Shown: one piece after another, positions 1 through 64,000 of the stretch
Numbering within the stretch: the stretch's first letter is position 1
How the letters are laid out: each line of letters starts with the position of its first letter
Sequence record: MN850619.1
Strand: one strand, 5' to 3'
Origin: Escherichia phage finno
Length of the DNA stretch: 64,000 bases
The notes under the pieces: generated by a model
Seen by the model: the letters and a program-made list of their open reading frames with translations, nothing else
Told to the model about the DNA's origin: nothing
Databases searched by the model: none
Program-made: the position numbers and the translations under genes

Positions 1-225
1 TTTTGCATAGTCACTAGAAAGCTGCTTAAGGCTATAATTTAAAGGGATTGCATATTTAAAATCGTTACGCTGACAGTTAGGGTTTTTAATAGTCACGCCG
101 CCTTGATGGTCATCTGTAAACTTCCAATTATCAAGATTATGGCTTGCTTCGTAGCAATTTACCGCTTCATAGATAATGGTGAATTTTTCTTTTACAACTT
201 CAAAGGTAGCGTCTACAGTTTTCAT
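1..225 (-). CDS. hypothetical protein, N-terminal part only (gene runs off window start)
   Basis: ATG at 225 on minus strand preceded by GGAGA RBS at the end of a repeated intergenic cassette; frame stays open to position 1. Confidence 0.5.
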   Translation of the reverse strand, partial: MKTVDATFEVVKEKFTIIYEAVNCYEASHNLDNWKFTDDHQGGVTIKNPNCQRNDFKYAIPLNYSLKQLSSDYAK

Positions 226-230
226 TTTTG

Positions 231-318
231 AATCTCCAATTTAGGATTTAGTGGTAAAGCTCTTTATCTGGGGCTTAAGATATCAACTTTTAAGCCCCTT
301 GTAAAGTACTTTATTTGT
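231..318 (-). promoter_or_regulatory. intergenic promoter/stem-loop cassette, copy 1
   Basis: On minus strand reads TTTACA, then GGGGCTTA/TAAGCCCC hairpin, then GGAGA RBS and ATG; near-identical copies at 609-698 and 1079-1168. Confidence 0.5.
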
Positions 319-604
319 TATTTTTCAGCTTTGCATAACTTCTCATTGTACGAATGGGGGATGTTAAGGCTATGCGTCTAATATATGCCTTTTTCGTGTA
401 TACATTTGTCTTCCCGATAGTGCTTACACATGTAAAAAGGTTTATCGGTGAATTTTTTAGCTTCAACTGTTTATCAGCCTTCACGCCCCACCTTACAGCA
501 GATTGTTTTCCGTTGTCAACCACTTTCCCGCATAACTTTTTAGCCATAGCGCGAGCGTCATCACGAGTTTTTGCAGTAATTACAACGTTTTTGATAATAG
601 CCAT
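311..604 (-). CDS. hypothetical protein
   Basis: ORF track 311..619; start moved to ATG at 604 because the track start is a TTG inside the GGAGAA RBS. Confidence 0.55.
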   Translation of the reverse strand: MAIIKNVVITAKTRDDARAMAKKLCGKVVDNGKQSAVRWGVKADKQLKLKNSPINLFTCVSTIGKTNVYTKKAYIRRIALTSPIRTMRSYAKLKNNK

Positions 605-608
605 TTTT

Positions 609-698
609 AAGTTCTCCAATTTAGGATTTAGTGGTAAAGCTCTTTATCTGGGGCTTACTTTATCGAACTATAAGCCCCTTGTAAAGTACTTTATTCGT
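609..698 (-). promoter_or_regulatory. intergenic promoter/stem-loop cassette, copy 2
   Basis: Minus strand TTTACA-AGGGGCTTATAGTTCGA-TAAAGT gives -35/-10-like boxes with 17 nt spacing around a GGGGCTTA/TAAGCCCC hairpin, followed by RBS. Confidence 0.5.
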
Positions 699-1074
699 TA
701 ATTTTGAAGATTGTTACATAACCATCGCTCCCGATGATTTGCGATACCCCAGCTTTTTCTACTTTATAGCCCATATTTTCAAGATGATAAACAGCATCAT
801 CATAACCATATGCGCCACCCTGATAACGTCGCTTATCGCATTTTATCAGGTTTTTACCACGTCCAGCAAGTGCATTCAGTACAGCTTTTTCACTTGATAG
901 CGTACCATCTAACATGGTTGCCGTGTAATGGTTGATTCTATTCCCGTTTACATCATACTTAAAATTGAATGCGTGAACAACAATAATGTTGCCTTTAAAA
1001 TTCTCATCAAGTGACTTCTCCAGTACTTTGCGAAAGTTGTCTTTGTTGATGAATTTCGGTGCACGATAAGCCAT
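691..1074 (-). CDS. hypothetical protein
   Basis: 127 aa ORF with AGGAGA RBS 7 nt upstream of ATG; flanked by repeat cassettes. Confidence 0.6.
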   Translation of the reverse strand: MAYRAPKFINKDNFRKVLEKSLDENFKGNIIVVHAFNFKYDVNGNRINHYTATMLDGTLSSEKAVLNALAGRGKNLIKCDKRRYQGGAYGYDDAVYHLENMGYKVEKAGVSQIIGSDGYVTIFKINE

Positions 1075-1078
1075 TTTT

Positions 1079-1168
1079 GAATCTCCTAGTTTAAGGTTAG
1101 TTAGTAAAGCTCTTTATCTGGGGCTTACTTTATCGAACTATAAGCCCCTTGTAAAGTACTTTATTTAT
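1079..1168 (-). promoter_or_regulatory. intergenic promoter/stem-loop cassette, copy 3
   Basis: Almost identical to copy 2 over the hairpin and TTTACA box. Confidence 0.5.
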
Positions 1169-1367
1169 CGTAGTAATAAATTGCTGTCTGTCTTGTAAAC
1201 TTCTTAGTATTTCTTGTCAGATAGCAATTAGAATTAATAGCCGTTTCTACATAGTTGCAATAGTCAGCTTCTGATATTCTGGACCACACGCCACAGATTT
1301 GCATGTAAAAACGTTTTGCCTTTGTGTTAATGTTAGTTGTAACCATCAATTCGCGACTGTACAGCAT
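1161..1367 (-). CDS. hypothetical small protein
   Basis: 68 aa ORF; GGAGA RBS upstream of ATG at 1367. Confidence 0.5.
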   Translation of the reverse strand: MLYSRELMVTTNINTKAKRFYMQICGVWSRISEADYCNYVETAINSNCYLTRNTKKFTRQTAIYYYDK

Positions 1368-1463
1368 TTTTAGATTCTCCAGTTTAGGAAGTGGGCTTGA
1401 TTGCCCGTCTGATGCAAATATTAGATAACCATACTCAAAGAGTCAATAGAAATTTTAAAAATA

Positions 1464-1476
1464 TTTTTTTTTTTTT
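1464..1476. repeat. T13 homopolymer tract (A13 on minus strand)
   Basis: Counted directly in sequence at 1464-1476 inside a non-coding region. Confidence 0.9.
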
Positions 1477-1627
1477 GCAAAATTGTAATGAAACGGGTGC
1501 GCGCGACTACCACAAAACAGAACTACAATCAAGAATTATTTTTCAATCCGCTACAAATTTTTCTGTTGACTTTTATTTCCAGATGTGGTAGCCTTGTGAG
1601 AAATAGCGACATCCCCACCTACACCCA

Positions 1628-1775
1628 CCTACCTGCACAATTCTAAAATGATTTTTCTTGCCCGACCTGATTTTTCTCTGCACGTTTTGAAAATGATTTT
1701 TCTATCCGGCGATGAGATTTTTTGGGATATCTGTACAGACCCCTCCAGATACCTGCACAAATTGAAAATGAAAAA
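1628..1775. repeat. three iteron-like direct repeats, core CTGCAC(A/G)nnTnnAAAATGA
   Basis: Copies at about 1628-1656, 1675-1701 and 1747-1775; GATTTTTCT also occurs three times between them. Confidence 0.7.
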
Positions 1776-1816
1776 GGCCGCCTTACCTTAAATTTTTCAA
1801 TGGGTTAGGCAGCCTT
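1766..1816 (-). terminator. rho-independent terminator candidate after macro-domain gene
   Basis: Imperfect hairpin AAGGCCGCC...GGCAGCCTT followed on minus strand by TTTTTCATTTTC; same stem as the hairpin at 5945-5964. Confidence 0.45.
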
Positions 1817-1849
1817 CTTAGATGATTTGTAGATACTGTGAAGTACTAA

Positions 1850-2629
1850 TCAGCTTATGAATTTGAACTTTTTAGAATACATCAAGTAGTGAACTTCATC
1901 CTGATTTGTTGTGTAGATGTACGCTGCTGGGTAGTTATCAAAGAACACCCCTTCATATCTTCCAAACGGGTCAACTGGGAACATTTCACTGTTACACATA
2001 CCCATCTCACTAACCAGAGGGTAACTAACCTCAACCTTGCCATCAACAAGCTGATAGAGGGTAACTTGATTAGTCTTCCCGTCACTTAGCACGACACCAT
2101 CATAGAATTGTGGTGCTGAGGTAGCATACTTAGGGGTAACTACACTTGCCATTGCTTCATCATAGACGTATAGGTACACATCAACGTTATACATAACACT
2201 ATTAATGAGGCTTTTCACAGCTTGTGCATCTAAACCACCTATACCTGCCCCAATCATGGGTAAACCAATCTTACGAATGTTGTGCAGCCAGCAAAATTTA
2301 CGGAGTTTTTCTAGTGACTCCACTAAGTATCGGTATGATGCACACTTCCCAACATCCAACTGTGTATATAGGTTAAAAATGTAACCATACTCCGTTCGAG
2401 CATGTGACACCTCACCAACCATCTGGTATCCGATATCATGAGCACTGTAGCCAAACTTTTTATGGAATTTCCGGTCAGCTTCTTCAGCTTTTGGGAAAAT
2501 CTTAGCAATTTTTTGAGCGATTCCAGCACCCATGAGGTTACGACAGTTGCAACCATGAGCAATTAACTCAATATCTGTGTTTTTGAAGGCAGCCAGTAAG
2601 TTACCTTTCACAACTTTTACAATACCCAT
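1850..2629 (-). CDS. macro-domain (ADP-ribose binding/hydrolase-like) protein with about 100 aa C-terminal extension
   Basis: Motifs VKVVKGNLL...IAHGCNCRNLMGAGIAQKI and IGLPMIGAGIGGLD resemble macro-domain signatures such as E. coli YmdB (recalled from memory). Confidence 0.6.
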   Translation of the reverse strand: MGIVKVVKGNLLAAFKNTDIELIAHGCNCRNLMGAGIAQKIAKIFPKAEEADRKFHKKFGYSAHDIGYQMVGEVSHARTEYGYIFNLYTQLDVGKCASYRYLVESLEKLRKFCWLHNIRKIGLPMIGAGIGGLDAQAVKSLINSVMYNVDVYLYVYDEAMASVVTPKYATSAPQFYDGVVLSDGKTNQVTLYQLVDGKVEVSYPLVSEMGMCNSEMFPVDPFGRYEGVFFDNYPAAYIYTTNQDEVHYLMYSKKFKFIS

Positions 2630-2830
2630 TTAACATCTCTCCCAAGATTCTTTATCTTCTGAAGGTTTTACACGTTGCCCCTCATGGTCTACCCAGATGC
2701 ACCCACAACCTTCACAGATTACTGGCATTGCATAGCCAGCTTTAAAGTCATCTTCAGTGATAAGACCTTTTAAGTCACCTGTATCACGTCCGAACATTTC
2801 GATAGAACAGTCTTTACAGAAGTCAGCCAT
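2630..2830 (-). CDS. small zinc-ribbon protein (CxxC...CxGC)
   Basis: Start moved to internal ATG at 2830 (MADFCKDC) with AGAGG RBS; avoids 86 nt overlap with upstream gene. Confidence 0.5.
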   Translation of the reverse strand: MADFCKDCSIEMFGRDTGDLKGLITEDDFKAGYAMPVICEGCGCIWVDHEGQRVKPSEDKESWERC

Positions 2831-3050
2831 GAATAATTGCCTCTTGAATGATGATACCTTTACCACAACGGCTTTTAAAGCCTTCCAATGGTTCAGAGAT
2901 GAAGCCACGTAAGCAGTCAGTGAATACTAAGTTCTTCCTGTAAGCTATCACATCATTTGCTGTAAATGGGATGACCTCATTTCGTCCAATGAACACTGCT
3001 GACCTGATAAGTTTTCGTGTCTTTTTATCTCTGGCTAGTATTACTTTCAT
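2823..3050 (-). CDS. hypothetical protein
   Basis: 75 aa ORF in co-directional tightly packed block. Confidence 0.45.
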   Translation of the reverse strand: MKVILARDKKTRKLIRSAVFIGRNEVIPFTANDVIAYRKNLVFTDCLRGFISEPLEGFKSRCGKGIIIQEAIIHG

Positions 3051-3351
3051 AGTTTACCTTCTCAGTTAGCTCATATAAGTCAACATGCTCAATACTGTCA
3101 ATGTTGATATCAATCTTTTTGAAACGCTCCATCACTTCGTTATCAGTCATCCATATCAGACACCAATGATTCTGGATGGATTCTTCAAGAAGGTCAACAC
3201 AATCTTTAAAAGTTTTTGTATCACTTCTTGTTCCTACTACTGCGATTGTTCCATATAGCCACTTACCATTGCCATAAGATACTTGTGCTACGCCAACTTC
3301 TTTACCTTTCTCATAGTAAACGGCTACAAAGTCTCTTCCATTAATCTGCAT
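3025..3351 (-). CDS. hypothetical protein
   Basis: 108 aa ORF. Confidence 0.5.
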   Translation of the reverse strand: MQINGRDFVAVYYEKGKEVGVAQVSYGNGKWLYGTIAVVGTRSDTKTFKDCVDLLEESIQNHWCLIWMTDNEVMERFKKIDINIDSIEHVDLYELTEKVNYESNTSQR

Positions 3352-3353
3352 AG

Positions 3354-3623
3354 TTACTTCCTCGTTTTAAGAATTGCTAAGATTTCTTTAGAGTCTGGTA
3401 AGAACCATGTGTAGTGATTCTCTTTGATTTCTGGATGAGTGTCAACCTTTATTTTGCAGTCTTTACCAACATGCTTAAGTTGTGCTGTGACACCTTGCAT
3501 AAGGATATGACACATCACATTATCCATAATGGTTGGTATGAAGTCAATTCGCATATAAGTTTCTTTTGGTCGCGGTAACAGTAAGTACCCCTCTACATAG
3601 AAAGTATCTTGATTCTCTGTCAT
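3354..3623 (-). CDS. hypothetical protein
   Basis: 89 aa ORF. Confidence 0.5.
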   Translation of the reverse strand: MTENQDTFYVEGYLLLPRPKETYMRIDFIPTIMDNVMCHILMQGVTAQLKHVGKDCKIKVDTHPEIKENHYTWFLPDSKEILAILKTRK

Positions 3624-3889
3624 TGCTGCTTATTCCCTAATAAAATCATGTCAATAAGGTTGTTAGCTTTGATTGTGCACTGGTAAAAGCCGTCACGATA
3701 GAACTCAAGGGCTGCTGCTACATCACTGCCTGTGTTGCCTTTGATGATATACCGTGATTCTTCTTGAGTGTACTTATCACTCTCACTTACTTGGGAGTTT
3801 TTGAATGTACTGCTCACTTTGTTCGTTGAACACCCTGACATAGTTATCAGTAACACAAACATTATAAAACTCTGGCTTAGTTTTTTCAT
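3620..3889 (-). CDS. putative lipoprotein (possible o-spanin)
   Basis: N-terminus MKKLSQSFIMFVLLITMSGC has signal peptide with lipobox-like Cys; start lies inside the upstream membrane-protein gene in another frame. Confidence 0.4.
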   Translation of the reverse strand: MKKLSQSFIMFVLLITMSGCSTNKVSSTFKNSQVSESDKYTQEESRYIIKGNTGSDVAAALEFYRDGFYQCTIKANNLIDMILLGNKQQ

Positions 3890-4130
3890 ATGTTAGTACC
3901 TCTTTTGTATGCTTATTCTTAGCAAGCACATCTTTCAAATCATTTTTGTAATTGGTGCTCAGTGTGACTAATCCTTCCTGATAAGCATCTTTAGCAACAC
4001 TTATGAGCTTTTGATTATTTAGCTCAGTTTCAGCAACTTGATAGTCTCTGTAAGAGTATCCTCCCCAGACACCTGCCCCAACTAAGAAAACAATTATGAA
4101 AGTAGCTTGACAGAACTCTTTAAATGTCAT
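3783..4130 (-). CDS. membrane protein with N-terminal TM helix (possible i-spanin)
   Basis: Hydrophobic segment ATFIIVFLVGAGVWGG then a charged region; the lipoprotein ORF is embedded at its 3' end. Confidence 0.4.
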   Translation of the reverse strand: MTFKEFCQATFIIVFLVGAGVWGGYSYRDYQVAETELNNQKLISVAKDAYQEGLVTLSTNYKNDLKDVLAKNKHTKEVLTYEKTKPEFYNVCVTDNYVRVFNEQSEQYIQKLPSK

Positions 4131-4144
4131 TTAACAATCTCCTG

Positions 4145-4172
4145 AAAATGAAAAAGGCTCCCGAAGGAGCCT
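4145..4172 (-). terminator. rho-independent terminator
   Basis: GGCTCC-CGAA-GGAGCC hairpin followed on minus strand by TTTTTCATTTTC. Confidence 0.7.
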
Positions 4173-4183
4173 GTATCTTAACC

Positions 4184-4648
4184 TTAACCGAGGACTTTAG
4201 CAAGGACATTTGCAGCCATCGAAGAAGCTTTTGCAGCAGCAGCTACCCCAGCTTTGACAGTGCTATCCTTGATAGCAGATACCGTTGCAGCATCAGTAAA
4301 GAGATAAGTAGTTGTTTTAGAACCACTTGTAAAGGAAAGCATGAGAGCAGTTTCCAGATTGAAAGAGCGATACGGAGCACCTTCTTTAACGATACCTTCA
4401 GCACCTAATTCTGAAGCCATCCCCATATCATAGATGGTCATCAGGTTTTCTTTGTGTGCTGTCGTTGAGCCAGAACCTTTTACGTGTTTCTTAACATTCA
4501 AAAGAGCACGATACTCTCGGATGTTGCCGTCTGCTTTTACATTGACAGCACGGAAGATTTTACCCTCAAAGTTGCTCTTGATAATGTTACGAACTACTTC
4601 AGATTTGTTTGCCGTAACGTCCAGTGCTACCGTAATGATATTGTTCAT
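4184..4648 (-). CDS. hypothetical protein
   Basis: 154 aa ORF. Confidence 0.55.
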   Translation of the reverse strand: MNNIITVALDVTANKSEVVRNIIKSNFEGKIFRAVNVKADGNIREYRALLNVKKHVKGSGSTTAHKENLMTIYDMGMASELGAEGIVKEGAPYRSFNLETALMLSFTSGSKTTTYLFTDAATVSAIKDSTVKAGVAAAAKASSMAANVLAKVLG

Positions 4649-4657
4649 AAGTTTCTC

Positions 4658-5353
4658 TCAATGTTTAACTAACATGGTTTTGATGTGTGGAAGGATTCTG
4701 TTCACCTTCTGCACATTCTTCTCTGTATCTTCTATAAAACATACTATATTAAAGTAAGGCAGAATGCAAGACTGAATCATCCTCACTTTCAAACTTTCTG
4801 CACTTATAGAGTTAGTACCAAAACCACGCATAAAAAGCATGTAGTCATGCTCTGTGTTATGTCTTAAAAACATCTCAGTAGGTATTCTCTGAGATTCGCC
4901 TCTCGCTGTCAAGAGTCCAACAGCAGCATGATTAGCAATTGCATCAATGATATTGAAAACATACGTTGGTTTTGCTCTTACAGAGTCAAGAAGATTAGTG
5001 TACTGCGAAAATGAACCATCAGTCAATTCCGTTGAACAATCTTCGTGATTAAAATTTGTAAGAACTCCATCAATATCTGCTAAGATAAGATTACCTTTCT
5101 CTACAAGGTCTTTATTGACTATGACTAAACTATCACGTTTTACACCTATGGATTGTCCAGTCTCTTTGTCCACAACGTTCACAATTGGTTCTGATGTGTG
5201 GAACTCTTCAAGTGAACATACAACTTCTCTTGCGGTGTCTTCAAAATCCCTGCACTGTTCTGGAGTCCATACACAGGAATCAAGACCTAGCTCATGAGGG
5301 TGCAAGTCATAAGCATGGCACAATACTTCATCAGACTTTCTTAATTTTTTCAT
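4658..5353 (-). CDS. hypothetical protein, possible HAD-like phosphatase/nucleotidase
   Basis: DIDGVL, LLTARGE and FIEDT resemble HAD motifs I, II and IV, but motif I is unusually far from the N-terminus. Confidence 0.3.
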   Translation of the reverse strand: MKKLRKSDEVLCHAYDLHPHELGLDSCVWTPEQCRDFEDTAREVVCSLEEFHTSEPIVNVVDKETGQSIGVKRDSLVIVNKDLVEKGNLILADIDGVLTNFNHEDCSTELTDGSFSQYTNLLDSVRAKPTYVFNIIDAIANHAAVGLLTARGESQRIPTEMFLRHNTEHDYMLFMRGFGTNSISAESLKVRMIQSCILPYFNIVCFIEDTEKNVQKVNRILPHIKTMLVKH

Positions 5354-5879
5354 GGTTTACCTTAGAAATGTTTGTTGCAAATTCACATTGAGCGATTACT
5401 TTCATATTGTTATAGACATCTTGAGAATATTTCTTAGCTTTAGGGATTCTGTACGAATACCCAGCATTATATGATGCTAAAACTTTTTGTAAAGTCTTCT
5501 TTGACTTTGGCTGACCATGCACCTTTGTCCAAAACTCAAGCTCTTTGTGAGTTTCCTTAGCAGCATAGTCAAAGTCTTTTAAGAGTTTCTTTTTAGCCAC
5601 ATTAGGACTGATTTTGTTACGCTTTACAACAGTCTTCAAGTGATTCTGGAAAATACCATAATCATGCGTCTTTTTATTCTCTACCTTCAGACCTAACTCT
5701 GACTCTTGTAAGGCTATAGCAGCTAGAGTGATACCCCAACCTTTACCCATGTTATTCTCACCATACTGGTAAGCTTTTAACATGTTTACTTTTTGGCTAA
5801 TTGATAGCTCTGGGCAGTCAACTGCATAAGATAAGTGTGCTGTAAACATTAAGCACAAACCTAGAATCAATTTCTTCAT
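5331..5879 (-). CDS. secreted protein with SLT-like motif (possible lytic transglycosylase)
   Basis: Signal peptide MKKLILGLCLMFTAHLSYA; AIALQESELG resembles the lytic transglycosylase catalytic Glu-Ser motif. Confidence 0.4.
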   Translation of the reverse strand: MKKLILGLCLMFTAHLSYAVDCPELSISQKVNMLKAYQYGENNMGKGWGITLAAIALQESELGLKVENKKTHDYGIFQNHLKTVVKRNKISPNVAKKKLLKDFDYAAKETHKELEFWTKVHGQPKSKKTLQKVLASYNAGYSYRIPKAKKYSQDVYNNMKVIAQCEFATNISKVNHEKIKKV

Positions 5880-5935
5880 TGGTTCTCCTGTTTAGTTTAT
5901 CGTGACAACAATTATACAGCACTCTGCACAAAATA

Positions 5936-5968
5936 CAAATAAAAAAGGCCGCCGAAGCAGCCTTTTAA
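5936..5968 (-). terminator. rho-independent terminator after rIIB-like gene
   Basis: AAGGCCGCC-GAA-GCAGCCTT hairpin flanked by A-run and T-run. Confidence 0.65.
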
Positions 5969-5979
5969 GAAATTACTTA

Positions 5980-7089
5980 TTAGATTTCACGTTTACGTTG
6001 GGAGATAAGTTCTCCAGCAGTGCCAACGATGACATGCAAAGCTTCAGTCTTACCATCCCATTCTTTCAGCACTTTACGTTGATTATCAACGATTGCTGCA
6101 ACTTCATAACGAGACGAACGCATCTTCATATCGTTGTAATCAGTTGGAACAGATACAACATCTCGTGGATGGACACGAACCTTCAGGATTGTATCACCTG
6201 AGAAGCAACGAACGTAATCCCAAGCACCAACATGAAGACCTTGAGAGCAAGTTACGTTACGGTTATTATCAACCATCCAACGTGGCATCTCTACAATGTT
6301 ACCCAAATCATTAGGTACTCTGTATGTGTGGGAGTCAACCAGCTTACCTTCACGAGTAGATACTTTCTTCCAACCAATGATGTAGCCTTCTTCATCGATT
6401 TCAACATCAAGGTGGGATACGAAGCCCCAAAGTTGTTCTACAGAGTCTTTAGATGGGTTTTCCATCAGTTTTTCGAAGAACATTACAAGGCGTTCAAAAC
6501 CCTTATCTCCAGTCTTCATCATGTGAAGAATACGGTCAACCAGAGTAGAACGCATCTCAACAGCACCGTAGAATAACTTATCCCCTTTGATGGTGATAGC
6601 GCCCTGAGTGAAGTTTTCGATAGACTTACGAATGTTCATCAGTTCGAAAGCTTTCTTATACTCACCGGATACAACAGCCATCACGATTTCTTTGTAGTTC
6701 GGATGGGTAGATTCAACGATTTCAGAATCTGCACCGAAAGTCATGATAACAGAGTCACCAGTAATCATGTACTCAATCTGGTTGCCATTCTGCATAGCTT
6801 CATGCAGTTTATTTACCGGAGCTTTCTGTACATCCTCTTTAACAGCCTTTTTAACTGGCTTGTCAGCTTTCTTCTTAAAGGTCTTAGCAACTTGCTTTAA
6901 AGTCTTCGTAGCCGGTGTAGAAGTTGCCTTTTTATTCCCTTTTAAGGTTGCTTCATGACGCTCTACAGCACGACCGACTGAACGGGTTGAGGTGTTAAAT
7001 TTCTGTGCAATAGCTGTTTTAGTCAGCTTGCCCTCTTTAACCAGTTTGTAAATTTCTGCGTCAATCTGTGCTTTAGTTTTAGTAGTCAT
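5980..7089 (-). CDS. rIIB: rIIB-like protein
   Basis: Directly downstream of rIIA-like gene; C-terminal KVRVHPRDVVSVPTDYNDMKMR matches T4 rIIB as recalled from memory. Confidence 0.7.
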   Translation of the reverse strand: MTTKTKAQIDAEIYKLVKEGKLTKTAIAQKFNTSTRSVGRAVERHEATLKGNKKATSTPATKTLKQVAKTFKKKADKPVKKAVKEDVQKAPVNKLHEAMQNGNQIEYMITGDSVIMTFGADSEIVESTHPNYKEIVMAVVSGEYKKAFELMNIRKSIENFTQGAITIKGDKLFYGAVEMRSTLVDRILHMMKTGDKGFERLVMFFEKLMENPSKDSVEQLWGFVSHLDVEIDEEGYIIGWKKVSTREGKLVDSHTYRVPNDLGNIVEMPRWMVDNNRNVTCSQGLHVGAWDYVRCFSGDTILKVRVHPRDVVSVPTDYNDMKMRSSRYEVAAIVDNQRKVLKEWDGKTEALHVIVGTAGELISQRKREI

Positions 7090-7133
7090 CTTATTACTCT
7101 CTCTTTTTAGTTAATAACTCATTTTGTGAGGCT

Positions 7134-7163
7134 ATTATAAGGGGCTTCAAAGCCCCTTGTCAA
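7134..7163 (-). promoter_or_regulatory. sigma70-type promoter with hairpin in the spacer
   Basis: Minus strand reads TTGACA, 18 nt spacer AGGGGCTTTGAAGCCCCT, TATAAT; about 40 nt upstream of the rIIB-like start. Confidence 0.6.
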
Positions 7164-7168
7164 GCACT

Positions 7169-9535
7169 TTAATCGTAAACTGTAGTCCCTTCTGGAACAC
7201 ATTTTACATCAAAGCCTAAGAACTTACTCACTTCAATAGGTGACACTTTATTCCAATCTAAATGGGAAAGCAAGAAGTTTTCTTGTTTTCTTTTTGAAAG
7301 GTAGTTTGTCACCTTGATAACCATACGGTCACCAGCTTTCTTAATTTTCTTGTACAGTTTTGTATCATTGTCAAGGCATTCTTTCAAAGTTTGCAATCTA
7401 CTAATAGTGTAAGTATATGCAAATGGTGCAGCAACATACTGGATTTTACCGAAAATTGCCTCTACAGCCTCTTCGTTACCTTCTAGGAAGATAGTTTTGC
7501 TAGTATCTCGTGAGTAGCAATAACCACGAGAAATCTTCCTGTTATTGAATGTAAAGTTTCTGGCAATAATCCAACTGCTTGTAAGGTCAAGAACACCATT
7601 CATGTAGGTGCGTGTCATGTACCTGTTATGATTAATCCAATGAACATCAGTTAAGCTGTCGTTCAAGAGCTTCTCATCTACTTCAATCCAGTCTTCTGGT
7701 ATCTTTTTCCAATTTGCTTTTCGGAAAACATAGACTGTCTTTCCAATAACATTAGCAACTGACTTAGCTACATCTTCTGGAGATGAGCAAAAGCATTCGC
7801 CATCAACTGTGTCACCTACTGCCTTAATGTAAAGCTGGGGTTCTTCAATTGTGTCTAAGTCTTCTGACACCTCTTTGTAGGAGGCTACACCTTCTGCTGG
7901 AACAGCTTTCCAGAGTTTTACAACACCTCTTACAGCTTCTTTACGCTGGTAATGGTGTTCCTTATCAGACATTTTCACAATCTTTAACAAGCTTTTATCA
8001 AGTTTGTGTAGATTGATTAAATCATCTAAATCTTTTTCAGTCGAGAATACAAACACAATGCCATTGTATCTGTGAAACAGGCTTGACTCGTTGGCGTAGT
8101 CTCGACATGCACCACGCAGAATCTGATTGCGGCCTACAGTCTTCTCAGTACCGTTTTTATTGCGACGGTCATTAATAACAAACAAAAACTGTTCAATTTG
8201 GCTTTTACGCATTGCGCCAAAGATATTGAACATACTTGCCTCTTGAGTGTAGGAAAGTGCTGTTGCACGAATCTTACTCTCTAAAGAGTTGAACTTGACA
8301 TAAGCAACTGGATTATAAAGATAATCTACTTTAGGGATATTGTTCCCGTTTCTATCAACCTTAATATTACCTTTGCCGTCACGTTCATAAATGACTGAGC
8401 CGTCTTCTGCGTAGATAATCCCACGACGAATGTTTAGTAATTCTTCTTCCAGAGTATCAAGTTTAACACCACCCCACTCTAGCTTTGGACACACAGCATT
8501 AAACATTTCTCGTGAGTTCAAACGTAACTCTGCATAAGCCTGTGCAGCATCCATGAGTGTAGGTTGGCTATTAACTTTCTTGATAACATCCTTTGTAATT
8601 GCTTCAGTTATCTTTTTAGTAGCCTCAATGATAACATTTTTTGTCGTATCATTCATCTGCAATGCTTCACGAGAAGCTGCAATAGCAACTGAACCAATAG
8701 GCATGTAAATGTTTACAAGGTCTACGCTCCTACGGAAAAACTCTGGCAAGACTTTGAAGAAATCATCACCAAGTAATGCTTCCATATTAACTGGATAGGC
8801 AATATTACCCATCACCACATTAAACTCTGTCCTGTTGCCACTAGAACGCCAGCTTTGCTTATGAATCATAGCATCATAAACACCCTCTTCACGGGCAATG
8901 ACGTTCATATCTGCTAACACATCATCATATACAATATTGCTTTCTGGTTTTACAGCAAAGTATGAATATACGTGACCAGCCTCTTCAAAGAACTTTGAAA
9001 TACGGTGGTCAGCAACTGCTACACGTACAGCTAAACCATTGGGTTCATTTGTTGGGTTAGTAGTAAGTTTAGTTACTTGAGGGATACCATTCTCAAGGTA
9101 AACAGAGTACTTATTAACAACACCATCAACATAACTAGATACTGTGAATGACTGAGCAATTGCAAATGGGGATTTTGAGCCGATACCCATTGCACCAATG
9201 TAATCATTAGAGTCATTCTTCGTAGAAGCCCCATAGTTCAGATACAAACTCATTACTTTGTCATGGGTTAAACCAGTTCCAAAGTCACGGACTTCAAAGT
9301 AAGGCTCAAATCGAGTAGGTAAATGCACATGGAACGGGATGTTCTCTTTTCCAGCTTCTTTCTGAGCATCTACTGCATTACATGACAGTTCACGAATCAC
9401 TGCCCTTTCTTTAAATGTGTATACACCAGAACTCAAAAGGCTGAACATTTCAGGTGTCATTGTAATCTGTGCTTGAGATGTCTCCAAAGAAGTTGAACTC
9501 TTAATCACTTCTGCGTGGTCATTTACCATGCGCAT
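7169..9535 (-). CDS. rIIA: rIIA-like protein (GHKL ATPase-like N-terminus)
   Basis: KERAVIRELSCNAVDA, RDFGTGL and SNDYIGAMGIGSKSPF match conserved T4 rIIA N-terminal motifs (recalled from memory). Confidence 0.8.
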   Translation of the reverse strand: MRMVNDHAEVIKSSTSLETSQAQITMTPEMFSLLSSGVYTFKERAVIRELSCNAVDAQKEAGKENIPFHVHLPTRFEPYFEVRDFGTGLTHDKVMSLYLNYGASTKNDSNDYIGAMGIGSKSPFAIAQSFTVSSYVDGVVNKYSVYLENGIPQVTKLTTNPTNEPNGLAVRVAVADHRISKFFEEAGHVYSYFAVKPESNIVYDDVLADMNVIAREEGVYDAMIHKQSWRSSGNRTEFNVVMGNIAYPVNMEALLGDDFFKVLPEFFRRSVDLVNIYMPIGSVAIAASREALQMNDTTKNVIIEATKKITEAITKDVIKKVNSQPTLMDAAQAYAELRLNSREMFNAVCPKLEWGGVKLDTLEEELLNIRRGIIYAEDGSVIYERDGKGNIKVDRNGNNIPKVDYLYNPVAYVKFNSLESKIRATALSYTQEASMFNIFGAMRKSQIEQFLFVINDRRNKNGTEKTVGRNQILRGACRDYANESSLFHRYNGIVFVFSTEKDLDDLINLHKLDKSLLKIVKMSDKEHHYQRKEAVRGVVKLWKAVPAEGVASYKEVSEDLDTIEEPQLYIKAVGDTVDGECFCSSPEDVAKSVANVIGKTVYVFRKANWKKIPEDWIEVDEKLLNDSLTDVHWINHNRYMTRTYMNGVLDLTSSWIIARNFTFNNRKISRGYCYSRDTSKTIFLEGNEEAVEAIFGKIQYVAAPFAYTYTISRLQTLKECLDNDTKLYKKIKKAGDRMVIKVTNYLSKRKQENFLLSHLDWNKVSPIEVSKFLGFDVKCVPEGTTVYD

Positions 9536-9563
9536 AATACTTTCCTCTTAGTTTACTGTTAAA

Positions 9564-9740
9564 TTACTTATTAAACATTTTACCAGAACCACCACAAATA
9601 GGGCAACAGCCTGCTCTTGTATACCCTTCCCCGTTGCAGTAATCACACTTCTTGCACTCTGCATAGTACTTGCAAAGAAGGTAAACAAATACTGCTACAC
9701 TACCAAGTGACAGTAAAATTTCTATCCAATATGCTTGCAT
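9564..9740 (-). CDS. small membrane-anchored protein with DnaJ-type zinc finger (58 aa, not in ORF track)
   Basis: Hand translation: hydrophobic N-terminus then CDYCNGEG and CPICGGSG; GAGGTGA RBS upstream of ATG at 9740. Confidence 0.45.
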   Translation of the reverse strand: MQAYWIEILLSLGSVAVFVYLLCKYYAECKKCDYCNGEGYTRAGCCPICGGSGKMFNK

Positions 9741-10057
9741 GACTCACCTCTCATATTTTTGTAAAGGATAAAGCTTCTGTCATGAACGATACTTGTAGAT
9801 ACTGCAAAGTTACTTTCAAGCATCTGTTTATTTGGATTGTAGAAGCTTTCTTTAAACTCGTCAAGAGCAAACTGGTGATGTTGTGGAAGACCTTTTACGC
9901 AAACCTTTATTGTAATTGCTGCTGCAACCTTACCCGTCAGTTCTTCTTTAGCTGCTACTAAAATTTTGTTAAGGAACTTTTTACCATCTTCAGGTTTCTT
10001 AATATTCTCCCAACGTTCTTCTAGGACAACGTTAATGTTCATTTCTTTGATTTTCAT
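9722..10057 (-). CDS. hypothetical protein
   Basis: 111 aa ORF downstream of NAMPT gene. Confidence 0.55.
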   Translation of the reverse strand: MKIKEMNINVVLEERWENIKKPEDGKKFLNKILVAAKEELTGKVAAAITIKVCVKGLPQHHQFALDEFKESFYNPNKQMLESNFAVSTSIVHDRSFILYKNMRGESCKHIG

Positions 10058-10071
10058 AATCTTCTCCAGAA

Positions 10072-10096
10072 ATTAAAAAGGCTCCCGTAGGAGCCT
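10072..10096 (-). terminator. rho-independent terminator after NAMPT gene
   Basis: GGCTCC-CGTA-GGAGCC hairpin followed on minus strand by TTTTTAATT. Confidence 0.7.
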
Positions 10097-10110
10097 CTTA
10101 TCATATACTT

Positions 10111-11892
10111 TTAAAGCTGCTTGTCAATATTATTTCGAATATCACCAAGAGTTGTGTAACCGAACTGCTCAGAGTCACTAAAGACTAAACGTAAAGCACA
10201 AGCTGGGTGGTCAAGTACATCTGCAAAACTCTGGAATCCATAGCCATCTACAGCTTTCAGCTTATCACCATCCCACATAGGTGCTACACCACCAAAGGCA
10301 GATTTCTTAACACCACTATCTGTTTTAGGGTCTTTTGCAAGCATAATCTCTTTACCACCAATGCTTGCAAGAGTTGCTTTGACAGCAAATGCAAAGGTGT
10401 CACGAGTCATGTACTGGTAAGTGTAAGAACCTACGCCAAACACCACGTTAGAGCTTGCAAAACCCATTTCATACAGACGCTTCAGGATTTCGTTTGCACG
10501 TTCCAGTGTGATAGAGTCACCATAGATAAGGCCGATATGCTCGTCCAGTACCTTAAATCCTTTAGAGTTAATAGTTCCCCCAAAGATGTTGTACAGTGTC
10601 TTAATAGCTCCATCAATCTCAGCTACAGGACGTGTTACAACGTTTGCAGAGCCAACCATATAAGCATTTTTCAACATCACTGTATCAGCAACTTCAAAGT
10701 CTTCTCGGTCAACAACCATTTCGTAGCCTTCTGACAGTAGCCATCCAGCAATACCATAGCTGATGTTTTCAAGCTTCATGTTCAGAACAGCATTCAGCAT
10801 TGTGTCACTGGCTTCCAGCTTGCTTAGGTGCTCGTAATAAGCCTTTTTAGCACACTCTAAGTGGATTGCTTTATAACCTGTGACAATATGTACAGGGTCT
10901 CCAGAGTCAGGACGAATTACCAGTTTACCGTCACGTTCCATAATTTCTTTACGAAGTGCTGGTAAGATTTCTGACACAGTTCTCCAGAAGTTATAAGTGT
11001 CTGAAACAATACTTGCAATACCAGTTGGGTAAGTTTCTGTTAAGAAACGACGGAAGGTTTGTAACTCACCTTTAAATCGTCTTTCTTCTTCAACCAACTC
11101 GTTACCACCTTCCCAAGCAATGTTTGCACACATTACAGAGTGTTCAGTGGCTGGTACAGAGCTTCCAATATCAGAGATTGGATAGGTCTGCCCATAGATA
11201 CGTTTAGCCGTGTATACAGCAGGGAAGCTATCAGTCCCTTTAAAGCTGGTTAAGTGTCCTACAGCGTTGAATGCGTCATCAGTAAAGCCGGACATACCAC
11301 GCATAGCAAAGTCATGGCACTGATAAGGTAAATGCAAGTCGTTGTCGCAAGTGAGGTCAGCCCACTTCTTACAGATACGTTTGTAGTGCAATGCAATAGT
11401 TGCAATGGTGCAAGCCTTCCAAATCTCAGCAGAGAAAGCGTCTTCTAGATAACCTGCTACCCAATGGAAACCTGAAACAGTGTTCTGGAAGACAATCATT
11501 GGAACACGCATAGGAACAACTGTACCTTCTTCTACAGCGTATACTTCAACTGGTAGATAGCCTAAATCGTGAAGTGCTTCCCAATGCTCTCGACCGATAG
11601 CATCTTTACCCAGAACACCATTCATGACTTCTAAGATTTCGTCAACTGCTCCTTTTTTATCACGTTCAAAGAAAGTGGCGTTCCAGTGGTCTATCAAGTA
11701 ATCTTTAACAAAACGTTGAATACCAAAAGCTACTACACCATCAATTGCTAAGGGGCTGTTAAACCATTTGTCGCTACGTGGTGTCAGGTTGAACATCAAG
11801 TAATCTGTTGCACTGGGGTATTGGTAAACATGGCCAGATTTGTAAGCGTCCGCGTTTAAACCTGCTGGTACTGCATAAAGTGATTTAGTCAT
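10111..11892 (-). CDS. nadV: nicotinamide phosphoribosyltransferase (NAMPT)
   Basis: 593 aa; N-terminal ADAYKSGHVYQYP is characteristic of NAMPT. Confidence 0.8.
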   Translation of the reverse strand: MTKSLYAVPAGLNADAYKSGHVYQYPSATDYLMFNLTPRSDKWFNSPLAIDGVVAFGIQRFVKDYLIDHWNATFFERDKKGAVDEILEVMNGVLGKDAIGREHWEALHDLGYLPVEVYAVEEGTVVPMRVPMIVFQNTVSGFHWVAGYLEDAFSAEIWKACTIATIALHYKRICKKWADLTCDNDLHLPYQCHDFAMRGMSGFTDDAFNAVGHLTSFKGTDSFPAVYTAKRIYGQTYPISDIGSSVPATEHSVMCANIAWEGGNELVEEERRFKGELQTFRRFLTETYPTGIASIVSDTYNFWRTVSEILPALRKEIMERDGKLVIRPDSGDPVHIVTGYKAIHLECAKKAYYEHLSKLEASDTMLNAVLNMKLENISYGIAGWLLSEGYEMVVDREDFEVADTVMLKNAYMVGSANVVTRPVAEIDGAIKTLYNIFGGTINSKGFKVLDEHIGLIYGDSITLERANEILKRLYEMGFASSNVVFGVGSYTYQYMTRDTFAFAVKATLASIGGKEIMLAKDPKTDSGVKKSAFGGVAPMWDGDKLKAVDGYGFQSFADVLDHPACALRLVFSDSEQFGYTTLGDIRNNIDKQL

Positions 11893-11912
11893 CTTTTAAT
11901 CTCTCTCAAAAT

Positions 11913-11928
11913 GGGGCTTTCAAGCCCC
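11913..11928 (-). promoter_or_regulatory. GGGGCTT/AAGCCCC stem-loop between prs and NAMPT genes
   Basis: Hairpin GGGGCTTTCAAGCCCC; same stem family as the 5' cassettes and the 7141-7158 promoter hairpin. Confidence 0.45.
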
Positions 11929-11937
11929 TATAAAGTT

Positions 11938-12843
11938 TCAATCAATGGTTGCTACAGTAACTTGGGCGTAATGTGTTAAGCCACGGTCTTTAGCTTCACC
12001 TAAAGAGTTTGTAGTGTAGATATGGTCAATACCATTGTCAAGTAAGTTTTCAACACCTTTAGAGAAAATACCATGAGTTACATAGAGTTCCACACGTTTT
12101 GCACCTGCTTCACGGAGATGTTTCGCTGCTTCTATGAAGGTTCGACCACCATCACAGATATCATCCAGAATCATGACGGTTTTATCTGTCAAATCAGCAT
12201 CGTCAAGGATTCGCATACCAGTGATTTCTCCCGTCTTAAGATTGCGCACTTTAGACATTGTGATGTATGGTTTATCCACCTCTTTAGCAGTCTCTGCAAT
12301 CTTCTTAGCAGCACCTGCATCTGGGGCTACTAAGTAATCAATTAGAGGGTCATTTGCATAGTGAACTGCAATTTCCTTTTGAGGAATACTCTGGAAGCAG
12401 TTAAACAGGTTATCTGGTACATAGCTGTGAGGGTCAACTGCACAGACTGCATCAAAACCCATTGCATTAACCTGTTGTGCAAACACTTTCAAAGCTGCTG
12501 CATCACCTTTAAACATGTGACGGTCGTAACGTGCATTTGGCAAATAGTAAAAGATAGCAGTCTTCATAGCAAACTTATGGGGTACTAAATCGTCAATTGC
12601 TTCTTTAGCAAGTGCCACAGCAAATAATGTGTCTTTGTCATAACCCTTTACAATCATAATCACGTTGTTGATGGATGATGCTGCATAAGCAGTAAAATCA
12701 ACAAGCTCTTGTGAAAAGTGTCCACCAATCTCACCAGAAGGGAACTGGATGATGTTAAACTCTTCTTCATGAGACCCTTTTGTCGGTGAATGAATTATAA
12801 CACGAATAGATGTTTTCATAGTTTTCTCTCTCTTTATTCCCAA
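11938..12843 (-). CDS. prs: ribose-phosphate pyrophosphokinase (PRPP synthetase)
   Basis: 301 aa; VMILDDICDGGRTF is the PRPP-binding phosphoribosyltransferase motif. Confidence 0.8.
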   Translation of the reverse strand: MGIKREKTMKTSIRVIIHSPTKGSHEEEFNIIQFPSGEIGGHFSQELVDFTAYAASSINNVIMIVKGYDKDTLFAVALAKEAIDDLVPHKFAMKTAIFYYLPNARYDRHMFKGDAAALKVFAQQVNAMGFDAVCAVDPHSYVPDNLFNCFQSIPQKEIAVHYANDPLIDYLVAPDAGAAKKIAETAKEVDKPYITMSKVRNLKTGEITGMRILDDADLTDKTVMILDDICDGGRTFIEAAKHLREAGAKRVELYVTHGIFSKGVENLLDNGIDHIYTTNSLGEAKDRGLTHYAQVTVATID

Positions 12844-13241
12844 ATAACCTTTCTACGCTTTATCTGGATAATGTTCTTTTTACAATATTCGATAGCTTCA
12901 TCTATTGACCCAAAACTTTCCTTCTCCACAAAGAAGCGAACTTCACCATCTTGTATCTTTTGTTCTTCGGCTGTTGGCTCTTCAAGTATTTTACTTGATA
13001 CTTCTCTGTTAATCTGCATTACATACTCGAAAGAGTTCTTCTTGTATCCAACTATTTTAATGTAACCCCTCTGGCGAAGACGATTGAACCGAGTTGACTT
13101 GTTTGTCTTGGATACATCTGGAAATTCCTTGTCATGGATACTACGTATCTGTGAGCAAGTAAATGTTTTATCATAGCCAAACTCATTATACAGGACTTTT
13201 AACAGTTCAATCATAACATCACTCCCAAATAACTTTTGCAT
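12834..13241 (-). CDS. paralog family protein, subtype B copy 2
   Basis: Start moved to ATG at 13241 (MQKLFGSDVM) to match subtype B copy 1; shares C-terminal motif ending KVIWE. Confidence 0.55.
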   Translation of the reverse strand: MQKLFGSDVMIELLKVLYNEFGYDKTFTCSQIRSIHDKEFPDVSKTNKSTRFNRLRQRGYIKIVGYKKNSFEYVMQINREVSSKILEEPTAEEQKIQDGEVRFFVEKESFGSIDEAIEYCKKNIIQIKRRKVIWE

Positions 13242-13683
13242 GTTTAACTTTAATAAGATGCTCTTTGCAGTGCTCAATAGCTTCATCTAGTGTTTTAAAC
13301 ATAACATCCGCGATAAAGTATCTTACGTCAGGTTGTACATCAACATCTTTAACCTCAGATAAGTTTGATTTTTGTGAACTCCCCAACTCTTCACGCGTGT
13401 TATCTAGCATCCTTGACAGTTGTATGTGCTTCTCCATAAAGGCTCGATTTAATTGATTAATACTTAGTCTACCTTTGCTTTTTACCTGCCCTACAGTCAG
13501 TAGTACACCAGACTGTCTTAACATTGTTAGATACCCACGGGTATTACTGATTGACTGGCCTCGTATAAAAAGGCTATTCTCTCTTAATGCGTCAATTGCT
13601 TCGTTAGAGTCAAAAGTGTTTTCTGTCCCGAAGGTTTTGTATAAAATCTCTATTACGTGCTTCTGTAAATTGCAAAAAATCAT
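13219..13683 (-). CDS. paralog family protein, subtype A copy 2
   Basis: Colinear with 14105..14560 over its whole length (MIFC..QK..IEILY...FDSNEAI...EHCK...KVIWE). Confidence 0.6.
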   Translation of the reverse strand: MIFCNLQKHVIEILYKTFGTENTFDSNEAIDALRENSLFIRGQSISNTRGYLTMLRQSGVLLTVGQVKSKGRLSINQLNRAFMEKHIQLSRMLDNTREELGSSQKSNLSEVKDVDVQPDVRYFIADVMFKTLDEAIEHCKEHLIKVKHAKVIWE

Positions 13684-13704
13684 AGTGTATTCCTAATCAA
13701 ATGT

Positions 13705-14127
13705 TTAAACTTCTTCCCAAACAATACGCTTTCTTTTTGTTTGGATAACCGTCCTCTTACAATGCTCAACTGCTGCCTCCATACTGGTAAAGTGTATGTC
13801 ACCTATGAAGTACCCTACTTCACCTACACTGACCTCTTCATCCTTTTGTTGATAGTCATTACAATTTAAAAGCACATTTTTAGCTTTGCTTTCATTGATT
13901 CTCATAAGATACTCATTATTAAATCCTGTCGCTCCAACAACACTAATGTACCCACTTTTACGTAATCTGTGAGACCAATTAGCTTTATCCCTGATTGAAG
14001 CATGTGGTAGATATTTATTAAAAACCTTAGTTAGTTGTGAGCCAGAAAATGTTTTATCATAGCCAAAATTTATATACAGAACCTTCAGAAGCTCAAACAT
14101 GTTATTACTCCCAAATAATTTTTGCAC
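13705..14127 (-). CDS. paralog family protein, subtype B copy 1
   Basis: MQKLFGSNNMFELLKVLY N-terminus; C-terminal AAVEHCKRTVIQTKRKRIVWE. Confidence 0.6.
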   Translation of the reverse strand: MQKLFGSNNMFELLKVLYINFGYDKTFSGSQLTKVFNKYLPHASIRDKANWSHRLRKSGYISVVGATGFNNEYLMRINESKAKNVLLNCNDYQQKDEEVSVGEVGYFIGDIHFTSMEAAVEHCKRTVIQTKRKRIVWEEV

Positions 14128-14560
14128 GTTTTACTTTGATAATATACTTTTTGCAGTGTTCAACAGCATCTTGGAGTGTATCAAACATCAACTCACCAAT
14201 AAAGAATTTTATGTCTGGAGACACACCTACACCACCACTTAAGTCTTTTTGCTGCTCTTCACGTTGGTTTCGTGGCTCTTTAAGTAAATAGTCTAGCTGA
14301 ATGTGCTTCTCAATAAAACCTCTATTTAATTGGTTGATGAGCATCCTCCCTTGTTGCTTAATCTGTCCTACCACGATGAGCACACCCCACTTTCTCATCT
14401 GAGTCAAGTAGTACCTGATGTTTGCTATTGGCTGTTTTTTGATGTAATCACTTCCTTCTTGTAGGGCTTCAATAGCTTCATTTGAGTCAAATGTGTTATC
14501 TGTCCCAAACTTATTGTATAGAATCTCAATAATTCTTTTTTGGAAGCTGCAAAAAATCAT
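14105..14560 (-). CDS. paralog family protein, subtype A copy 1
   Basis: 151 aa; C-terminal DAVEHCKKYIIKVKRAKIIWE. Confidence 0.6.
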   Translation of the reverse strand: MIFCSFQKRIIEILYNKFGTDNTFDSNEAIEALQEGSDYIKKQPIANIRYYLTQMRKWGVLIVVGQIKQQGRMLINQLNRGFIEKHIQLDYLLKEPRNQREEQQKDLSGGVGVSPDIKFFIGELMFDTLQDAVEHCKKYIIKVKRAKIIWE

Positions 14561-14569
14561 AATTTTCTC

Positions 14570-14848
14570 TCAATCAAAAGTTACGTTTGTTACTGCCATT
14601 GCAGATTTGCATTTTACAGGGTCTACAACGTGATAAAGTACACTACAGTTACCTGTGCTGTCTGGTACAGGCTTTACCCATTGCTGCTTTATAGTTGGCT
14701 CCCCTAAGTCTTTGTAAGAGCCATCTGTAAAGTTGTTTACCATCTCAAGTGCAATTGGTTCTGGAACATGACCACGTATCATGTACATTTCACAACCATT
14801 ACCACCTTCACTGACTAATGGTAAAATCTCCCACTTCTCTTTAGCCAT
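14570..14848 (-). CDS. hypothetical protein
   Basis: 92 aa ORF. Confidence 0.5.
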   Translation of the reverse strand: MAKEKWEILPLVSEGGNGCEMYMIRGHVPEPIALEMVNNFTDGSYKDLGEPTIKQQWVKPVPDSTGNCSVLYHVVDPVKCKSAMAVTNVTFD

Positions 14849-15356
14849 TGTAAGTCGCCCTATAAACTGTCTCGAACTTCAACAGGAGAGATATTGCCAA
14901 ATCTGTATAGTTGTTGTCAAGCACATCTGGCATATTATTTTTGATATATTTCTCTTGCTCTTCATAGGTCATCTTAGGAGTGCTTAGAAGGTTATCTCCT
15001 TGCTTCTGGTTATCAAGTTTAGTCTGGATAAACCAGTTTGCACAGTGATGCTCACCACCCTTTGTAACAGGTTTGTGGTGGCCTAATGTAAATGTTTGCT
15101 TACCTGTATACCTGCAAAGATTGTTCAGTGTTGCAATAGTGTTCTTCACAACACACCATTCATATAGGTTATCTATTGTGTAGTGTGGGTAATAACGGAC
15201 AAGTGCTCTTTCACGGAAGTTATCACGATTCCAAAGAACCATGTGATTCGAGTTAGAAGGGTCGTATTGGTGGGAGTCAATGAACTCTTGACGCTCCTCA
15301 AAGCTGAGTCTTAGAACTGACATTGCAGCCGAACGTTTCAGGTTTGACAGATACAT
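14841..15356 (-). CDS. HNH endonuclease-like protein
   Basis: GHHKPVTKGGEHHCANW...NQKQG resembles the HNH motif. Confidence 0.55.
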   Translation of the reverse strand: MYLSNLKRSAAMSVLRLSFEERQEFIDSHQYDPSNSNHMVLWNRDNFRERALVRYYPHYTIDNLYEWCVVKNTIATLNNLCRYTGKQTFTLGHHKPVTKGGEHHCANWFIQTKLDNQKQGDNLLSTPKMTYEEQEKYIKNNMPDVLDNNYTDLAISLLLKFETVYRATYNG

Positions 15357-15363
15357 ATCATCT

Positions 15364-15395
15364 CCAAAATAAAAAGGGAACCTTTACAGTTCCCT
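15364..15395 (-). terminator. rho-independent terminator
   Basis: GGGAAC-CTTTACA-GTTCCC hairpin followed on minus strand by TTTTTATTTTGG. Confidence 0.75.
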
Positions 15396-15407
15396 TATAG
15401 TATCTGT

Positions 15408-15728
15408 TTACTGAGCTACTTTCAAGATGCTTGTGAATGAAATCTCACTCTCATCCATAAACTCTTTTGCTTCTCCAGTAACTTTTACAAAGTTATCTAG
15501 GCAGATAATCTTCTTATCTTTCTTGCTATAGGTTAGCTTGACCTTTTCGATATCTTTCTTAGAGTTTTTCTCTTCATTAAAGAGCTTCACAGCTTCTTTA
15601 AATGGTAGGTATGAACCATCATCATCGCTAATAAAACCTGTGCCACAATAGTAGAAGTTGTATTCTTTAGCCATAAACTGACACAGTACGAAAATCTGTA
15701 ATTTGCGAGTGTTATAGACTTTGCTCAT
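15408..15728 (-). CDS. hypothetical protein
   Basis: 106 aa ORF. Confidence 0.55.
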   Translation of the reverse strand: MSKVYNTRKLQIFVLCQFMAKEYNFYYCGTGFISDDDGSYLPFKEAVKLFNEEKNSKKDIEKVKLTYSKKDKKIICLDNFVKVTGEAKEFMDESEISFTSILKVAQ

Positions 15729-15730
15729 GA

Positions 15731-15988
15731 TTATTTAGCCTTCTTATTACGTTTACGGTTACGAGCTTTCTTAGCTGCTCGTTTAATAGCTGCTGCACCA
15801 GACGGACGATGGGCTTGTTTCTTACCACCTTTGCCACGGCCTACATAGATACTTTTCATAATCTCATTGGCCAGCTTCTCATCCATCTTGAAGTTCTGCA
15901 TAAGATGAGTCACATCAACTCCAGTGAGCATACCTAATGAAGCTAGTGCTGCTTTTACTTTTGATTTAAAACTATTCCAGATTCCCAT
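15731..15988 (-). CDS. small basic protein, Lys/Arg-rich C-terminus
   Basis: 85 aa; C-terminal AAKKARNRKRNKKAK. Confidence 0.5.
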   Translation of the reverse strand: MGIWNSFKSKVKAALASLGMLTGVDVTHLMQNFKMDEKLANEIMKSIYVGRGKGGKKQAHRPSGAAAIKRAAKKARNRKRNKKAK

Positions 15989-16113
15989 TTCGTATCTCTC
16001 TCAATCTTTTCACAAAATGTTTTAAGTTCTTCTTCAGTGACACCAAACGGTTAAGTTTGTTCTGTAGAACATTGTAAAGTGGCCTTTACCGATAACCTAC
16101 TTTACGACGAAAC

Positions 16114-16599
16114 TTACTCGGCTCTCCACTGACAATCACCTTGCCACCCATACTCTTTTCTCCATAGGTTTTGGTTATCAGAACCACGATACGGTTTAAC
16201 TGTTGGTTTAGATGAATCATACTTACCATCAATCACCACGTCAACATATTTCATTACATCTAGGTGAATTTTTTCGTGTAACTGAAAACCTGTCCAGAGC
16301 CAGATAGACTTCTCTGGGTAAACAGTTTTAATACGTTTACATATATTGGTAACCTCTTGAATATTTCTATCATCCAGAGGTTCTCCACCAAGTATTGACA
16401 AACCACTGACAGCATTATCACCCATTAGTTGGATGATTCCGTAGAGGTTTGCATAAGTAAATGCTTTACCAGCATTAAACTTCCAAGACTCCCTGTTAAA
16501 GCAGCCTTCACAGTGATGTTTACAGCCAGCTACGAAGAGGCTTACACGAACCCCTTCACCATTAGCTGTATCGAATGGTCTAATCTCCATGTAATTCAT
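16114..16599 (-). CDS. nrdG: anaerobic ribonucleotide reductase activating protein
   Basis: Radical-SAM cluster motif GCKHHCEGCFN near N-terminus; located just before nrdD. Confidence 0.8.
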   Translation of the reverse strand: MNYMEIRPFDTANGEGVRVSLFVAGCKHHCEGCFNRESWKFNAGKAFTYANLYGIIQLMGDNAVSGLSILGGEPLDDRNIQEVTNICKRIKTVYPEKSIWLWTGFQLHEKIHLDVMKYVDVVIDGKYDSSKPTVKPYRGSDNQNLWRKEYGWQGDCQWRAE

Positions 16600-16633
16600 C
16601 TAGTTACCTCACCAATTTATTTAATTGCTTTAC

Positions 16634-17029
16634 TCATTCAAACACTACCTGACAGGGAACCTGTTTAGTAATAAACTCTTCACAGTGCTCTTTAATGAAG
16701 TTTTGTAATGGCACACAGTCTTGTGCACAAGTCATTAGCATAATGTACTCTGGATTCATAATATTTTCAAGACTGTAGAAGACAACATTGTCAGATAATT
16801 CATGACCGTCTTCTTCAGACCAAGTTCCAGTGACTACAGCTAATTTGTCAAGCAATTCATTAGGCAACGGTACACCATCTTCTACGGAATCACTTAGAAC
16901 GTTGTCGCTGATGTACAATGTGAAGGTCGTATGGAATGTTGAGTATTTTACGTGATTCTTTTCGCAAGAGCCACACTCTGAGGCGTAATCTTTAAGCCAC
17001 TCTAACTGTTTTTGATTTAACTTAATCAT
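16634..17029 (-). CDS. hypothetical protein
   Basis: 131 aa ORF between nrdD and nrdG. Confidence 0.55.
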   Translation of the reverse strand: MIKLNQKQLEWLKDYASECGSCEKNHVKYSTFHTTFTLYISDNVLSDSVEDGVPLPNELLDKLAVVTGTWSEEDGHELSDNVVFYSLENIMNPEYIMLMTCAQDCVPLQNFIKEHCEEFITKQVPCQVVFE

Positions 17030-17226
17030 AATTTCACCTTAGTTGGTAATGCACTGAATGCTATAGCTAACCCTAAAAATGGTTTGAAGCATGACCATAA
17101 ATCCATCTGACCATTATATGATAAATTCCATTGTGGGTCTGAAAAACCCCATACCATAGCACTAACCCCAAAGAAGAAGATTATAGTGCGGAGTATGTAT
17201 ATCATCGTTTTTGATATCTTAAACAT
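17026..17226 (-). CDS. small membrane protein
   Basis: 66 aa, two hydrophobic segments. Confidence 0.45.
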   Translation of the reverse strand: MFKISKTMIYILRTIIFFFGVSAMVWGFSDPQWNLSYNGQMDLWSCFKPFLGLAIAFSALPTKVKL

Positions 17227-17328
17227 TTTAACTTATCTCTCAATTCACAATAAGAGAGTCCTAAAAAGAACCCTAGTAAGACAGAACCGATGAACAACCC
17301 AATAATACTATCTGCCATATCTAACATC

Positions 17329-17371
17329 CAAAGAAAAAGGTGATGTAAGCCTATCAAGACCCACATCACCT
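17329..17371 (-). terminator. terminator candidate after nrdD
   Basis: Minus strand TTGACA then AGGTGATGT...ACATCACCT 9 bp stem then TTTTTCTTT. Confidence 0.6.
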
Positions 17372-17380
17372 TGTCAAGTT

Positions 17381-19525
17381 TTACATAGAAATCCTGTCAC
17401 GAATCTCAGCGATTTTTGCATCGTTCATTCGGGATTCACCTTTAATCTTAGTCCATCCCAGATATCCGCACACCCTGTTAATCACAGAGATATCATGTGA
17501 ATGACAAACCTCACATTCTTCGACATCAGCCTTTGGTCTGTTACCACAATGTTCACAGATTGCTAAGTCAAAGTTAAGACCTTGATAGAAACCTTTCAAC
17601 ATCCCTCTTGTAATACAACTCTTAAGTGCTGATAAGTTTTCTGGATTAGCCACCCTTACATACTGGATTCTGCCGCCTCTACAGATATGGAAGAAGGGTT
17701 CTTCTAAGTCCTGCTTCTCAAATGGTGTAATGTCTGCTGCAACATTCATATGGAAGCTGTTTGTAAAGTATTCCTTATCAGAAACACCTTTGATAACGCC
17801 AAACATATCTCTGAACTGTTTTAGCTGAGTTCCACAAAGTGATTCTGCTGGAGTGCCATAGACTGCATATAAGAAGCCATCTTCATTTTTAAACTCTTCA
17901 GTCTTCATGTTGATATATTCCAGAACATCATATGCAAAACTACAGCTTCCAACTTCATGAAGTCGTTTACCTTCAGCAAGAACAGATAGCTCATCAAGCG
18001 CAGTAACCCCAAAAGAAGCTGTGAAGGACTTCACGATATCCCAGCCAACCTTGTCAGTAGGCTTCTTATTCCCTTTGTACAGACCACCTTGTGTGAATGC
18101 AAGAGGGTTAGAACTTGCTGGCATATTAGCAATCATTTCGTAGCGTTTCTTGTGGAAGCTGCGAATCATTTCTAGGTACTTATCAAGCTCTTTCCAGAAA
18201 TCTAAACCATTCTCTTTAGAATACTGGTAAATCATTGGCAAGTTCAAAGATACAGCACCAATGTTAGCACGACCAACGTAGAACTCTTCCCCATCCTCAT
18301 TAAGATATGGAGATAAGAAGGCTCTACAACCCATCGGCGAAATTACCTTGCCAGAACGCTCAAAAGCTTCTGCTACAGCACCATGACCAGATACACTTAA
18401 GAAATCTGGATACATTGCTTTAGAGCAACACTCTATAGCTTTACTGTACAGGTGGCCTTGACAGATATTCTCATTATGTCTCTTCTGGTCATAAATATAA
18501 ACCAGTTTAGGGAATACAACAGGTTTCTTGCTCTTACCTTGTCCATTCATACGAACATCTAGGAGAGTACTTGCAATCATATATTGCAGTCGGTTATCTT
18601 CATTGGACATATCTGAGTCAAGTAACCCGAATGTCAAAGTTGTGAATGCAAAATCCCCACGGCTACAAGGTACAGTATTTAGCTTCATTTCAAGTGACTG
18701 GAAACCTTGAGTTAGTTCAATCTGTAGCTGCTCCATGACATAATTATGGTAATGTTCTTTAGGAATACCATACGATGCTGCTTTCTCAGCATGATAGCGT
18801 AGAGACTTCTTAGCATACGGTACAAGTACCTTATCAATCTCTGCTAAAGTAAAGCCACCAAATTGCTGTGCAGTTGCTGAAAGAACTACGTCACCAATAA
18901 CCTGTAAGGCCGACAGCACAGACTTTGGTTCACAATATTCGATGCCAGACATTTCAAAGCCACCTTTCAGGACTTTACCAATGTCAAACAGGCAACAGTT
19001 GATACCACCAAAAATTAGGTCTCTTAAATCATGGATATAGATAAACCCTTTTTCAATGGCTTCAAGTTCCTCTGGTGTTAAATGGTACTGTTTAAAGATT
19101 TCTTTAGTCAGATAACCACGAATAATTGAGCCTTTTGTAGAAATTAAACTGCTGTCAAAATTAGCGTTTTCTCGGTCACCTAAGAAGAGTGTATCCTTGG
19201 TCTTCTGGTAGAGTTCATCCCAATTTTGAGCAACCTCTTTACGGTAATTTCTATATGTTGAGTAAGACTCATAAATCTCGTGATTGACTTCTGCCAAAGC
19301 ACCCTCAACAATACTGTGAATATCATTTACAGAAATTAGCAAATTATTCTGCTTAGTGGACTTTACCAGAATCCTCATAAATGCTGACTCAAGAGCTTGG
19401 GTAACATCTGGTGGGAGTTCTTTATACCCAACCCTATTAGCTGACTTTGTGACTGCTGCTAAAACTTTTTTGATATCAGGTTCTTCGAGTGAGCCATTCT
19501 TTTTAATAATCTGTACTTTGTTCAT
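17381..19525 (-). CDS. nrdD: anaerobic ribonucleoside-triphosphate reductase (class III)
   Basis: 714 aa; C-terminal zinc ribbon CEHCGNRP...CEVCHSHD and glycyl-radical region RVCGYLG. Confidence 0.85.
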   Translation of the reverse strand: MNKVQIIKKNGSLEEPDIKKVLAAVTKSANRVGYKELPPDVTQALESAFMRILVKSTKQNNLLISVNDIHSIVEGALAEVNHEIYESYSTYRNYRKEVAQNWDELYQKTKDTLFLGDRENANFDSSLISTKGSIIRGYLTKEIFKQYHLTPEELEAIEKGFIYIHDLRDLIFGGINCCLFDIGKVLKGGFEMSGIEYCEPKSVLSALQVIGDVVLSATAQQFGGFTLAEIDKVLVPYAKKSLRYHAEKAASYGIPKEHYHNYVMEQLQIELTQGFQSLEMKLNTVPCSRGDFAFTTLTFGLLDSDMSNEDNRLQYMIASTLLDVRMNGQGKSKKPVVFPKLVYIYDQKRHNENICQGHLYSKAIECCSKAMYPDFLSVSGHGAVAEAFERSGKVISPMGCRAFLSPYLNEDGEEFYVGRANIGAVSLNLPMIYQYSKENGLDFWKELDKYLEMIRSFHKKRYEMIANMPASSNPLAFTQGGLYKGNKKPTDKVGWDIVKSFTASFGVTALDELSVLAEGKRLHEVGSCSFAYDVLEYINMKTEEFKNEDGFLYAVYGTPAESLCGTQLKQFRDMFGVIKGVSDKEYFTNSFHMNVAADITPFEKQDLEEPFFHICRGGRIQYVRVANPENLSALKSCITRGMLKGFYQGLNFDLAICEHCGNRPKADVEECEVCHSHDISVINRVCGYLGWTKIKGESRMNDAKIAEIRDRISM

Positions 19526-19542
19526 TATTGCCCCTTTACATG

Positions 19543-19569
19543 CTAAAAAGGTCTCCGAAGAGACCCTTT
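19543..19569 (-). terminator. rho-independent terminator
   Basis: GGTCTC-CGAA-GAGACC hairpin followed on minus strand by TTTTTAGC. Confidence 0.65.
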
Positions 19570-19573
19570 CATT

Positions 19574-19780
19574 TTAAATCTTTTTAGAAAACTTCGCAAA
19601 GAGTTCTCTTAGTTTTTCAGTGATACCTAACTGTATCTCTAATATTTCAAAGATAACCCATAGTAACATGGCTCCAAACAATGAACCTTGTTCAAAGTCA
19701 GTAAATAGGTTAACAATAAGCATACCAATCACAATAGCTGGTGCATCAACAACCAAACCTTCCCAAAGGCGTTTAAGCAT
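19574..19780 (-). CDS. small membrane protein
   Basis: 68 aa with two hydrophobic segments. Confidence 0.45.
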   Translation of the reverse strand: MLKRLWEGLVVDAPAIVIGMLIVNLFTDFEQGSLFGAMLLWVIFEILEIQLGITEKLRELFAKFSKKI

Positions 19781-20015
19781 TATTCACCTCTGCCATAAAA
19801 TTCTGTAGCGTACCAACAGGTTTTAGGTTTTGTCCATCAGTTTTCATGATGAATGGCATCTGACGAACTGGCATCTGTGCAATATCCATCAGGTCTGATA
19901 GCTCATAGTCCTGCCCTAACATTCTCACAACATGGTCAATACCACGAGCTTTTGCAAAATTCTTTGCAGTCTCACACTGAGGGCATCCAGTTTTGGAGTA
20001 AATTACATAAGTCAT
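19773..20015 (-). CDS. glutaredoxin/thioredoxin-like redoxin (probable RNR electron donor)
   Basis: 80 aa with CPQC active-site motif; immediately downstream of nrdB. Confidence 0.7.
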   Translation of the reverse strand: MTYVIYSKTGCPQCETAKNFAKARGIDHVVRMLGQDYELSDLMDIAQMPVRQMPFIMKTDGQNLKPVGTLQNFMAEVNNA

Positions 20016-21088
20016 TAAGGAACCTCTAAAAATCCACTATTCAAATCATCTACAACAGTATTCAATAGGTACGCACCGTTCTGTTGCTCCTGATTAGCAT
20101 TCTGCTCTTTATCAATTTCCATCTTCTTAATCATGTACTTCAAAGGTGGTTCTTTAGGAGCTACAAAATCTCTGGGAATGCCAAACATATCATACAATGG
20201 GGCGGCATTATAGTAAACCCACTCATGAAGAAGCTTTGTATTTAGGCCAACTACAGCACGTCCTTCGGAGAAGATATAATACGACCATTTCTCTTCACTT
20301 TCAACTACTTCATCTAAGATTACTTTAATCTCTGGAAGAATTTGTTGAAAAGCTTTCTGCCACTCATCATCTCTTAAAGTTTCTTTTAAAACTTCAATAT
20401 CAATTTTAGTGTGAAGGATTTCGTCAAGCATAATTTTCTGTACCGCTTGAGCAATACCCTGAAATTTATCTTGAGCATCAAGTGCAAAAGTACATGCAAA
20501 AGATGCCATAAAAGATATACCTTCAAGTGCAGTCACTGCAAACAGCCCTTTCAGAATCACTTTATGGAAGTGTAAAGGGTCTTTGTCCAGAAGTGAATCA
20601 CGAACATAACTCAGACGATAGTTTATACCTTCATCCAGTAATTCTTCAAGAACACGATTCACAGTTTTTAATCGGTCTTGCACAGCAACATTCTGGTTAA
20701 TCTCATCTAAGATTGTTTCAGGGTTTTTAATACATTGCCTTACAATCTCTGAGTAAGTAAGAGCATGTAGGTTTTCAATCTCAGATTGCTTCATAATTGC
20801 AGTTGCATATATGTCATCAGAGATAAAAGGTGCAAAGGCAAATGCCAAGCTCTTAGCAACTTGAGTGTCTGCTTCCCATTGCCACTTAAGAATCTCAAGC
20901 ATTACACCTGACATTGATGCTGGGACACTCTCAAAATCAAGACGTGATTGTTCAAAAGGGAACTCATCTTCTGACCAGTCTTGTGCTTTTTGTTGTTTAT
21001 AAAGTTCAAAGATTTTTGGGTAGTGTTTATTAAGTGAGTCAAAAGTTTTTCTCTCACCACCTAAAAAGATTGGGTGCTGGTTAATCAT
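20015..21088 (-). CDS. nrdB: ribonucleotide reductase small subunit (class Ia)
   Basis: 357 aa, size and position directly downstream of nrdA; family assignment by context. Confidence 0.8.
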   Translation of the reverse strand: MINQHPIFLGGERKTFDSLNKHYPKIFELYKQQKAQDWSEDEFPFEQSRLDFESVPASMSGVMLEILKWQWEADTQVAKSLAFAFAPFISDDIYATAIMKQSEIENLHALTYSEIVRQCIKNPETILDEINQNVAVQDRLKTVNRVLEELLDEGINYRLSYVRDSLLDKDPLHFHKVILKGLFAVTALEGISFMASFACTFALDAQDKFQGIAQAVQKIMLDEILHTKIDIEVLKETLRDDEWQKAFQQILPEIKVILDEVVESEEKWSYYIFSEGRAVVGLNTKLLHEWVYYNAAPLYDMFGIPRDFVAPKEPPLKYMIKKMEIDKEQNANQEQQNGAYLLNTVVDDLNSGFLEVP

Positions 21089-21342
21089 AGCGTGATTTCT
21101 CCTTTCTTTATCATTTCTAGGGCTTGTTTTCTGTCTAAAACTTCCCAGTTTTCTTTGTTAAACATCTCATAAGGTCTTGCGTAGATTTTACCATCTGCTG
21201 TAGAGATGTAAGAGATACCAGCAACCCATGAGTCATCATTTTGTTTTATCATCATATCTGTGCTACTCACATAGTACATCGTTTTCCGAGGCTTGTGGAG
21301 CAAGTATATAGGCCGCTCATGTTTTTCTATTAAGTCTTTCAT
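21085..21342 (-). CDS. hypothetical protein
   Basis: Start moved to ATG at 21342 (MKDLIEK) with GGAGAG RBS; the track start would place the hairpin at 21365-21384 and the nrdA 3' end inside the ORF. Confidence 0.45.
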   Translation of the reverse strand: MKDLIEKHERPIYLLHKPRKTMYYVSSTDMMIKQNDDSWVAGISYISTADGKIYARPYEMFNKENWEVLDRKQALEMIKKGEITL

Positions 21343-21364
21343 GGTCTCTCCAAAGTTATTTTTA

Positions 21365-21384
21365 GAGGGTCTTTTACGACCCTC
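21365..21384 (-). promoter_or_regulatory. stem-loop between nrdA and downstream gene
   Basis: Perfect 7 bp stem GAGGGTC-ttttac-GACCCTC; no clear T-run. Confidence 0.4.
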
Positions 21385-21397
21385 ATAGTTGTTAAAA

Positions 21398-23632
21398 CTA
21401 AACACCACAACCCTCGCAATAAGCATCTTGCAGTGCAGATTTACCTACACCAATGCGACTGTTAAGGTAGTACATGGTTTTCATACCTACCGAGTTGGCA
21501 TAAATCATGTACTTCAAAGCTTGAGCTAATGATACCTTCTTAGACTTTGCATAGTCAACATAGAAGTCTGAAGAGATAGCTTGACCAGTGAACTTTTGAA
21601 CAATTGCATAACAATCAATCATATCAAAGGTGTCGATACCCCAAGCAATTTCATAGACATACTTCAGCTCTTCATAATCTGGAACAATAAAAAGTACGTT
21701 ACCAGTTGCAGACTTTTTAGTTAAAATAAAGTCACGAATTGGGTACAAGCCGTTTGTCGTATTAGTTGCTAGTGAAGAACTCTCATTAGGCATGTAAGCT
21801 TCTAATACAGAGTTTCGGATTCCACCATTTTCTTTGATACGTTGTGATAAGTCATCCCAATCATATCGTAGTTTTGCATCATGCTTTTCATCAATCTTCT
21901 TGTTAGCTGTCTTTGGAGGAACCCAGCCTTCAGGATACTTAGTGAACTTCATGTACTCTGGAACGCCACGCTCTTTAGCAAGTCTCAGAGAGGCTTCATG
22001 CAGATAGTAAGAGTGCATCTCTGCAAGTTCATGAAGTTTCGTTTTACCTGCTCGTGAAGAGTAGTTCACGTAGTTCTTCGCAAGGTAATGAGCCACATTT
22101 GTAAGGCCAATCCCAACAGAACGACGCTTCTGAACATGGTTACGCATCGACGGATACGGATAATCCATAAGGTCAATAACGGAGTCAACCATTGCAAGAG
22201 CATAATAAGCAACGTCAGCGTATTCATCTTCTGAAATTCTCCCTGCAACCAAACTAGCTAGGAAGCAAAGAGCCACCTCACCATCCTCTTTCACAGCATC
22301 GTCTCTGTAAAGGTCTGTCTCTTTCTCAAAACCATACACTGGCAATACAATTTCCATACAAAGATTTGACATCTTCAATGGTTCTTTAAATGGTGTATGT
22401 GTGTTCGCATTATTTGTGAAGAATGGATACACACGACCTGTAGCATAACGCTGTTGAATAAACAGCTTAGCAATTTCACGAGCCTTTACTCGTCTGTGCT
22501 TAACTCCTGAATGTACTGCATGACCAACTGCCATAGCAAACTCATCAGCAGATGCTGTGTAGAACATGTCATAGAGTTTTGGTGCATCTTTGTAAGAGAA
22601 TAACAACCAATCTGTATCATACTGAACACACTGCCAGAAATAATCGTTTGTGCCGAATGAGTAGTCCATCTCATTAATACGTTTAGAAGGAACCGTTGTA
22701 GGGTGCTTCAAACGCAGTAAATCTTCAATCTGCGGGTCTAGAGCAGTGTAGAAGTTATTAGCTGAACCACCACGACTCTTCTGTTTATTTGCCTCTACAG
22801 ATGAACGTACAAGCTTGTAATAAGGCAGTTTACCCATGTGCTCAATAGTATTTTGACGGATACCATCACCAATAGTACGTGTCTCCATCAGCATACCAAT
22901 ACCAGCTTGCTTTGTGGTCATATCATAAGCAACCTTTGCAGCAATACCGAGAGACTCAGCAGTATCATTTGCCTTAATCAAACAGCATGACGCATAACCT
23001 GATTTAGTAGCTCTTAAACCGTTTAAATAAGGTGTAGGAGCATTAATCTTCAGGTCAGATAGATAAGTGTACAGCTTGATAACATCTTGCAGTCTACGGT
23101 GCTTTGGTTGCTTCTCAAAGGCTTTCATAGCCATACCCATAAACATAAATTGCGGTGACTCAAAAAGTCTTCCCGTTTTAATATCACGGATACCATACTT
23201 GTCTCTGAACTGTTTCAAGACTGCATAACCGTAAGAGATATCTTTTGAGTGTACGATGTAACCTTGCAGGTATTCAAGCTCTTCCTGTGAATAGTCCATC
23301 TTCTCCCAAAGTCCCGCCCTCTCCATGTTTTTAACGAAGGTAACCAGCGTAGGAACCTTAGTAAAGCCTCCAAAGGCTTCTTTGTAGATAATACCCAAAA
23401 GCAGTCGTCCAGCCATATCTGAGTACTCTTGAGTTTGTTTATCAACACAAACATCAATCATGGCTTGGTGCATCTCTTTTGTAGTGCAACCCTCATAGAC
23501 ACGTTTCATGGCTTCCATAGTGACTTCTGACCAGATAATTCCACGCTTATCTGCCCATGATGCCCATTTATTCAGTCTTTCTGGGTCAAAGCTTACTACT
23601 GTACCATTTGATTTTTTAATTGTCTTAATCAT
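21398..23632 (-). CDS. nrdA: ribonucleotide reductase large subunit (class Ia)
   Basis: 744 aa; active-site region SNLCMEIVLP; N-terminal ATP-cone-like segment. Confidence 0.85.
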   Translation of the reverse strand: MIKTIKKSNGTVVSFDPERLNKWASWADKRGIIWSEVTMEAMKRVYEGCTTKEMHQAMIDVCVDKQTQEYSDMAGRLLLGIIYKEAFGGFTKVPTLVTFVKNMERAGLWEKMDYSQEELEYLQGYIVHSKDISYGYAVLKQFRDKYGIRDIKTGRLFESPQFMFMGMAMKAFEKQPKHRRLQDVIKLYTYLSDLKINAPTPYLNGLRATKSGYASCCLIKANDTAESLGIAAKVAYDMTTKQAGIGMLMETRTIGDGIRQNTIEHMGKLPYYKLVRSSVEANKQKSRGGSANNFYTALDPQIEDLLRLKHPTTVPSKRINEMDYSFGTNDYFWQCVQYDTDWLLFSYKDAPKLYDMFYTASADEFAMAVGHAVHSGVKHRRVKAREIAKLFIQQRYATGRVYPFFTNNANTHTPFKEPLKMSNLCMEIVLPVYGFEKETDLYRDDAVKEDGEVALCFLASLVAGRISEDEYADVAYYALAMVDSVIDLMDYPYPSMRNHVQKRRSVGIGLTNVAHYLAKNYVNYSSRAGKTKLHELAEMHSYYLHEASLRLAKERGVPEYMKFTKYPEGWVPPKTANKKIDEKHDAKLRYDWDDLSQRIKENGGIRNSVLEAYMPNESSSLATNTTNGLYPIRDFILTKKSATGNVLFIVPDYEELKYVYEIAWGIDTFDMIDCYAIVQKFTGQAISSDFYVDYAKSKKVSLAQALKYMIYANSVGMKTMYYLNSRIGVGKSALQDAYCEGCGV

Positions 23633-23647
23633 TTTTGAATCCTACAG

Positions 23648-23673
23648 ATGAAAAGAGCCTCCGAAGAGGCTCC
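23648..23673 (-). terminator. rho-independent terminator
   Basis: GAGCCTC-CGAA-GAGGCTC hairpin followed on minus strand by TTTTCATC. Confidence 0.65.
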
Positions 23674-23678
23674 CTAGT

Positions 23679-24017
23679 TTAAATCTTGAAAATTTGCTCA
23701 TTCTGCCACATATCATAAAACTTATCACTTACCTTTGTGACTGAAGAAGTGTGCATACAATTCAGGGAGAACCATGATGATGTATTATCATCCATAATTG
23801 TTTCAAGTTTTTGTGTAACGTTCACATCCATGTCTGCAACAACGTAATTACCTCGCATCTTGCAAACAACTCTTCCAAACAAGATTGCACTTCTACCTCT
23901 TCGGTCATCACAGTACATAACTGTGTCTCCGTGCTTAACGTCTTGTCCGATGCTGTCAACACCTAGCTTAACACCTGAGATAATGTCATCATAAGATAGC
24001 TTTTTTGCTTTAGACAC
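23679..24017 (-). CDS. hypothetical protein
   Basis: 112 aa ORF. Confidence 0.55.
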   Translation of the reverse strand: MSKAKKLSYDDIISGVKLGVDSIGQDVKHGDTVMYCDDRRGRSAILFGRVVCKMRGNYVVADMDVNVTQKLETIMDDNTSSWFSLNCMHTSSVTKVSDKFYDMWQNEQIFKI

Positions 24018-24342
24018 GGTATTTCTCCAAGTTTCTTTTTAGATACAACCAACCATAGTCAGTCCTTTCTACACCCATAAAGAGTGGAGCCATCACAACT
24101 TTACCGAAAGTATTCCTGTGTTGGCAGATTTCAAAGGAATACTCTTTCTCAATATCAATCCCGTATTTGTACAGGACTGCTTTTAAAACTTGTTCATTGT
24201 CCAGAAGTGTATCTGGAGTCTCACCATATTTTTCTAGTAACGGGTCATTCATAAACACCGTCATAGAAATATTGTAGTTTGAGAAGTGGCTCTTCTGAGC
24301 CACACCTTCTTTATTAATGTTCTGTGAATCCATTATAACCAA
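24010..24342 (-). CDS. hypothetical protein
   Basis: 110 aa ORF. Confidence 0.55.
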   Translation of the reverse strand: MVIMDSQNINKEGVAQKSHFSNYNISMTVFMNDPLLEKYGETPDTLLDNEQVLKAVLYKYGIDIEKEYSFEICQHRNTFGKVVMAPLFMGVERTDYGWLYLKRNLEKYRV

Positions 24343-25069
24343 CCCCTTTTAACCAGCACTTCAGGTTATTAGCATCATAATTCAGTTTCGGGTATGAGGT
24401 TACATGGAACTGCTCACCATCATAGTAGACAATATCTGCAATCCATAGTCCGTTCTCTTTACAGAAGTCTTTATCTGCTTTAGAGGTAATTGGATTAACT
24501 TCTACAAAACCATCTACACCCAAATCCTTTAAGCTACCTACAATACCTTTGCAGATAACGCATGTCTCAGATACTACCACAAAAAGTTCTTGGCTTTCAA
24601 GCTCTACAATGTATTCACCAAGCTGTACTTTAGGGAGATTTGATTGCTTCATAATCTTCCCATCGGCTGCACGAACAATCGCATACCACTCTTTACCATC
24701 AACTACTGACATTCTGATAATACACTCTTGACCAGTACGCTTTTCAATGTCTGCAAGACGTTTTAAAGCTTCTTCATAGTCATCTGTGTACTTCAGGTCA
24801 TTATTATGGCAAACAGCTTTCATAGCACCGTTATGGTCATGTTGTGACAGATAAATCAATCCGTCAAGAACATATTGCAAATCCGCCTGAGCATCCAGTG
24901 TCTCAATGGGGTCTTTCTCTTCAATTGCTTTTACAAGCTCTTTTGCTTCTTCAAGCATACACAGAGATTGAGATTTTAAAGATTCCCAATACTCATCACT
25001 GTAAGGTTGCTTTTGAGTGTTTCCACAACGAAGGTTCCAGTTTTTTACTGATTCTCTTGAGTTAAACAT
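24314..25069 (-). CDS. hypothetical protein, possible MazG-like NTP pyrophosphohydrolase N-terminal domain
   Basis: N-terminal EEAKELVKAIEEKD...DAQADLQYVLDGL loosely resembles MazG/HisE helical motifs. Confidence 0.3.
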   Translation of the reverse strand: MFNSRESVKNWNLRCGNTQKQPYSDEYWESLKSQSLCMLEEAKELVKAIEEKDPIETLDAQADLQYVLDGLIYLSQHDHNGAMKAVCHNNDLKYTDDYEEALKRLADIEKRTGQECIIRMSVVDGKEWYAIVRAADGKIMKQSNLPKVQLGEYIVELESQELFVVVSETCVICKGIVGSLKDLGVDGFVEVNPITSKADKDFCKENGLWIADIVYYDGEQFHVTSYPKLNYDANNLKCWLKGVGYNGFTEH

Positions 25070-25308
25070 TCGGACTCCTTAAAATATTTGTTAACCTTTA
25101 GCTCTCGTGTTTCAATATATTCTAGATGCTCACGTAGCTCTTGACGTTTAAGCATTAGGTGCTGCATTTGAGATTCAACAGCTTCAACTTCTTTGAGTAT
25201 TGACTCTCTAGCATTTGCAAGGATGCGCTCAAGTTCTTCAATCTTGCTGTCAACTTTTGCTACATGACTCACAGCTTTACTTTTGTTAAACATTTTATTC
25301 TCTCTCAA
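25045..25308 (-). CDS. small coiled-coil protein
   Basis: 87 aa, heptad-like charged sequence. Confidence 0.5.
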   Translation of the reverse strand: MRENKMFNKSKAVSHVAKVDSKIEELERILANARESILKEVEAVESQMQHLMLKRQELREHLEYIETRELKVNKYFKESECLTQENQ

Positions 25309-25314
25309 TAGTTA

Positions 25315-25812
25315 TCAAGCACAATTTGCTTTCATTACCTTATGGATTCTTTTTTCAGCATCTTCATAAGTTTCTTTAGTAATAAACTTAATTGCTGCAA
25401 TATTGGCATTGTAGAAGAGTCTGAGCTTCGAGTCAATCCTTTTTGTCATTACATCGAACTTATGTTGAAGGTTTGCTTCACCATAAACTAGACCACCTTT
25501 TGTGTAGTAGGTTTGGATAATGTAAAAGTCAAAAGACTCTTTTCCAAAACTCTCAATATCTTTTTTAATATACTCAGAAGATGTTTCGTAAGTCATCCAA
25601 TCACTCTCCTTAGTGACTACCTTCTTCCGAGTCTTCCCAGCAACTTTTCTTTTTGTCACACTGTTAAGTTGTTTCTTTCCGATATAATATTGTCCGGTCT
25701 TCTTACAGTGTACTAAATAGACAAAGCCAAAATGTTTAGTGGGGTCAACTTCCCCACATAAAGATACCCAATGACCATAGGTGGGGCAATTGCCAAATCC
25801 TTTAATCTTCAT
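25315..25812 (-). CDS. GIY-YIG nuclease-like protein
   Basis: FVYLVHCKKTGQYYIGKK resembles the GIY-(10 aa)-YIG motif. Confidence 0.4.
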   Translation of the reverse strand: MKIKGFGNCPTYGHWVSLCGEVDPTKHFGFVYLVHCKKTGQYYIGKKQLNSVTKRKVAGKTRKKVVTKESDWMTYETSSEYIKKDIESFGKESFDFYIIQTYYTKGGLVYGEANLQHKFDVMTKRIDSKLRLFYNANIAAIKFITKETYEDAEKRIHKVMKANCA

Positions 25813-26842
25813 TCATACACGGCTCCCAATTATATTTCTTAAAAGAGAAATTATCTTTTGGATTTCTCTCTTGATATGCCACCCAGAAATGCTGTTCCAT
25901 TAACTCTAACGGTGTCTTTGTAACAGTCTGTCCATCCCATGATACATAGGTGTAAGACTCTTTTTTAGCATAGAGTTCATAGATAGCATCAAGACACTCT
26001 TTGTAGGTCTCTTTACCCTCTAAAGCGTTCATCACAGCTACTTTACCAGCACCTTTAAGACCAAAGTAGTTGTCTGCATTATCCCCAGCAACAGCCTGAT
26101 AACACAAGAATTTAAAACCTACACCAACTGTTTTTGCAGCTTTTGGTTTTGATTTGATAGGGCAATCCCAGATATCACCAACATTATTGTCAGCGATAAA
26201 AATTAGTGGTGACTTTTCATAAGTCATATCAATACAATACGTCCCTTCAGCTTGTCGAAGGTCTTTGTCAATACTCATAAGAGCAGCTTTCTTACCCATC
26301 TTTTCAGCTTTAGCAATTACGATTGAATCGGCTTCGAAGCCACCCTTTAAGAGCTTGAACTCTGGTCTGGATAAAAGATATTCACGACAAGCGACTAAGT
26401 GTGTTGGTGTGACAGCATCTTTACGGTTACCTTGATATTGGTGCTCAAGACCTTTAATGTCTTTATGTTTATGCACACCTTTCTCTGTTAAATAACCTAC
26501 CCAAGTTCTCTCTTTACCAACAACCTTAAGCCATTCCTGAAGAACCTGTTGAGTAGCCATGATAGCTTCTTTTTCACTCTTAGCTTCTTTCCAAGTCTGT
26601 CTTTCCCATTCATCTTCATCAAATGTCAGGCCAAGTTCTTCCACAAGGATTCTCTGGTCTGCTAACCATCTTGCAGCATCTTTCGCATTATCAAATGGTT
26701 CAGATTCTTCTGCTGTGAGTTTATTGACATATTTATATTTTGCTTTCTCAACTACACAAGCACCTTTATAGGCAATACTGTCAGAGTCAATAAAAACATG
26801 TGTAACTGAATCGGGAAGTTTTGTTAATGTGTACTTCTCCAT
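25802..26842 (-). CDS. 5'-3' exonuclease / flap endonuclease
   Basis: AGDNADNYFGLKGAGKVAVMNAL matches the helix-hairpin-helix GDxSDN..G.G.KTA motif of FEN/RNase H-like exonucleases. Confidence 0.7.
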   Translation of the reverse strand: MEKYTLTKLPDSVTHVFIDSDSIAYKGACVVEKAKYKYVNKLTAEESEPFDNAKDAARWLADQRILVEELGLTFDEDEWERQTWKEAKSEKEAIMATQQVLQEWLKVVGKERTWVGYLTEKGVHKHKDIKGLEHQYQGNRKDAVTPTHLVACREYLLSRPEFKLLKGGFEADSIVIAKAEKMGKKAALMSIDKDLRQAEGTYCIDMTYEKSPLIFIADNNVGDIWDCPIKSKPKAAKTVGVGFKFLCYQAVAGDNADNYFGLKGAGKVAVMNALEGKETYKECLDAIYELYAKKESYTYVSWDGQTVTKTPLELMEQHFWVAYQERNPKDNFSFKKYNWEPCMNED

Positions 26843-26854
26843 TATGGCTCTCCA

Positions 26855-26888
26855 TATGAAAAAGCCCCATACTAAGTACAGGGCTTTA
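26855..26888 (-). terminator. terminator candidate after SSB-like gene
   Basis: AAAGCCC ... GGGCTTT stem with 13 nt loop followed on minus strand by TTTTCAT. Confidence 0.45.
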
Positions 26889-26904
26889 AAGTAACTTTTA
26901 GAGA

Positions 26905-27762
26905 TTAGTCTTCTGTATCGAAGTCTTCATCTTCTTCGTCATCTGGGTCTGGCAAATCTTCATCATCACCATCATCAGAAGCATTCGAAGATTTATGGTC
27001 TGTTGCGTCTTCTTCAGTGATTTCACCGTTATCTTCAACACCATCAAGACCAAGCATAGCCAGTTCATCTTCATCAAGTTCAGGTTCACCATTAGCACCG
27101 TTACCACCAGTGTAAGGTACAAGAGTATCAATGATAAACTGTTCCTGAATAGGTTTTGTCAGAACATTGTTCTCAAAAGTGTAGAAGTGAGTAGAAAGAA
27201 TCACACTACCAAAAGAACCGTTACCAACTGCGATATCTGGATGAATTACGTCATAGTTCTTGTCATCTTCATGTTTATCAGATGCTTGAGCTTTGATTTT
27301 CTTCATCGGCTGCTTAACAGCTACACGCTTACCATTTACTTCTTCAATCAGCATTATAGGGAATGACTGTTTAGCTGTCCATACAGCACCATCTTTATAA
27401 GCTGCTGCACGACTTACTTTCAAGATGTAGTAAGTGTCTGCTTCAAAAGGTGGTTTACAACCAAACTTCTCTTCGAAGTCATCTGCATCAACTGCTTCAG
27501 TAGTAACTTTATCCCAGCCTTCTGGATTTTTCTTAGACTTAGTAAACTCTTTAAACAGTTTGTTACCGTCTTCTGCCAGAATTGATACGCTGTAGTTACA
27601 ATCTTTTCCTGGGAATTTCTTATCAATAGATTTACCTTTTCCCGGACGTGGTGAAGTGTTCAGGTAATAAAACCAGACATCTTTCAGCAGGTAACGCAGA
27701 GTTTGACGTTCAGTACCATTGTACTTCTCTACCGGAGCTTTCATTTTAACAACTTTAGACAT
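26905..27762 (-). CDS. putative single-stranded DNA-binding protein
   Basis: 285 aa with strongly acidic C-terminal tail (DDGDDEDLPDPDDEEDEDFDTED), typical of phage SSBs; position between exonuclease and primase-helicase. Confidence 0.5.
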   Translation of the reverse strand: MSKVVKMKAPVEKYNGTERQTLRYLLKDVWFYYLNTSPRPGKGKSIDKKFPGKDCNYSVSILAEDGNKLFKEFTKSKKNPEGWDKVTTEAVDADDFEEKFGCKPPFEADTYYILKVSRAAAYKDGAVWTAKQSFPIMLIEEVNGKRVAVKQPMKKIKAQASDKHEDDKNYDVIHPDIAVGNGSFGSVILSTHFYTFENNVLTKPIQEQFIIDTLVPYTGGNGANGEPELDEDELAMLGLDGVEDNGEITEEDATDHKSSNASDDGDDEDLPDPDDEEDEDFDTED

Positions 27763-27798
27763 TATTTAAACCTCTATCTCAATTTATGAAGAGTACCA

Positions 27799-27827
27799 AT
27801 TCTAATTTGTTGATACTCTATTGTCAA
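27799..27827 (-). promoter_or_regulatory. sigma70-like promoter upstream of SSB-like gene
   Basis: Minus strand TTGACA, 17 nt spacer, TAGAAT; GAGG RBS before ATG at 27762. Confidence 0.5.
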
Positions 27828-27834
27828 ATACTAA

Positions 27835-27984
27835 TTACTGGAAGTTGTGCTTATCTTTAGAAGCTGCTTTACGTGCAGTTTTTCCAGTTCTTACACGTTT
27901 TTCTTCATAGTATTTTGCTGGTTTTCCAGCAGTGGCTTTTAAGGAATCCCCAAAAACTTTTTCAAATGCTTTAGAGTGTTTCAT
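27835..27984 (-). CDS. small basic protein (49 aa, not in ORF track)
   Basis: Hand translation MKHSKAFEKVFGDSLKATAGKPAKYYEEKRVRTGKTARKAASKDKHNFQ; ATG overlaps the TGA of the upstream gene (ATGA coupling). Confidence 0.35.
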   Translation of the reverse strand: MKHSKAFEKVFGDSLKATAGKPAKYYEEKRVRTGKTARKAASKDKHNFQ

Positions 27985-28274
27985 GATATTCTCCGATATA
28001 CTTGATATTCAAACACATTTTCTTTAATTATAAACAGCCAGCTAATATTATGCTGAGGCAGCGCAATGATGACTGTAATCATGCTCTGGTGGAAATCTTC
28101 TTTTATCTCAACTTCCCCATCGCATTTCATGAGGAGCATTCTATAGAACCTATCAATCTTTGTCAAACACTCTTCCTGAAATTTATTTAAACTTTTTCCT
28201 TCAAAGAAGGGTGTGAACCCCTCTCTTTTATAACTATCACTCAGTTTCGAATGGGCAGTCATCTGCATCCTCAC
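27981..28274 (-). CDS. hypothetical protein
   Basis: 97 aa ORF overlapping the 3' end of the primase-helicase gene. Confidence 0.45.
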   Translation of the reverse strand: MRMQMTAHSKLSDSYKREGFTPFFEGKSLNKFQEECLTKIDRFYRMLLMKCDGEVEIKEDFHQSMITVIIALPQHNISWLFIIKENVFEYQVYRRIS

Positions 28275-30228
28275 TTAATACAGGTGGAATCGTTGAGCTT
28301 TGACGCTGCTCTTCAGTATAGACTTCACCAGTCTCACGGTCAAACACTTCATCCTCATAATGTGGCAAAGAGTCATCGTAATGGTCTTCAGCTTCACCAA
28401 TGCCAAACTGTTGGCGAATATTTTCTGCTGCACCATCAATGTCAACTCCACAACCAGATGCTTTAATGAGACGTCCTGTATCTGGATTGTACCAAGTATG
28501 ACCAGCAATACCCGTTGACTTACCGTGACGACGACATTTAGTTAACTTGATTTTTGTCAAGTTTTTCTTAACAGGGTCTGGGTCAACCTTGTTACGCATT
28601 AACAGAATGTTGTTCATAGAAATCTGGAAATACGCACCAGAGCCTTTAATATCCTCTTCAGAGATATCCCCACCTTCAGAGTTAGCCTTCTGACCACCTG
28701 CACTCTTACGAACGTGACAGACGTTCACTTGTGCATACTGGTAGCGTTTGCAACGACGCAATAGCTCAGACAAAACTTCCTCTTCATCCGTATCTGAACG
28801 TGACAGAGCCAACGTAATAGGGTCAAGAATAATAATCTTACAGTCTAAGCTGTTAACAAGATAGTCAACAAACTCCAGCAAGTTATCTTGGTCAATTGCC
28901 CCTTGATGGTCTACGATGTGGATACGACGACCTTTAGACAGTTCTGCGTGTGCTTCCTTCAATTCATCCCAATCGCGTTCGTCATAAGGAATCTCAGAAA
29001 TCTGCTTGCTCAGGTGGATTGCACAGAGCATCTCCATCAACTCTTCATAGGTATCCTCTACAGGAATTACACCAATATTGTAATCTGTATCTTTCCAAGC
29101 TGTGTAAATCATTTCACGAGTGTATGCTGATTTACCCACTGAAGATGGTGCTGCCAGAGTTGTAATCTCACCTAGACCATAACCACCATAAGTCAGTCTG
29201 TTCAAATCTCCGAAAGATTCTGGGAAAGGAATCAATGGAATCTGACCACGATTCTTCATTGCCTCAAAACCATCTGCGAAGTTCTTGATACCAGCAGGAC
29301 AGTAACGAGGTGCATTGTAGATACGCTGCTTAAATCCTTCCAGAACTGTATCTTTCTCTTTATAGAACTTTGTCCACCATTCGTTAAGGTCTTTTACACC
29401 CTCTGGATACTGGAATAAACGAACCTTCTCAATCGGAAGGATACCAGCAGCCTCTTTGGTAGCTTTAGCACCTGCTTCATCATTATCAAAGCACAAGTAA
29501 ATCTCATCAAATGATGTGATGTACTGATAGTTGTCTTTGATAGACTTAATGTTTGCACCCGATGGAACAGATACGTGACAGTAATTCTTACGACGAGACT
29601 TGTCCTTAATCGCAAGAGAAGTCATATAGATTGCTGTCGCACATTCCATCTCACCTTCCCAGATGAATAGACGGTTACCACCTTCTGGAGCAATCCATGA
29701 ACCGAACATTGCCAGTTCACCTTTAATGTCTCCAACACCACCTGAGAAGTCTTTTAGCTTACCTCGTAGGTGTTCTTTTGGATGGTCTTCTGGGTAACGG
29801 TGACGAACACGGTAGCCAACATGTTCTAGCTTACCATCTTCATTACGTTTGTAAGTTGGGTAGAAGTGCGCATCAATTTCACCATCACTGTCAATGTCAA
29901 CCTTTATACCTAAGCGTTCAAGGACTTTTGCAGGAATCTTCCTGTCTTTCAAGTCCATTGCTTCTAGGTTTTCTTTTACATCGTCTAAATCCATTCCACG
30001 GAAAGTACGGTTTTTATTGTCTGAACCAGTAGAATAAGTGCTCACGATTTGTCCTTTATCAAAATCCCACTCTGGGAAACCTTTGTTACAACTAAAGCAA
30101 GTCATCGAATAAGAGTCATCGTCATGATGATAGATTGAACCAGCATCTGATGAACCACAACGTGGACATGCACAATGACCAATAAACTGACCAGCCTCTT
30201 TCAATTTACGACCTTTAGACATTAGCAC
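28237..30228 (-). CDS. DNA primase-helicase (T7 gp4-like)
   Basis: N-terminal zinc ribbon CPRCGSS...CFSCNKGF; Walker A-like LAAPSSVGKSAYT in C-terminal DnaB-like half. Confidence 0.85.
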   Translation of the reverse strand: MLMSKGRKLKEAGQFIGHCACPRCGSSDAGSIYHHDDDSYSMTCFSCNKGFPEWDFDKGQIVSTYSTGSDNKNRTFRGMDLDDVKENLEAMDLKDRKIPAKVLERLGIKVDIDSDGEIDAHFYPTYKRNEDGKLEHVGYRVRHRYPEDHPKEHLRGKLKDFSGGVGDIKGELAMFGSWIAPEGGNRLFIWEGEMECATAIYMTSLAIKDKSRRKNYCHVSVPSGANIKSIKDNYQYITSFDEIYLCFDNDEAGAKATKEAAGILPIEKVRLFQYPEGVKDLNEWWTKFYKEKDTVLEGFKQRIYNAPRYCPAGIKNFADGFEAMKNRGQIPLIPFPESFGDLNRLTYGGYGLGEITTLAAPSSVGKSAYTREMIYTAWKDTDYNIGVIPVEDTYEELMEMLCAIHLSKQISEIPYDERDWDELKEAHAELSKGRRIHIVDHQGAIDQDNLLEFVDYLVNSLDCKIIILDPITLALSRSDTDEEEVLSELLRRCKRYQYAQVNVCHVRKSAGGQKANSEGGDISEEDIKGSGAYFQISMNNILLMRNKVDPDPVKKNLTKIKLTKCRRHGKSTGIAGHTWYNPDTGRLIKASGCGVDIDGAAENIRQQFGIGEAEDHYDDSLPHYEDEVFDRETGEVYTEEQRQSSTIPPVLSEDADDCPFETE

Positions 30229-30415
30229 CTCTTCGTTGTAGTTCTGCCTTCAATCCATTTTCAATCTTGTCCAGTTCATGAATTTCATCTGCAATCTCTT
30301 TCCTTCGTGATTCAACTCTCTTAAGACGTTCAATCATTACCTCATTGGAAAGAGATGAGAGTTCCACTAAACGGTGGTCAATAACTTTAAAATTGTCTTT
30401 TACTCTCATCTTCAT
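30215..30415 (-). CDS. small coiled-coil protein
   Basis: 66 aa. Confidence 0.5.
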   Translation of the reverse strand: MKMRVKDNFKVIDHRLVELSSLSNEVMIERLKRVESRRKEIADEIHELDKIENGLKAELQRRGANV

Positions 30416-30423
30416 TCTCTCTT

Positions 30424-31167
30424 TTAAATCTTCAGGATAGCTCTTAGTTTGCTCTCAAGGTCTTCAAGAGTACCATTATTATGAATAATGTCACGCTCAT
30501 ATTTTGTAGAAATGCCATTTTCTGAAACATGTGATGAAACTTTGTCCACATTGTCTCTTTTTACTTCAATAGTTTGGTGTGCAAATCTACTCAGCCACTC
30601 AGCTTCAGAGTCAAATCTTAAATCACTGATTAAAACAACACCTTCTTGATTTCTAAGTGAGCAAACATCAAAGAAATTTACCATTCGTTTTTCGAGGTCT
30701 TTAGACCAGAACTTGTCACCCATAACTTTACGGATAACTTCAGTGCCCCAAATCTGTTGAATTTGCCTTGATGAGAATCTATACTTTTTGCTAAATCCCA
30801 GACGTGTTAATAGAGTCGGTTTAGCAACCTTCTTAAGCTCCATGATTAATCGTCCGGTTAACTCTGACATAAGCTTAAAATCCATATGGTAACGTTCACC
30901 TTTGAAGGTGAACTCCATAGCTTCAGTAACTTTGACCATTAGTTCAGGATATGATAAGTCAAAAACCTGTGGAGTCTCTTTAGTTTCACCATACAGGTCA
31001 TTCCAAGTTAGGTCAAATATCCTTGATGCAGATAGCTTAAGGTTGTCTGCATAGGCCATCACTGCAACATTGTAGCCGTACTCATCCTCTAAGATGTTCT
31101 TCACAATAGAACATGAGGTGTCTTTTCCAGAACGTGCCTTTCCAGTAAATGCGATAATATTACTCAT
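30424..31167 (-). CDS. deoxynucleoside monophosphate kinase (T4 gp1-like)
   Basis: P-loop FTGKARSGKDT and C-terminal NNGTLEDLESKLRAILKI match T4 gene 1 kinase as recalled from memory. Confidence 0.7.
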   Translation of the reverse strand: MSNIIAFTGKARSGKDTSCSIVKNILEDEYGYNVAVMAYADNLKLSASRIFDLTWNDLYGETKETPQVFDLSYPELMVKVTEAMEFTFKGERYHMDFKLMSELTGRLIMELKKVAKPTLLTRLGFSKKYRFSSRQIQQIWGTEVIRKVMGDKFWSKDLEKRMVNFFDVCSLRNQEGVVLISDLRFDSEAEWLSRFAHQTIEVKRDNVDKVSSHVSENGISTKYERDIIHNNGTLEDLESKLRAILKI

Positions 31168-31228
31168 TTTATCTCCCTTAATTACTAAAAAGCCCCCAAC
31201 TAAGGAGGCTTGTAAGATTTATAAAGAT

Positions 31229-32029
31229 TTAGTGCAGTTGCTCAGCAGACTCTTTTTCAGCCATAGCTGAGAGTTGCTTAACAAAATCATCACCGAAGTT
31301 AATGCGTAGTTTCTCTTCAATGATTGAAGCACCAATGTTCACCAAAACATCATTGATTGCTTGCATACTGACACCGCCAGTCATCTCCTCAATGAACTCA
31401 ATACTCATACCCATCATCTGTGAAAGTTGGATTAGTGCAACGATATTCATCATCGTAGAGATAGCTGGAATCATCAGTGCAACTTTCACCTGAAGTGGTT
31501 CTATATCAGCTACAGAGTCATTTTCAACAGCTTCTTCCAAAGACTCTTTAGTTTGCTGGATAATCTCCTTGATTCGTGGGTTTAGTTCTTCTACGCCCCA
31601 ATCAAGTTTTTCATATCGTGAAAGTTTCTCTTCCATACGCTTCTCAAGAGCAGCCATAACAGCACTTGTTGATGAGATAAGCGTATCAATAATGAAATCA
31701 GTGTCCTTAGTCAGCAACAGTTCCTTATCTTCGTCTGACATCCTGATATAGTCATTCTTTTGCATTTCATAAAAGATGAACTCAGCAAGTGCATCAACAC
31801 CAACCGCAATAGATGCCAGAGCAAGTGTAGTGTCTGTCAACATCATGTTAACCTGTTCTGCAAAAGCACCGTTATCAGACTTGTCTTCAGGCAAGTTATA
31901 GCTTGAAGGCATAAACTGTTCTGTGTAGTTGTTCCCACGAAGAATCATAGCCATACTTTCTACGGCATTGATTAAAAATGCTTCGTCAATACCTTTTTCT
32001 TCAAGCATCTTTTCTACATCGATATTCAT
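31229..32029 (-). CDS. hypothetical acidic protein
   Basis: 266 aa ORF. Confidence 0.6.
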   Translation of the reverse strand: MNIDVEKMLEEKGIDEAFLINAVESMAMILRGNNYTEQFMPSSYNLPEDKSDNGAFAEQVNMMLTDTTLALASIAVGVDALAEFIFYEMQKNDYIRMSDEDKELLLTKDTDFIIDTLISSTSAVMAALEKRMEEKLSRYEKLDWGVEELNPRIKEIIQQTKESLEEAVENDSVADIEPLQVKVALMIPAISTMMNIVALIQLSQMMGMSIEFIEEMTGGVSMQAINDVLVNIGASIIEEKLRINFGDDFVKQLSAMAEKESAEQLH

Positions 32030-32030
32030 A

Positions 32031-32453
32031 TTATTTCTCTCTCAGTTGGTTAAGTTTCTTTCTAGAACATTTTAAGTTTTCTGATGAAGAAAAGTCAAGT
32101 GTCTTTTCAGAACGTGGATAATAGTGCCTATCCCAAGAAGTTTCAACATCGTTAATCAGTGATGCTAGATTACACAGGTCTGTACCACTTTGCAACCTCT
32201 TTTTAAGAGAATCTAGTAAAGCAACTGTGTCTTTAGCTTTACGTCTCGCTGTAGCAACATCTTTCATATGCTCAAACACAGAGCATTTTAAGTCATCTTC
32301 ATAGTTTTCAGATAACTCTATTTCATGTTGTATATCAACCATTCTCCTGTGATGGTGAGCATATTCCCGTTGAGCAGCAATGTCAAGTTCTTCCAACTTC
32401 TGCAAAGCTCTAACAAAGTCAGCTATGTCTGGGTGAACAAACATTTTCTGCAT
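32031..32453 (-). CDS. hypothetical protein (first gene of minus-strand early block)
   Basis: 140 aa ORF adjacent to divergent intergenic region. Confidence 0.6.
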   Translation of the reverse strand: MQKMFVHPDIADFVRALQKLEELDIAAQREYAHHHRRMVDIQHEIELSENYEDDLKCSVFEHMKDVATARRKAKDTVALLDSLKKRLQSGTDLCNLASLINDVETSWDRHYYPRSEKTLDFSSSENLKCSRKKLNQLREK

Positions 32454-32496
32454 GTAAGCCTCTTTTAAGTAACTATTAAGTTTTAATCTTTTATCT

Positions 32497-32515
32497 TAAC
32501 GTATTCTATACGTTA
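32497..32515. promoter_or_regulatory. perfect inverted repeat TAACGTA-TTCTA-TACGTTA (operator-like)
   Basis: Read directly in the divergent intergenic region between the two transcription blocks. Confidence 0.55.
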
Positions 32516-32710
32516 TACTTTAAAGCTTTTTAAAAGCTATTAAATAATCTTTTAAGAGTTTTAAAGTATCTGTATAGTTAAACTGTTAAGTAACCTTTTA
32601 AGTAAAAACCCACTTCGCAAAGATTAACACCTTGTCAAGTGCATTGTCAACTTGCTTTTTATAATTTTTTGCAGTAATGTATGAGGTTAATGATTTTAGA
32701 GGGAGTAAAA

Positions 32711-35410
32711 ATGGAAAACGTAGATTTTAAAAACTTACATTTGGTTGGTGATACAGAAACTGATGGTTTACTCCTTGAGTTCACTAAAGTGCACGTAATG
32801 GCTTTCGCAGACTATAAATCTGACGATGAAGAGCCACCTGTATGGGTCTTTACAGATGAACCTATCCTCGGTCACAAGTATACCAAGTACATTAAGGGTG
32901 GCTTACGTGAAGGTATTGAGTTTGCGTTAAAGGCAAAACGTCTTTGCATCCACAACGGTCTCGGTTATGACTGGTGGGTTTTCAATCACATTGCACCTGA
33001 TTTATGGAACTTTGATAATCCAAAGTGTAAACCGTGGAGTAATTTCTTTCAGGATTCTCTTATCCAGTCTCGTGTTCAGTGGATGGATAGACCAACTCCA
33101 AAGGGTTATAAAGGTGCTCATGGTTTGGCTGCATGGGGTGCTCGTGTTGGTGTTCGTAAACCAGAGATTGAGCATTGGGGTGTGTGGAATGCAGAAATCT
33201 TCACTCGTGTTGTAGAAGATATCCGTATTAACGCCAAAACTAAACGGGCACTTGATAACGAGTATCTCAAGCTTAAGAAGTGTGGTATAGATACTTATGA
33301 AACCTACATGCGAGCTAAAGAAACATCTTTCTGGATGAGTCAACAAGCTATCAATGGCTGGAAAGCTGATAAAGAGCTTATGGAGTTCCATGTAAAGGAA
33401 CTTGACAAGTTGACTAATGAGCTTGCTTCAGAGGTTGAACCACACCTACCTCCAACTATTAAGACCAAAGGTAAAGTCACTGGAGAAGAGTTTGCAAAAG
33501 CTTGGAATGAGTATGTTGAAACATTTGGTCATGCAGATGGACTGAAAAGAATTACCAAGTACCCTAAGACAAAGTATCGTCAGCAGGTACGTAATGGCGA
33601 GATGCAGACATACGAAATCAAACCATTTGGTAAGCCAACTACAAAGATTTTTAACATTGAAAAGAGAAATTGCTATACACCAACCAACTCTGTAACTGGT
33701 GAAGAGTACAAAGAGGGTTTTGTAGCGATGAAGGATGCTCGTGCAATCTGCAACGAGTTGAATGCAAAGATTGGCAAAAAATGCAAAGACTGGAAACCAG
33801 TAAAAACAGTCAAGACTGTGAAGTACTATAACAGCCACGTTGTCAATCACTTTGAACTTGAGTCAAGTCGCTACACAGGTTTGATTGATGCACCATATAC
33901 ACCAATTGAGTTCGAAGTTTCTCGTATGACTCAGGTAGCAGTTGTTAAAGACTACTTGAAATCAGTTGGTTGGATTCCAGATGACTGGAACTACAAGAAA
34001 GACTCAGATGGTCGTCCTGTTAAGGTTTGTCGTTTCAAAGACAATAAAAAGATGATTACAAAGCATCCTAAGTGGCAGGAAATGGTTGAGCGGTGTGGTT
34101 TGAGTTATGTTGAGCATGAAGGTGTACAGTACATTGAGCATAACTGGTCTGTGAAGAAGTACACAGATTTGCTTGAGCCTTGCTTAATCCGTACTTCGCC
34201 AAAACTTACTGAATCATCTTATGATACGATTGAAGGTGAGCTTGGACAGAAGATTGCGAAATACTACACTTTGATGCACCGACGCAGAACTATTGAGAAC
34301 TCAAAGGATGATGAGAAAGGTTGGTTGAACCAGATTCGTCCTGATGGTCGCCTTAGTGCTGGTGCAATGGTGTTTGGTACTTCAACTGGACGTATGACAC
34401 AGTATGGTATTGTAAACGTACCGTCTGGTGCTGCTGTCTATGGGGAACCAATGAGGGCAGTGTGGATTTGTGAGGAAGGTACTAACGTTGTCTCTGTCGA
34501 TATGAACTCAGCCCAGCTAGTTCTGCTTTGTAACTTTATGGGTGATAAAGACTTCACCAAAGCGGTAACGCAAGGTAAAGAAGAGATTGAGTTCATTCGT
34601 CAAGAAGATGGACGCTATTACTGCAAACACTTTGATGAGTACCTCAACCCAGAGATTGATAAGTACCTTCGCTATGACTCTGAGAATGACCTGTACGTTG
34701 TCTATTCAGGGACTGATGCACATACATTGAACAGTATTTACTTTAGCTTGAATGATGAGCAGGATATCTTGACTTGTCGAGCCACTCAGGATGAGAATCT
34801 CCTCCATGAGATTAGTAAGGGTCGTAAGAAAGCTAAGAATGGTATCTATGCACTGCTGTTCGGTGCAGGTGATGAGAAGTTTGCTAAGACGATTAAGGCT
34901 GCAACTACTCAGGAAGGTGCGCTGACTAAACAGACTTACTTTATCCGTTTGCCTAAAATTAAAAAGCTGCTAGATGACTTGGAAGCTGACTACAAAGCAA
35001 CTAAAAAGGCACTTGAAGAGGTGTTTGGTAAGACTGCTGCAATCTCTAAAGGGGGTTTTGTAAAGGTTGCTGGAGCTTGGTTGTGGTGTAAATCTCCACA
35101 TAAGTTATTGAATTATTTGCTCATGGGTTCAGAGGCTCAGATTCAAAATGAGGCAATTAACCTTGCTTGCCGTCGTATGATTGACGAAGGCTTAATGAAG
35201 TTAAATGGGCGTAAACCAGCTATTGGTGCTCGTTTACTCTGCGCATATCATGACGAGACGAGTTGGGAATGTCCAGAAAGTATGACGGCAGAGGTGAAAG
35301 CAGTTACTGACTGGTATTATGGACAAGCTTCTAAGAACTTAGGTCTTAAGAAAGAAACACTTGTTACAGGTACTGGTAAGGTTGGTAAAAGCTGGCTTGA
35401 AGTACACTAA
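32711..35410 (+). CDS. DNA polymerase, family A, with 3'-5' exonuclease domain
   Basis: Exo I DTETDG; motif A VVSVDMNSAQLVLL; motif B-like RKKAKNGIYALLFGAG; motif C AYHDE; start set to ATG at 32711 with GAGGGAG RBS. Confidence 0.9.
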   Translation: MENVDFKNLHLVGDTETDGLLLEFTKVHVMAFADYKSDDEEPPVWVFTDEPILGHKYTKYIKGGLREGIEFALKAKRLCIHNGLGYDWWVFNHIAPDLWNFDNPKCKPWSNFFQDSLIQSRVQWMDRPTPKGYKGAHGLAAWGARVGVRKPEIEHWGVWNAEIFTRVVEDIRINAKTKRALDNEYLKLKKCGIDTYETYMRAKETSFWMSQQAINGWKADKELMEFHVKELDKLTNELASEVEPHLPPTIKTKGKVTGEEFAKAWNEYVETFGHADGLKRITKYPKTKYRQQVRNGEMQTYEIKPFGKPTTKIFNIEKRNCYTPTNSVTGEEYKEGFVAMKDARAICNELNAKIGKKCKDWKPVKTVKTVKYYNSHVVNHFELESSRYTGLIDAPYTPIEFEVSRMTQVAVVKDYLKSVGWIPDDWNYKKDSDGRPVKVCRFKDNKKMITKHPKWQEMVERCGLSYVEHEGVQYIEHNWSVKKYTDLLEPCLIRTSPKLTESSYDTIEGELGQKIAKYYTLMHRRRTIENSKDDEKGWLNQIRPDGRLSAGAMVFGTSTGRMTQYGIVNVPSGAAVYGEPMRAVWICEEGTNVVSVDMNSAQLVLLCNFMGDKDFTKAVTQGKEEIEFIRQEDGRYYCKHFDEYLNPEIDKYLRYDSENDLYVVYSGTDAHTLNSIYFSLNDEQDILTCRATQDENLLHEISKGRKKAKNGIYALLFGAGDEKFAKTIKAATTQEGALTKQTYFIRLPKIKKLLDDLEADYKATKKALEEVFGKTAAISKGGFVKVAGAWLWCKSPHKLLNYLLMGSEAQIQNEAINLACRRMIDEGLMKLNGRKPAIGARLLCAYHDETSWECPESMTAEVKAVTDWYYGQASKNLGLKKETLVTGTGKVGKSWLEVH

Positions 35411-35471
35411 TTAGTATTGACAAGGTGCTCAGGGAAGAGTACCTTATACTATATCTTGTATAGGAGGGCTT

Positions 35472-35681
35472 ATGAGCCACCGTGGAAGAACCCATGCAGC
35501 GATGATGAAAGGTGCTTCAAAGGAAACTATCAAGAACCGTAAGCAGAAGTTGTTTGAGAGAATGAACAGGTTAATTGACAATTCATCTCTTTCAGGTTCT
35601 GAGAAGGTTTTCTTGAAAGGTAATCTGAAAAGTATTGCACAAGAACTTATTGATATTGAGTATTGGAGACATCAAAAATGA
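35472..35681 (+). CDS. hypothetical protein
   Basis: 69 aa ORF. Confidence 0.5.
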   Translation: MSHRGRTHAAMMKGASKETIKNRKQKLFERMNRLIDNSSLSGSEKVFLKGNLKSIAQELIDIEYWRHQK

Positions 35682-35896
35682 CACTTGCAGACGTTATTCA
35701 GCAACTTCACGACAATTGCTATACTCCAGAGTTGATTCAGGAGATGTCCATTGTAGTGATGCCTAGCAAGTTCGTAAAAGGTTTTAATGGTGACTCTTTA
35801 AAGGTCGCGCATATCCTTATCGTTGATGGTAAGATTGCAAGAGACCGTACAGGTGTTCTTAAGGGTGAACGTATTGATATTCTGGAGTTGCTATGA
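35678..35896 (+). CDS. hypothetical protein
   Basis: Start moved to ATG at 35678 (MTLADVIQQ) with GGAGA RBS. Confidence 0.5.
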   Translation: MTLADVIQQLHDNCYTPELIQEMSIVVMPSKFVKGFNGDSLKVAHILIVDGKIARDRTGVLKGERIDILELL

Positions 35897-36039
35897 AGAA
35901 AATGTACAGTCTCTGGGGAAGGGTTGGTAAAGGTTTTGACTGGACACTTCTTCGTTCAAACGTTAAACGTAGTGAATTACCAGAACTCATCACTCACTAT
36001 TTAAAAACATACAGAGAGGTAGACTATCGTGAACAATAA
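35893..36039 (+). CDS. possible small ORF (48 aa, not in ORF track)
   Basis: ATGA overlap with upstream stop; but overlaps the GTG start of the following lipoprotein gene, so uncertain. Confidence 0.25.
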   Translation: MKKMYSLWGRVGKGFDWTLLRSNVKRSELPELITHYLKTYREVDYREQ

Positions 36040-36286
36040 GGTTAAGAGTTGTGTGAAAGCAATGGTTGCACTTGGAGTAATTTTTCTATCTGGCTGCAAC
36101 CCCTCTTATGAAGATAAAAATGCTTCTTACAGCCTCCCACCAGAGATGCAAGATTGCAGAGTATACAAGTTACATGGTGATGCTATAAGCAGAGATATTG
36201 TTGTTGTCAGATGCCCAAACTCTCAAACAACAACATCTTACAGCTATGGCAAAAATGGGGAATCACATACTACGGTTATTGAGTGA
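36029..36286 (+). CDS. putative lipoprotein
   Basis: GTG start with GAGAGG RBS; signal peptide with lipobox FLSGC. Confidence 0.5.
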   Translation: MNNKVKSCVKAMVALGVIFLSGCNPSYEDKNASYSLPPEMQDCRVYKLHGDAISRDIVVVRCPNSQTTTSYSYGKNGESHTTVIE

Positions 36287-36296
36287 GGTTTTCACG

Positions 36297-36503
36297 ATGG
36301 AAGTCCTAGTAAACTACATCTACTGTTATGATGTTGTTCACTCCACTACAACCGTAGCTCAACGTAATCCAATAGTTCCACGAGAAGGTGAGCTGGTTCG
36401 CATTGATGGTTGGATTTACACTGTGGAAAGCATCATTCATAAGTTTGATGTTGCTGGTGATGTTCAAGTTATTGACGTAGAGATTGGCGGTAAGAGAAAA
36501 TGA
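36297..36503 (+). CDS. hypothetical protein
   Basis: Start moved to ATG at 36297 with GAGG RBS to avoid long overlap with upstream gene. Confidence 0.45.
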   Translation: MEVLVNYIYCYDVVHSTTTVAQRNPIVPREGELVRIDGWIYTVESIIHKFDVAGDVQVIDVEIGGKRK

Positions 36504-36718
36504 CTGTAGAAGATAAATTTAAGAACGCAGTTCTTACAGAAGATGGTGAGCTTGAAACATTCATTCTTCGTGTTGATGGTAAGCTATTCCGGTGTCGTTG
36601 TGGGTCAAACTGTTTCCATAAACCAGATAAAAATGACTTAGAGCTTTACGCATGTAATGCTTGCAATACTTGGTATCACTCAGAGGTTAAAAATGACAAT
36701 TCTGTACAAACAAAATAA
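36500..36718 (+). CDS. small zinc-ribbon protein
   Basis: CRCGSNC and CNACNTW cysteine pairs. Confidence 0.5.
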   Translation: MTVEDKFKNAVLTEDGELETFILRVDGKLFRCRCGSNCFHKPDKNDLELYACNACNTWYHSEVKNDNSVQTK

Positions 36719-37793
36719 AGATGGTTCCTTCAACGTCTGGTCATGCGTTGCTGTAGGTGACAAAGTTATTACAACCTATGGTAAAGAAAATGGCAAAATG
36801 ATGTTTGAAGAGTATACAGCAGAACCTAAAAACATCGGTAAAAAGAATGAGCGTAATGCTGAACAGCAAGCTCTCTTTGAAGTTGCTGCTAAGTATAAAA
36901 AGCAAGTTGACCGTAAAGGTTATGCTTACACAAAAGAGTCTGCACAGAATACTGAGAAGGTAGGTGTACAGCTTGCTCATGATGCTGCAAAGGTTAGCCA
37001 TGCAAAGTATCTGAAGTTCCCTGCTGATGCTCAACCAAAACTGGATGGTGTACGTTGTAGAATTTCAAGAGATGCTGATTCAGTTAGCTTCACGGCTTAT
37101 TCTCGTGAGAATACTGTTTACAACGTTCCAGCAGAACTAATCCCAGATTTGCTTTTGTTGCTTAAATTACATCCACAAGTTGAAGACTTTGATGGTGAGA
37201 TTTATGCTCATGGTTGGGACTTAGAAGATATTGTATCTATGATTAAGAATGCTGACAATCCAGACCGTCACCTTCTTAAATTCTACTGGTATGATATCTG
37301 TGACAATTCAAAATCTTGGCCTGAGCGTCGTGAAGTTATTGATAACTCACCTATTGTTGAGCTTGGGGATACCTGTAGAGTTGTTCCTGTGCAGACTATC
37401 CGTGTAAATTCTTGGGAAGAGTTTGATGAAGCTCATGATAAGTGGGTTGAAGCTAAGTTTGAAGGTGCAATGTACCGTTCAATCTCTGAAGACTCCCTCT
37501 ATGAGTGTTGTCACCGTTCATACTTCTTGATTAAGCACAAGAAGATGCACACTGAAGAGTTTAAAGTGACTGGTGTAAAGACTGATAAACGTGGGCATGG
37601 TAAGTTCGTTGTAGAGACTCTTCCTAACGTCTTTGTAGATGTCTCATGGAAGACCACTCATGAGAAGAAACAGTATCTTGCTGAGCATCCTGAAGAGTTT
37701 ATCGGGAAACCTTTGACGGTTCAGTTCCAGAAGATGACTCGTAAGGGTTCTTTACAGTTCCCTGTCGGGCTAGTTATTAGGGATTATGAGTAA
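36693..37793 (+). CDS. ATP-dependent DNA ligase
   Basis: Adenylation motif I KLDGVR; size matches T7-type ligases; start set to ATG at 36693 with GAGG RBS. Confidence 0.8.
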   Translation: MTILYKQNKDGSFNVWSCVAVGDKVITTYGKENGKMMFEEYTAEPKNIGKKNERNAEQQALFEVAAKYKKQVDRKGYAYTKESAQNTEKVGVQLAHDAAKVSHAKYLKFPADAQPKLDGVRCRISRDADSVSFTAYSRENTVYNVPAELIPDLLLLLKLHPQVEDFDGEIYAHGWDLEDIVSMIKNADNPDRHLLKFYWYDICDNSKSWPERREVIDNSPIVELGDTCRVVPVQTIRVNSWEEFDEAHDKWVEAKFEGAMYRSISEDSLYECCHRSYFLIKHKKMHTEEFKVTGVKTDKRGHGKFVVETLPNVFVDVSWKTTHEKKQYLAEHPEEFIGKPLTVQFQKMTRKGSLQFPVGLVIRDYE

Positions 37794-37796
37794 ACT

Positions 37797-37943
37797 ATGT
37801 TAAGTACAATCATTCTGTTTGCATTAGTTATCTTTGTGTTGTCTTACATCACAAGTAAGCTTTTGAACACATCCTTTGCAATGGGTTTCTTGTTCACAAT
37901 CTTCTGTTTTGCAACACATATAGCTATCAGGGCTTTTATATAA
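37797..37943 (+). CDS. small membrane protein with two hydrophobic helices (48 aa, not in ORF track)
   Basis: Hand translation MLSTIILFALVIFVLSYITSKLLNTSFAMGFLFTIFCFATHIAIRAFI. Confidence 0.35.
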   Translation: MLSTIILFALVIFVLSYITSKLLNTSFAMGFLFTIFCFATHIAIRAFI

Positions 37944-37949
37944 AAGTTG

Positions 37950-37977
37950 TTGACATAGAAAATATGGTGAGTATACT
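37950..37977 (+). promoter_or_regulatory. sigma70-type promoter
   Basis: TTGACA, 16 nt spacer, TATACT; the -10 lies in a stem GGTGAGTA...TACTCACC. Confidence 0.55.
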
Positions 37978-38225
37978 GAGCAGCATAAACCAACGGGTAC
38001 TCACCAGCATCACTTAAGAGTCTTCTAAAAGGGTTTTTAAGTCATGTATTGCACGGTAAGGTGATGTGAAGTCTGGTCTGGCATGGTGTAGTCTGGTATG
38101 GAAGGATGGCAGTAGCCTTATAAAAAATCTGCCAAATAAGCTATAAAATCTGTTGACAAGTCAGGTGTTATAGCTTATTTTTATACTCAATGTAATACAA
38201 AATTTAATATAGCTTTGAGGTCATT

Positions 38226-38609
38226 ATGAAAAAGATTTTATTAGCTGCTGCAATGGTTATGGCAATGAATTTACCAGTCAATGCAACAGAACTTCCAAAT
38301 GTGGACTTATCAGGTGTTCCAGAAGATACTTGCCAGATTGTAAAAGGTGTTGCTCTAGCTAATGGTGAGCTACTTAAACCAATCTCTGAAGAATCTTTGA
38401 CAGAGATGACTGATAAGGTGACTGACTACCAGTATCGTGTTCTTGCAGAGTATTTCCTGCAATCTGCAAATATTAAAGAGAAGCACCATGATGATATTGA
38501 TGTACAGGCGATGCTCAACCACCGTATCCAGTTTAAAGAAGATTTGATGCAAAAAGCTATGTATGGTGTTGAGTATTTCTTAGAAAACAGAAGCTGCACA
38601 GGTATTTGA
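38226..38609 (+). CDS. secreted/periplasmic protein
   Basis: Signal peptide MKKILLAAAMVMAMNLPVNA; GAGG RBS. Confidence 0.6.
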   Translation: MKKILLAAAMVMAMNLPVNATELPNVDLSGVPEDTCQIVKGVALANGELLKPISEESLTEMTDKVTDYQYRVLAEYFLQSANIKEKHHDDIDVQAMLNHRIQFKEDLMQKAMYGVEYFLENRSCTGI

Positions 38610-38610
38610 T

Positions 38611-38823
38611 ATGGCTCTTAAAAAGTTACATCCCAGAAGCGGTTATGGTAAGATAATTGATGATACAGACGGCTTTACAGTCTTTACAGTCATCTGTCAA
38701 GATGATTCACAGATTGAAAAGGCTCTTGATGATTATCTTAACGATGAACGTGAAAAGGTTAGGGCTACAAACATAGATTCATTGATTGACACTTCACGCA
38801 AACGGAAGAAGAAAGATGAATGA
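38611..38823 (+). CDS. hypothetical protein
   Basis: 70 aa ORF. Confidence 0.5.
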   Translation: MALKKLHPRSGYGKIIDDTDGFTVFTVICQDDSQIEKALDDYLNDEREKVRATNIDSLIDTSRKRKKKDE

Positions 38824-39115
38824 GGTTTTTGACCCTTATGCCCCACAAGATGATTGGGAGGCTGATAGAGAGGCTGAAATGGAGAGTTATATTTGTCCAA
38901 TGGATGTAGACGAGATGAGAGATTTCGTTGCACATCGTTTTAAGAGAGAGATTAAATCCAGAGGTCTTTCTCAAGAGCAAGTTGCTAAAATTTGTGGTAT
39001 CTCTCAAGCTCGTGTATCCAACATAATCCACCTCACTGGGAATGTCTCTCTTGAGTATATGTTGGGAGTCTGTGAAAAATTTGGTGTTAATTTTAATTTA
39101 AGGTTGGCAGATTAA
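38816..39115 (+). CDS. helix-turn-helix DNA-binding protein
   Basis: EQVAKICGISQARVSNII resembles an HTH recognition helix; start set to ATG at 38816. Confidence 0.5.
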   Translation: MNEVFDPYAPQDDWEADREAEMESYICPMDVDEMRDFVAHRFKREIKSRGLSQEQVAKICGISQARVSNIIHLTGNVSLEYMLGVCEKFGVNFNLRLAD

Positions 39116-39116
39116 T

Positions 39117-39476
39117 ATGAAACGTGAAAACATTATCCACTCTGAAAACTTTGCATTAGGCTTTTATGGTGTGCCTACTCACCTTGAGAAGTATTATGGT
39201 GTAAAGATTCTTTCCAATCTCATTATGGCTTACAAAGATGGTAAGATTAAGCATACTGAGAAGAAACGTGTCATGGGCTATATGGCTGTAGGTTCAGCAA
39301 TCTCGAACATTAAGTTGGAAACAACTAGCAGTCAGATTGTAAAAGACCACTTCATCAAAGAGCTTTACCAAAATCTTGATGGTGTAGATGTTCAGGCTGT
39401 TTGGCTGGATGTTGATGGTCACAACTACACAAGTTTTGTTTTCAAAAACGATGACATTAAGTGCTTGTTCCCATAA
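39117..39476 (+). CDS. hypothetical protein
   Basis: 119 aa ORF. Confidence 0.55.
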   Translation: MKRENIIHSENFALGFYGVPTHLEKYYGVKILSNLIMAYKDGKIKHTEKKRVMGYMAVGSAISNIKLETTSSQIVKDHFIKELYQNLDGVDVQAVWLDVDGHNYTSFVFKNDDIKCLFP

Positions 39477-39489
39477 TAGGTGATTAACT

Positions 39490-40005
39490 ATGATTGATAT
39501 CTTCTTACAAGATGCTCATGCAGATTTCCTTAAAGAGATACTTAAAAAGTTTATGGCTTCACAGTATGAGAATGAAGCATCTTTTAAAATAGTTATATGT
39601 GGCGATGAAGCTGGTTTTGTTGAGATTGAGCATGAAGGTACTGGAAAGACTGTTTGTAAGTTACCTGATAGTATGTTCTCTAAAACGTTCTTAACAAAGA
39701 CTAGTATAAATGTTAAGCTTGTACCGCAGATTGAAACATACTCTGGTACAGATTACCCTAAAGGTTTCAAGTCACTAATGAAGTATTTCTTAGATGACTT
39801 TGTGAGTAATCTTCTGAGGGAGGTAAAAGAAAGTCGTACAGTGTTAACTGTAGAGAATACAGGAGGCACTATAAGGGTTACTTCTGACTGTTTTGTTATG
39901 AGCCTCTTCGACTTCGTTCCTAAGAACTTTGATGGTATTCTGGATGAAGAAGATGACTGTGTAGACTTTATATTGGTTCTTGAGCCAGTTTTTGAGGTTA
40001 AGTAA
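39490..40005 (+). CDS. hypothetical protein
   Basis: 171 aa ORF. Confidence 0.55.
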   Translation: MIDIFLQDAHADFLKEILKKFMASQYENEASFKIVICGDEAGFVEIEHEGTGKTVCKLPDSMFSKTFLTKTSINVKLVPQIETYSGTDYPKGFKSLMKYFLDDFVSNLLREVKESRTVLTVENTGGTIRVTSDCFVMSLFDFVPKNFDGILDEEDDCVDFILVLEPVFEVK

Positions 40006-40266
40006 ATGAAAATTGAACACTGCTATGAGTCTGATGGAACACCTATCCGATGTCCACATTGTGGATGTACAGACTTGCAAGGTGAAGTTCATGTGATTGT
40101 TAATGGTCATATAGCTGAAGAGAGTACGACATGTGTTGGTTGTGGTGAGCATATATCATTCTGGGCTTATGGTTCATACCAACCCACACCACACTTAATC
40201 TACCATAGCAATAAAGCTGTGAAGAATGTTATCAACTGGTTTATTAAGAAAGGATTTACAAAATGA
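40006..40266 (+). CDS. small zinc-ribbon protein
   Basis: CPHCGC and CVGCGEH cysteine pairs. Confidence 0.5.
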   Translation: MKIEHCYESDGTPIRCPHCGCTDLQGEVHVIVNGHIAEESTTCVGCGEHISFWAYGSYQPTPHLIYHSNKAVKNVINWFIKKGFTK

Positions 40267-40808
40267 TTAAATTAATCTTTGCAAGTGGTGAAAATGGGGA
40301 GTTTGGTACTCCAACTGGTATGCCGTGGCCTCAACATAAGGAAGACATGCAAGAGTTTAAGAGACTCACTAAAGACAACTTAGTAGTAATGGGTAACGAG
40401 ACTTTCAAGACTCTGGGAAGTAAACCTTTACCTGAACGTGAAAACCTTATCTTAACAAACTCTGTTACTTATTACGGTATAGATTTTAGTAAAGATGATG
40501 TTATGTTTGCTAAAGCTCACCAAGACTCTTTTGGAGCATTTTTAAAGTATCTTGATAGTAATATTGAAGAAGACGTCTTCGTAATTGGTGGTGTAGGTAT
40601 TCTTGTCAGTGCTTTACCGTATGCTGATGTAGTGTTCCATACAGTTTTCCATGAAGTTACTGAAGAGGCAACTGTGCATCTACCTTTTGAGAATTTCTTT
40701 GATAAGTTGCATGACCGTCAAATTTTCGCTAAGATTCAGTCAAAACCATCAGCAGATGGAAAAGCAACTTTTGATATCTATACACCACAAGTAAAAGGAC
40801 ACTTTTGA
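40263..40808 (+). CDS. frd: dihydrofolate reductase
   Basis: MPWP, VVMGNETFKTLG and PLPERENLILT match DHFR signatures. Confidence 0.8.
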   Translation: MIKLIFASGENGEFGTPTGMPWPQHKEDMQEFKRLTKDNLVVMGNETFKTLGSKPLPERENLILTNSVTYYGIDFSKDDVMFAKAHQDSFGAFLKYLDSNIEEDVFVIGGVGILVSALPYADVVFHTVFHEVTEEATVHLPFENFFDKLHDRQIFAKIQSKPSADGKATFDIYTPQVKGHF

Positions 40809-40809
40809 T

Positions 40810-41709
40810 ATGTCACAAGCAGATACAAGTTACAAAAATATCCTGAACCATGTTTTATCAGTCGGTGAACTGCGTACTACACGAACTGGAGATGTTATCT
40901 CTGCATTTGCTCCACCAAAGTTTCGTTTTGACATGCGTACTGGTTTCCCACTCTTAACATCTAAACAGGTGTTTACACGGCAAGTTATTGGGGAAGCTTT
41001 ATGGTTCCTGAATGGTGAGAATAAACTTGGTGAACTCCGTTACCGTACTTGGGGTGAAAATGATGGAGAACGCTGGACTATCTGGTCGGATGATTTTAAA
41101 CGTTGGTTAAGCTCTAACTATTCTTCTGAACAAGACTGGTTAGAAGATGCAGGTGGGAGAATCTACGGGGTTCAGTGGAGAAACTTTGAAGGTCATAGTG
41201 GTTGTGTTGTAGACCAGTTAGAGACCTTAGTGACGAAGATGAAAGGTGATATCACAGACCGTTACATGCTTGTTAATGCTTGGAATGCAGCAGATATTGC
41301 AGCTAACTCAATGGCTTTAGCACCTTGTCATGTTCTGTTTCAGATTTATATCACTAACGAGGGTGAAGTTGATTTACAATGGTATCAACGTTCTGTAGAC
41401 ACCTTTTTAGGACTTCCATTTAACATTGCATCCTACGGTTTTATTCTGGAAGTTCTTTGTAAGATGACTGGATACACTCCACGATACTTGATAGGTGTCT
41501 TTGGGGATACTCAGATTTATCAGAATCATATGAAGCAGGTTTATGAACTGATGAACAATGAAGAGTTCCATGCACCAACTTTTGAGATTGGTCTACAACT
41601 TAATACTTTAAGTGACCTGAAACATCTTACTGCAAGTGACTTTATCGGTGGAATTAGTAACTACCAACATGCAGGAAAGATTGAAGCACCTTTGTCAGTA
41701 GGTAAGTAG
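40810..41709 (+). CDS. td: thymidylate synthase
   Basis: Active-site ALAPCH with catalytic Cys; N-terminal RTGTG-like motif TRTGDV; uninterrupted 299 aa. Confidence 0.85.
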   Translation: MSQADTSYKNILNHVLSVGELRTTRTGDVISAFAPPKFRFDMRTGFPLLTSKQVFTRQVIGEALWFLNGENKLGELRYRTWGENDGERWTIWSDDFKRWLSSNYSSEQDWLEDAGGRIYGVQWRNFEGHSGCVVDQLETLVTKMKGDITDRYMLVNAWNAADIAANSMALAPCHVLFQIYITNEGEVDLQWYQRSVDTFLGLPFNIASYGFILEVLCKMTGYTPRYLIGVFGDTQIYQNHMKQVYELMNNEEFHAPTFEIGLQLNTLSDLKHLTASDFIGGISNYQHAGKIEAPLSVGK

Positions 41710-41711
41710 AA

Positions 41712-41756
41712 ACAAAAAAGGCTCCCGTAAAAAGGAGCCTTAAAATTTTATTTTTC
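41712..41756. terminator. bidirectional rho-independent terminator between convergent blocks
   Basis: AAGGCTCC-CGTAAAA-AGGAGCCTT hairpin flanked by A-run and TTTTATTTTT. Confidence 0.75.
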
Positions 41757-42119
41757 AGTATTCTTTGTGTTCTTTTCAGTAATAGCTTGGAGGGCTGATA
41801 CTGATTGAGCCAGATTGTTAACACTATCAGAGAATTTATCAAGAGTCTTGGTAAGTTTTGCGTTCTCTCCCTTAACATTCTCTAACTGGACTTTCTGGTT
41901 CTCCATCCCTAGCTGAAGCAGCCTCATATCAGACTGTAAATCACGAATAGCTGAATAATTGCTTTTGGAATAATTATCTAGCTGTTGTAACTTTGTTGTG
42001 ATAGACACTTCTTGTTTACCATCCGAAACTTGCATGGTGGTATACATCCCAATAACACTAAAAATACCAACTACAATTGCACCAATATTATTTTTAAAAG
42101 CTTCCTCTAGCCACTTCAT
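41748..42119 (-). CDS. membrane protein with coiled-coil region
   Basis: N-terminal TM segment IGAIVVGIFSVIGMY followed by heptad-rich sequence. Confidence 0.5.
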   Translation of the reverse strand: MKWLEEAFKNNIGAIVVGIFSVIGMYTTMQVSDGKQEVSITTKLQQLDNYSKSNYSAIRDLQSDMRLLQLGMENQKVQLENVKGENAKLTKTLDKFSDSVNNLAQSVSALQAITEKNTKNTEK

Positions 42120-42314
42120 TTATTTCTCCCCCTTAAAAGCTTTTTCTAAGTTATCTACGAACTCATCATCAATAGGTGTGTCTGTCTTACTCGCAAGGTA
42201 TCTTGCAAGCCTAAAGAACACTTTCTCAATCATGTATTCACTTAGAAGGGATAAAATGAGTTTCCAGAAGAAGCTACCTAGATTTTTTAGAAGAATTGCT
42301 AGGATTGTAGGCAT
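42120..42314 (-). CDS. small hydrophobic protein
   Basis: 64 aa with hydrophobic N-terminus. Confidence 0.4.
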   Translation of the reverse strand: MPTILAILLKNLGSFFWKLILSLLSEYMIEKVFFRLARYLASKTDTPIDDEFVDNLEKAFKGEK

Positions 42315-42393
42315 TTAATCACCTCATCAGCCAAGATGGTGAGAATACCCATAAAGAATATTAACACCATCTTAACAATCAGTCAATAAGGGA

Positions 42394-44925
42394 TTAAGCA
42401 GTTCTCACCCAAGCCATTAACTTATAGAACTGGTTAGTAACACTAAATGCTGAACCAGAACCTGTACCACCAGTGTTACCGCTAACTGTATGGCTGTGAG
42501 CACCAATACCAACACTGTGAGCATGGTTACCAGCAGAAGCAGCAGTACCAGAGATTGTGTGGGTGTGAGCACCAGCAGCATCAGTGTAACCCGGTCCTAC
42601 ACCAATACTACCACCACCACCACCAGAGTAGTGGGTAGAGTTCTGACCAATCCATGAAATAGAGTGGTTGTGGTGACCAGCAGATGAAGTAGAGCCACTT
42701 ACAGAGTGTGTGTGAGCACCAGTCGTGTTAGTGTTTTTTGTTCCGTAGTCAAACGATGAGGTAGTCGCAGAAAAACTGTGCGTGTGTGAAGGTAAGTTAC
42801 CAACAGATAACGTTACAGAATCTGAACCACCAGTTGTAGCAACATCTGAACCATTTGCTGCTGCAATTCTAATAGTTCTACCAACACCATTATTCAGATA
42901 CGTCCAAGTTAGACCAGGCAGTGCTGTATTAGGGTTAACATTACTGTTAAACCACGTTACAATACCTACTGGATAGATTTTATTAAGGTCTGTAGAGTCA
43001 CTTACTGCCTGTGCAATCTTCTGGTCAGTTTCATCTTTAGTGTATGCACCAATATCTGAAGGGGTTGGTTTTTGCAAACTAGTGTAGTATTTTGCAACTG
43101 TACCCTTCACAATACCTTGTGGTGCATCATCAAATGTCTGTGGAGCTTCAAACAACTGTACACTTGCATTACTAGAAGATTGAACTCTTGATGTTGTGTT
43201 GTTTTGGTATGGACCAACTCTACAGTAAATGTCATAAGCATCGCCAGATGTATTAACATAACCGATATCAGTGATGATGACATTATCTGATGTTCTCCAA
43301 GCCACGGCATTTAAACCTTTTGGATTGTTATTTGATGTTCGTAAAACAACCTCACACTTACCTGCTTGTTGTGGTGTATTGATATTAAAACCTGCCCCAC
43401 CAAACACTTCAATCACCGCAGTAGATGCGGATTGCGGCATTACAACAGTAGCAATTTTAACCCATTTTTCACCGTTTCCATTATTGAAGCCAGTACTTCT
43501 GATTCTCAGGTATCTGCTATCACTAGCACTTCGAGTGAAATATCTAGCATCTAAGTTAGTCCAGTCAGAAGGTTGTACTTGACCAGTAATGTCTAAACTC
43601 TTATTAGCCTTAATTACTGACGACCCAAGAGTAATTTGAGTACCAGAGTAGCTGTTGTTTAAGGCTACATCAGTAGAATTTGTTCCACCTACACCTACCC
43701 ACCACCTAGATACGTTCGCAGTATCCACACCACGGATATATTGCGGCTGCCCCTGTGTCAAGTTCTTTAATACCAAACCCTCATTGTTAGATACAATAGT
43801 TTGCACATTTGTGAAAGTATTAGACACATTAAGTTTAGGAAGATTATTCAAAGTAGCTGCTGGAATGTATCTAGAATCAATGTTAGTCCAGTCAGAAGGT
43901 TGTACTTGACCAGTGATTTTGACAGTCTTACTAAATGTTACACCAGACGCGTTTAATTTAATGGAAGTGTCCCCCTTGTAATCATAAATTGTGATATTAG
44001 AGGTTACATCACCTTTACCAATATACCACAAATTATTGTTTTCACTGTCCTTTGCTAGGATGAACAGAGTCTCATTGACCGTTTTATTTTTTAGAATGAT
44101 AGCAGCACCATCAGAGTTCACATTGACATTATTACTGAATGTGTTTAAACCACTGAAGGTGTTATTACCAACTAGCTGCGCAAATCTCTGATTAGCTGCT
44201 GTCTGAGTAAAGTATCTAGCATCTAAGTTAGAGAAGTCAGAAGGCTGAACTTGACCAGTGATTGCTAAAGATTTATTAACAGAGATATTGCTTGCAACAA
44301 TCACTGCTGAGTTGTATTTGCTGTTATACAGGCTTACTGCATCCTCGCCATTGCTACCAATACCAACCCACCATCTAGCTGAACCATCTAGGTTTACACC
44401 CTCAATGTATTGTGCATTATTTGCAATCTGGTTTCTAAGGCGAAGTGCATTACCATCACTTTGAATGTTCTGATTTCTAGAGAATGTGTTTGTTACAGCA
44501 AGCCTTGCATATCTTGCATCGTTCTCTTCATTGGTTCTCATTCCAAGCTCATTAGGACTTGGCTTATTCAAAGTGTGGTAAACAGTTGCAGACCTTGAAG
44601 CATCTGCAATAGTTAGTTTAAGACCGTTTGCATTGATTTTAAAAGCCTTTAAAACATCCCCCATAGTAATCTCAGAAGAGCCTGTAGGGTCAAATACCGC
44701 CTTACCACCATAAAGTAACTTGACAATTCCTAAGTCACCCGTCATAGTACTGCCAGCAATCTGAACAAATCTTTCAAGTTTAAAAGATGCTAAGAAGTCT
44801 TGATAGGTCATTCGACGGTCTTCATCACCCAGCATTTCAGGTCTCTTTTTAACCCTGACATGAAGAAGGTCGTCTGAACGAATTGTATCAATTGAGTTTA
44901 ATTCACTCAACTTGTAATCTGCCAT
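42394..44925 (-). CDS. long tail fibre protein with His-box C-terminal domain
   Basis: 843 aa; three internal repeats ITGQVQPSD(W/F)xN(L/I)DxRY; C-terminal HxH repeats ending MAWVRTA. Confidence 0.75.
43542..44275. repeat. three dispersed ~52 bp direct repeats inside tail fibre gene
   Basis: Near-identical stretches at about 43542-43593, 43869-43920 and 44224-44275. Confidence 0.7.
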
Positions 44926-44944
44926 TATAAATTTTCCTCTTAAA

Positions 44945-44962
44945 AGGGGCTATACAGCCCCT
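44945..44962 (-). promoter_or_regulatory. stem-loop between the two tail fibre genes
   Basis: AGGGGCT-ATACA-GCCCCT hairpin; weak T-run (TTTTAAG) then GAGGA RBS. Confidence 0.4.
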
Positions 44963-44971
44963 GTAAAGAAA

Positions 44972-46120
44972 TTAAGCTGTTCTCTGCCATACATACAATA
45001 CGAAGGATGGCTGTTCAACGCTAAATGCTTGACCAGAACCAGTTGTGCCAGTTGTGCCAGAGTGCGAATGCTCACCTGCTCCGGTTACTGTTACTGTTGC
45101 TGAGTGGTTGTGGGAACCAATTGCAACAGAATGGCTGTGAGCACCAATCCCAACTGTGTGATTATGCGCACCAATTGCTACAGAGTGAGCGTGGTTGTTA
45201 GCTGTTGTCAGCGTAGCTCTTGGGTCATAGCTTGCCCCCTCAACTGATAAACCTCTCCAACCACCATCAGCATAGCCACGATTAATGAATGTTGTTTGTG
45301 TTAAACCAGAAGCACTGGTTGTTCTGTTACCATAGTCATAAGTAGATACAGTCTTTGTTCCATAATCAAACGTTGTAGTCCCTTTAGTACCGTAGTCAAA
45401 AGCACTGATAGAGGCCGTTGCACCGTGTGTGTGACCACCACCAGTGACGTATACTGAGTGAGTATGTGCAGGAATGTTGTTAACTGTCAGTGCAGTAGTC
45501 TGTGAACCAAACGTTGAACCAACTGGCCTAGAAGCACTATCATAACCTACAAGTGCTCTTCCTTTTGAAACTAACTCCCAAGTACCTCCACAAATTAAAT
45601 ATGTAGAAGGGTTTGCAGGATTCATAGAGAGATGGATAGTACCTACTGGATAAGAAGCCTGAACAGCCTTGTACAAGTTATTTACTGCTCTTGCTGTAGC
45701 ATACTTATCTGCATCCTCATTATAAAGGTTAGATGTCACCCAGTTCTGAACATTACTCAGTCCAACCTGTGCCTTAGTGGTATTGTGTGGGTTGCTCTTA
45801 TCATCAATATGCTGTTGAATAAGATTATTAACCTCTTCTGAAGACATAATTTGTAGATTTGCTCTTGCCTCAGCTACATTAACAATGTCTGATAAGTTAT
45901 TTTCAGCAACTAACTGGAGAGCATTAATAACGTTATCTAAACCAATTTGTGTCTTAGTAACACCATGAGGGTTATTTCTTAGGCTTGAGTGTGGAGCAAG
46001 TAATTGCTCAAGAGTACATCTCTTATCCTCGATACCCTGTTTAAGATGGAAGATATCACTAAGGTCAATTGGTAAGGCTGCTTGAGGCAAGGCACTAATT
46101 TGAATTTCACCTACTGCCAT
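44972..46120 (-). CDS. tail fibre protein with His-box C-terminal domain
   Basis: 382 aa; FDYGTK repeats and HxH repeats; C-terminus LYVWQRTA similar to the neighbouring fibre. Confidence 0.7.
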   Translation of the reverse strand: MAVGEIQISALPQAALPIDLSDIFHLKQGIEDKRCTLEQLLAPHSSLRNNPHGVTKTQIGLDNVINALQLVAENNLSDIVNVAEARANLQIMSSEEVNNLIQQHIDDKSNPHNTTKAQVGLSNVQNWVTSNLYNEDADKYATARAVNNLYKAVQASYPVGTIHLSMNPANPSTYLICGGTWELVSKGRALVGYDSASRPVGSTFGSQTTALTVNNIPAHTHSVYVTGGGHTHGATASISAFDYGTKGTTTFDYGTKTVSTYDYGNRTTSASGLTQTTFINRGYADGGWRGLSVEGASYDPRATLTTANNHAHSVAIGAHNHTVGIGAHSHSVAIGSHNHSATVTVTGAGEHSHSGTTGTTGSGQAFSVEQPSFVLYVWQRTA

Positions 46121-46122
46121 TA

Positions 46123-54138
<8,016 letters not shown>

Positions 54139-54139
<1 letters not shown>

Positions 54140-54378
54140 TACATTTTTCCTGCTCTTCTAAGTTCGTTGTAAGCAATTTCCTCTTTATACGACCTCTGAA
54201 TCTCAAGAAATTGTCTCAATGATAATAAATCAGAGAATGTCATAGCAAAGAGTTGGTCAAGTGTTTCTTTACACCCTTCCATACCATAAATAGCAAGCAC
54301 AAATTTCATCTCGTCTGCTTCTTCATAGGTTGCCTCTACAGCAGCATCAGTTAGTGGTGTCTGTAGAGTGTTACCCAT
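54139..54378 (-). CDS. tail assembly chaperone, distal ORF
   Basis: 79 aa ORF between tube and tape measure. Confidence 0.4.
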
Positions 54379-54380
54379 GT

Positions 54381-54779
54381 TTACTGAGAAGTTAGGCTTT
54401 TGAAAATGCTTGCTTCGAAAAAACTTCCGAAGTTTGCCTCCAGCGCAAATGCTAAGTAATCAATGAACTCACCATAGTTTGCTTGGAAGTACGTATCAAT
54501 ATTAAGTGGGAAGTCATCAACAGTTGCCCCTTGAAATAACAAGGTTGCCATCTCTTCAAGGTTAATCTCTTCAATTCTGTCAAAACAAGCTTCAACAAGT
54601 TCTTTAAATGGAACCATCGGAGCTTCCTTCTTACCCTTGTCAGTCAGACTTGACAGCATCTGTGCAAATGTTGGAACAACAATTTTACCCAACTTCATAG
54701 ACATCTTAATACCATCTCTTGCCCCAAGCAGGATGATATTTACTTTCTTACCATTAATTACTCTAGATTCTGTTTTCAT
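54381..54779 (-). CDS. tail assembly chaperone, proximal ORF
   Basis: 132 aa ORF. Confidence 0.45.
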   Translation of the reverse strand: MKTESRVINGKKVNIILLGARDGIKMSMKLGKIVVPTFAQMLSSLTDKGKKEAPMVPFKELVEACFDRIEEINLEEMATLLFQGATVDDFPLNIDTYFQANYGEFIDYLAFALEANFGSFFEASIFKSLTSQ

Positions 54780-54852
54780 TGTGATTCCTTAATACTTTTA
54801 AAAGAAACAAAAAAGGGGAAGACCTTTTAAAGTCTCCCCCTTATAGGATTTA

Positions 54853-55299
54853 TTAAACACTTGACGCTGGAATTGTAGAAGTGTAATCTAGCTTCTCACA
54901 ACCAAAAATCCAAGTTTTAGAGTTCTGGTCACGACCAAGTTCAATCTGTGGTAACTCCTGCAACCAAGCGTTAATACCAGTTGCCAGAACAGAGCCTGAT
55001 GGGTCGTAGATTACGAAGTTAGAAGAGATATCTTCTTCAAGTTCCATATTGTCTTGTTTAGCTTGAATTGCAGAAAGCATCTGGTTAGAGAGAGAAGTCT
55101 GCATTAACTCAATCTCAATAGTACCTGTCTTGTCTGCATTTCGTGTCAGAGCAACCTGACCACCTGCACCAACAACTGGTGTCACAAGTGGTGATGTTCT
55201 CTGTAGACGCAAGAATGAGTCTGGAGCAAAGCCTTCAATAGCAATGCCGTTCCAGCTACATACAACGTCTTTAGGGGAATATTGCTGATACATAGCCAT
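54853..55299 (-). CDS. tail tube protein
   Basis: 148 aa ORF immediately downstream of sheath gene. Confidence 0.55.
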   Translation of the reverse strand: MAMYQQYSPKDVVCSWNGIAIEGFAPDSFLRLQRTSPLVTPVVGAGGQVALTRNADKTGTIEIELMQTSLSNQMLSAIQAKQDNMELEEDISSNFVIYDPSGSVLATGINAWLQELPQIELGRDQNSKTWIFGCEKLDYTSTIPASSV

Positions 55300-55314
55300 T
55301 CCAATTTACCTCTA

Positions 55315-56667
55315 TTATTCGTAAGCCACTGTACCTTTCAAGTCAACATCCAAGATAGCCCCTGCTAAGATACCTGCGAAGGTAACATCTTTCAGGATAC
55401 GAGCTTTCTTGTCTGCTAAAGCAACTTGAGAGGCTTTAGGAACATTAACTGTGTAAGATGACAGGAAGTTTCTGTTGACTGCTCTTTGCAGAGAGGTTTC
55501 AATGACTTGACGAATACGGGTAATACCAGTATCATCATAAGTAATCTTACCACCCTTCTGGTTAATTAGCAAGTCTCTCAGAGAAGTTTTCAGGTCTGAT
55601 TCCAACCAGTCAACACCACGGACGATATCAATCCATTCCCCACCAGAAGTAATCCCTCTACGAACCACTGGAACACCACCATCAAGGTCAATAAAGTTAC
55701 AGTGACGTACATCTAAAGCAGACTTCTGAATACTTGTCAGAGGTCTCTGATTAGATGGTTGTAGAGAAGCTGCTACACCAGTTAGCTGAGCATTACCCCA
55801 AGCAATTGAACCTGCATCATATGGAGCACCATAAGCAATGTATGCCATCTCTGGGTAATCTTCTGCTGCTGCGTGATGCCACAAGCAAACTGTACGAGTG
55901 TACATATTCTTAGCAAGCTGTGCTGGAACATCATTTGCACTGGCTAATTCTGTACCTTGCAGGGCTGTTACATCGGAGTTAGCTGTAAAGAAGATTTTCT
56001 TACGAGCCTGAATCTCAGAAGCCATTGCTAAGACAAACTGTTGAGTTCTGTCTTCTGCTGCAATGAAATACCAGTCAGTAGAGTAAGCTTCGATAGCTGC
56101 CAGAGCAGTTGCTGCTGTATCAGCAGTTGTACTTGCAATATATACAGTCTGTGCTGTGGTTGTTACTTTCACAAAGTCATTATCACCAGCTTTGGTAATA
56201 ATCATTGTGGCAGAGCCATTGCTACCAGTTACATTCACAGAAACCTTATCTTTGATTGTTGGGTCAGCTTCAATCTGTGTTTTAAACTGTTGCAACACTA
56301 CCTCAGCAGTGTCTGAATCTTGTGCTGTGTACTGGTATGGTTGAGAAATTCCACCACCAACAGCTACAGTAATTGAGTAGTCTGTACTTTCGGTAACGGC
56401 ATCAGGAATTGATACAGTGTACTGCATAGCGCGTCTACCGATATAAAGCTGAGTTACTTTAGGAGTCTGACTCCAAAGTTGTTTAGCAGCCTTATATGCA
56501 GCAGTATTCTCATCGAAATCTTCAGCAACTTCAGTTAAGGAAGTGTAACCACGTACTCTTTCTTCAAAGTTATCTGTTGAAGCTAAGAATAGTGGCAAAC
56601 CAAAACCTTCTCTTGTAGTTCCTGCGGTGTTCAATGTAATATCTACATTAACAATTGGATTCCACAT
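55315..56667 (-). CDS. tail sheath protein
   Basis: 450 aa ORF in sheath position of a contractile-tail module. Confidence 0.6.
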   Translation of the reverse strand: MWNPIVNVDITLNTAGTTREGFGLPLFLASTDNFEERVRGYTSLTEVAEDFDENTAAYKAAKQLWSQTPKVTQLYIGRRAMQYTVSIPDAVTESTDYSITVAVGGGISQPYQYTAQDSDTAEVVLQQFKTQIEADPTIKDKVSVNVTGSNGSATMIITKAGDNDFVKVTTTAQTVYIASTTADTAATALAAIEAYSTDWYFIAAEDRTQQFVLAMASEIQARKKIFFTANSDVTALQGTELASANDVPAQLAKNMYTRTVCLWHHAAAEDYPEMAYIAYGAPYDAGSIAWGNAQLTGVAASLQPSNQRPLTSIQKSALDVRHCNFIDLDGGVPVVRRGITSGGEWIDIVRGVDWLESDLKTSLRDLLINQKGGKITYDDTGITRIRQVIETSLQRAVNRNFLSSYTVNVPKASQVALADKKARILKDVTFAGILAGAILDVDLKGTVAYE

Positions 56668-57267
56668 TTATTTTACCCCTTTGGAGTCTACATCTAGATG
56701 GATAGTATATTCTGGTGGCTCTTGTCCTTCTTCATAAACCAACTCACCATCAACAATGACACGCTCAATAATACTTCCACGTTCATCCTTCAGGACTGAG
56801 TTTTTTACAAGAGTTACAACAAGAGGTGCAGAATTTTCGAAATCTGTATTGAGATAAGTATAGTCATTCGGGATAGCTCCAGTGTCTAGTACTGTAGCTC
56901 CTGTTTCTCCAAGGATTAAATCTCTGACTGAACTCATCTCTAATCGTTGTTTAAGCTCAAGCATAATACTGTGAGCACCTTTACCATTCACCGTAATTAA
57001 TACTGGAATCTGAAAAGCAATTCTGTAGCAAACTACATCATCCTCAACAAATTTATCAAGAACCCAACCATAAGGTGTTGCAGCATCTTGACAATATACG
57101 GTAATAAATGGCTGGTCAGGTTTTAAACCTTTGTCATTTGAGTTATCAGAAGGGTAAGCTCTAATTACATTCGGTCTATTATTTTTATCACGAGCTAGTC
57201 TGTGACCAATAACATCCACTAAGGTTCTAACTAGACCTTTTTCAAGTTCTGCTGTTTCTAACTGCAT
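56668..57267 (-). CDS. head-tail joining / tail completion protein
   Basis: 199 aa; position between capsid and sheath genes. Confidence 0.35.
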   Translation of the reverse strand: MQLETAELEKGLVRTLVDVIGHRLARDKNNRPNVIRAYPSDNSNDKGLKPDQPFITVYCQDAATPYGWVLDKFVEDDVVCYRIAFQIPVLITVNGKGAHSIMLELKQRLEMSSVRDLILGETGATVLDTGAIPNDYTYLNTDFENSAPLVVTLVKNSVLKDERGSIIERVIVDGELVYEEGQEPPEYTIHLDVDSKGVK

Positions 57268-57643
57268 TCATTTTATCCCTTCTAATAATGATATATTCAT
57301 AATGGGATGTATGGGCTAATTGCTGTGACCAATCCATAGTCATAAATACTTCATACTCATGACCATCAATCATAACAATATCAGACTCATTCCACTCTAC
57401 ATCATCTGAAGTTCTAAGTTTATATGTAGTATACAGGATTCTTGTATCGGTAAGTCTGATACCTTCCGGTAAAGCAATCTGTGTACCATTCTTTACAGAA
57501 CCTTTGATATATGGCTGGATATTACCTTTACAGTTAACCTCTACAATATCTTGTGAAGCTACCCAATCACCATCATCATTGTAATAACCGTCTTCAGAGA
57601 CTTTACGCTTTACTACAAAGCTGTGTCTGTTTAAGAGTCTCAT
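57242..57643 (-). CDS. head-tail joining protein
   Basis: 133 aa. Confidence 0.35.
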   Translation of the reverse strand: MRLLNRHSFVVKRKVSEDGYYNDDGDWVASQDIVEVNCKGNIQPYIKGSVKNGTQIALPEGIRLTDTRILYTTYKLRTSDDVEWNESDIVMIDGHEYEVFMTMDWSQQLAHTSHYEYIIIRRDKMNAVRNSRT

Positions 57644-58122
57644 TTCTTAATACCCTTCTTAGTAGAAATTTTATAAGCAAGGTTATCTCTTAAGTCACCT
57701 GTCTCAACAAGAGGTGCATTAAAGCCTTTTTTCTTGACTGTGGAAGGTGCGTTAGGAGGGAGGATAGCAGAGTTACCAAAACCTCTTTTAATTGCCTTTT
57801 GAGCATTCTTTGCAAATGCTTCTAAGGTATTTGAAGGGTCTGTATTGAGACTGCTAAGTTGCTTATATAGATTCTTCTTAGTCTGCTCTAACAAGGTCTG
57901 TTTGTTTAGCATCATAGTGATTTCAAACAACCTACGATATACTTTACCAGAAGCTGAAGGAACACCAATAACTTCTTGTAAATACATTAAAGCAGGATAA
58001 GAAAAACCAGAGCTATGTTGACCTTGTTCTTGAAAATACCCAACTTGAGCATTAGCCGTTTGCAAGTTCTTCATAGCCCCGACTAATTTTGCTCTAGCGG
58101 GGTGAATAACCCTTTTAACCAT
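57640..58122 (-). CDS. head-tail joining protein
   Basis: 160 aa. Confidence 0.35.
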   Translation of the reverse strand: MVKRVIHPARAKLVGAMKNLQTANAQVGYFQEQGQHSSGFSYPALMYLQEVIGVPSASGKVYRRLFEITMMLNKQTLLEQTKKNLYKQLSSLNTDPSNTLEAFAKNAQKAIKRGFGNSAILPPNAPSTVKKKGFNAPLVETGDLRDNLAYKISTKKGIKK

Positions 58123-58571
58123 TATTCATCTCGCTCGATAATAAATACGCCATTAACACGGTTGCAGTAATCTCTGCCTTCGTATCTGGCAGCATCACCA
58201 TATTCTGTGTATTTCTTGACAGAGCAAGGATTCTGACGACGCATGTCAATATCACACTGATTAATACCACCTGCATAGGGTAGTCCTGAAACAGAGCTTT
58301 TAACAAGGCCATCATAAACAGCTTTCAGAGATTTGAATCTGGAAGAGTTACGTAAATAAACACCACCAACCTTCTCATCTCCCATCTTGGCTACTTGAAA
58401 GAGTAAATATTTAAGAGCTTTGATGGCTGCTTTCTTTTCATCCTTTCCAGATTCTAGATAGAACCACTCTAGCACAGACTGCTCAATAAGAATTTCATCA
58501 TTATTAGTGTCTGTGCAGAGGATTCTTACTCTATCAAGAGGGTTATTGGCTGGGTCGCCTGTATAACACAT
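58122..58571 (-). CDS. head-tail connector/adaptor protein
   Basis: 149 aa. Confidence 0.35.
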   Translation of the reverse strand: MCYTGDPANNPLDRVRILCTDTNNDEILIEQSVLEWFYLESGKDEKKAAIKALKYLLFQVAKMGDEKVGGVYLRNSSRFKSLKAVYDGLVKSSVSGLPYAGGINQCDIDMRRQNPCSVKKYTEYGDAARYEGRDYCNRVNGVFIIERDE

Positions 58572-58592
58572 TCATAACCCTCCTTAAGAATA

Positions 58593-59699
58593 TTATTCGC
58601 CTTCAGCGTCAGCGCGAACATCTACCAGCAACTGAGGACGAGTACAGTATGGCAGCATGTAAGAGTGAGCTTCGAAGTCAATACCCTCGTCACGGTCTTT
58701 TTCGTATTCGAATACGTACAGTTCCTGACCAAGTGTATTTGCGTAACCCATCTTAGGACATGGACCATATGCAACTTCGAAGATGTTGTTAGCTTCACCA
58801 AGCATAGATACGTTAGGGAAAGCATGACCCACACCAACAGTATCTGCTACGCTATCAATGCTCACCAGAGTGTGAACCTTACCACGCTTGTCTTTGAACT
58901 TACCGTTGTACTGGACAAACTTAACACCACCGTAGTAGAAAGTGTTCATATGAGCCTGAACGCCGTCAGCACCACCAGTTCTCAGAGAACCAGTAATCTG
59001 TTGCCAAGCCAGTGGAGTCTGCTGTGCAAGATAAGCGTCACGAATCTTAGGATGCTTAGTTAGTTTGCTGAAGAATACACGGTCAACAACTACGTGAATT
59101 TCTTCACCGTTGATTACAGTGCCAGTCTTAGCTTCGTCTTCCATGTGCATACGCAGTTCTTCAATAGAAGCGTCGATGTCAGCATTAGGATTGTCGAGGT
59201 CGAAGTAAATAGTCTTCTTCTCAACGTCGAACTGCTTGTACAGGTCAGCGTACAGAGTACCACGAGCATCAACAACTTTACCCTTCAGAGCTTGCATAAA
59301 CAGGAACTCACGAGTAATATCGAACTTGGTACGAATCTTCATCAGCTTCTTAGCACGTACTACAGCTTCAGTAGTCAGTTCGTTTGCAGTTCCTGGCTGA
59401 CGTACACCCTGAATCTCATCAGGAGTAATGCTTTCAACTTCTTTGAAGTACATCATTGGGAAGCTGATTTGACGAACACGCTCAGGTGCGCTAGTCTCTG
59501 CTTTACGGCTATCACGGTCTACCGCATCAAGCAAGCTAACATCCCAATCAGTCAAGTCCATAAGGAAAGTAGTTTGGGTGATTGGTGCTGAACGGAACAG
59601 ACCTAAGTTGGAAATATACCCATAAGTATTTGGGATAGACTGGACTTCACCAGTCAGGTCAGCAAGGAAAAATCTGCTTTTTTCAGAATTAGTCAACAT
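58593..59699 (-). CDS. major capsid protein
   Basis: 368 aa ORF downstream of protease/scaffold and decoration-like gene. Confidence 0.7.
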   Translation of the reverse strand: MLTNSEKSRFFLADLTGEVQSIPNTYGYISNLGLFRSAPITQTTFLMDLTDWDVSLLDAVDRDSRKAETSAPERVRQISFPMMYFKEVESITPDEIQGVRQPGTANELTTEAVVRAKKLMKIRTKFDITREFLFMQALKGKVVDARGTLYADLYKQFDVEKKTIYFDLDNPNADIDASIEELRMHMEDEAKTGTVINGEEIHVVVDRVFFSKLTKHPKIRDAYLAQQTPLAWQQITGSLRTGGADGVQAHMNTFYYGGVKFVQYNGKFKDKRGKVHTLVSIDSVADTVGVGHAFPNVSMLGEANNIFEVAYGPCPKMGYANTLGQELYVFEYEKDRDEGIDFEAHSYMLPYCTRPQLLVDVRADAEGE

Positions 59700-59732
59700 T
59701 GTAAAATTCTCCAGAATGTCTTATTATTGTTA

Positions 59733-60110
59733 TTACAGGCCAGTTGGTACGAAATCAATACCTTTAGCGGCTAGAGCTGCCTTGACTGCATCAGCATCAA
59801 CGCTTGATTCAAGAGTCAGCATGTCTTTCAGTTCTGCATCACGGTGGATACCAACAACTTTCAACTGACCATGATAAGACAGTTGCAGGTCTGCATAAAA
59901 GTTAACGATACATACTGAATCAGCCTGAGCTTCTTGTCCTGCTGTAACCTTAGTACCATCTGCTTTCAGAACTTCACCTACACGGTATTCTGTTGAAGCA
60001 ACCGGAGTGTACTCTTTGCGAGAGTGGCCTGTTGGGGTAATCTGTTCCCAAAGAATGATATCATTCAGAGGTTCTCTGTTACCTAACTTAGTAAAACCTT
60101 GATATGCCAT
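59733..60110 (-). CDS. putative head decoration protein
   Basis: 125 aa ORF between protease/scaffold and capsid genes. Confidence 0.4.
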   Translation of the reverse strand: MAYQGFTKLGNREPLNDIILWEQITPTGHSRKEYTPVASTEYRVGEVLKADGTKVTAGQEAQADSVCIVNFYADLQLSYHGQLKVVGIHRDAELKDMLTLESSVDADAVKAALAAKGIDFVPTGL

Positions 60111-60121
60111 TATTGTGTTCC

Positions 60122-61468
60122 TTATTTGATAAGAGATTTTAGAGCATTCTGGAGAGCCAGTTTGCGTTGTTCAGCGGTGTCTTCGGAAGCATTCTTAGCT
60201 GGTTCTTTTTCTTCTTCAACCAAATCAGCTTCGCCGTCATTACCCACTTCTTCCATAGCGTTGGAATGTTCAAGAACAGCACCAGCAGTTTCTTTCAGCT
60301 TGGTAATTTCTGATTCTTTTTCTTCCATTGCAGAAGCATGGGACGCGATAGTTTCATTAAGTTTCTGGTTAGCACCTTCCATAGCATTCATAAACAGAAC
60401 GCTCAGAGGGTTATCAAGACCAGCACCTAAAATAGCCGTTGCAGCTTCTTTTGCATCAAACCCAAAAGCTTCAGCAGAAGCAGAAATCTTATTAGTCAAA
60501 TCTGACAAAGCAGCTTCCTGTTCTTTAGCTTTCATTTGAGCAACCTGAAGACGCAAAGCTTCTAGTTCTTGCTTTTCTTGTTCAGTCATTTCTTCACCTG
60601 AATTGTTAACGTTTAAACTTACAGGAGCCTCTTCAGAACCTTGTAAGTAATTTAAGAAATCATCTTGAGACATGATTGAGTTAATTAAACCAAGTTCAAG
60701 AGCTTCCTGAGCAGAATAAACATTCGCCTCAGTATTCTTTACAGCTTCTTCAGAGAGATTACGAGATTCGGCTACAAAACCTGTAAAGGTTGCGTAGGTG
60801 TCATTAATTCTCTTTTGAAGTCTTTCTTTGCTTTCTTCTGAAAGTGCTTGGAATGGTGAACCCATACCTTTAAACTCACCAGCTTTGATGACGTTAATTG
60901 TCACGCCATTCTTTTCAAATGCTTTAGTTAATTCCTGATGAACCATAATTACACCAATAGAACCAACATCTGCATCTGGTGATGCAATAATTTCTTCAGC
61001 AGAAGATGCAAGAGCGTATGCAGCGGAACAAGCGAACTCATCTACATAAGCGATAATTTTCTTTTGGCCTCTTGAAGCCATAATGTGACGTGCTAATTCA
61101 AAGCAACCTGAAGCTTCACCACCACCAGAATCAATGTGCAGAACAATAGTCTTGATTGACTCATCTGCTAAAGCTTCGTCAAAGCCTCTACGCAAACCTT
61201 CATAAGAGCTTAATCCACCTGTACACATTGCATCAATGAATGTCATACGATGGGTTAAACCACCCATAATAGGGATAATAGCAATGTCATCTTTTACTTT
61301 TAAAAGACTTCTTGCTTCACCTTTGGGTTTATCAAAGTTTACTGCTGCTTGGACATCACCCAGCAATCTGTTATTCACATAAGTTGCTGCTGAGTGAGCT
61401 AATGATTCAGTGGCTAGTAAAGGTTGGTTGAATAATCTATCAGCAAGTCTGAAGATATTCGAACTCAT
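60122..61468 (-). CDS. prohead protease (S49/ClpP-like) fused to scaffolding-like domain
   Basis: SGGGEASG...FACSAAYALASSA resembles SppA/S49 serine protease core; C-terminal half is coiled-coil rich. Confidence 0.7.
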   Translation of the reverse strand: MSSNIFRLADRLFNQPLLATESLAHSAATYVNNRLLGDVQAAVNFDKPKGEARSLLKVKDDIAIIPIMGGLTHRMTFIDAMCTGGLSSYEGLRRGFDEALADESIKTIVLHIDSGGGEASGCFELARHIMASRGQKKIIAYVDEFACSAAYALASSAEEIIASPDADVGSIGVIMVHQELTKAFEKNGVTINVIKAGEFKGMGSPFQALSEESKERLQKRINDTYATFTGFVAESRNLSEEAVKNTEANVYSAQEALELGLINSIMSQDDFLNYLQGSEEAPVSLNVNNSGEEMTEQEKQELEALRLQVAQMKAKEQEAALSDLTNKISASAEAFGFDAKEAATAILGAGLDNPLSVLFMNAMEGANQKLNETIASHASAMEEKESEITKLKETAGAVLEHSNAMEEVGNDGEADLVEEEKEPAKNASEDTAEQRKLALQNALKSLIK

Positions 61469-61479
61469 TTTTACTCACC

Positions 61480-61812
61480 CTATTTGTTTAAATCTACAGA
61501 GACTGAAGAGATAACATAGATACCTTCTTCAGCAAAGAATTGAGGTTTGCTAAGAGCACCAGTTGCCACGCATTTATCGTTAGCATCCCACAAGCTATAG
61601 TGTGAGACCGTTGCAGAAGCTGGGACAGTAATATTAACTGTGTCTTCTGAGGCAATTAAGCCATTATCCGGTTCAGAAAAATAAATAGCCACTGGCTGAG
61701 TAACCTTATTTGCTGTAGGGTCTGCCGTTGGGTCTACATTGTGTAAAATAATAGTCGTTGGGGTTAGCGTGGCGAGGATTTTATTCTTACCATCAATAGT
61801 TAATGTTCCCAT
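61480..61812 (-). CDS. hypothetical structural protein
   Basis: 110 aa. Confidence 0.5.
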   Translation of the reverse strand: MGTLTIDGKNKILATLTPTTIILHNVDPTADPTANKVTQPVAIYFSEPDNGLIASEDTVNITVPASATVSHYSLWDANDKCVATGALSKPQFFAEEGIYVISSVSVDLNK

Positions 61813-62312
61813 TAATTAAACCTTACTTTTTGTTTAAGGACTGTTGAATGGTTACCAGATTCATCTACCACATTTACAATCATATCATATACTTTACCTT
61901 TGACAAGTACTTTGTAATCATTTTGTGAAAAAATGTACTCAAGTCTGTTTGTTTCTTTATTAACTGTCATTGGAGATTGAAATGCAGTGTCGAGGGTAAT
62001 GAAAGCGGCTTCAATGCTATTAACATTGATACGTTTATTCTCGCAGTTATATAACTTTACACCCAAAAGGCATGAACTGTCAAATGGAATTTTAACAATT
62101 TCACTACAATTTCCTGAAATAAACGGTTTTCCACTCATTGGTGCATCAAGTAACCTGCAAATAGTGAAAACGTCAGAGGTTCCACCATCGCTTACATAAC
62201 CTGAAAGGCTGACCCTTGAGCCAGCCTCTACAGATAACTTGTCAGTAATGATAAGAACACCTCTATACGAATGCACCCGTGTAGCATTTGAAATAGAGAT
62301 AACTTCAGCCAT
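61812..62312 (-). CDS. hypothetical structural protein
   Basis: 166 aa. Confidence 0.5.
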   Translation of the reverse strand: MAEVISISNATRVHSYRGVLIITDKLSVEAGSRVSLSGYVSDGGTSDVFTICRLLDAPMSGKPFISGNCSEIVKIPFDSSCLLGVKLYNCENKRINVNSIEAAFITLDTAFQSPMTVNKETNRLEYIFSQNDYKVLVKGKVYDMIVNVVDESGNHSTVLKQKVRFN

Positions 62313-63787
62313 TATTTATTTGCCTTATTTGCTGTGCTTGGGTCTTTTGCTGAAGGTGTCTTTGCAGTACCTTCTCCAGCGGTCTTATAACCATCTCCTG
62401 AACGGCTTTGGCTATTTGGAGAAAGCTTTTCAGATACTGGTTGAGACTCATCAGCAGGAGGAAGACCAATATGCTCTCTAAGCTTGTTAGATAGCTCTTT
62501 GTCAACTTCCAAAGCACCTACTGCAACAGTCTTCTGAATATAAGAACCAATTGCTTCAAGGTCTGGAGTTTCGATATCATCATATGTGATTTGTACATGT
62601 TCTTCATCATCCCACATATTAAGAGCATAAGTCTGTGCAACTAAATCACGATTAATTACGTTCTTAATTTGCTTCAGCAGAATATCTACCGACATTGCTA
62701 GTAAGCTGGTCTTAGAATCTGCAAGAGAGAATGAACCGTATTTTGACTGACCCATAGCAAGAACATCTGACATAAATGCCATCATAATCTGCTTAGAATA
62801 TCTGTCAATAATAGAACCTGTATCATATGCTTTAGCACCCTGTCTAGAAACTAATGAGAACTCGAAAATATCCTCTTTAGTGTCTGGGTCGATATATCTA
62901 GGCCAGATTAAACCTGCTCTATCATTAGCAATCATATCGTTAACAACAGTTTTGCAGTATTGTACGAAAGCTTTCTTTTCAGGTTCTGCATTTTCATCCA
63001 GATAATCTGGTGGTAAACCAATTTTTGGCATACCTACCAAGTCTCTTGAAACACCAACAGCTTCGTACTCTTCAATCTGAACTTTATACTTCCACGGCAC
63101 ATAGGCATTAAGTAATGGTGAACGACCTTCTGGGTTTCCATATTCATCATCATACTTAAACAGCATGAATTTAGCTCGTGGAAGTTTTCTTGTTAGTGGT
63201 CTTTCTCCAAGATTAATTGCTCCAGCAATATGTGAAACATTTCTCAGATTCTGTCTAACACCAGTAACTTTTCTAAAGTCTTCGTCAAAATACCACTTAT
63301 CAAGTGTTGATTGGTTTCTGATTGGTAATTTAGCCCATCCAATTAGACCATCATCAAATTTTGACTGGTACTTTCCTTTTTTACCCTGTCGCTTCTTATA
63401 AACTTTCTCGTTAACACAGAACCCATAAGTGCAGAATGACATTACAGAGTTAATAAAATCTGCCCAATCATGCTCCATGTCATCCATTAAAGAATTAAAG
63501 AAGTCTGCTCTTTCAAGCATTTTAGGGTCTTGCTCTTTTCCCTTTGGAGGTACAAATCTCCAGTTGACTTTTCTGACAAACATCTTAATAATATTTACAG
63601 ATGCTGCTACAGCAGGGTCACGCATCATTAATTGGAAAGTTTTAATACTTTCAGGGAACCTTAGTGCCTGACGAGGTTCTTCATAGATTCTTCCATTCTT
63701 AACCTTCAGACCCAAAGAACCTACTTCACCCATTCTAAATGGTGGTAAGCTTTCTTGTGTTTCTGTAATATCTGCCATTCTTCTCAC
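62312..63787 (-). CDS. portal protein
   Basis: 491 aa ORF directly downstream of terminase C-terminus. Confidence 0.65.
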   Translation of the reverse strand: MRRMADITETQESLPPFRMGEVGSLGLKVKNGRIYEEPRQALRFPESIKTFQLMMRDPAVAASVNIIKMFVRKVNWRFVPPKGKEQDPKMLERADFFNSLMDDMEHDWADFINSVMSFCTYGFCVNEKVYKKRQGKKGKYQSKFDDGLIGWAKLPIRNQSTLDKWYFDEDFRKVTGVRQNLRNVSHIAGAINLGERPLTRKLPRAKFMLFKYDDEYGNPEGRSPLLNAYVPWKYKVQIEEYEAVGVSRDLVGMPKIGLPPDYLDENAEPEKKAFVQYCKTVVNDMIANDRAGLIWPRYIDPDTKEDIFEFSLVSRQGAKAYDTGSIIDRYSKQIMMAFMSDVLAMGQSKYGSFSLADSKTSLLAMSVDILLKQIKNVINRDLVAQTYALNMWDDEEHVQITYDDIETPDLEAIGSYIQKTVAVGALEVDKELSNKLREHIGLPPADESQPVSEKLSPNSQSRSGDGYKTAGEGTAKTPSAKDPSTANKANK

Positions 63788-63794
63788 CTAGCTA

Positions 63795-64000
63795 TCAACG
63801 TCTAAGCCCCTCATATGGATTTCCTCTCACTAAGTCTGTGTGAGCACCCATTGATGGTGGCTTGAATAATTTAACTTCGTTAAGACTGTTGAAAGCATCA
63901 CTGGTAGCATCCACTTGGTCATCTTTAGTTTTGCCATCACCACAAAAGCCTTCAAGCTCTTGGAAATAAGCTTCATTCCAACTACCTCTCAAAACTTTTA
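63795..64000 (-). CDS. terminase large subunit, C-terminal part (gene runs off window end)
   Basis: KDDQVDATSDAF resembles the terminase nuclease-domain acidic motif; frame stays open to the window edge. Confidence 0.55.
   Translation of the reverse strand, partial: KVLRGSWNEAYFQELEGFCGDGKTKDDQVDATSDAFNSLNEVKLFKPPSMGAHTDLVRGNPYEGLRR

Follow-up and report, generated by a model that had tools for sequence, protein, structure and literature searches.

Probable PeSL-type regulatory cassettes separating small early genes in a Felix O1-like phage

Three cassettes of about 100 nt that lie between small early genes of Escherichia phage finno are probably composite regulatory units of the PeSL (promoter-early stem-loop) type. 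The window, a stretch of 64,000 nt from sequence record MN850619.1 whose positions serve as coordinates throughout, comes from a Felix O1-like phage (Felixounavirus, Ounavirinae), and the cassettes occupy positions 1175-1072, 705-602 and 325-223 of its minus strand. Each bridges the interval between the stop codon of a small gene and the GGAGA and ATG of the next one. Previously, such repeats of Felix O1-like phages were listed only as direct repeats. A preliminary description had reported three near-identical cassettes, each with a stop codon, TTTACA, a hairpin, a −10-like hexamer and GGAGA plus ATG, and all of these parts are present. The stop-to-ATG layout was borne out as well, except that the third ATG (225-223) lies just outside the range of 231-318 that had been given. 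No strand had been indicated; all elements are read on the minus strand.

Cassette A (1175-1072) begins in the last codons of a 68-aa gene, includes its stop codon (TAA, 1163-1161) and ends with the ATG (1074-1072) of a 127-aa gene. Its −35 TTTACA is at 1155-1150, its −10 TAAAGT at 1132-1127 and its SD GGAGA at 1086-1082, and the inner and extended hairpins cover 1148-1120 and 1163-1105, respectively. The corresponding parts of cassette B (705-602), which leads from the stop codon of the 127-aa gene (TAA, 693-691) to the ATG of a 97-aa gene (604-602), are TTTACA at 685-680, TAAAGT at 662-657, GGAGA at 617-613, and hairpins at 678-650 and 693-635. Cassette C (325-223) connects the stop codon of the 97-aa gene (TAA, 313-311) with the ATG (225-223) of a gene that is cut by the window edge and orthologous to gene 16 of Felix O1. 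Here TTTACA is at 305-300, the −10 is TATCTT (282-277) with TGn before it (an extended −10), GGAGA is at 237-233, and the hairpins extend over 298-270 and 313-255. A search for GGGGCTTA-N(4-24)-TAAGCCCC as an exact pattern gave three matches (270-298, 650-678 and 1120-1148), while none was expected from 100 shuffles, and a repeat finder returned a 93-nt family at 233-325, 613-705 and 1083-1175, to whose first copy the other two have an ungapped identity of 90% and 74%. The first promoter of the array (1446-1365, minus strand) consists of TTGACT (1446-1441), 17 nt and TAATAT (1423-1418); behind it come a small hairpin in the 5' UTR, GGGC..GCCC (1406-1393), the SD block CTAAACTGGAGA and the ATG of the 68-aa gene (1367-1365). 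This SD block is the same as that of the cassettes, and it holds the recombination joint in wV8 and AN17P8.

We infer that the cassettes have promoter activity from the following signature. TTTACA, a 17-nt spacer and TAAAGT or TATCTT form sigma-70-like −35/−10 pairs in the three window cassettes, and the −10-like TAnnnT after TTTACA falls within the loop and the 3' arm of the GGGGCTTA/TAAGCCCC hairpin. Among distinct copies from four Ounavirinae genera, 66 of 67 had TAnnnT at 17-18 nt, in the form of 12 different hexamers, compared with 3 of 39 controls at promoter spacing; the controls were single chance matches in unrelated contigs, which made up most of what a loose flank-only pattern returned from IMG/VR. 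TTTACA was invariant in 54 aligned copies, as were the T, A and T of the −10 within an otherwise variable loop, and the spacing rule also held in Erwinia phage copies despite their different stem. An A/T-rich tract, AAAA(A/T)TAAC.AATAAAGTAC, lies ahead of the −35, where it shares sequence with the final 4-5 codons of upstream genes that are unrelated. The bare consensus score of the cassette promoters was 9/12, and matches that weak are common by chance (45 found vs 30 expected in 12.5 kb). GATAAA, which follows the hairpin, was considered as an alternative −10 and rejected; its last position is not T and it lies 31 nt from the −35. The literature searched, which did not cover the phiEa21-4 paper, contained no transcript mapping or promoter analysis for Felixounavirus or other Ounavirinae. 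The genes behind the two 57-bp repeats of Felix O1, 16 and 20, fall by RT-PCR into the group with maximal expression at 5 min (PMC3185647). Each cassette would carry a host sigma-70 early promoter made up of an A-rich upstream tract, the −35 TTTACA, a 17-18 nt spacer and the −10 TAnnnT, and this promoter would start a leader of about 45 nt carrying the conserved GGAGA ribosome-binding site. With its own promoter and GGAGA leader, each cassette would thus provide a separate transcript for each downstream gene.

Folding energies agreed with the proposed hairpins, which were stable at about −24 kcal/mol with z of about −4 (cassettes, −23.6 to −24.3 kcal/mol; z = −3.5 to −4.6 relative to shuffles). 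The predicted extended stem is a 20-bp imperfect hairpin of 6 + 5 + 9 bp, interrupted by a 1x1 mismatch and by a 3x3 internal loop with invariant bases. The inner hairpin, GGGGCTTA..TAAGCCCC, covers the spacer, the −10 and the discriminator and has a loop of 11-13 nt in the cassettes; in the outer stem the stop-codon/−35 region pairs with the invariant GATAAAGAGCTTTA, and the extended stem usually opens with the stop codon as its first triplet. Stem length in the cassettes was 6-13 bp (at least 8 bp in 63/67), while controls mostly had 5 bp or fewer. Pairing was found in 97.3% of alignment cells, compared to 32-58% when the partners were slid. The MAFFT alignment misplaced a gap in the 28-nt hairpin variants, so that cells at pairs 30-47 and 31-46 wrongly counted as unpaired; pairs were also re-counted by walking inward from the stem base, a procedure that mis-anchored 12 extra-G sequences beyond pair 4 in one of the counts. 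Compensatory changes occurred at stem pair 3 (G-C 59, T-A 8), at pairs 7-9 (T-A/A-T/C-G flips) and at the outer pair 13-64 (G-C 40, U-A 8), and these counts overstate independence because duplication and gene conversion link the copies to one another and few independent events are represented.

Pair 5 bears on which strand folds. Of 51 distinct hairpins, 24 had C-G there, 26 had U·G and one had U-A, and the wobble pairs exist on the sense strand only, which argues for sense-strand-specific pairing. Folds of the whole element showed no strand preference on average (−22.4 kcal/mol sense, −22.5 kcal/mol antisense), and the energy favoured the sense strand just in the subset with U·G at pair 5. 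Since the mean energies are equal, the sense-strand argument draws on the kinds of non-Watson-Crick pairs and not on energies. A scan of window positions 1-2000 with Rfam 15 gave no match at the gathering score and two sub-threshold chance matches.

The cassettes are found at gene boundaries. All 57 copies in 13 loci (the window and 12 related loci) were intergenic, on the gene strand, and ran from a stop codon to GGAGA-ATG; none lay in coding sequence. All copies belong to one array downstream of a macro-domain gene, where they cluster in a region of small ORFans, and their number ranges from 1 to 10 per genome. The genes between cassettes had no Pfam match and matched only PHROGs of unknown function. 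Exact-pattern matches in IMG/VR were all on Felix O1-sized contigs.

Gene-order maps of 13 phages showed that, where relatives have gained or lost genes, the indels end at cassettes. In Felix O1 the order is F17-C-F21, with one cassette (C) where the window, like garuso, has three cassettes and two genes (F17-C-F18-C-F11-C-F21). The order F17-C-F13 in LF82P5 implies that nine genes and five cassettes are missing, and F11 is joined through a cassette to F13 in AN17P8 (F11-C-F13) and to F12 in wV8 (F11-C-F12). BLAST joints fell inside the repeat, such that the single Felix O1 cassette aligned to both cassette A and cassette C of the window. At orthologous junctions the loop type was swapped among a small repertoire, and the same downstream gene was preceded by five different upstream genes. 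As the copies are direct-orientation repeats of about 100 nt, homologous recombination between them is expected, and it would delete, insert or swap gene-plus-cassette modules while leaving the expression of neighbours undisturbed. The suggestion that the cassettes are mobile modules holds in the sense of recombination linkers, but not of autonomous elements.

The location of the −10 has consequences for the hairpin. The preliminary description envisaged a structured RNA 5' end, which has to be given up; the −10 is within the hairpin and the predicted start is at the last bases of the 3' arm (about 1120/1119, 650/649 and 270/269, minus strand). Because this start is downstream of most of the hairpin, the transcript from a cassette's own promoter could not form it, and the structure is predicted to arise only in sense-strand read-through RNA from upstream. 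In such RNA the upstream cistron would close directly with a highly stable stem-loop. We infer that the hairpin most likely insulates the units, by attenuated read-through and/or a protected or processed upstream 3' end. A canonical intrinsic terminator was rejected on three grounds: no U-tract, a long loop and no scan match. The terminator scan found canonical terminators at 4172-4155, 5966-5943 and 10099-10076 and did not return the three cassette hairpins, which fail because of the 11-13 nt loop and the missing U-tract; on the gene strand AGAUAAAG follows the inner stem and CCACUAAA the outer stem, and neither is a U-tract. The cassettes resemble Rho-independent terminators in having a G+C-rich hairpin straight after the stop codon, yet those have a short loop and a U-tract whereas the cassettes have neither. 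Judged by sequence, the "terminator" half of the PeSL definition, which the preliminary description had raised as possible termination of the upstream gene, may not hold for the cassettes.

Three further sites had been assigned to the same stem family. At 7141-7158 a stem of a related kind does lie inside a TTGACA-18-TATAAT promoter that matches the consensus at 12/12 positions. This element (7171-7087, minus strand) is situated between rIIA (stop 7171-7169) and rIIB (ATG 7089-7087), with TTGACA at 7163-7158, TATAAT at 7139-7134 and the 18-nt spacer filled by the hairpin AAGGGGCTTTGAAGCCCCTT (7158-7139; stem 8-10 bp, 4-nt loop), and it is of the same class as RB49 PeSLs with TTGACA-GGGG..CCCC-TATAAT. 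The other two share the GGGGCT..AGCCCC stem type but do not belong to the cassette family; TAnnnT at promoter spacing was found at neither 11928-11913 nor 44962-44945. Both are short terminator-like hairpins on the minus strand and fit the description of an intrinsic terminator loosely. The former, GGGGCTTGAAAGCCCC, is followed by ATTTT, has no promoter hexamers and lies between two metabolic genes, and the latter, AGGGGCTGTATAGCCCCT, is followed by TTTAAG in the tail-fibre region and corresponds to t76, a terminator listed for Felix O1 (PMC3185647).

Other readings of the cassettes have to be weighed. The promoter might be real and the extended 20-bp hairpin mainly an RNase III-type processing site, as between T7 early genes, so that read-through polycistronic RNA would be cut into separate messages, each left with a protective 3' stem. 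The arrangement of 6 + 5 + 9 bp with a 1x1 mismatch and an invariant 3x3 loop has the general shape of the T7 sites, the lack of a U-tract makes canonical termination unlikely and the U·G pairs make pairing specific to the sense strand. Against this, one Erwinia-phage cassette type, GGGGTTAT..ATAACCCC, keeps the promoter and the inner hairpin with no outer stem, and its stem of 8-10 bp is too short for RNase III, whose sites have about two helical turns of imperfect dsRNA; the stem of the rIIA/rIIB element is likewise just 8-10 bp. We regard processing as the main function as unlikely. It is less likely still that the palindromes are double-stranded DNA operators at which a dimeric phage or host protein shuts off the early promoters together, by binding either the inverted arms or the pair of TAAAGnnCTTTA motifs on both sides of the core promoter. 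Two near-palindromic TAAAG-nn-CTTTA motifs, 46-47 bp apart, would suit such a protein, one of them overlapping the −35 and its partner covering about +5 to +16; the invariance of AGATAAAGAG exceeds what pairing needs, which the PeSL reading does not account for, and the timing of Felix O1 transcription is unknown according to the published analysis (PMC3185647). However, the arms are not a fixed distance apart (hairpins measure 28, 29 or 30 nt, and the rIIA/rIIB element has a loop of 4 nt), and the stem changes with pairing kept, from GGGG/CCCC to GGTG/CACC and to GGGGTTAT/ATAACCCC, as expected for a folded strand and not for a sequence-specific site. In addition, half of the copies have T·G, equivalent to an A·C mismatch on the other strand, which is meaningless in duplex DNA.

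That the cassettes are terminators only, on the gene strand or the opposite one, with no promoter function, is very improbable. The GenBank records of wV8 and XTG1 do annotate opposite-strand Rho-independent terminators here (program calls), and the opposite-strand hairpin has TTGTAAAGTACTTTATT after it, but the 30-kb block has no opposite-strand genes, the sense U·G turns into a C·A mismatch there, and in the GGGGT copies the antisense strand folds less stably, by 3.4 kcal/mol. The gene strand has no U-tract, and neither version explains the invariant TTTACA and the fixed-spacing TAnnnT in a variable loop. We give equally little credence to selfish, MITE-like palindromic repeats that spread by transposition and have no regulatory role. 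A palindromic repeated unit of about 100 nt in 1 to 10 copies per genome is what such elements would look like, but every copy has the same orientation and register, with the stop codon on the left and the SD and ATG on the right, the repeats are confined to one region of one phage subfamily, and recombination between copies, with the intervening genes, accounts for the changes in copy number.

Felix O1-like phages are widely used in Salmonella and E. coli typing, biocontrol and therapy, and the published Felix O1 analysis treats the organisation and timing of transcription as unknown (PMC3185647). As early promoter units, the repeats would supply candidate promoters for uncharacterised early genes, a dozen of them in each genome. 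The cassettes would also explain the differing gene content of this region among otherwise 92-95% identical phages and would extend PeSL-type modular shuffling beyond T4-like phages. For engineering, they could serve as natural self-contained expression units and predictable recombination sites.

The early RNase III sites of T7 are long imperfect intercistronic hairpins with an internal loop and are neither promoters nor recombination repeats. The cassette hairpin is also long, imperfect and provided with an internal loop, and lies between early genes, but the cassettes are in addition putative promoters and recombination repeats. The 57-bp direct repeats of Felix O1 (Whichard et al. 2010, PMC3185647) are the same element, the published repeat CTTTACATGGGGCTTAAAAGTCTGTAAAGTAAGCCCCAGATAAAGAGCTTTACCACT being the cassette core, and so are DR_1, DR_7 and DR_9, which the GenBank record of wV8 lists as repeat_region features. 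The Felix O1 paper, the sole match in a literature search with sequence strings, does not count the repeats among its promoters or terminators, nor does it describe the hairpin, the −10 in the loop or the shuffling (PMC3185647); the wV8 paper makes no mention of them.

The closest known system is the PeSLs of the T4-like phages RB49/phi1, T4/PST and KVP40/nt-1 (Arbiol et al. 2010, PMC2839356; Comeau et al. 2014, PMC4122927), and the resemblance proposed in the preliminary description extends to every feature testable in silico. Both have a stop codon, an A/T-rich tract, −35 and −10 hexamers at about 17 nt, a stem-loop, an SD and an ATG, in this order, which was also the order in PeSLs read directly from the RB49 genome. 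Both have a G-run/C-run stem-loop between the −35 and −10 or overlapping the −10, cluster between small ORFans in a hyperplastic early region, and are associated with indels between close relatives. The cassette −35 TTTACA fits TTTACW in the T4/PST consensus, TTTACW-N17-TAYWAT (PMC4122927), and RB49 PeSLs also agree in the AAAGTnn that precedes the −35 and in GGAGA(A/T)TCAAAAATG as SD block. The differences are in lineage (Ounavirinae as opposed to Straboviridae, which concerns where the elements were described and not how they work), in the greater length and far greater uniformity of the cassettes (about 100 nt at 75-100% identity), in the −10 being in the loop of a 28-30 nt hairpin, and in the outer stem with invariant GATAAAGAGCTTTA that most cassettes add, for about 20 bp in total. 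RB49 PeSLs are strong promoters by experiment and their stem-loop lowers downstream expression (PMC2839356). PeSLs are further characterised by a stem-loop that terminates or attenuates transcription from upstream and by mini-circles of a gene plus a cassette, which arise by recombination between neighbouring copies; the comparison with the cassettes is one of sequence. It is possible, if doubtful, that the two are true evolutionary homologues and not look-alikes. They have in common AAAGTnn-TT(G/T)ACA, a G4..C4 stem in the spacer and GGAGA(A/T)TCAAAAATG, and T4-like early genes (such as rIIA/B, pseT and Tk.4) are neighbours. If they are homologous, one integrase-free, integron-like cassette system in which small early genes are tried out would be common to unrelated families of virulent myoviruses, and gene-plus-cassette modules could pass between those myovirus families.

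Over bases 1-6000, the window is 92-95% identical to Felix O1-like phages (Felixounavirus), among them Salmonella phage Si3 and many others of Escherichia and Salmonella. The minus strand carries the genes of its first ~32 kb, so the cassettes are to be read on that strand. The preliminary description of three near-identical cassettes at gene boundaries was confirmed. An exact-pattern search returned GGGGCTTA-N-TAAGCCCC exactly three times (270-298, 650-678 and 1120-1148) where none is expected by chance, and the repeat finder delimited a 93-nt family at 233-325, 613-705 and 1083-1175. From 5' to 3' on the minus strand, each copy begins with the last codons of a small gene and TAA, followed by AGTAC, TTTACA and one variable base; the middle consists of GGGGCTTA, a loop of 11-13 nt and TAAGCCCC, and the 3' part of AGATAAAGAGCTTTAC, ~20 nt, GGAGA, 6-8 nt and ATG. 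About 12 nt of the repeat reach into the upstream genes (1175-1164, 705-694 and 325-314, minus strand), which is why the unrelated upstream proteins end alike (...FKINE, ...LKNNK and ...VKNNK); these cassette-encoded tails overlap the A-rich tract 5' of the -35.

The promoter scan found TTTACA-17-TAAAGT twice and TTTACA-17-TATCTT once, the latter with a TG extended -10. The -10 hexamers (282-277, 662-657 and 1132-1127, minus strand) are made up of the final loop bases and the opening base or bases of the 3' arm. In RNA folding, TAAAGT, which includes the stop codon, and CTTTA, which is part of the -35, pair with downstream TAAAG and GCTTTA as an outer stem. The extended hairpin has 20 bp in three segments, and the folding energies called for in the preliminary description were -23.6 to -24.3 kcal/mol (z = -3.5 to -4.6).

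The consensus score alone (9/12) was unconvincing, as 45 such sites were found in the scan and 30 were expected. Unlike this bare match, the pattern of conservation is convincing evidence for a putative promoter. Across 54 aligned copies (three genera) TTTACA never varies, and the loop, variable elsewhere, is constant only at the T, A and T of the -10. TAnnnT followed TTTACA in 66 of 67 distinct cassette segments, at 17 nt in 59 and 18 nt in 7, with 12 different hexamers; the remaining segment differs by a single T-to-C change. Of 39 segments from unrelated contigs that matched the flanking pattern by chance, only 3 had TAnnnT. Erwinia phage phiEa21-4 and its relatives carry cassettes whose stems differ, being GGTGTTTA..TAAGCACC or GGGGTTAT..ATAACCCC. 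The TAnnnT rule is kept by the cassettes that have a GGTG..CACC stem, and those of the other stem type have GATTAT at 17 nt, in which the A and final T are present and the first T is absent. The published promoter consensus for the promoter-early stem-loops (PeSLs) of T4/PST is TTTACW-N17-TAYWAT (PMC4122927). Experimental support comes from a single source: Felix O1 genes 16 and 20, directly 3' of its two "57 bp direct repeats", belong to the group with maximal expression at 5 min post infection, and the cassette sites are absent from the predicted promoters given for that phage (PMC3185647); the orthologue of gene 16 lies directly 3' of cassette C (325-223) of the window. Judged by its sequence, the cassette very probably holds a promoter. 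In phiEa21-4, TTGACA-18-TAAAAT is also found 5' of the genes at 13201 and 13509, TAAAAT forming the loop of AGGGGT..CCCCT; this subfamily seems repeatedly to place the -10 in the loop of a G4/C4 hairpin.

The proposed structure was paired in 97.3% of cells of alignment A1, compared to 32-58% when the partners were slid. Cassette stems span 6-13 bp and at least 8 bp in 63 of 67, whereas unrelated control segments mostly had 5 bp or fewer. Most pairs are invariant and only a few are informative: at outer pair 13-64, 40 distinct copies have G-C and 8 have U-A, with 3 exceptions, at inner pair 3 G-C occurs 59 times and T-A 8 times (in the Erwinia phage copies), and pairs 7-9 switch among T-A, A-T and C-G, counts behind which stand few independent events, the copies being related via duplication and gene conversion. 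At pair 5, 26 of 51 distinct hairpins have U·G, 24 have C-G and 1 has U-A, and 49 of 51 copies have U·G at outer pair 14-63. Such wobbles pair on the sense strand only, the antisense equivalent being an A·C mismatch, and no sense-strand C·A was seen among the copies compared. Sense and antisense folding energies of whole elements were equal on average. The evidence from the non-Watson-Crick pairs favours the sense strand. We conclude that selection probably acts on that strand in folded form, with RNA as the obvious candidate; an RNA-level role of the hairpin is somewhat favoured.

Initiation would be expected ~7-8 nt 3' of the -10, at the final bases of the 3' arm, so a transcript from the cassette's own promoter would lack the 5' arm and would start with an unstructured ~45-nt leader in which the SD is free. 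This runs against the earlier proposal of a structured RNA 5' end. The hairpin could form only in read-through RNA from upstream, where it would coincide with the very end of the upstream cistron; the stem usually opens with the stop codon as its first triplet. In this region, but outside the window, phage garuso also has cassettes of a second type (13675-13764, 14526-14628, 15760-15851 and 16942-17022), with TTGACA-17-TAAATT, hairpin GGGGAGGgaatgaCCTTCCCC 3' of the -10, in the 5' UTR, and then the same CCTAAACTGGAGATTC SD block; a structured 5' end would fit this type.

That the hairpin is an efficient intrinsic terminator is unlikely, because with its 11-13 nt loop and with AGAUAAAG (or CCACUAAA past the outer stem) following, it was missed by a terminator scan that does detect the canonical terminators of this genome. 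The preferred role would be to attenuate read-through, to give the upstream RNA a processed or protected 3' end, or both. For this sub-function an RNase III site competes seriously: an imperfect helix of 20 bp whose internal loop is conserved would suit it, although some relatives and the element between rIIA and rIIB have only an 8-10 bp inner stem. An operator recognized as duplex DNA is less likely, since the spacing of the arms varies and the stem sequence changes while pairing is kept. The composite explanation as a whole, in which promoter, hairpin and recombination unit are combined, is likely.

Public records of wV8 (7536-7580) and XTG1 (6096-6116, 8708-8728, 9573-9593 and 11127-11147) call hairpins of the cassette region Rho-independent terminators, placed on the strand opposite all genes. 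Those that were located coincide with cassette hairpins, and the annotation is probably a prediction artefact. Real terminators in this genome are exemplified by 4172-4155, 5966-5943 and 10099-10076 (minus strand; repeat family D12), which have in common the stem AGGCTCC..GGAGCCT and a T-run.

Of the three further sites named for the same stem family, one is a promoter element. Between rIIA and rIIB, the promoter scan found a perfect TTGACA-18-TATAAT promoter whose spacer is hairpin AAGGGGCTTTGAAGCCCCTT (7163-7134, minus strand). The other two (11928-11913 and 44962-44945, minus strand) lack promoter hexamers and consist of a short hairpin with a few T after it; the latter corresponds to the Felix O1 site given as terminator t76. 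The tail-fibre genes (42455-45200) contain short direct repeats (families D3, D4, D6, D8 and D9), and similar nucleotide repeats were reported for Felix O1 genes 76 and 77 (PMC3185647).

A terminator and a ~400-nt non-coding stretch precede the cassette array, which starts with an ordinary promoter at 1446-1418. The terminator-like hairpin (~1815-1765, minus strand), Felix O1 t13, borders the non-coding stretch within 1440-1850, in which CTGCAC(A/G)nnTnnAAAATGA occurs three times (1633, 1678 and 1753; four times in garuso) and could be an array of protein-binding sites, e.g. iterons or sites for a regulator. Of this array, which runs on past the left edge, the window includes just the first three cassettes; garuso has six and XTG1 seven.

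To compare gene orders, the ORFs of 13 loci were clustered (F numbers) and cassettes written as C. The window and garuso read F17-C-F18-C-F11-C-F21..., Felix O1 F17-C-F21, wV8 F18-C-F11-C-F12, AN17P8 F18-C-F11-C-F13 and LF82P5, from which nine genes and five cassettes are absent, F17-C-F13. The downstream gene MKCYH... has five different upstream genes in five phages. By BLAST, the single Felix O1 cassette aligns twice, with 1574-1072 (through cassette A) and with 312-1 (from cassette C); the two phages differ by a 760-bp indel of two genes and two cassettes with the repeat at its bounds. The joint in wV8 and AN17P8 lies in the common SD block (BLAST). Loop type at orthologous junctions varies by phage within a small repertoire, which indicates exchange between cassettes. 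The genes between cassettes had no Pfam match, and the PHROGs matched were all of unknown function. There is little doubt that recombination takes place at the cassettes.

Cassettes matched 1353 places in 288 phage records, all Felix O1-like, with Escherichia, Salmonella, Shigella, Citrobacter and Erwinia as hosts and a few records oddly named. The exact-pattern scan of IMG/VR returned solely Felix O1-sized contigs or their fragments, with 1-10 copies each, and every copy in the 13 loci is on the gene strand. GU169904.1, "Staphylococcus phage SA1" (147 kb), includes DNA 92% identical to the Felix O1-like window, which points to an assembly that is mixed or contaminated.

As a repeat, the element was known before. 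Its 57-bp core was printed as a direct repeat for Felix O1 (PMC3185647) and is marked DR_1/7/9 in the wV8 GenBank record, both without interpretation; the literature searched, which left aside the phiEa21-4 description, contained no promoter or stem-loop reading for these phages. PeSLs were defined in T4-like phages as repeated intergenic motifs in which the upstream stop codon is followed by an A/T-rich tract, a sigma-70-like promoter with a G-run/C-run stem-loop, an SD and ATG; the stem-loop most often overlaps the -10 or lies in the space between it and the -35. Such motifs cluster among ORFans of hyperplastic regions and are implicated in indels, and experiments in RB49 showed promoter activity, mini-circles and a stem-loop that lowers downstream expression (PMC2839356, PMC4122927). 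The proposed likeness to these elements is supported in its core: the window cassettes, known here from sequence alone, have all the sequence-level defining features. PeSLs read from the RB49 genome, for example TAAAGTTG-TTGACA-GGGGATCGGTGATCCCC-TATAAT...GGAGAATCAAAAATG, are matched part for part by the rIIA/rIIB element and the cassettes, down to AAAGTnn 5' of the -35 and an SD block that is nearly identical. The PeSL interpretation is corrected in two details: the hairpin does not form the 5' end of the transcript predicted for the cassette's own promoter, and it is not a canonical terminator. In a phage group that is widely used, the cassettes organise the early region and, in a lineage other than that of the known PeSLs (Ounavirinae), extend shuffling of the PeSL type beyond T4-like phages.

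Follow-up and report, generated by a model that had tools for sequence, protein, structure and literature searches.

A putative non-coding control region and its repeat array in Felix O1-like phages

Direct repeats that lie beside a promoter and an AT-rich tract are found in several well-described systems. Iteron-type origins of replication are known from lambda ori, P1 oriR and pSC101, and the primary origin of T7 and the origins of T4 are transcription-primed phage origins. Repeated motifs are also the hallmark of sponge RNAs of the CsrB/RsmZ type, in which GGA motifs recur in hairpin loops. The type III antitoxin arrays ToxI, CptI and TenpI, together with the pseudo-ToxI reported for phage PhiTE, consist of a promoter, non-identical A-rich units of 37-45 nt and a terminator. 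At the level of single elements, the natural points of comparison are intrinsic (Rho-independent) terminators and strong, UP-element-bearing sigma-70 promoters such as those of the rrnB P1 type and phage early promoters.

Felix O1 and related phages are classics of phage typing and also biocontrol agents and candidates for therapy. The stretch of DNA analysed here, 64,000 nucleotides of the Felixounavirus Escherichia phage finno (MN850619.1; hereafter the window), carries a 480-bp gap between a macro-domain gene and the first small early gene. Inside it are a terminator, a back-to-back pair of putative host-type promoters and a 19-base motif in triplicate. The gap shares with the iteron origins and the promoter-primed T7 and T4 origins the direct repeats, the AT-rich tract and a promoter firing into them, with the type III arrays the order of parts and, for most units, the size given above, and with the CsrB/RsmZ RNAs a (here predicted) short untranslated transcript bearing several copies of one motif. 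Another large gap within the window lies at ~32.0-32.7 kb.

The gap as a non-coding region

On the sequence evidence, the gap is a genuine non-coding control region, and it was present in all Felix O1-like phages examined. An earlier note on this DNA had described repeats, a homopolymer, a GC island and a hairpin, and all of these were recovered at the same positions; its interpretation of them as a candidate origin or regulatory hub was partly supported overall. The predicted features are as follows.

1368-1417, minus strand: 5' UTR preceding the early gene 1161-1367; Shine-Dalgarno GGAG at 1377-1380 (complement)
1446-1418, minus strand: leftward sigma-70 promoter; -35 TTGACT 1446-1441, 17-bp spacer, -10 TAATAT 1423-1418
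1447-1480, minus strand: UP-element-like A/T tract directly upstream of the -35; minus-strand read AAAAATATTTTTAAAA
1495-1507, no strand: GC island GGGTGCGCGCGAC, between the two promoters
1505-1574, no strand: ultra-conserved block with phased T-tracts and the -35 of the rightward promoter
1566-1594, plus strand: rightward sigma-70 promoter; -35 TTGACT 1566-1571, 17-bp spacer, extended -10
1586-1594, plus strand: rightward extended -10, TGg 1586-1588 and TAGCCT 1589-1594; predicted start near A1601
1595-1632, plus strand: variable leader or spacer with the direct repeat CCCACCTAC twice (1614-1622, 1624-1632)
1633-1651, plus strand: motif copy 1, CTGCACAATTCTAAAATGA, invariant or nearly so subfamily-wide
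1678-1696, plus strand: motif copy 2, CTGCACGTTTTGAAAATGA, with a mosaic breakpoint with most relatives at its 3' end
1730-1739, no strand: palindrome TCTGTACAGA, conserved as TCTnTnnAGA in 13 of 13 aligned relatives
1753-1771, plus strand: motif copy 3, CTGCACAAATTGAAAATGA, overlapping the terminator U-tail on the opposite strand
1760-1819, minus strand: intrinsic terminator of the rIIA-to-macro operon; stem 1771-1819, then UUUUUCAUUUUC

The gap was found to hold no frame-conserved ORF, and the candidate ORFs showed no excess of variation at third codon positions. A conserved protein-coding gene spanning the region, which the earlier note had named as the finding that would contradict it, was sought in relatives and none was seen. 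Might the plus strand carry one or two small genes, a 47-aa ORF at 1648-1791 and a 52-aa ORF at 1488-1646? Open frames of 47-66 aa exist in many relatives and have been annotated in Bas63, Michonne, JLBYU28 and Felix O1, and repeat spacings of 45 and 39 nt preserve the frame in Felix-like phages. However, Michonne (spacing 41), Prophecy and, at its fourth copy, Felix O1 read the repeats in a different frame, and Felix O1, Si3 and the SUSP phages use another frame for the 52-aa ORF. Variable columns are spread across the codon positions (22/22/21 and 26/28/30), and CTTTGGAG is invariant yet the 'codons' around it change radically. The small ORFs are also devoid of a Shine-Dalgarno sequence, and their annotations conflict in strand and position between records. 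A protein-coding role is highly improbable, and this reading was dropped on the unconserved frame and the missing third-position bias. Public annotation of the relatives either ignores the region or fills it with small ORFs that are inconsistent with one another; for annotators, small ORFs called in this gap are probably not genes.

Similarity to known elements was also sought. Searches with Rfam 15 and for tRNAs gave no gathering-level match and no tRNA in the window, and in a permissive Rfam search the best score was 21 bits against a cut-off of 50. A blastn search of the region against 5,426 E. coli genomes and 72,556 plasmids returned no similar sequence, and mimicry of a host element was rejected on this result and on the motif scan of species genomes described below. 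Among phages the region is common to those of Salmonella, E. coli, Citrobacter, Erwinia and Hafnia, and it contains the non-coding sequence with the strongest conservation found in the window. The block at 1505-1574 has a mean identity to the window of 0.85-0.97 (34 distinct sequences, three genera), whereas the flanking coding ends reach ~0.5, so that the flanking genes are less conserved than this block. ORFs crossing the block are read in frames that differ between phages. The GC-rich island that the earlier note had placed at 1495-1507 is moderately conserved as GGGyGCrCrCGAC, and no hairpin or known site was identified in it.

The gap is near in size to the terminal repeats of Felix O1-like phages, which measure 580-613 bp (published sizes 581, 608 and 613 bp), and one unverified assembly, TH10, breaks within the region. 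The reading of the gap as direct terminal repeat or as packaging site is refuted by the restriction map, which puts the terminus ~6 kb away, and is given practically no chance. In UAB_Phi87, the two Bal31-sensitive SpeI fragments are 4,322 and 2,819 bp; together, less the 608-bp repeat, they amount to 6,533 bp. This fits the 6,568-bp SpeI fragment at 13,014-19,582, but the homologue of the gap lies at 21,883-22,403. The records of SPARTY (re-opened with PhageTerm) and JLBYU28 (its PhageTerm re-opening assumed from the same laboratory's stated practice for other phages) start 7.5-7.8 kb from the region. What TH10 has at its ends is only an assembly overlap of 72 bp, and the 'terminal repeat' of KMM2 is likewise an assembly overlap, of only 64 bp.

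Two predicted promoters and a terminator

The suggestion of a regulatory hub was supported: the hairpin reads as an operon terminator, the T13 run as part of an UP element, and a divergent promoter faces the repeats. The hairpin at 1771-1819, first described in the earlier note as long and imperfect, has a folding energy of -24.7 kcal/mol (z = -4.45) as minus-strand RNA and of -21.0 kcal/mol as plus-strand RNA; its Felix O1 counterpart gives -31.0 and -14.4 kcal/mol, respectively. Many of its G.U pairs hold on the minus strand only, and a terminator is annotated at this place in the ASO1B and KhF2 records. Judged by sequence, it is the minus-strand terminator of the macro operon. Like other intrinsic terminators it has a GC-rich stem followed by a U-run, placed right after the macro-gene stop codon, and it is an ordinary member of its class whose sole oddity is that the U-tail overlaps the last repeat motif. 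Sequence and comparison thus directly support a first step in which the hairpin would end the leftward rIIA-to-macro operon. In the plus direction it is a weak terminator, and an RNA of that strand may therefore lack a discrete 3' end.

Leftward transcription would then restart into the small early genes from the promoter at 1446-1418 with its full UP element, a step that is also directly supported. This promoter was located by a promoter scan; its hexamers are near consensus and its spacer falls within the 16-18 bp range. Across 34 distinct relatives, GTCAA of the -35 is invariant, the -10 reads TA(A/G/C)TAT, and the spacer is fixed in length and variable in sequence. Just downstream of the -10, TTTGCATCA is invariant in 34 relatives, and the ASO1B record annotates the promoter as such. 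The 5' UTR that follows belongs to the translation-initiation family CCTAAAyTGGAGAwyywAAAAATG common to small early genes, a pattern found upstream of four early genes in the window. Upstream of the -35, TTTTAAAAATATTTTT within the A/T tract is kept in most relatives. The T13 homopolymer, confirmed at 1464-1476, is probably the expanded distal A-tract of the UP element; a comparison of its length between phages gave T5 in nearly all relatives and ~T15 in phage momo. Of all 50-mers in the window, that at 1443-1492 has the highest A/T content (88%), and among the 60-mers 1416-1475 is tied for lowest stability.

The second predicted promoter, at 1566-1594, stands back-to-back with the first and points into the repeats, and no gene lies on that side; direct support exists for a step in which it would fire rightward. 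Its -35 element is invariant in relatives, as is TTGACTTTT, the initial TA of its -10 is conserved, and the 17-bp length of its spacer is kept although two unrelated alleles occupy it. The weak point of this promoter reading is the common Felix O1 allele, in which the -10 is TAAGAG and is missing the key final T. At the equivalent place, the Kolesnikviruses carry a conserved, canonical rightward TTGACG-18-TATACT that matches consensus at 10 of 12 positions. Both predicted promoters have the 17-bp spacing of strong sigma-70 promoters that carry an UP element; the leftward one also has their pattern of conserved hexamers with a freely varying spacer across relatives, and its A/T tract matches the UP consensus. 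Unlike those promoters, there are two here, back-to-back and 120 bp apart; the ~70 bp between them are ultra-conserved, far exceeding what an UP element needs; and the rightward -10 is poor in the common allele.

The repeat array

The motif CTGCAC-N6-AAAATGA is bipartite and 19 bases long. Each of the three direct repeats pointed out in the earlier note contains CTGCACNNNTNNAAAATGA without mismatch (positions 1633, 1678 and 1753), in every case on the plus strand. No other match exists in the 64 kb (expected number 0.00 from 100 dinucleotide shuffles), and allowing two mismatches added matches at chance level only. The second repeated word of that note, GATTTTTCT, indeed occurs at 1650, 1669 and 1695, with one further copy elsewhere in the window; two of the three gap copies lie in longer repeat units of 43 nt. 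Comparison with relatives, another check that had been proposed, revealed 3-4 copies of the motif in one orientation in four genera, Felixounavirus, Suspvirus, Mooglevirus and Kolesnikvirus; most relatives have four, against three here. They are spaced by 45 and 75 bp here and by 45/39/73 or 39/37/37 in relatives. Similarity to most relatives ends at query position 329, or 1696 in the window. The palindrome TCTGTACAGA further on corresponds to the invariant columns T363-A372 of alignment A1.

The array was found in one lineage only. Scans of 2.9 million viral contigs and of metagenomes returned two-copy arrays solely in Ounavirinae-sized contigs. Per ~87-kb phage contig, only one locus bearing the motif was returned. 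Confinement to a single locus, in the window and per genome, ruled out a dispersed phage promoter motif. Among 185,579 species genomes the two-copy pattern gave chance-like matches only, in AT-rich taxa; one of them is an unrelated 32-bp tandem array in an Ignavibacteria prophage. The repeat units themselves were considered as sigma-70 promoters, and TTGCCA-17-TAAAAT fits in the Kolesnikviruses; this reading is not conserved, because the spacing is 25 bp in Felix-like phages. Compared by eye against the motif, the consensus sites of sigma-54, DnaA (DnaA box), IHF and MarA/SoxS (marbox), as well as ops and boxA, misfit in spacing or key bases. No binding factor for the motif was identified among the flanking proteins with Pfam and PHROG.

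The repeats had been called iteron-like and taken as typical of origins or binding-site arrays. They are real, subfamily-wide and lineage-specific, but their spacing of 37-75 bp is not that of iterons. As a replication origin, the gap would use the repeats as iterons, the T-rich tract as unwinding element and the rightward promoter to activate or prime initiation; on balance this seems unlikely, though it is still a serious alternative. The positive evidence for it is anatomical: three to four same-orientation 19-bp bipartite repeats (at least three direct repeats of ~17-22 bp in one orientation being the pattern of iteron origins) adjoin the most AT-rich 50-mer and one of the tied least stable 60-mers, and the promoter fires into them with no gene downstream. 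The element is also syntenic throughout the subfamily, in records oriented by their ends it is 6-8 kb from a physical end of the genome and faces the long arm, and a more distant relative has a second array of ~12 ATGTTAA repeats. In contrast to iteron and promoter-primed origins, spacing is irregular, at 45 and 75 bp here, whereas classical iterons recur at ~22 bp, a regular interval close to two turns of the helix. The GC-skew check was uninformative for the gap itself and showed no inflection there; the sign changes only at ~32 kb and ~42 kb, and the longest unstable, AT-rich stretch sits at ~32 kb, at the skew flip. No initiator gene was found next to the gap, the sole Pfam domain of the flanking proteins being Macro and their PHROG families being of unknown function, and the bases of the AT-rich tract also form the UP element, which may account for them in full. 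Insertions speak to the same point. In Bas63, 'gene 96' is an ORF call across the array, and published barcode insertions in it were tolerated (+0.24 to +0.98), like those in clearly non-essential genes. An essential sole origin is therefore unlikely, and a redundant origin is compatible with these data. From the same PhageMaP data set gene 97, which spans the ultra-conserved block, is missing, owing either to the lack of a guide RNA or to the lack of viable insertions. No transcript maps or origin mapping for Felix O1-like phages were found in the literature searched.

A possible repeat-bearing transcript

The reading that we favor, tentatively and with somewhat less than even confidence, is that the gap is a control region between two early transcription units in which the rightward promoter makes a short non-coding transcript bearing the repeats, and that this element is accessory. 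After the leftward stop and restart and the rightward firing set out above, an untranslated RNA would begin near 1601 and extend for ~170-220 nt in the direction of the convergent terminator, carrying three copies (four in most relatives) of TGCAC-N6-AAAATGA. The copies would be sites for one sequence-specific factor, of phage or host origin, that may read the motif on the RNA or on the underlying DNA. The element would thus be regulatory or decoy-like and not essential. The distance from predicted rightward start to terminator is a constant 265 nt in four-unit relatives, and in most relatives a G-rich allele of equal length takes the place of 1595-1632. In the Kolesnikviruses, the consensus fold of the 136-nt leader reaches -30.7 kcal/mol on the plus strand against -10.4 on the opposite strand, single sequences give -33 to -45 against -14 to -20 kcal/mol, and two GC-to-AU compensatory pairs were seen. 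This strand-specific RNA structure suggests that the transcript itself matters. The two early promoters, the terminator and the lineage-specific repeat element are concrete experimental targets, and work on them could show how the phage organises its early expression or at which site it initiates replication.

Against this transcript-based reading, the bipartite motif, with ~12 bp between half-site centres, would also suit a DNA-binding protein. The repeats might then form an operator or roadblock array at the DNA level, bound by a repressor or insulator that controls the promoters or separates convergent transcription, and any RNA would be functionless. We regard this as improbable. The variable 6-bp centre and single orientation of all copies fit such an array, as do nucleotide conservation that is independent of reading frame and the conserved palindrome close by. 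The repeat part is likewise free of RNA structure: among 29 Felix-like sequences its plus strand had no conserved structure or covariation, and for the plus-strand RNA of the window itself, folding was no stronger than in shuffled sequence (z = -0.33). However, operators are seldom placed as these sites are, 190-350 bp upstream of the leftward start and at +32 to +170 relative to the rightward one; the Kolesnikvirus leader has the strand-specific structure described above, and no DNA-binding gene was found adjoining the region.

A transcript of this kind could also be an anti-defence decoy RNA that sequesters a host ToxN-like RNase in the manner of ToxI or a phage pseudo-ToxI, for which PhiTE is reportedly a precedent. 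The order of promoter, repeats and terminator matches, the array is dispensable in laboratory hosts, and the repeats are A-rich and non-identical. Their units are 37-45 nt (39, 37 and 37 in Kolesnikviruses), close to the ~34-45 nt of ToxI-type tandem repeats, but one spacing is 73-75 nt. Every unit contains AAAAU or GAAAU, resembling the published ToxN cleavage sites AA^AU and GAA^AU (PMC8860590). Unlike the type III arrays, the locus has no toxin gene on the plus strand (the next gene, macro, is on the other strand), no host counterpart (nothing similar in the E. coli genomes and plasmids searched, and no motif array in enterobacterial species genomes) and no conserved stems or pseudoknot. 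Rfam gave no ToxI match at E <= 5, array insertions caused no fitness drop in the two Bas63 defence conditions examined, and universal syntenic conservation across hosts is unlike the usual patchiness of anti-defence genes. This makes a ToxI-like decoy very improbable.

In a more specific and rather doubtful form of the favored transcript-based reading, the RNA would be a new type of sponge or decoy: an Ounavirinae-wide repeat RNA made by host RNA polymerase, antisense to the early genes, whose UGCAC-N6-AAAAUGA copies titrate an RNA-binding factor or nuclease. Its motif would be 19 nt long and bipartite in 3-4 copies, in contrast to the loop-borne GGA of the CsrB/RsmZ type. If so, the RNA would tune early-gene expression or block an RNase-based host defence. 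The motif copies resemble the phage's own early-gene translation-initiation regions with the Shine-Dalgarno sequence mutated.

Leftward transcription signals at the gap

The window belongs to a Felixounavirus, a Felix O1-like myovirus. Positions 1100-2700 are 91-96% identical to Salmonella phage Si3 and Escherichia phages phiWec172/174/177; partial matches extend to about 250 records of the Felix O1-like group. All genes surrounding the non-coding gap at 1368-1849 lie on the minus strand. Records of Felixounavirus, Suspvirus and Mooglevirus show a 470-520 bp gap at this position, either unannotated or assigned small ORFs that are inconsistent in strand and position between records.

Features of the gap and its borders
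1161-1367, minus strand: early gene, 68 aa; its start codon borders the gap
1446-1418, minus strand: leftward promoter TTGACT-17-TAATAT, from a promoter scan
1505-1574: most conserved part of the locus, with a mean identity to the window of 0.85-0.97 in 34 sequences drawn from three genera
1586-1594, plus strand: extended -10, TGgTAGCCT, exactly 17 bp downstream of TTGACTTTT
1771-1819, minus strand: intrinsic terminator hairpin, from folding (z = -4.45)
1850-2629, minus strand: macro-domain 'phosphatase' gene (Pfam Macro); its stop codon borders the gap

The long hairpin proposed in the earlier note was confirmed at 1771-1819. Its folding energy is -24.7 kcal/mol on the minus strand versus -21.0 on the plus strand, and -31.0 versus -14.4 kcal/mol in Felix O1. 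Many of its pairs in 29 relatives are G.U on the minus strand, which would be A.C mismatches on the plus strand, and UUUUUCAUUUUC follows on the minus strand. Based on this folding, the trailing UUUUUCAUUUUC and the minus-only G.U pairs, the hairpin is well supported as the terminator of a leftward operon whose last gene is the macro gene. Two public records annotate a terminator here.

The leftward promoter was compared across 34 distinct relatives. GTCAA of the -35 is invariant, the -10 is TA(A/G/C)TAT, the spacer is fixed in length and variable in sequence, and TTTGCATCA past the -10 is invariant. The minus-strand sequence immediately upstream of the -35 is AAAAATATTTTTAAAA, which in our reading fits the UP-element consensus. 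The T13 run, present at 1464-1476 as previously noted, is the distal A-tract of this UP element. Nearly all relatives have T5 at this position and phage momo has about T15, and thus T13 is a lineage-specific expansion. A leftward promoter with an UP element is well supported, and together they account for two features of the gap, a least-stable 60-mer and the window's most AT-rich 50-mer (1443-1492, 88%). The GC island was likewise found, at 1495-1507.

A conserved block and a probable rightward promoter

Mean identity to the window falls from 0.85-0.97 in the 1505-1574 block to about 0.5 in the adjacent coding ends. The block terminates in invariant TTGACTTTT, and the spacer that follows exists as two unrelated alleles of identical length: ATTTCCAGATGTGG in the window and the G-rich GGGGAGAGGGGGAG in most others, Felix O1 included. 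A spacing that stays fixed while its sequence varies is a signature of promoters. The TA opening the -10 is kept in both alleles; the -10 of the G-rich allele, TAAGAG, is the weak point of the promoter reading. Support for the rightward promoter is good in Kolesnikviruses and for the window allele, and weaker for the G-rich allele.

Kolesnikviruses from Erwinia, Hafnia and Salmonella have the same layout downstream of the macro gene. There, the leftward promoter TTGACT-17-TATATT and the rightward TTGACG/C-18-TATACT lie back-to-back, each 10/12 to consensus, and the rightward one has conserved hexamers and a variable spacer. Judged by this comparison, Kolesnikviruses appear to settle the direction of the second promoter as rightward. 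The consensus fold of their 136-nt leader is -30.7 kcal/mol on the rightward strand versus -10.4 on the other (-33 to -45 versus -14 to -20 kcal/mol for single sequences), and two base pairs alternate GC/AU. Given these promoters, the strand-biased folding and the GC/AU pairs, a rightward transcript without a gene to encode is likely, with a predicted start near 1601 in the window.

In place of window 1575-1628 (about 1410-1440 in Felix O1), shortly after the rightward -35, most relatives carry GGGGAGAGGGGGAGTAAGAGGGGGAGAGGGG, which on the plus strand is a canonical G-quadruplex motif. The window allele here is unrelated, of the same length and C-rich on the plus strand. An unverified TH10 assembly has a break inside the GGGGAGAGGGGGAGTAAGAGGGGGAGAGGGG tract.

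The repeat array and its distribution

The three direct repeats reported earlier were recovered as exact CTGCACNNNTNNAAAATGA matches starting at 1633, 1678 and 1753, and of the three copies of GATTTTTCT, two proved to belong to longer 43-nt repeat units. The repeats share a bipartite motif, TGCAC-N6-(A/G)AAATGA and then five A/T bases, whose copies keep a single orientation throughout. Beyond the three gap copies, CTGCACNNNTNNAAAATGA is absent from the rest of the 64 kb (shuffles expect 0.00). The window, together with phiWec172, Si3 and a handful of other phages, has three copies, 45 and 75 bp apart; in most Felixounaviruses and Suspviruses there are four, at intervals of 45, 39 and 73 bp. 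The spacing is 45, 41, 75 in Mooglevirus and 39, 37, 37 in Kolesnikvirus. From predicted start to terminator, four-unit phages of two genera keep the same distance, 265 nt. A more distant IMG/VR contig (88,375 bp) has 4-5 motif copies and a second array of about 12 ATGTTAA repeats. Its non-coding region (about 600-1200) is much larger, and the ATGTTAA copies lie upstream of the TGCAC-N6-AAAATGA copies.

Scanning for the motif gave one locus in each ~87-kb Ounavirinae contig. The two-copy pattern occurred in 31 viral contigs of 51-94 kb, mostly of Ounavirinae size (84-94 kb), and in metagenomes it returned the same group plus chance matches. Among 185,579 species genomes there were ten chance-like matches, none in Enterobacteria. 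By these scans, the element is subfamily-specific and, as far as sampled, universal there. No similarity was found in 5,426 complete E. coli genomes and 72,556 plasmids.

An Ignavibacteria MAG carries a 32-bp unit in 4.7 tandem copies (1290-1439) containing TGCAC-N6-GAAAATGA. This array is intergenic and adjoins ORFs that are phage-like by eye; its likeness to the motif is probably a chance match picked out by the search pattern. In Erwinia phage Prophecy (3341-3406), the Kolesnikvirus 37-bp unit spacing sets TTGCCA 17 bp upstream of the TAAAAT/GAAAAT of the next motif. The Kolesnikvirus array thereby contains consensus-like promoters, an arrangement not conserved in Felix-like phages.

The gap is also mosaic. 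A breakpoint at 1696 coincides with the 3' end of repeat copy 2, and beyond it most Felixounaviruses stop matching the gap. The macro-domain protein of the window (1850-2629) is about 41% identical to the version in most Felixounaviruses and 99.6% to that of FSL SP-107. Central spacer, unit count and macro allele assort independently, and the conserved motifs therefore appear to act as recombination junctions.

The repeat motif CCTACCTGCACAATTCTAAAATGA (1629-1651) appears to resemble the early-gene translation-initiation region CCTAAACTGGAGAATCTAAAAATG (1365-1392, minus strand), on the opposite strand and with GCAC in place of GGAG; allowing one or two gaps, the two share about 18-19 of 24 positions. 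Each small early gene has a near-identical cassette (232-310, 608-690, 1078-1160), in which a promoter, TTTACA-17-TAAAGT, overlaps a GGGGCTT hairpin and is followed by a conserved translation-initiation region. These cassettes are the counterparts of 57-bp direct repeats already described in Felix O1 (PMC3185647).

Possible roles of the array

A conserved protein-coding gene across the gap was looked for in relatives and rejected. A 47-51-aa ORF spans the repeats in Felix-like phages, and the repeats fall in other frames in Michonne, Prophecy and the fourth copy of Felix O1. The frame of a 52-aa ORF across the conserved block differs in Felix O1, Si3 and the SUSP phages. Variable columns are even over codon positions (22/22/21 and 26/28/30), and invariant strings of the CTTTGGAG type lie among 'codons' with radical changes.

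Felix O1-like terminal repeats measure 581-613 bp, close to the gap size, and a terminal repeat or genome end was therefore considered. It was rejected, as termini map outside the homologous region. In UAB_Phi87, the Bal31-sensitive SpeI fragments (4,322 and 2,819 bp) sum to 6,533 bp after subtraction of the 608-bp repeat; SpeI sites at 13,014 and 19,582 of the record give a 6,568-bp fragment, and the homologue of the gap lies outside it at 21,883-22,403. The SPARTY record, which PhageTerm was used to re-open, begins 7.8 kb from the region, and that of JLBYU28, for which opening by PhageTerm is taken from the same laboratory's stated practice with other phages, starts 7.5 kb away. From these maps, the element is 6-8 kb inside one genome end, and the rightward promoter aims at the long arm.

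Insertion data are available from the PhageMaP barcode-insertion screen of Felixounavirus Bas63, with 2-4 guide RNAs designed per annotated gene. Its 'gene 96', an ORF call over the repeat array, scored +0.24 to +0.98 in every condition of the tables consulted, resembling the non-essential macro gene and unlike DNA polymerase (about -1.3). Insertions within the array are therefore tolerated in laboratory hosts. 'Gene 97' (MZ501086 64,299-64,457; about 1490-1640), which covers the conserved block, rightward promoter and spacer, is missing from all of these tables, where its neighbours are present. According to the paper, 12 of 161 genes were not recovered, and no reason is stated for individual genes; the absence of gene 97 could reflect no guide RNA or no viable insertion.

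There is nothing unusual about the promoters and terminator. No curated family includes the repeat element or the ultra-conserved block, and neither is described in the searchable literature; linked to a promoter, the repeat element can be compared with iterons, or with sponge or antitoxin RNAs. We tentatively infer, at somewhat below even odds, that the repeats are recognition sites on a short non-coding transcript. Such a transcript would carry 3-4 sites for one factor and would have an accessory regulatory or decoy role. This reading is favoured by a conserved promoter facing repeats with nothing encoded there, strand-specific leader RNA structure where the leader is long enough to test, the fixed length of the transcribed unit, and an array dispensable in the laboratory yet conserved subfamily-wide.

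In the repeat part of Felix-like phages, no conserved plus-strand structure was found (consensus -7.6 kcal/mol, no covariation), and the RNA fold of the window gave z = -0.33. An operator array acting purely at the DNA level, with the motif copies bound as DNA, is improbable; neighbouring proteins gave no hint of a binding factor. No tRNA or Rfam family at gathering score was found in the window. A decoy resembling a type III antitoxin is very unlikely: the best hit of a permissive Rfam search scored 21 bits, where the cut-off is 50, and there was no match to ToxI.

Compared with the transcript reading, the main rival is a replication origin, which we consider unlikely. The anatomy fits, and tolerance of insertions is compatible with a redundant origin, since phage origins, such as the T4 origins and the T7 primary origin, can be individually dispensable. 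Against it stand the irregular repeat spacing, the lack of an initiator gene next to the array and the absence of a skew signal: GC skew tracks transcription direction and changes only near 32 kb and 42 kb, not at the gap. Of the original proposal of an origin or regulatory hub, the hub is thus borne out by the terminator and promoters, and the origin is not. The longest AT-rich, least-stable stretch of the window, 32,460-32,610, lies at a divergent gene boundary where GC skew flips sign, and is another candidate site for early promoters or an origin.

Follow-up and report, generated by a model that had tools for sequence, protein, structure and literature searches.

A two-domain macrodomain protein of a Felixounavirus-type phage with a Gln-type active site and a predicted anti-DarT role

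Does a macro-domain gene near one end of the window (the whole 64,000-nt stretch of DNA analysed here) help the phage to reverse an ADP-ribosylation-based host defence, and what is the C-terminal extension that its product carries? The gene lies on the minus strand, encodes 259 amino acids from an ATG start to a stop codon at 1850-1852, and occupies exactly the position given in an earlier sequence-only reading (Table 1). The PHROG 335 profile covered the full-length protein (E=5e-85), and full-length homologues with the same architecture were found in about 256-257 phage records. Because about 256 records carried a full-length homologue and dN/dS within the allele was as low as 0.05-0.08, this ORF is a real gene and not a chance ORF. 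The first 6 kb of the window showed 92-95% identity to many Felixounavirus genomes, for example that of Salmonella phage Si3.

Table 1. Features of the macro-domain locus in window coordinates. A1, family alignment of 18 diverse sequences; A3, direct alignment including DarG, TARG1, PhiKZ AdfM, T4 AdfM and FO1a
Feature	Position	Strand	Basis
Complete ORF (macro domain, linker and C-terminal domain)	1850..2629	-	ORF list; PHROG 335; homologue architecture
Macro domain, residues 1-160, ALC1/TARG1/DarG-like class, Gln-type active site	2150..2629	-	Pfam, NCBIfam, PADLOC, Foldseek, T4 Tk.4 homology
H25-G-C-N28 (HGCN motif) codons	2546..2557	-	A3; H25 and N28 invariant in A1
Q90 codon (in NLYTQ)	2360..2362	-	A3, HMMER alignments; invariant in A1
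M125-G132 (MIGAGIGG) codons, glycine-rich phosphate-binding loop	2234..2257	-	A1, A3
Linker, residues 161-174	2108..2149	-	AlphaFold2 block pLDDT 67 (residues 161-170)
C-terminal orphan domain, residues 175-259 (85 residues)	1853..2107	-	AlphaFold2: six beta-strands then terminal helix
66-aa CxxC/CxGCxC protein (phrog_2210)	2630..2830	-	Sequence and PHROG match
Allele-replacement block, no blastn match to FO1a (common allele)	1697..2486	.	blastn, window 1-6000 vs FO1a

By synteny with Si3, the macro gene lies inside a long co-directional block of non-structural genes, including those for a PseT-like polynucleotide kinase, rIIB and rIIA and, farther upstream, nicotinamide phosphoribosyltransferase (NAMPT) and PRPP synthetase. 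The immediate neighbours of the macro gene are small phage genes for proteins without known function, and no darT is annotated in Si3. A promoter and terminator scan around the macro gene gave no informative signal. The TAA stop of the upstream gene, which encodes a 66-aa CxxC protein, directly adjoins the ATG of the macro gene, suggesting that the two are likely to be translationally coupled. This small protein was identical in FO1a at 65 of its 66 residues, though the adjacent macro protein was just 41% identical. An obligate two-gene module was ruled out, because the partner was not kept in distant loci: at the distant fusion locus L009 a different small zinc-ribbon protein occupied its position, and at locus L008 there was none.

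Elsewhere in the window, synteny with Si3 pointed to NAD- or nucleotide-related ORFs at 10111-11892, 11938-12843 (-) and 25315-25812 (-). Their Si3 counterparts are annotated as nicotinamide phosphoribosyltransferase, ribose-phosphate pyrophosphokinase and a small 'NAD synthetase' protein, which suggests that the phage carries NAD-salvage capacity beside its ADP-ribose-handling macro protein. A 93-nt intergenic cassette was present three times (233-325, 613-705 and 1083-1175; copies 74-100% identical) and separates small early genes. It holds a GGGGCTTA...TAAGCCCC hairpin, matched many intergenic sites in FO1a, SUSP2 and Si3, and is probably a repeated terminator/promoter/RBS unit. ARAGORN found no tRNA gene across the whole 64-kb window (1-64000). 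In Si3 (L007; 2594-6094 and 19778-22664), the genes for DNA polymerase and for the large subunit of anaerobic ribonucleotide reductase are both annotated as split in two, and HNH or homing endonuclease genes lie near or between the parts.

The N-terminal ~160 amino acids had been read as a macro domain from the motifs KGNLL...IAHGCNCRNLMGAGIAQKI (residues 8-41), IGLPMIGAGIGGLD (121-134) and VYLYVYDE (151-158), all of which are present. Two checks proposed with that reading, a profile search and a fold comparison, both returned macro domains. Specifically, Pfam Macro (PF01661) matched residues 25-140 over profile positions 2-116 of 118 and scored 28.9 bits (E=1.2e-6; gathering cutoff, 22). An AlphaFold2 model of the full-length protein, built on 18 homologues, reached a pLDDT of 86.5 and a pTM of 0.84. 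Its nearest solved structures in Foldseek were TARG1, the DarG proteins of Thermus aquaticus (Taq) and Mycobacterium tuberculosis (Mtb), and Poa1p (E 1e-8 to 1e-7, probability 1.00), and the target-normalised TM-score to solved macro domains was up to 0.82. Together with the conserved loops MGAG (33-36) and IGAGIGG (126-132), the model predicts a macro fold, three-layered (alpha/beta/alpha) with glycine-rich diphosphate-binding loops.

The closest functional evidence comes from two phage proteins that share phrog_335 with the window protein. Both T4 Tk.4 and PhiKZ gp104 received the name AdfM, for anti-DarT factor macrodomain, in 2025-2026 (bioRxiv 10.1101/2025.11.20.689424; PMC13309987). A transposon screen on DarTG2 gave T4 Tk.4 as its one significant hit, and a phage with this gene knocked out was sensitised to DarTG2 (bioRxiv 10.1101/2025.11.20.689424). 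PhiKZ gp104 removes DarT2-installed ADP-ribose from DNA (PMC13309987); it is the one phage macrodomain for which removal of DarT2 marks has been proved biochemically. The sequence-only reading had suggested that this phage gene reverses host defences based on ADP-ribosylation; such a role is now supported for these homologues, and homology links it to the window protein through the PHROG shared with both and through DarG, its sole match among defence-system models.

Tk.4 was 33% identical to the window protein over 159 aa, that is, over the whole macro domain (E=9e-23). The active-site motifs HGCNC and NLYTQ are identical in the two proteins, and both are encoded by non-structural phage genes. 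However, Tk.4 is a macro-only protein of 155 aa, whereas the window protein has an extra ~100 aa of linker and C-terminal domain, and Tk.4 has Asp where the window protein has Asn10 (Asn as in the 'GNLL' of DarG). PhiKZ gp104 shares with the window protein the macro fold, the conserved Asn (N23 and N28, respectively) and an aligned Gly-rich loop, at an overall identity of 20%. Unlike the window protein, this chimallivirus DarG2-like protein has a lysine (Lys78) where the former has Gln90, is a true DarG-type enzyme (E=1e-24 in comparison with Mtb DarG; 133 bits with the DarG model, for which the window protein has 58), is imported into the phage nucleus and has no C-terminal domain.

DarG was the only defence-system model matched in PADLOC (E=3e-16, 57.9 bits, profile positions 2-150 of 329), and was also the only meaningful match among curated bacterial families (NCBIfam NF048014; E=2e-15, profile positions 2-153 of 338). 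The NCBIfam score of 56.8 bits lies far below the equivalog cutoff of 250, because the second half of DarG was unmatched; a full-length match above this cutoff, as expected of DarG2 itself, was thus absent. The PADLOC DarG scores decreased from PhiKZ AdfM (132.9 bits) through the window protein to T4 AdfM (36.0 bits), and the NCBIfam profile ranked the three alike, so the window protein is more DarG-like than one genetically validated AdfM. In comparisons of the window macro domain with DarG PDB chains, E-values were about 1e-7 to 1e-10. DarG2 of T. aquaticus or M. tuberculosis (PDB 5m31, 5m3e and 5m3i) resembles the window protein in macro class (Foldseek E=3e-8, target-normalised TM-score 0.76-0.80), in placing another domain after the macro domain, and in Asn22, kept as N28. 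It differs in that its catalytic Lys80 is replaced by Gln90, the second domains are unrelated in sequence, and the phage gene has no darT next to it.

The active site was compared in the family alignment and in the direct alignment (A1 and A3 in Table 1). In the direct alignment, N28, which precedes the first phosphate-binding loop, fell in the same column as N22 of Taq DarG and N23 of PhiKZ AdfM, and Q90 in the column of the catalytic lysines of DarG (K80), PhiKZ AdfM (K78) and TARG1 (K84). The second catalytic residue of TARG1, D125, aligned with G131 of the window protein, which ruled out D134 as its counterpart. The window protein, FO1a and T4 AdfM all have Gln in the Q90 column (L-Y-T-Q), compared with the F-P-T-K motif of DarG. 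Since Gln90 was invariant in all 18 family members and in 7 of 7 sequenced copies of the window allele, and is present in T4 AdfM too, it is not a defect of the window copy. In addition, G127, G129 and G132 were invariant in the family, and their loop aligned with the loops of DarG and TARG1.

SCO6735 of Streptomyces coelicolor (PDB 5e3b) offers a bacterial precedent for a Gln at this position: this stand-alone macrodomain belongs to the ALC1/TARG1-like class, has no Lys/Asp dyad and carries Gln85 in place of the catalytic Lys, yet it removes ADP-ribose linked to thymidine from DNA and confers protection against DarT (PMC9411070). Its Q85A/E mutants were inactive and N27S nearly so, and His24 and Gly126/Gly128 also matter (PMC9411070). 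The window protein has Q90, N28 and H25 and no Lys/Asp dyad, and with the Gly-rich loop these residues appear to reproduce the His24/Asn27/Gln85/Gly126/128 constellation, the equivalence being drawn by transitivity through TARG1 and DarG. Inactivation of the macro domain by the Lys-to-Gln change was ruled out, because SCO6735 uses Gln and T4 AdfM also has it. SCO6735 is, however, a bacterial chromosomal protein without a C-terminal domain, and its sequence similarity to the window protein was weak (E=8e-4 alone, 3e-5 with a profile). Moreover, the Lys of the 'MGKG' loop of DarG and SCO6735 (SCO6735 Lys34 by register) is replaced by Ala35 in the MGAG loop of the window protein. In SCO6735, the Lys34/Lys89 pair positions the DNA backbone (PMC9411070). 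A conserved K/R at residue 95, five positions past Gln90, was found in the family alignment and might compensate for the missing MGKG lysine or stand in for Lys89.

On balance, we lean towards an AdfM-type, orphan-antitoxin-like glycohydrolase that would remove DarT2-attached ADP-ribose by a Gln-assisted, water-mediated route and would carry an accessory C-terminal domain. We infer both its substrate and the defence system that it targets: the N-terminal macro domain would bind ADP-ribose and hydrolyse the ADP-ribose that DarT2 attaches to thymidines of single-stranded phage DNA, and removal of the mark would let replication go on in Salmonella or E. coli carrying DarTG2. Gln90, held by Asn28, would position the distal ribose for attack by water, as in SCO6735, and the Lys-based route of DarG and TARG1 would not be expected. 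The AdfM reading is supported by the surroundings of the gene, a co-directional run of non-structural genes that includes rIIA/rIIB and genes of nucleotide or NAD metabolism, and by a C-terminal domain that folds confidently and is under purifying selection. Against it, the T4 evidence is genetic and comes from a preprint, activity of a Gln-type phage macrodomain is a prediction, the similarity to DarG is much weaker than that of PhiKZ AdfM, and the MGKG lysine is Ala35. Literature searches for a link between Felixounavirus or Bas63 and macro domains or DarTG returned no such paper.

The substrates of this macro-domain class also include protein and RNA, which counts against the AdfM reading. 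It is conceivable, but rather unlikely, that the window protein is an ADP-ribosyl hydrolase for RNA or protein marks set by another host toxin or defence ADP-ribosyltransferase, with the C-terminal domain serving in target recognition. Human TARG1/OARD1 (PDB 4j5q/r/s), which shares the His of HxCxx with the window protein, was together with yeast Poa1p (6lfq) the best solved-structure match by sequence and fold, and the window macro domain is only distantly related to DarG; an extra domain confined to one lineage could also redirect specificity. SCO6735 itself acts on a protein substrate as well (PMC9411070), yet its Gln-type site is documented for the cleavage of thymidine-linked ADP-ribose (PMC9411070). 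Furthermore, the sole experimental phenotype of a close homologue, T4 tk.4, is DarTG2 resistance (bioRxiv 10.1101/2025.11.20.689424), and no defence-system profile other than DarG was matched.

A Poa1p-type metabolite enzyme, that is, an ADP-ribose-1''-phosphate phosphatase or O-acetyl-ADP-ribose deacetylase engaged in NAD/nucleotide salvage or in clean-up of RNA-repair by-products, seems improbable. Public records do name the protein a phosphatase, Poa1p-like or an OAADPr deacetylase, but these names come from domain transfer and not from assays. The N-terminal half, including the HxCNC motif shared with Poa1p, resembles that enzyme (Foldseek 6lfr E=1e-7); however, the Poa1p sequence matches were confined to residues ~1-62, whereas TARG1 and DarG matched the whole domain, and the full-domain fold match to Poa1p was no better than that to TARG1 or DarG. 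Although a PseT-like polynucleotide kinase, NAMPT and PRPP synthetase are encoded in the same block, a metabolic role would not explain why the two alleles diverge so strongly or why there is an extra domain, and the phenotype of the T4 homologue was defence-specific, the gene being otherwise dispensable (bioRxiv 10.1101/2025.11.20.689424). Least probable is a non-catalytic sponge or decoy that sequesters Thoeris signals (gcADPR or His-ADPR) or blocks DarT stoichiometrically without hydrolysis. In its favour, the canonical Lys and the Asp of TARG1 are absent, host Thoeris II effectors bind His-ADPR via a macro domain, and catalytically dead SCO6735, DarG and TARG1 macro domains still inhibit DarT by interaction (PMC9411070). 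Against it, the H/N/Q constellation is exactly that needed for SCO6735 catalysis (PMC9411070), its invariance in 18 family members exceeds what ligand binding alone usually requires, and literature searches found no phage macrodomain sponge.

The C-terminal ~100 aa, in which the sequence-only reading had recognised no motif, remained an orphan in profile, fold and exhaustive sequence searches alike. No Pfam match was obtained at E up to 10, no solved structure matched, and the BFVD viral structure library returned only the SUSP2 orthologue (E=0.03). In an hmmsearch against 1.84e9 representative proteins, this domain was found solely in macro fusions and in two truncated copies (P0035 and P0038); the other matches were PQQ-propeller or tandem-repeat noise. 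Because only macro fusions were found, and because the more distant fusion proteins also lie in syntenic Ounavirinae-like contexts, the C-terminal domain is thus specific to the macro protein of the Ounavirinae-type phage lineage.

Residues ~175-259 had a pLDDT around 90 in the full-length model, and the domain modelled alone reached a pLDDT of 85.9 and a pTM of 0.79. A short helix was predicted at residues 158-164, followed by the linker, the lowest-confidence block of the AlphaFold2 model outside the ligand loops. Among seven phages with the window allele, the C-terminal and macro parts were alike in dN/dS, at 0.05-0.08. This part is therefore a real domain under constraint (purifying selection), and the same values ruled out ongoing positive selection on it. 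Between alleles, the C-terminal domain was 23-31% identical, compared with about 50% for the macro domain, and its only invariant residues were P173 and G178, in a P-x-x-[FY]-D-G motif. Its pI ranged from 4.7 to 10.1 across the family and net charge was not kept, which argues against a conserved acidic (ss)DNA mimic or a basic DNA binder. A separate T4 gene fused to the macro domain was ruled out, as T4 Tk.3, encoded downstream of tk.4, showed no similarity to this domain. A homologue of the second domain of DarG was likewise ruled out, the DarG profiles ending at about position 150.

As a best guess, we infer for the C-terminal domain the role of a constrained accessory module that may mediate protein-protein contact. 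The partner could be DarT2 itself, by analogy with the second domain of DarG, or a replication- or ssDNA-associated protein. The match of DarG profiles to the macro half only, and dN/dS values without a sign of positive selection, count against this guess. A more specific proposal, which we consider unlikely, is that the domain is a toxin- or effector-binding module and makes the protein a two-mechanism orphan antitoxin, convergent on the DarG design. If the proposal were true, the protein would combine erasure of the DNA mark with stoichiometric capture of DarT2, via a fold unrelated to that of DarG, and the deeply divergent, recombining alleles of Felixounaviruses would track different host DarT2 variants.

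The window allele was found in 12 of ~257 Felixounavirus-type records, representing 10 distinct phages that infect Salmonella or E. coli, and the remaining records carry the common allele, with ~41% protein identity to it. In comparison with FO1a, DNA identity was 93-97% upstream, was lost at ~2487 inside the macro gene, and returned at ~1696, downstream, at 81%. Within the gene, dS between VpaE1_ev035 (L011) and Si3 (L001) was 0.44 for the macro half but 0.017 for the C-terminal half, implying a recombination breakpoint near the domain boundary. These patterns point to cassette-like allele exchange by recombination and not to rapid evolution by point mutation. Such exchange is typical of accessory and anti-defence loci, but is no proof of such a role. 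The sole residue unique to the window copy is Met250 (codon 1880-1882), which is Leu in 6 of 6 other sequenced copies of the allele. A 43-nt element (CTGCACAATTCTAAAATGATTTTTC...) was present three times in the spacer that directly follows the macro gene (1633-1675, 1678-1720 and 1753-1795; 63-100% identical); copies 2 and 3 lie within the block without a blastn match to FO1a, and copy 1 just outside.

Part of this picture was already known: the macro domain is annotated in public records ('macro domain protein', 'Poa1p-like' or 'phosphatase'), and an anti-DarT2 role of phage macrodomains has been published. In the searches made, the two-domain architecture of Ounavirinae, the Gln-type site as the norm of the Tk.4/Felix branch and the deep allelic dimorphism were not found described. 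Felixounaviruses, which infect Salmonella and E. coli, are in wide use for typing and biocontrol and as candidates for therapy, and their hosts include carriers of DarTG systems. If the gene is the anti-DarTG2 factor of Felixounaviruses, it would help to predict host range, and a third major phage group would join the T4-like and jumbo phages as carriers of AdfM. The water-mediated mechanism proposed for SCO6735 could then be tested on a Gln-type macrodomain that occurs naturally in a phage. With its C-terminal domain, a known type of anti-defence enzyme carries a small, clean, constrained module of no known fold family, and the two ~40%-identical alleles, found in nearly identical genomes, lend themselves to a swap experiment on specificity.

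Follow-up and report, generated by a model that had tools for sequence, protein, structure and literature searches.

Felix O1-type overlapped spanin genes in a non-structural block of Escherichia phage finno

Does a small membrane protein whose gene overlaps that of a lipoprotein, in a block of phage genes remote from the structural module, form the spanin complex on which phages of Gram-negative bacteria depend to breach the outer membrane at the end of lysis, or does it serve the cell envelope in some other way? We addressed this question for positions 3620-4130 of the window, by which we mean the whole stretch of 64,000 nucleotides of Escherichia phage finno (sequence record MN850619.1) that was analysed. 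A prediction made from the sequence letters had described here a protein of 115 aa with a single transmembrane (TM) helix at its N-terminus and, in another frame, an 89-aa lipoprotein, and both reading frames were indeed present on the minus strand, with these lengths and features. We consider it very likely that the locus supplies a myophage of the Felix O1 type with its two-component spanin, which acts in the last step of Gram-negative host lysis.

A gene pair that is already catalogued

The region from 3000 to 6000 shares 97.5% identity with Salmonella phage Felix O1, which places the window in Felixounavirus, and 257 phage records match this region, their hosts being mostly Escherichia, Salmonella, Shigella and Citrobacter. 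The 115-aa protein is letter for letter the Felix01 i-spanin p014 of SpaninDB, a hand-curated collection published as a supplement by Kongari et al. 2018 (PMC6139136). The Felix01 entry (NC_005282, coordinates 5330-5678 and 5571-5841) is assigned to class 'ovl'; its two genes overlap by 107 bp, the o-spanin has 89 aa and the i-spanin a single periplasmic cysteine (PMC6139136). The reading of the locus as an overlapped Rz/Rz1-type spanin pair is thus in agreement with a curated entry, to which the i-spanin is 100% identical. SpaninDB families are BLASTCLUST clusters, and the overlapped 'JH2' families, which are defined bioinformatically, take in both proteins of Felix01, FO1a, Moogle, Mushroom, WV8 and UAB_Phi87, with PhiEco32 also included in the 'JH2' i-spanin family (PMC6139136). 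By sequence, both proteins encoded here belong to these families, the o-spanin being 98.9% identical to that of Felix O1 (tblastn) and 81% identical to that of Moogle. In protein lengths (115 and 89 aa), in the 107 bp of overlap, in the Shine-Dalgarno (SD) sequence and in the one periplasmic cysteine of each protein, the pair equals the Felix O1/JH2 spanins; nothing of substance differs, the two being one locus in closely related phages.

The pair therefore consists of Felix O1-type overlapped spanin genes that are already known and curated, and i-spanin and o-spanin labels can be found in many GenBank records, including those of pinkbiff, Andreotti, JK55, vB_Si_35FD and Moogle. Annotation is nevertheless uneven. 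In the RefSeq annotation of Felix O1 the first gene is an 'Rz-like spanin' and the second a 'hypothetical protein', and in several GenBank records the o-spanin reading frame is either unannotated or begun at Met17, without the signal peptide, as in the pinkbiff record, where it has 73 aa. Our analysis confirms the start that gives 89 aa against the Met17 annotation. The significance of the locus goes little beyond correct annotation, and correct labels for lysis genes are desirable since typing and biocontrol of Salmonella and E. coli make wide use of Felix O1-like phages. Experimental work on spanins concerns essentially lambda, together with the T4 complementation by Kongari et al. (PMC6139136), and our literature search found no functional experiment on any member of the Felix O1/JH2 spanin family.

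Two envelope proteins from overlapping genes

The i-spanin gene (3783-4130, minus strand) was assigned from its reading frame, its hydropathy, its identity with the SpaninDB protein and a match to PHROG 1152 'Rz-like spanin' (E = 1e-41). The protein consists of a short N-terminus, one TM helix (residues ~6-24, FCQATFIIVFLVGAGVWGG, codons 4059-4115 on the minus strand) and a hydrophilic remainder of 88 residues, 30% charged. Its hydropathy profile contains a single hydrophobic segment, with a Kyte-Doolittle 17-residue maximum of 2.0 and windows above 1.6 at residues 5-26 only, so that the bulk of the protein lies beyond one N-terminal TM domain, as is expected of an i-spanin. We infer an N-in/C-out (type II) orientation, for which the flanking charges are not decisive. 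The AlphaFold2 single-sequence model is all-helical, with a mean pLDDT of only 47. In the SpaninDB supplement the Felix01 i-spanin has 66% predicted helix and no predicted coiled coil, and the Moogle i-spanin has a coiled-coil segment at residues 52-79 (PMC6139136). An SD sequence, CAGGAG, lies 8 nt before the ATG (4139-4144, minus strand), and the same SD is given in SpaninDB (tttttcatttcAGGAGattgttaa).

The o-spanin gene (3620-3889, minus strand) encodes a precursor of 89 aa and, by prediction, a mature lipoprotein of 70 aa, an assignment that draws on the reading frame, PHROG matches, record labels and SpaninDB. The N-terminus, MKKLSQSFIMFVLLITMSGC followed by STNK, combines a basic n-region, a hydrophobic core and the lipobox M-S-G-C (3830-3841, minus strand; Cys20 codon 3830-3832), which was read from the sequence, matched by a regular expression and contains a cysteine that is invariant among homologues. 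It fits a PROSITE-style lipoprotein rule and a signal peptidase II site, and since the +2 residue is Ser it carries no Asp inner-membrane retention signal. The Met at position -3 of the lipobox lies outside the classical [LVI] consensus. The two targeting signals for which the original prediction asked, a TM segment by the Kyte-Doolittle scale and a lipobox by the PROSITE-style rule, were thus both recovered. The o-spanin matches PHROG 4180, of unknown function (E = 2e-50), and weakly PHROG 456 'Rz-like spanin' (E = 3e-4); NCBIfam lipoprotein models match its N-terminus only, and other NCBIfam matches are noise. Pfam contains no family for either protein, and a PDB sequence search with the two of them returned nothing meaningful. 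Proline is absent from the mature o-spanin, and the Felix01 protein is listed in the SpaninDB supplement with 20% predicted helix and 16% strand (PMC6139136). The AlphaFold2 single-sequence model of the o-spanin (mean pLDDT 71, signal peptide modelled as strand) is, like that of the i-spanin, too unreliable for a fold search. A C-terminal hydrophobic segment is absent from the o-spanin, which sets it apart from unimolecular spanins of the T1 gp11 type.

The o-spanin reading frame (+1 relative to the i-spanin) opens within the i-spanin gene and continues 163 nt past the end of that gene; the o-spanin gene is therefore of the 'overlapped' class and not 'embedded', as the title of the original prediction had it. 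The 107-bp dual-coding overlap (3783-3889, minus strand), which also provides the adjacency of genes expected of a two-component spanin, is delimited by the coordinates of the reading frames and distinguished by reduced divergence and by residues conserved in both proteins. It encodes residues 81-115 of the i-spanin, with the motif YEKTKPxFYNxC...Y...FNE and Cys92 (codon 3855-3857), and residues 1-35 of the o-spanin, that is, the signal peptide and the lipobox. Against Moogle, nucleotide divergence amounts to 11% for the overlap, compared with 25% for the part that encodes only the i-spanin and 29% for the part that encodes only the o-spanin (Fisher p = 5e-4). The overlap, evolving at less than half the rate of its flanks, is under dual constraint.

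These data bear on the possibility that only the 115-aa membrane protein is real and that the 89-aa frame arose by chance in an alternative frame, with a start that merely looks like that of a lipoprotein. Such starts are indeed easily had: randomised 64-kb sequences contain about 3.6 lipoprotein-type N-termini each, and the six-frame scan of the window yielded 2. The motif scan is therefore not above chance and was not used as evidence that the o-spanin gene is real. Several GenBank records omit the frame or start it at Met17, and 'only the i-spanin' was reported in one phage (PMC8300805); against this, a bias of gene callers against overlapped genes is known (PMC6139136) and accounts for missing annotations. 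Moreover, in each of the 342 matching records the 89-aa frame is preserved intact along 80% or more of its length, its conservation extends beyond the overlap into residues 36-89, where G54, C71, N76 and L78 are invariant at ~30% identity, it has an SD of its own (AAGAGG, 9 nt before the ATG and within the i-spanin coding sequence; 3899-3904, minus strand), and the overlap diverges more slowly than its flanks. A chance frame is thus effectively refuted by conservation, and we give it a negligible probability, the lowest of the alternatives that we considered. The case for the o-spanin gene is one of conservation and context, not of the motif.

The arrangement of the two genes resembles that of lysB and lysC of phage P2, the overlapped example among the paradigm spanin systems, where the o-spanin gene, again in the +1 frame, also begins within the i-spanin gene and ends past it (PMC6139136). 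In both phages a type II membrane protein is paired with an outer-membrane lipoprotein, which for the pair studied here is a prediction from sequence, and the P2 proteins belong to other SpaninDB i- and o-spanin families. With Rz/Rz1 of lambda the pair would share the two-protein topology and, by analogy, a presumed periplasm-spanning and membrane-fusing mechanism, and the conserved periplasmic cysteines fit homotypic disulfides. In contrast, Rz1 is fully embedded in Rz and is described as unstructured (PMC6139136), whereas the o-spanin found here is overlapped, free of proline and 70 aa long when mature; the lambda proteins also belong to another SpaninDB family.

Conservation and genomic surroundings

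By tblastn, 342 phage records contain the lipoprotein and 401 the membrane protein, each best match covering at least 80% of the query. The total of 401 records for the i-spanin, made up of Ounavirinae, Kuravirus-like and 9NA-like phages, is taken to be too small to include the T4-like group. Homologues at 27-34% identity occur in Kolesnikvirus, Kuravirus, Sashavirus and Gorganvirus, with the overlapped arrangement kept; they include Erwinia phage phiEa21-4 (Kolesnikvirus), the phiEco32-like podophages Kuravirus SU10 and Bas93, the 9NA-like Salmonella siphophage Solent and Proteus phage 2207-N35, and the spanin pair of the unclassified Klebsiella phage phi_270 closely resembles that of Solent. 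Wherever the reading frames were read, in phiEa21-4, SU10, Solent, phi_270 and 2207-N35, the lipoprotein frame started within the 3' end of the membrane-protein gene in each of them, and the overlap is also kept in Moogle. In Solent the homologous pair (pairwise BLASTP E-values: o-spanins 2e-12, i-spanins 8e-9) ends a cassette that reads holin/antiholin, endolysin, holin/antiholin, i-spanin, o-spanin, and in Proteus phage 2207-N35 an endolysin gene is followed by the spanin pair.

Invariant positions in the alignments are L4, C20 (the lipobox cysteine), T22, G54, C71, N76 and L78 in the o-spanin (alignment A1), and G24, E82, K83, N90, C92, Y97 and N102 in the i-spanin (alignment A2). Exactly one periplasmic cysteine is thus retained per protein (Cys92 of the i-spanin, Cys71 of the o-spanin), and in both it falls in the C-terminal part, where conservation is highest. 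Conservation of these C-terminal regions is compatible with an interaction of the two proteins and is no test of it. At least one periplasmic cysteine is present in 507 of 528 spanin systems (PMC6139136), and the two cysteines fit the general rule of disulfide-linked spanins. What our comparisons add to the curated assignment is the ~30% identical homologues, in which the overlap, the lipobox cysteine and a single periplasmic cysteine per protein are retained, the cassettes of the 9NA-like phages and the slowly evolving overlap, all of which lend new support to the predicted function.

The spanin genes of finno lie in a block with rIIA and rIIB, polynucleotide kinase/phosphatase-like and macro-domain genes, far from the structural genes. 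The lysB and lysC genes of P2, unlike the pair in this rII/pnk-like/macro-domain cluster, are part of a lysis cassette. The original prediction had called such a placement unusual, a judgement that the literature does not bear out: scattered lysis genes, not gathered in a cassette, are documented for Felix O1-like phages (PMC4319497, PMC6486253), one Felix O1-like genome announcement uses the term 'T4-like lysis system' (PMC4392139), and in T4 itself pseT.3 and pseT.2, which complement lambda Rz/Rz1, are likewise not near the holin gene t and the endolysin gene e (PMC6139136). For the spanin genes of Felix O1-like phages, separation from the rest of the lysis genes is thus normal. T4 has a class III single-TMD holin, a soluble lysozyme and rII genes (PMC4392139, PMC6139136), and it shares with the pair described here both the location of its spanin genes, apart from holin and endolysin in a non-structural block, and an o-spanin that is structured (here by prediction) and not a proline-rich coil. 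On the other hand, the T4 genes are of the 'separated' class and not overlapped, and the T4 i-spanin and o-spanin have 0 and 2 periplasmic cysteines, respectively, compared with one in each protein here.

The same surroundings would also suit an early, non-lytic envelope system, for instance for superinfection exclusion or envelope protection, that resembles spanins in topology only; the proline-free and partly structured o-spanin of our predictions would be in keeping with it, and a stand-alone lipoprotein encoded at 36029-36286 indicates that envelope lipoproteins with other roles exist in this phage. However, homologues of both proteins end canonical holin-endolysin cassettes in 9NA-like siphophages, the strict paired and overlapped arrangement is kept across unrelated phage backbones, the bona fide spanins of T4 sit in blocks of just this kind (PMC6139136), and no other spanin candidate is at hand for the outer-membrane step. 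We regard a non-lytic role as improbable, if the least improbable of the alternatives to a spanin pair.

Neither the window nor the Felix O1 region that it lacks contains a competing spanin pair according to TM and lipoprotein-motif scans, and the original prediction, which was to be given up if the true pair turned up elsewhere in the genome, is upheld in this respect. The only other lipoprotein-like frame of the window, at 36029-36286 (plus strand; Felix ORF91), has the lipobox LSGC, and its upstream neighbour is a soluble protein of 48 aa; it has neither a TM partner nor a C-terminal TM domain. The coiled protein with a single TM domain encoded at 41748-42119 (minus strand) has no embedded or adjacent lipoprotein frame and corresponds to the putative holin. 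The 21 kb of Felix O1 missing from the window gave only two implausible motif matches, inside annotated genes and apparently on the opposite strand.

The association of spanin genes with a holin/endolysin cassette, which is typical and not obligatory, was not observed. The original prediction was right that no holin or endolysin gene adjoins the pair; however, genes for both can be named. The product of 41748-42119, about 38 kb away, is a putative holin of 123 aa with one N-terminal TM domain (TM scan, ORF list and record labels) to which many Felixounavirus records give the label holin or putative holin, and a class III holin has been described for phage Mushroom (PMC4392139). The endolysin of Felix O1 is the lysozyme ORF35, of which tblastn found no copy in the window; the window ends correspond to Felix O1 positions of about 11 kb and 32 kb, and the endolysin gene therefore falls in the part that the window does not cover. 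The putative holin gene is located downstream of a tail-fibre gene, with one ORF of 64 aa between them. In T4, the holin gene t similarly follows the tail-fibre genes, and in finno the single-TMD candidate is separated from its tail-fibre gene by this one small ORF.

A different source of muralytic activity had been proposed in the protein encoded at 5331-5879, which resembles soluble lytic transglycosylases (SLT). If it were an endolysin exported by its signal peptide, the stretch from 3620 to 5879 would be a cryptic lysis module that includes the spanins. The protein does have a Sec-type signal peptide (MKKLILGLCLMFTAHLSYA followed by VD) and the motifs E59-S60, G75-I-F-Q78 and A135-S-Y-N-A-G140, and some records label it 'putative lysin'. 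We take the ES, GIFQ and SYNAG motifs to resemble those of lytic transglycosylase family 1. However, the match to Pfam SLT (PF01464) scores 19.2 bits (E = 9e-4), below the gathering cut-off of 21.3, the protein is assigned to PHROG 600, 'unknown function', and a PDB sequence search with it found no relative. Two genes and a terminator-like hairpin intervene between this gene and the spanins, and the distant spanin homologues occur without it alongside. Because this type of phage has a canonical soluble lysozyme, annotated as endolysin elsewhere in Felix O1-like genomes, the SLT-like protein is not needed as an endolysin to explain lysis. A cryptic lysis module has a very small probability, below that of a non-lytic envelope system.

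Proposed mechanism and control of expression

From what was directly observed (the reading frames, their targeting signals, the overlap, the conservation and the homology to pairs in lysis cassettes) a mechanism for the spanin pair can be proposed. Each gene would be translated from its own SD site. The N-terminal helix of the i-spanin would anchor it in the inner membrane, leaving a mostly helical domain of 88 residues in the periplasm, and the o-spanin would be exported, cleaved by signal peptidase II and lipidated on Cys20; with Ser at +2, it would then be sorted by the Lol system to the outer membrane, into its inner leaflet. The two proteins may bind each other through their conserved C-terminal domains, so that the complex would span the periplasm through the peptidoglycan mesh, and i-spanin Cys92 and o-spanin Cys71 probably form homodimer disulfides. 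Once the holin frees the soluble lysozyme and the peptidoglycan is destroyed, the spanin complexes would collapse and fuse or disrupt both membranes, and phage would be released. Lipidation, sorting, complex formation, disulfides and membrane fusion are drawn here by analogy from the lambda and T4 paradigms, and the steps of lipoprotein biogenesis also from established knowledge. Departures from the lambda picture, namely the proline-free o-spanin, the i-spanin with no predicted coiled coil and the Met at -3 of the lipobox, were counted against the proposal, as was a terminator-like hairpin that directly precedes the genes with no promoter after it.

How the spanin genes are expressed is suggested by a terminator-like hairpin just upstream of them. 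The hairpin, GGCUCC-UUCG-GGAGCC-UUUUUCAUUUU with its U-run (4145-4172, minus strand; terminator scan, folding energy -14 kcal/mol), lies after the upstream gene's stop codon (4184) and before the SD of the i-spanin gene, and a scan found no sigma-70-like promoter between it and the i-spanin ATG. We infer that the spanin genes are probably reached by read-through of this terminator, which would keep their expression low. A hairpin is present at the same position in Moogle, phiEa21-4 and Kuravirus SU10; that of phiEa21-4 has a different stem and is annotated there as a terminator, and that of SU10 also has a different stem (z = -3.6). The position is thus common to Felixounavirus, Mooglevirus, Kolesnikvirus and Kuravirus. 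One tentative idea, to which we assign a low probability, is that the hairpin abutting the i-spanin ribosome-binding site is a conserved control element of spanin dosage or timing or, alternatively, that the proline-free and structured o-spanins form a family with a variant mechanism. Control by the hairpin could operate either by limiting expression to read-through or through late antitermination. If true, it would be a so far undescribed regulatory feature of 'scattered' spanin loci; our literature search for a Felixounavirus transcriptome that dates spanin gene expression returned nothing relevant. Elsewhere in the same block, a second hairpin follows rIIB (5966-5943), and a perfect TTGACA-18-TATAAT promoter precedes that gene (7163-7134).

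Flanks and start codon of the spanin pair

A terminator-like hairpin followed by a U-run (4145-4172, minus strand) directly abuts the ribosome-binding site of the i-spanin gene, and no promoter-like site was found between this hairpin and the i-spanin start codon. Hairpins occupy the equivalent position in the Mooglevirus Moogle (about 24960-24990), in the Kolesnikvirus phiEa21-4 of Erwinia (2246-2265) and in Kuravirus SU10 (about 2408-2431), with stem sequences that differ, and the one that precedes the i-spanin in Kolesnikvirus is a terminator in the existing annotation. Just downstream of the spanin pair lies a macro-domain gene (1850-2629, minus strand), annotated as 'phosphatase' or for Appr-1-p processing. 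Its distance from the pair is about 1 kb in the window, and its counterparts directly adjoin the spanins in phiEa21-4 (2784-3566) and Kuravirus SU10 (2939-3379). The linkage between spanins and macro-domain gene is thus common to very different phage backbones.

The o-spanin of Escherichia phage pinkbiff (4621-4842) is annotated as a protein of 73 aa, with a start codon equivalent to Met17 (MSGC...), by which the signal peptide is lost. The start that gives 89 aa, which is served by the Shine-Dalgarno sequence AAGAGG, is the plausible choice.

Other genes of the cluster

Two genes upstream of the spanins, a gene annotated 'polynucleotide kinase' (4658-5353, minus strand) encodes 231 aa with the DxDGT-type motif LADIDGVLT, and its product may represent the 3'-phosphatase (HAD-like) part instead of a full Pnk. 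The presence of this Pnk-like gene near the spanins loosely recalls the pseT-pseT.2-pseT.3 neighbourhood of T4. The product of 5331-5879 (minus strand) bears a Sec signal together with ES, GIFQ and SYNAG motifs, its match to the Pfam SLT domain is below threshold, and the Felix O1 record likens its counterpart to the 20.7-kDa 'vs-regB intergenic' protein of T4; it may be an exported lytic-transglycosylase-like protein. Within the same cluster, rIIB has a sigma-70 promoter of perfect consensus (TTGACA-18-TATAAT) just upstream (7134-7163, minus strand) and a strong terminator-like hairpin just downstream (5943-5966, minus strand), and thus looks like a separate transcription unit.

Putative holin and other small proteins

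Many Felixounavirus records label the gene at 41748-42119 (minus strand) holin or putative holin, a label for which no experimental support was found. Its 123-aa product has one N-terminal TMD and a long C-terminal region, possibly coiled-coil. Upstream of the gene come first an ORF of 64 aa (42120-42314, minus strand) and then the tail-fibre gene (42394-44925), a placement similar to that of T4 t, which follows gene 38.

A second predicted lipoprotein (85 aa; 36029-36286, plus strand), corresponding to Felix O1 ORF91, is encoded from a GTG start upstream of the DNA ligase gene. Its N-terminus, MNNKVKSCVKAMVALGVIFLSGC|NPS, carries a classical lipobox (LSGC), and it belongs to PHROG 902, of unknown function. 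This ORF has no membrane-protein partner, and its product may act as an envelope or exclusion factor. Finally, a 58-aa protein (9564-9740, minus strand), a member of PHROG 3931 (also of unknown function), has an N-terminal TMD and, after it, a CxxCxGxG-type zinc-finger motif (CDYCNGEG...CPICGGSG).
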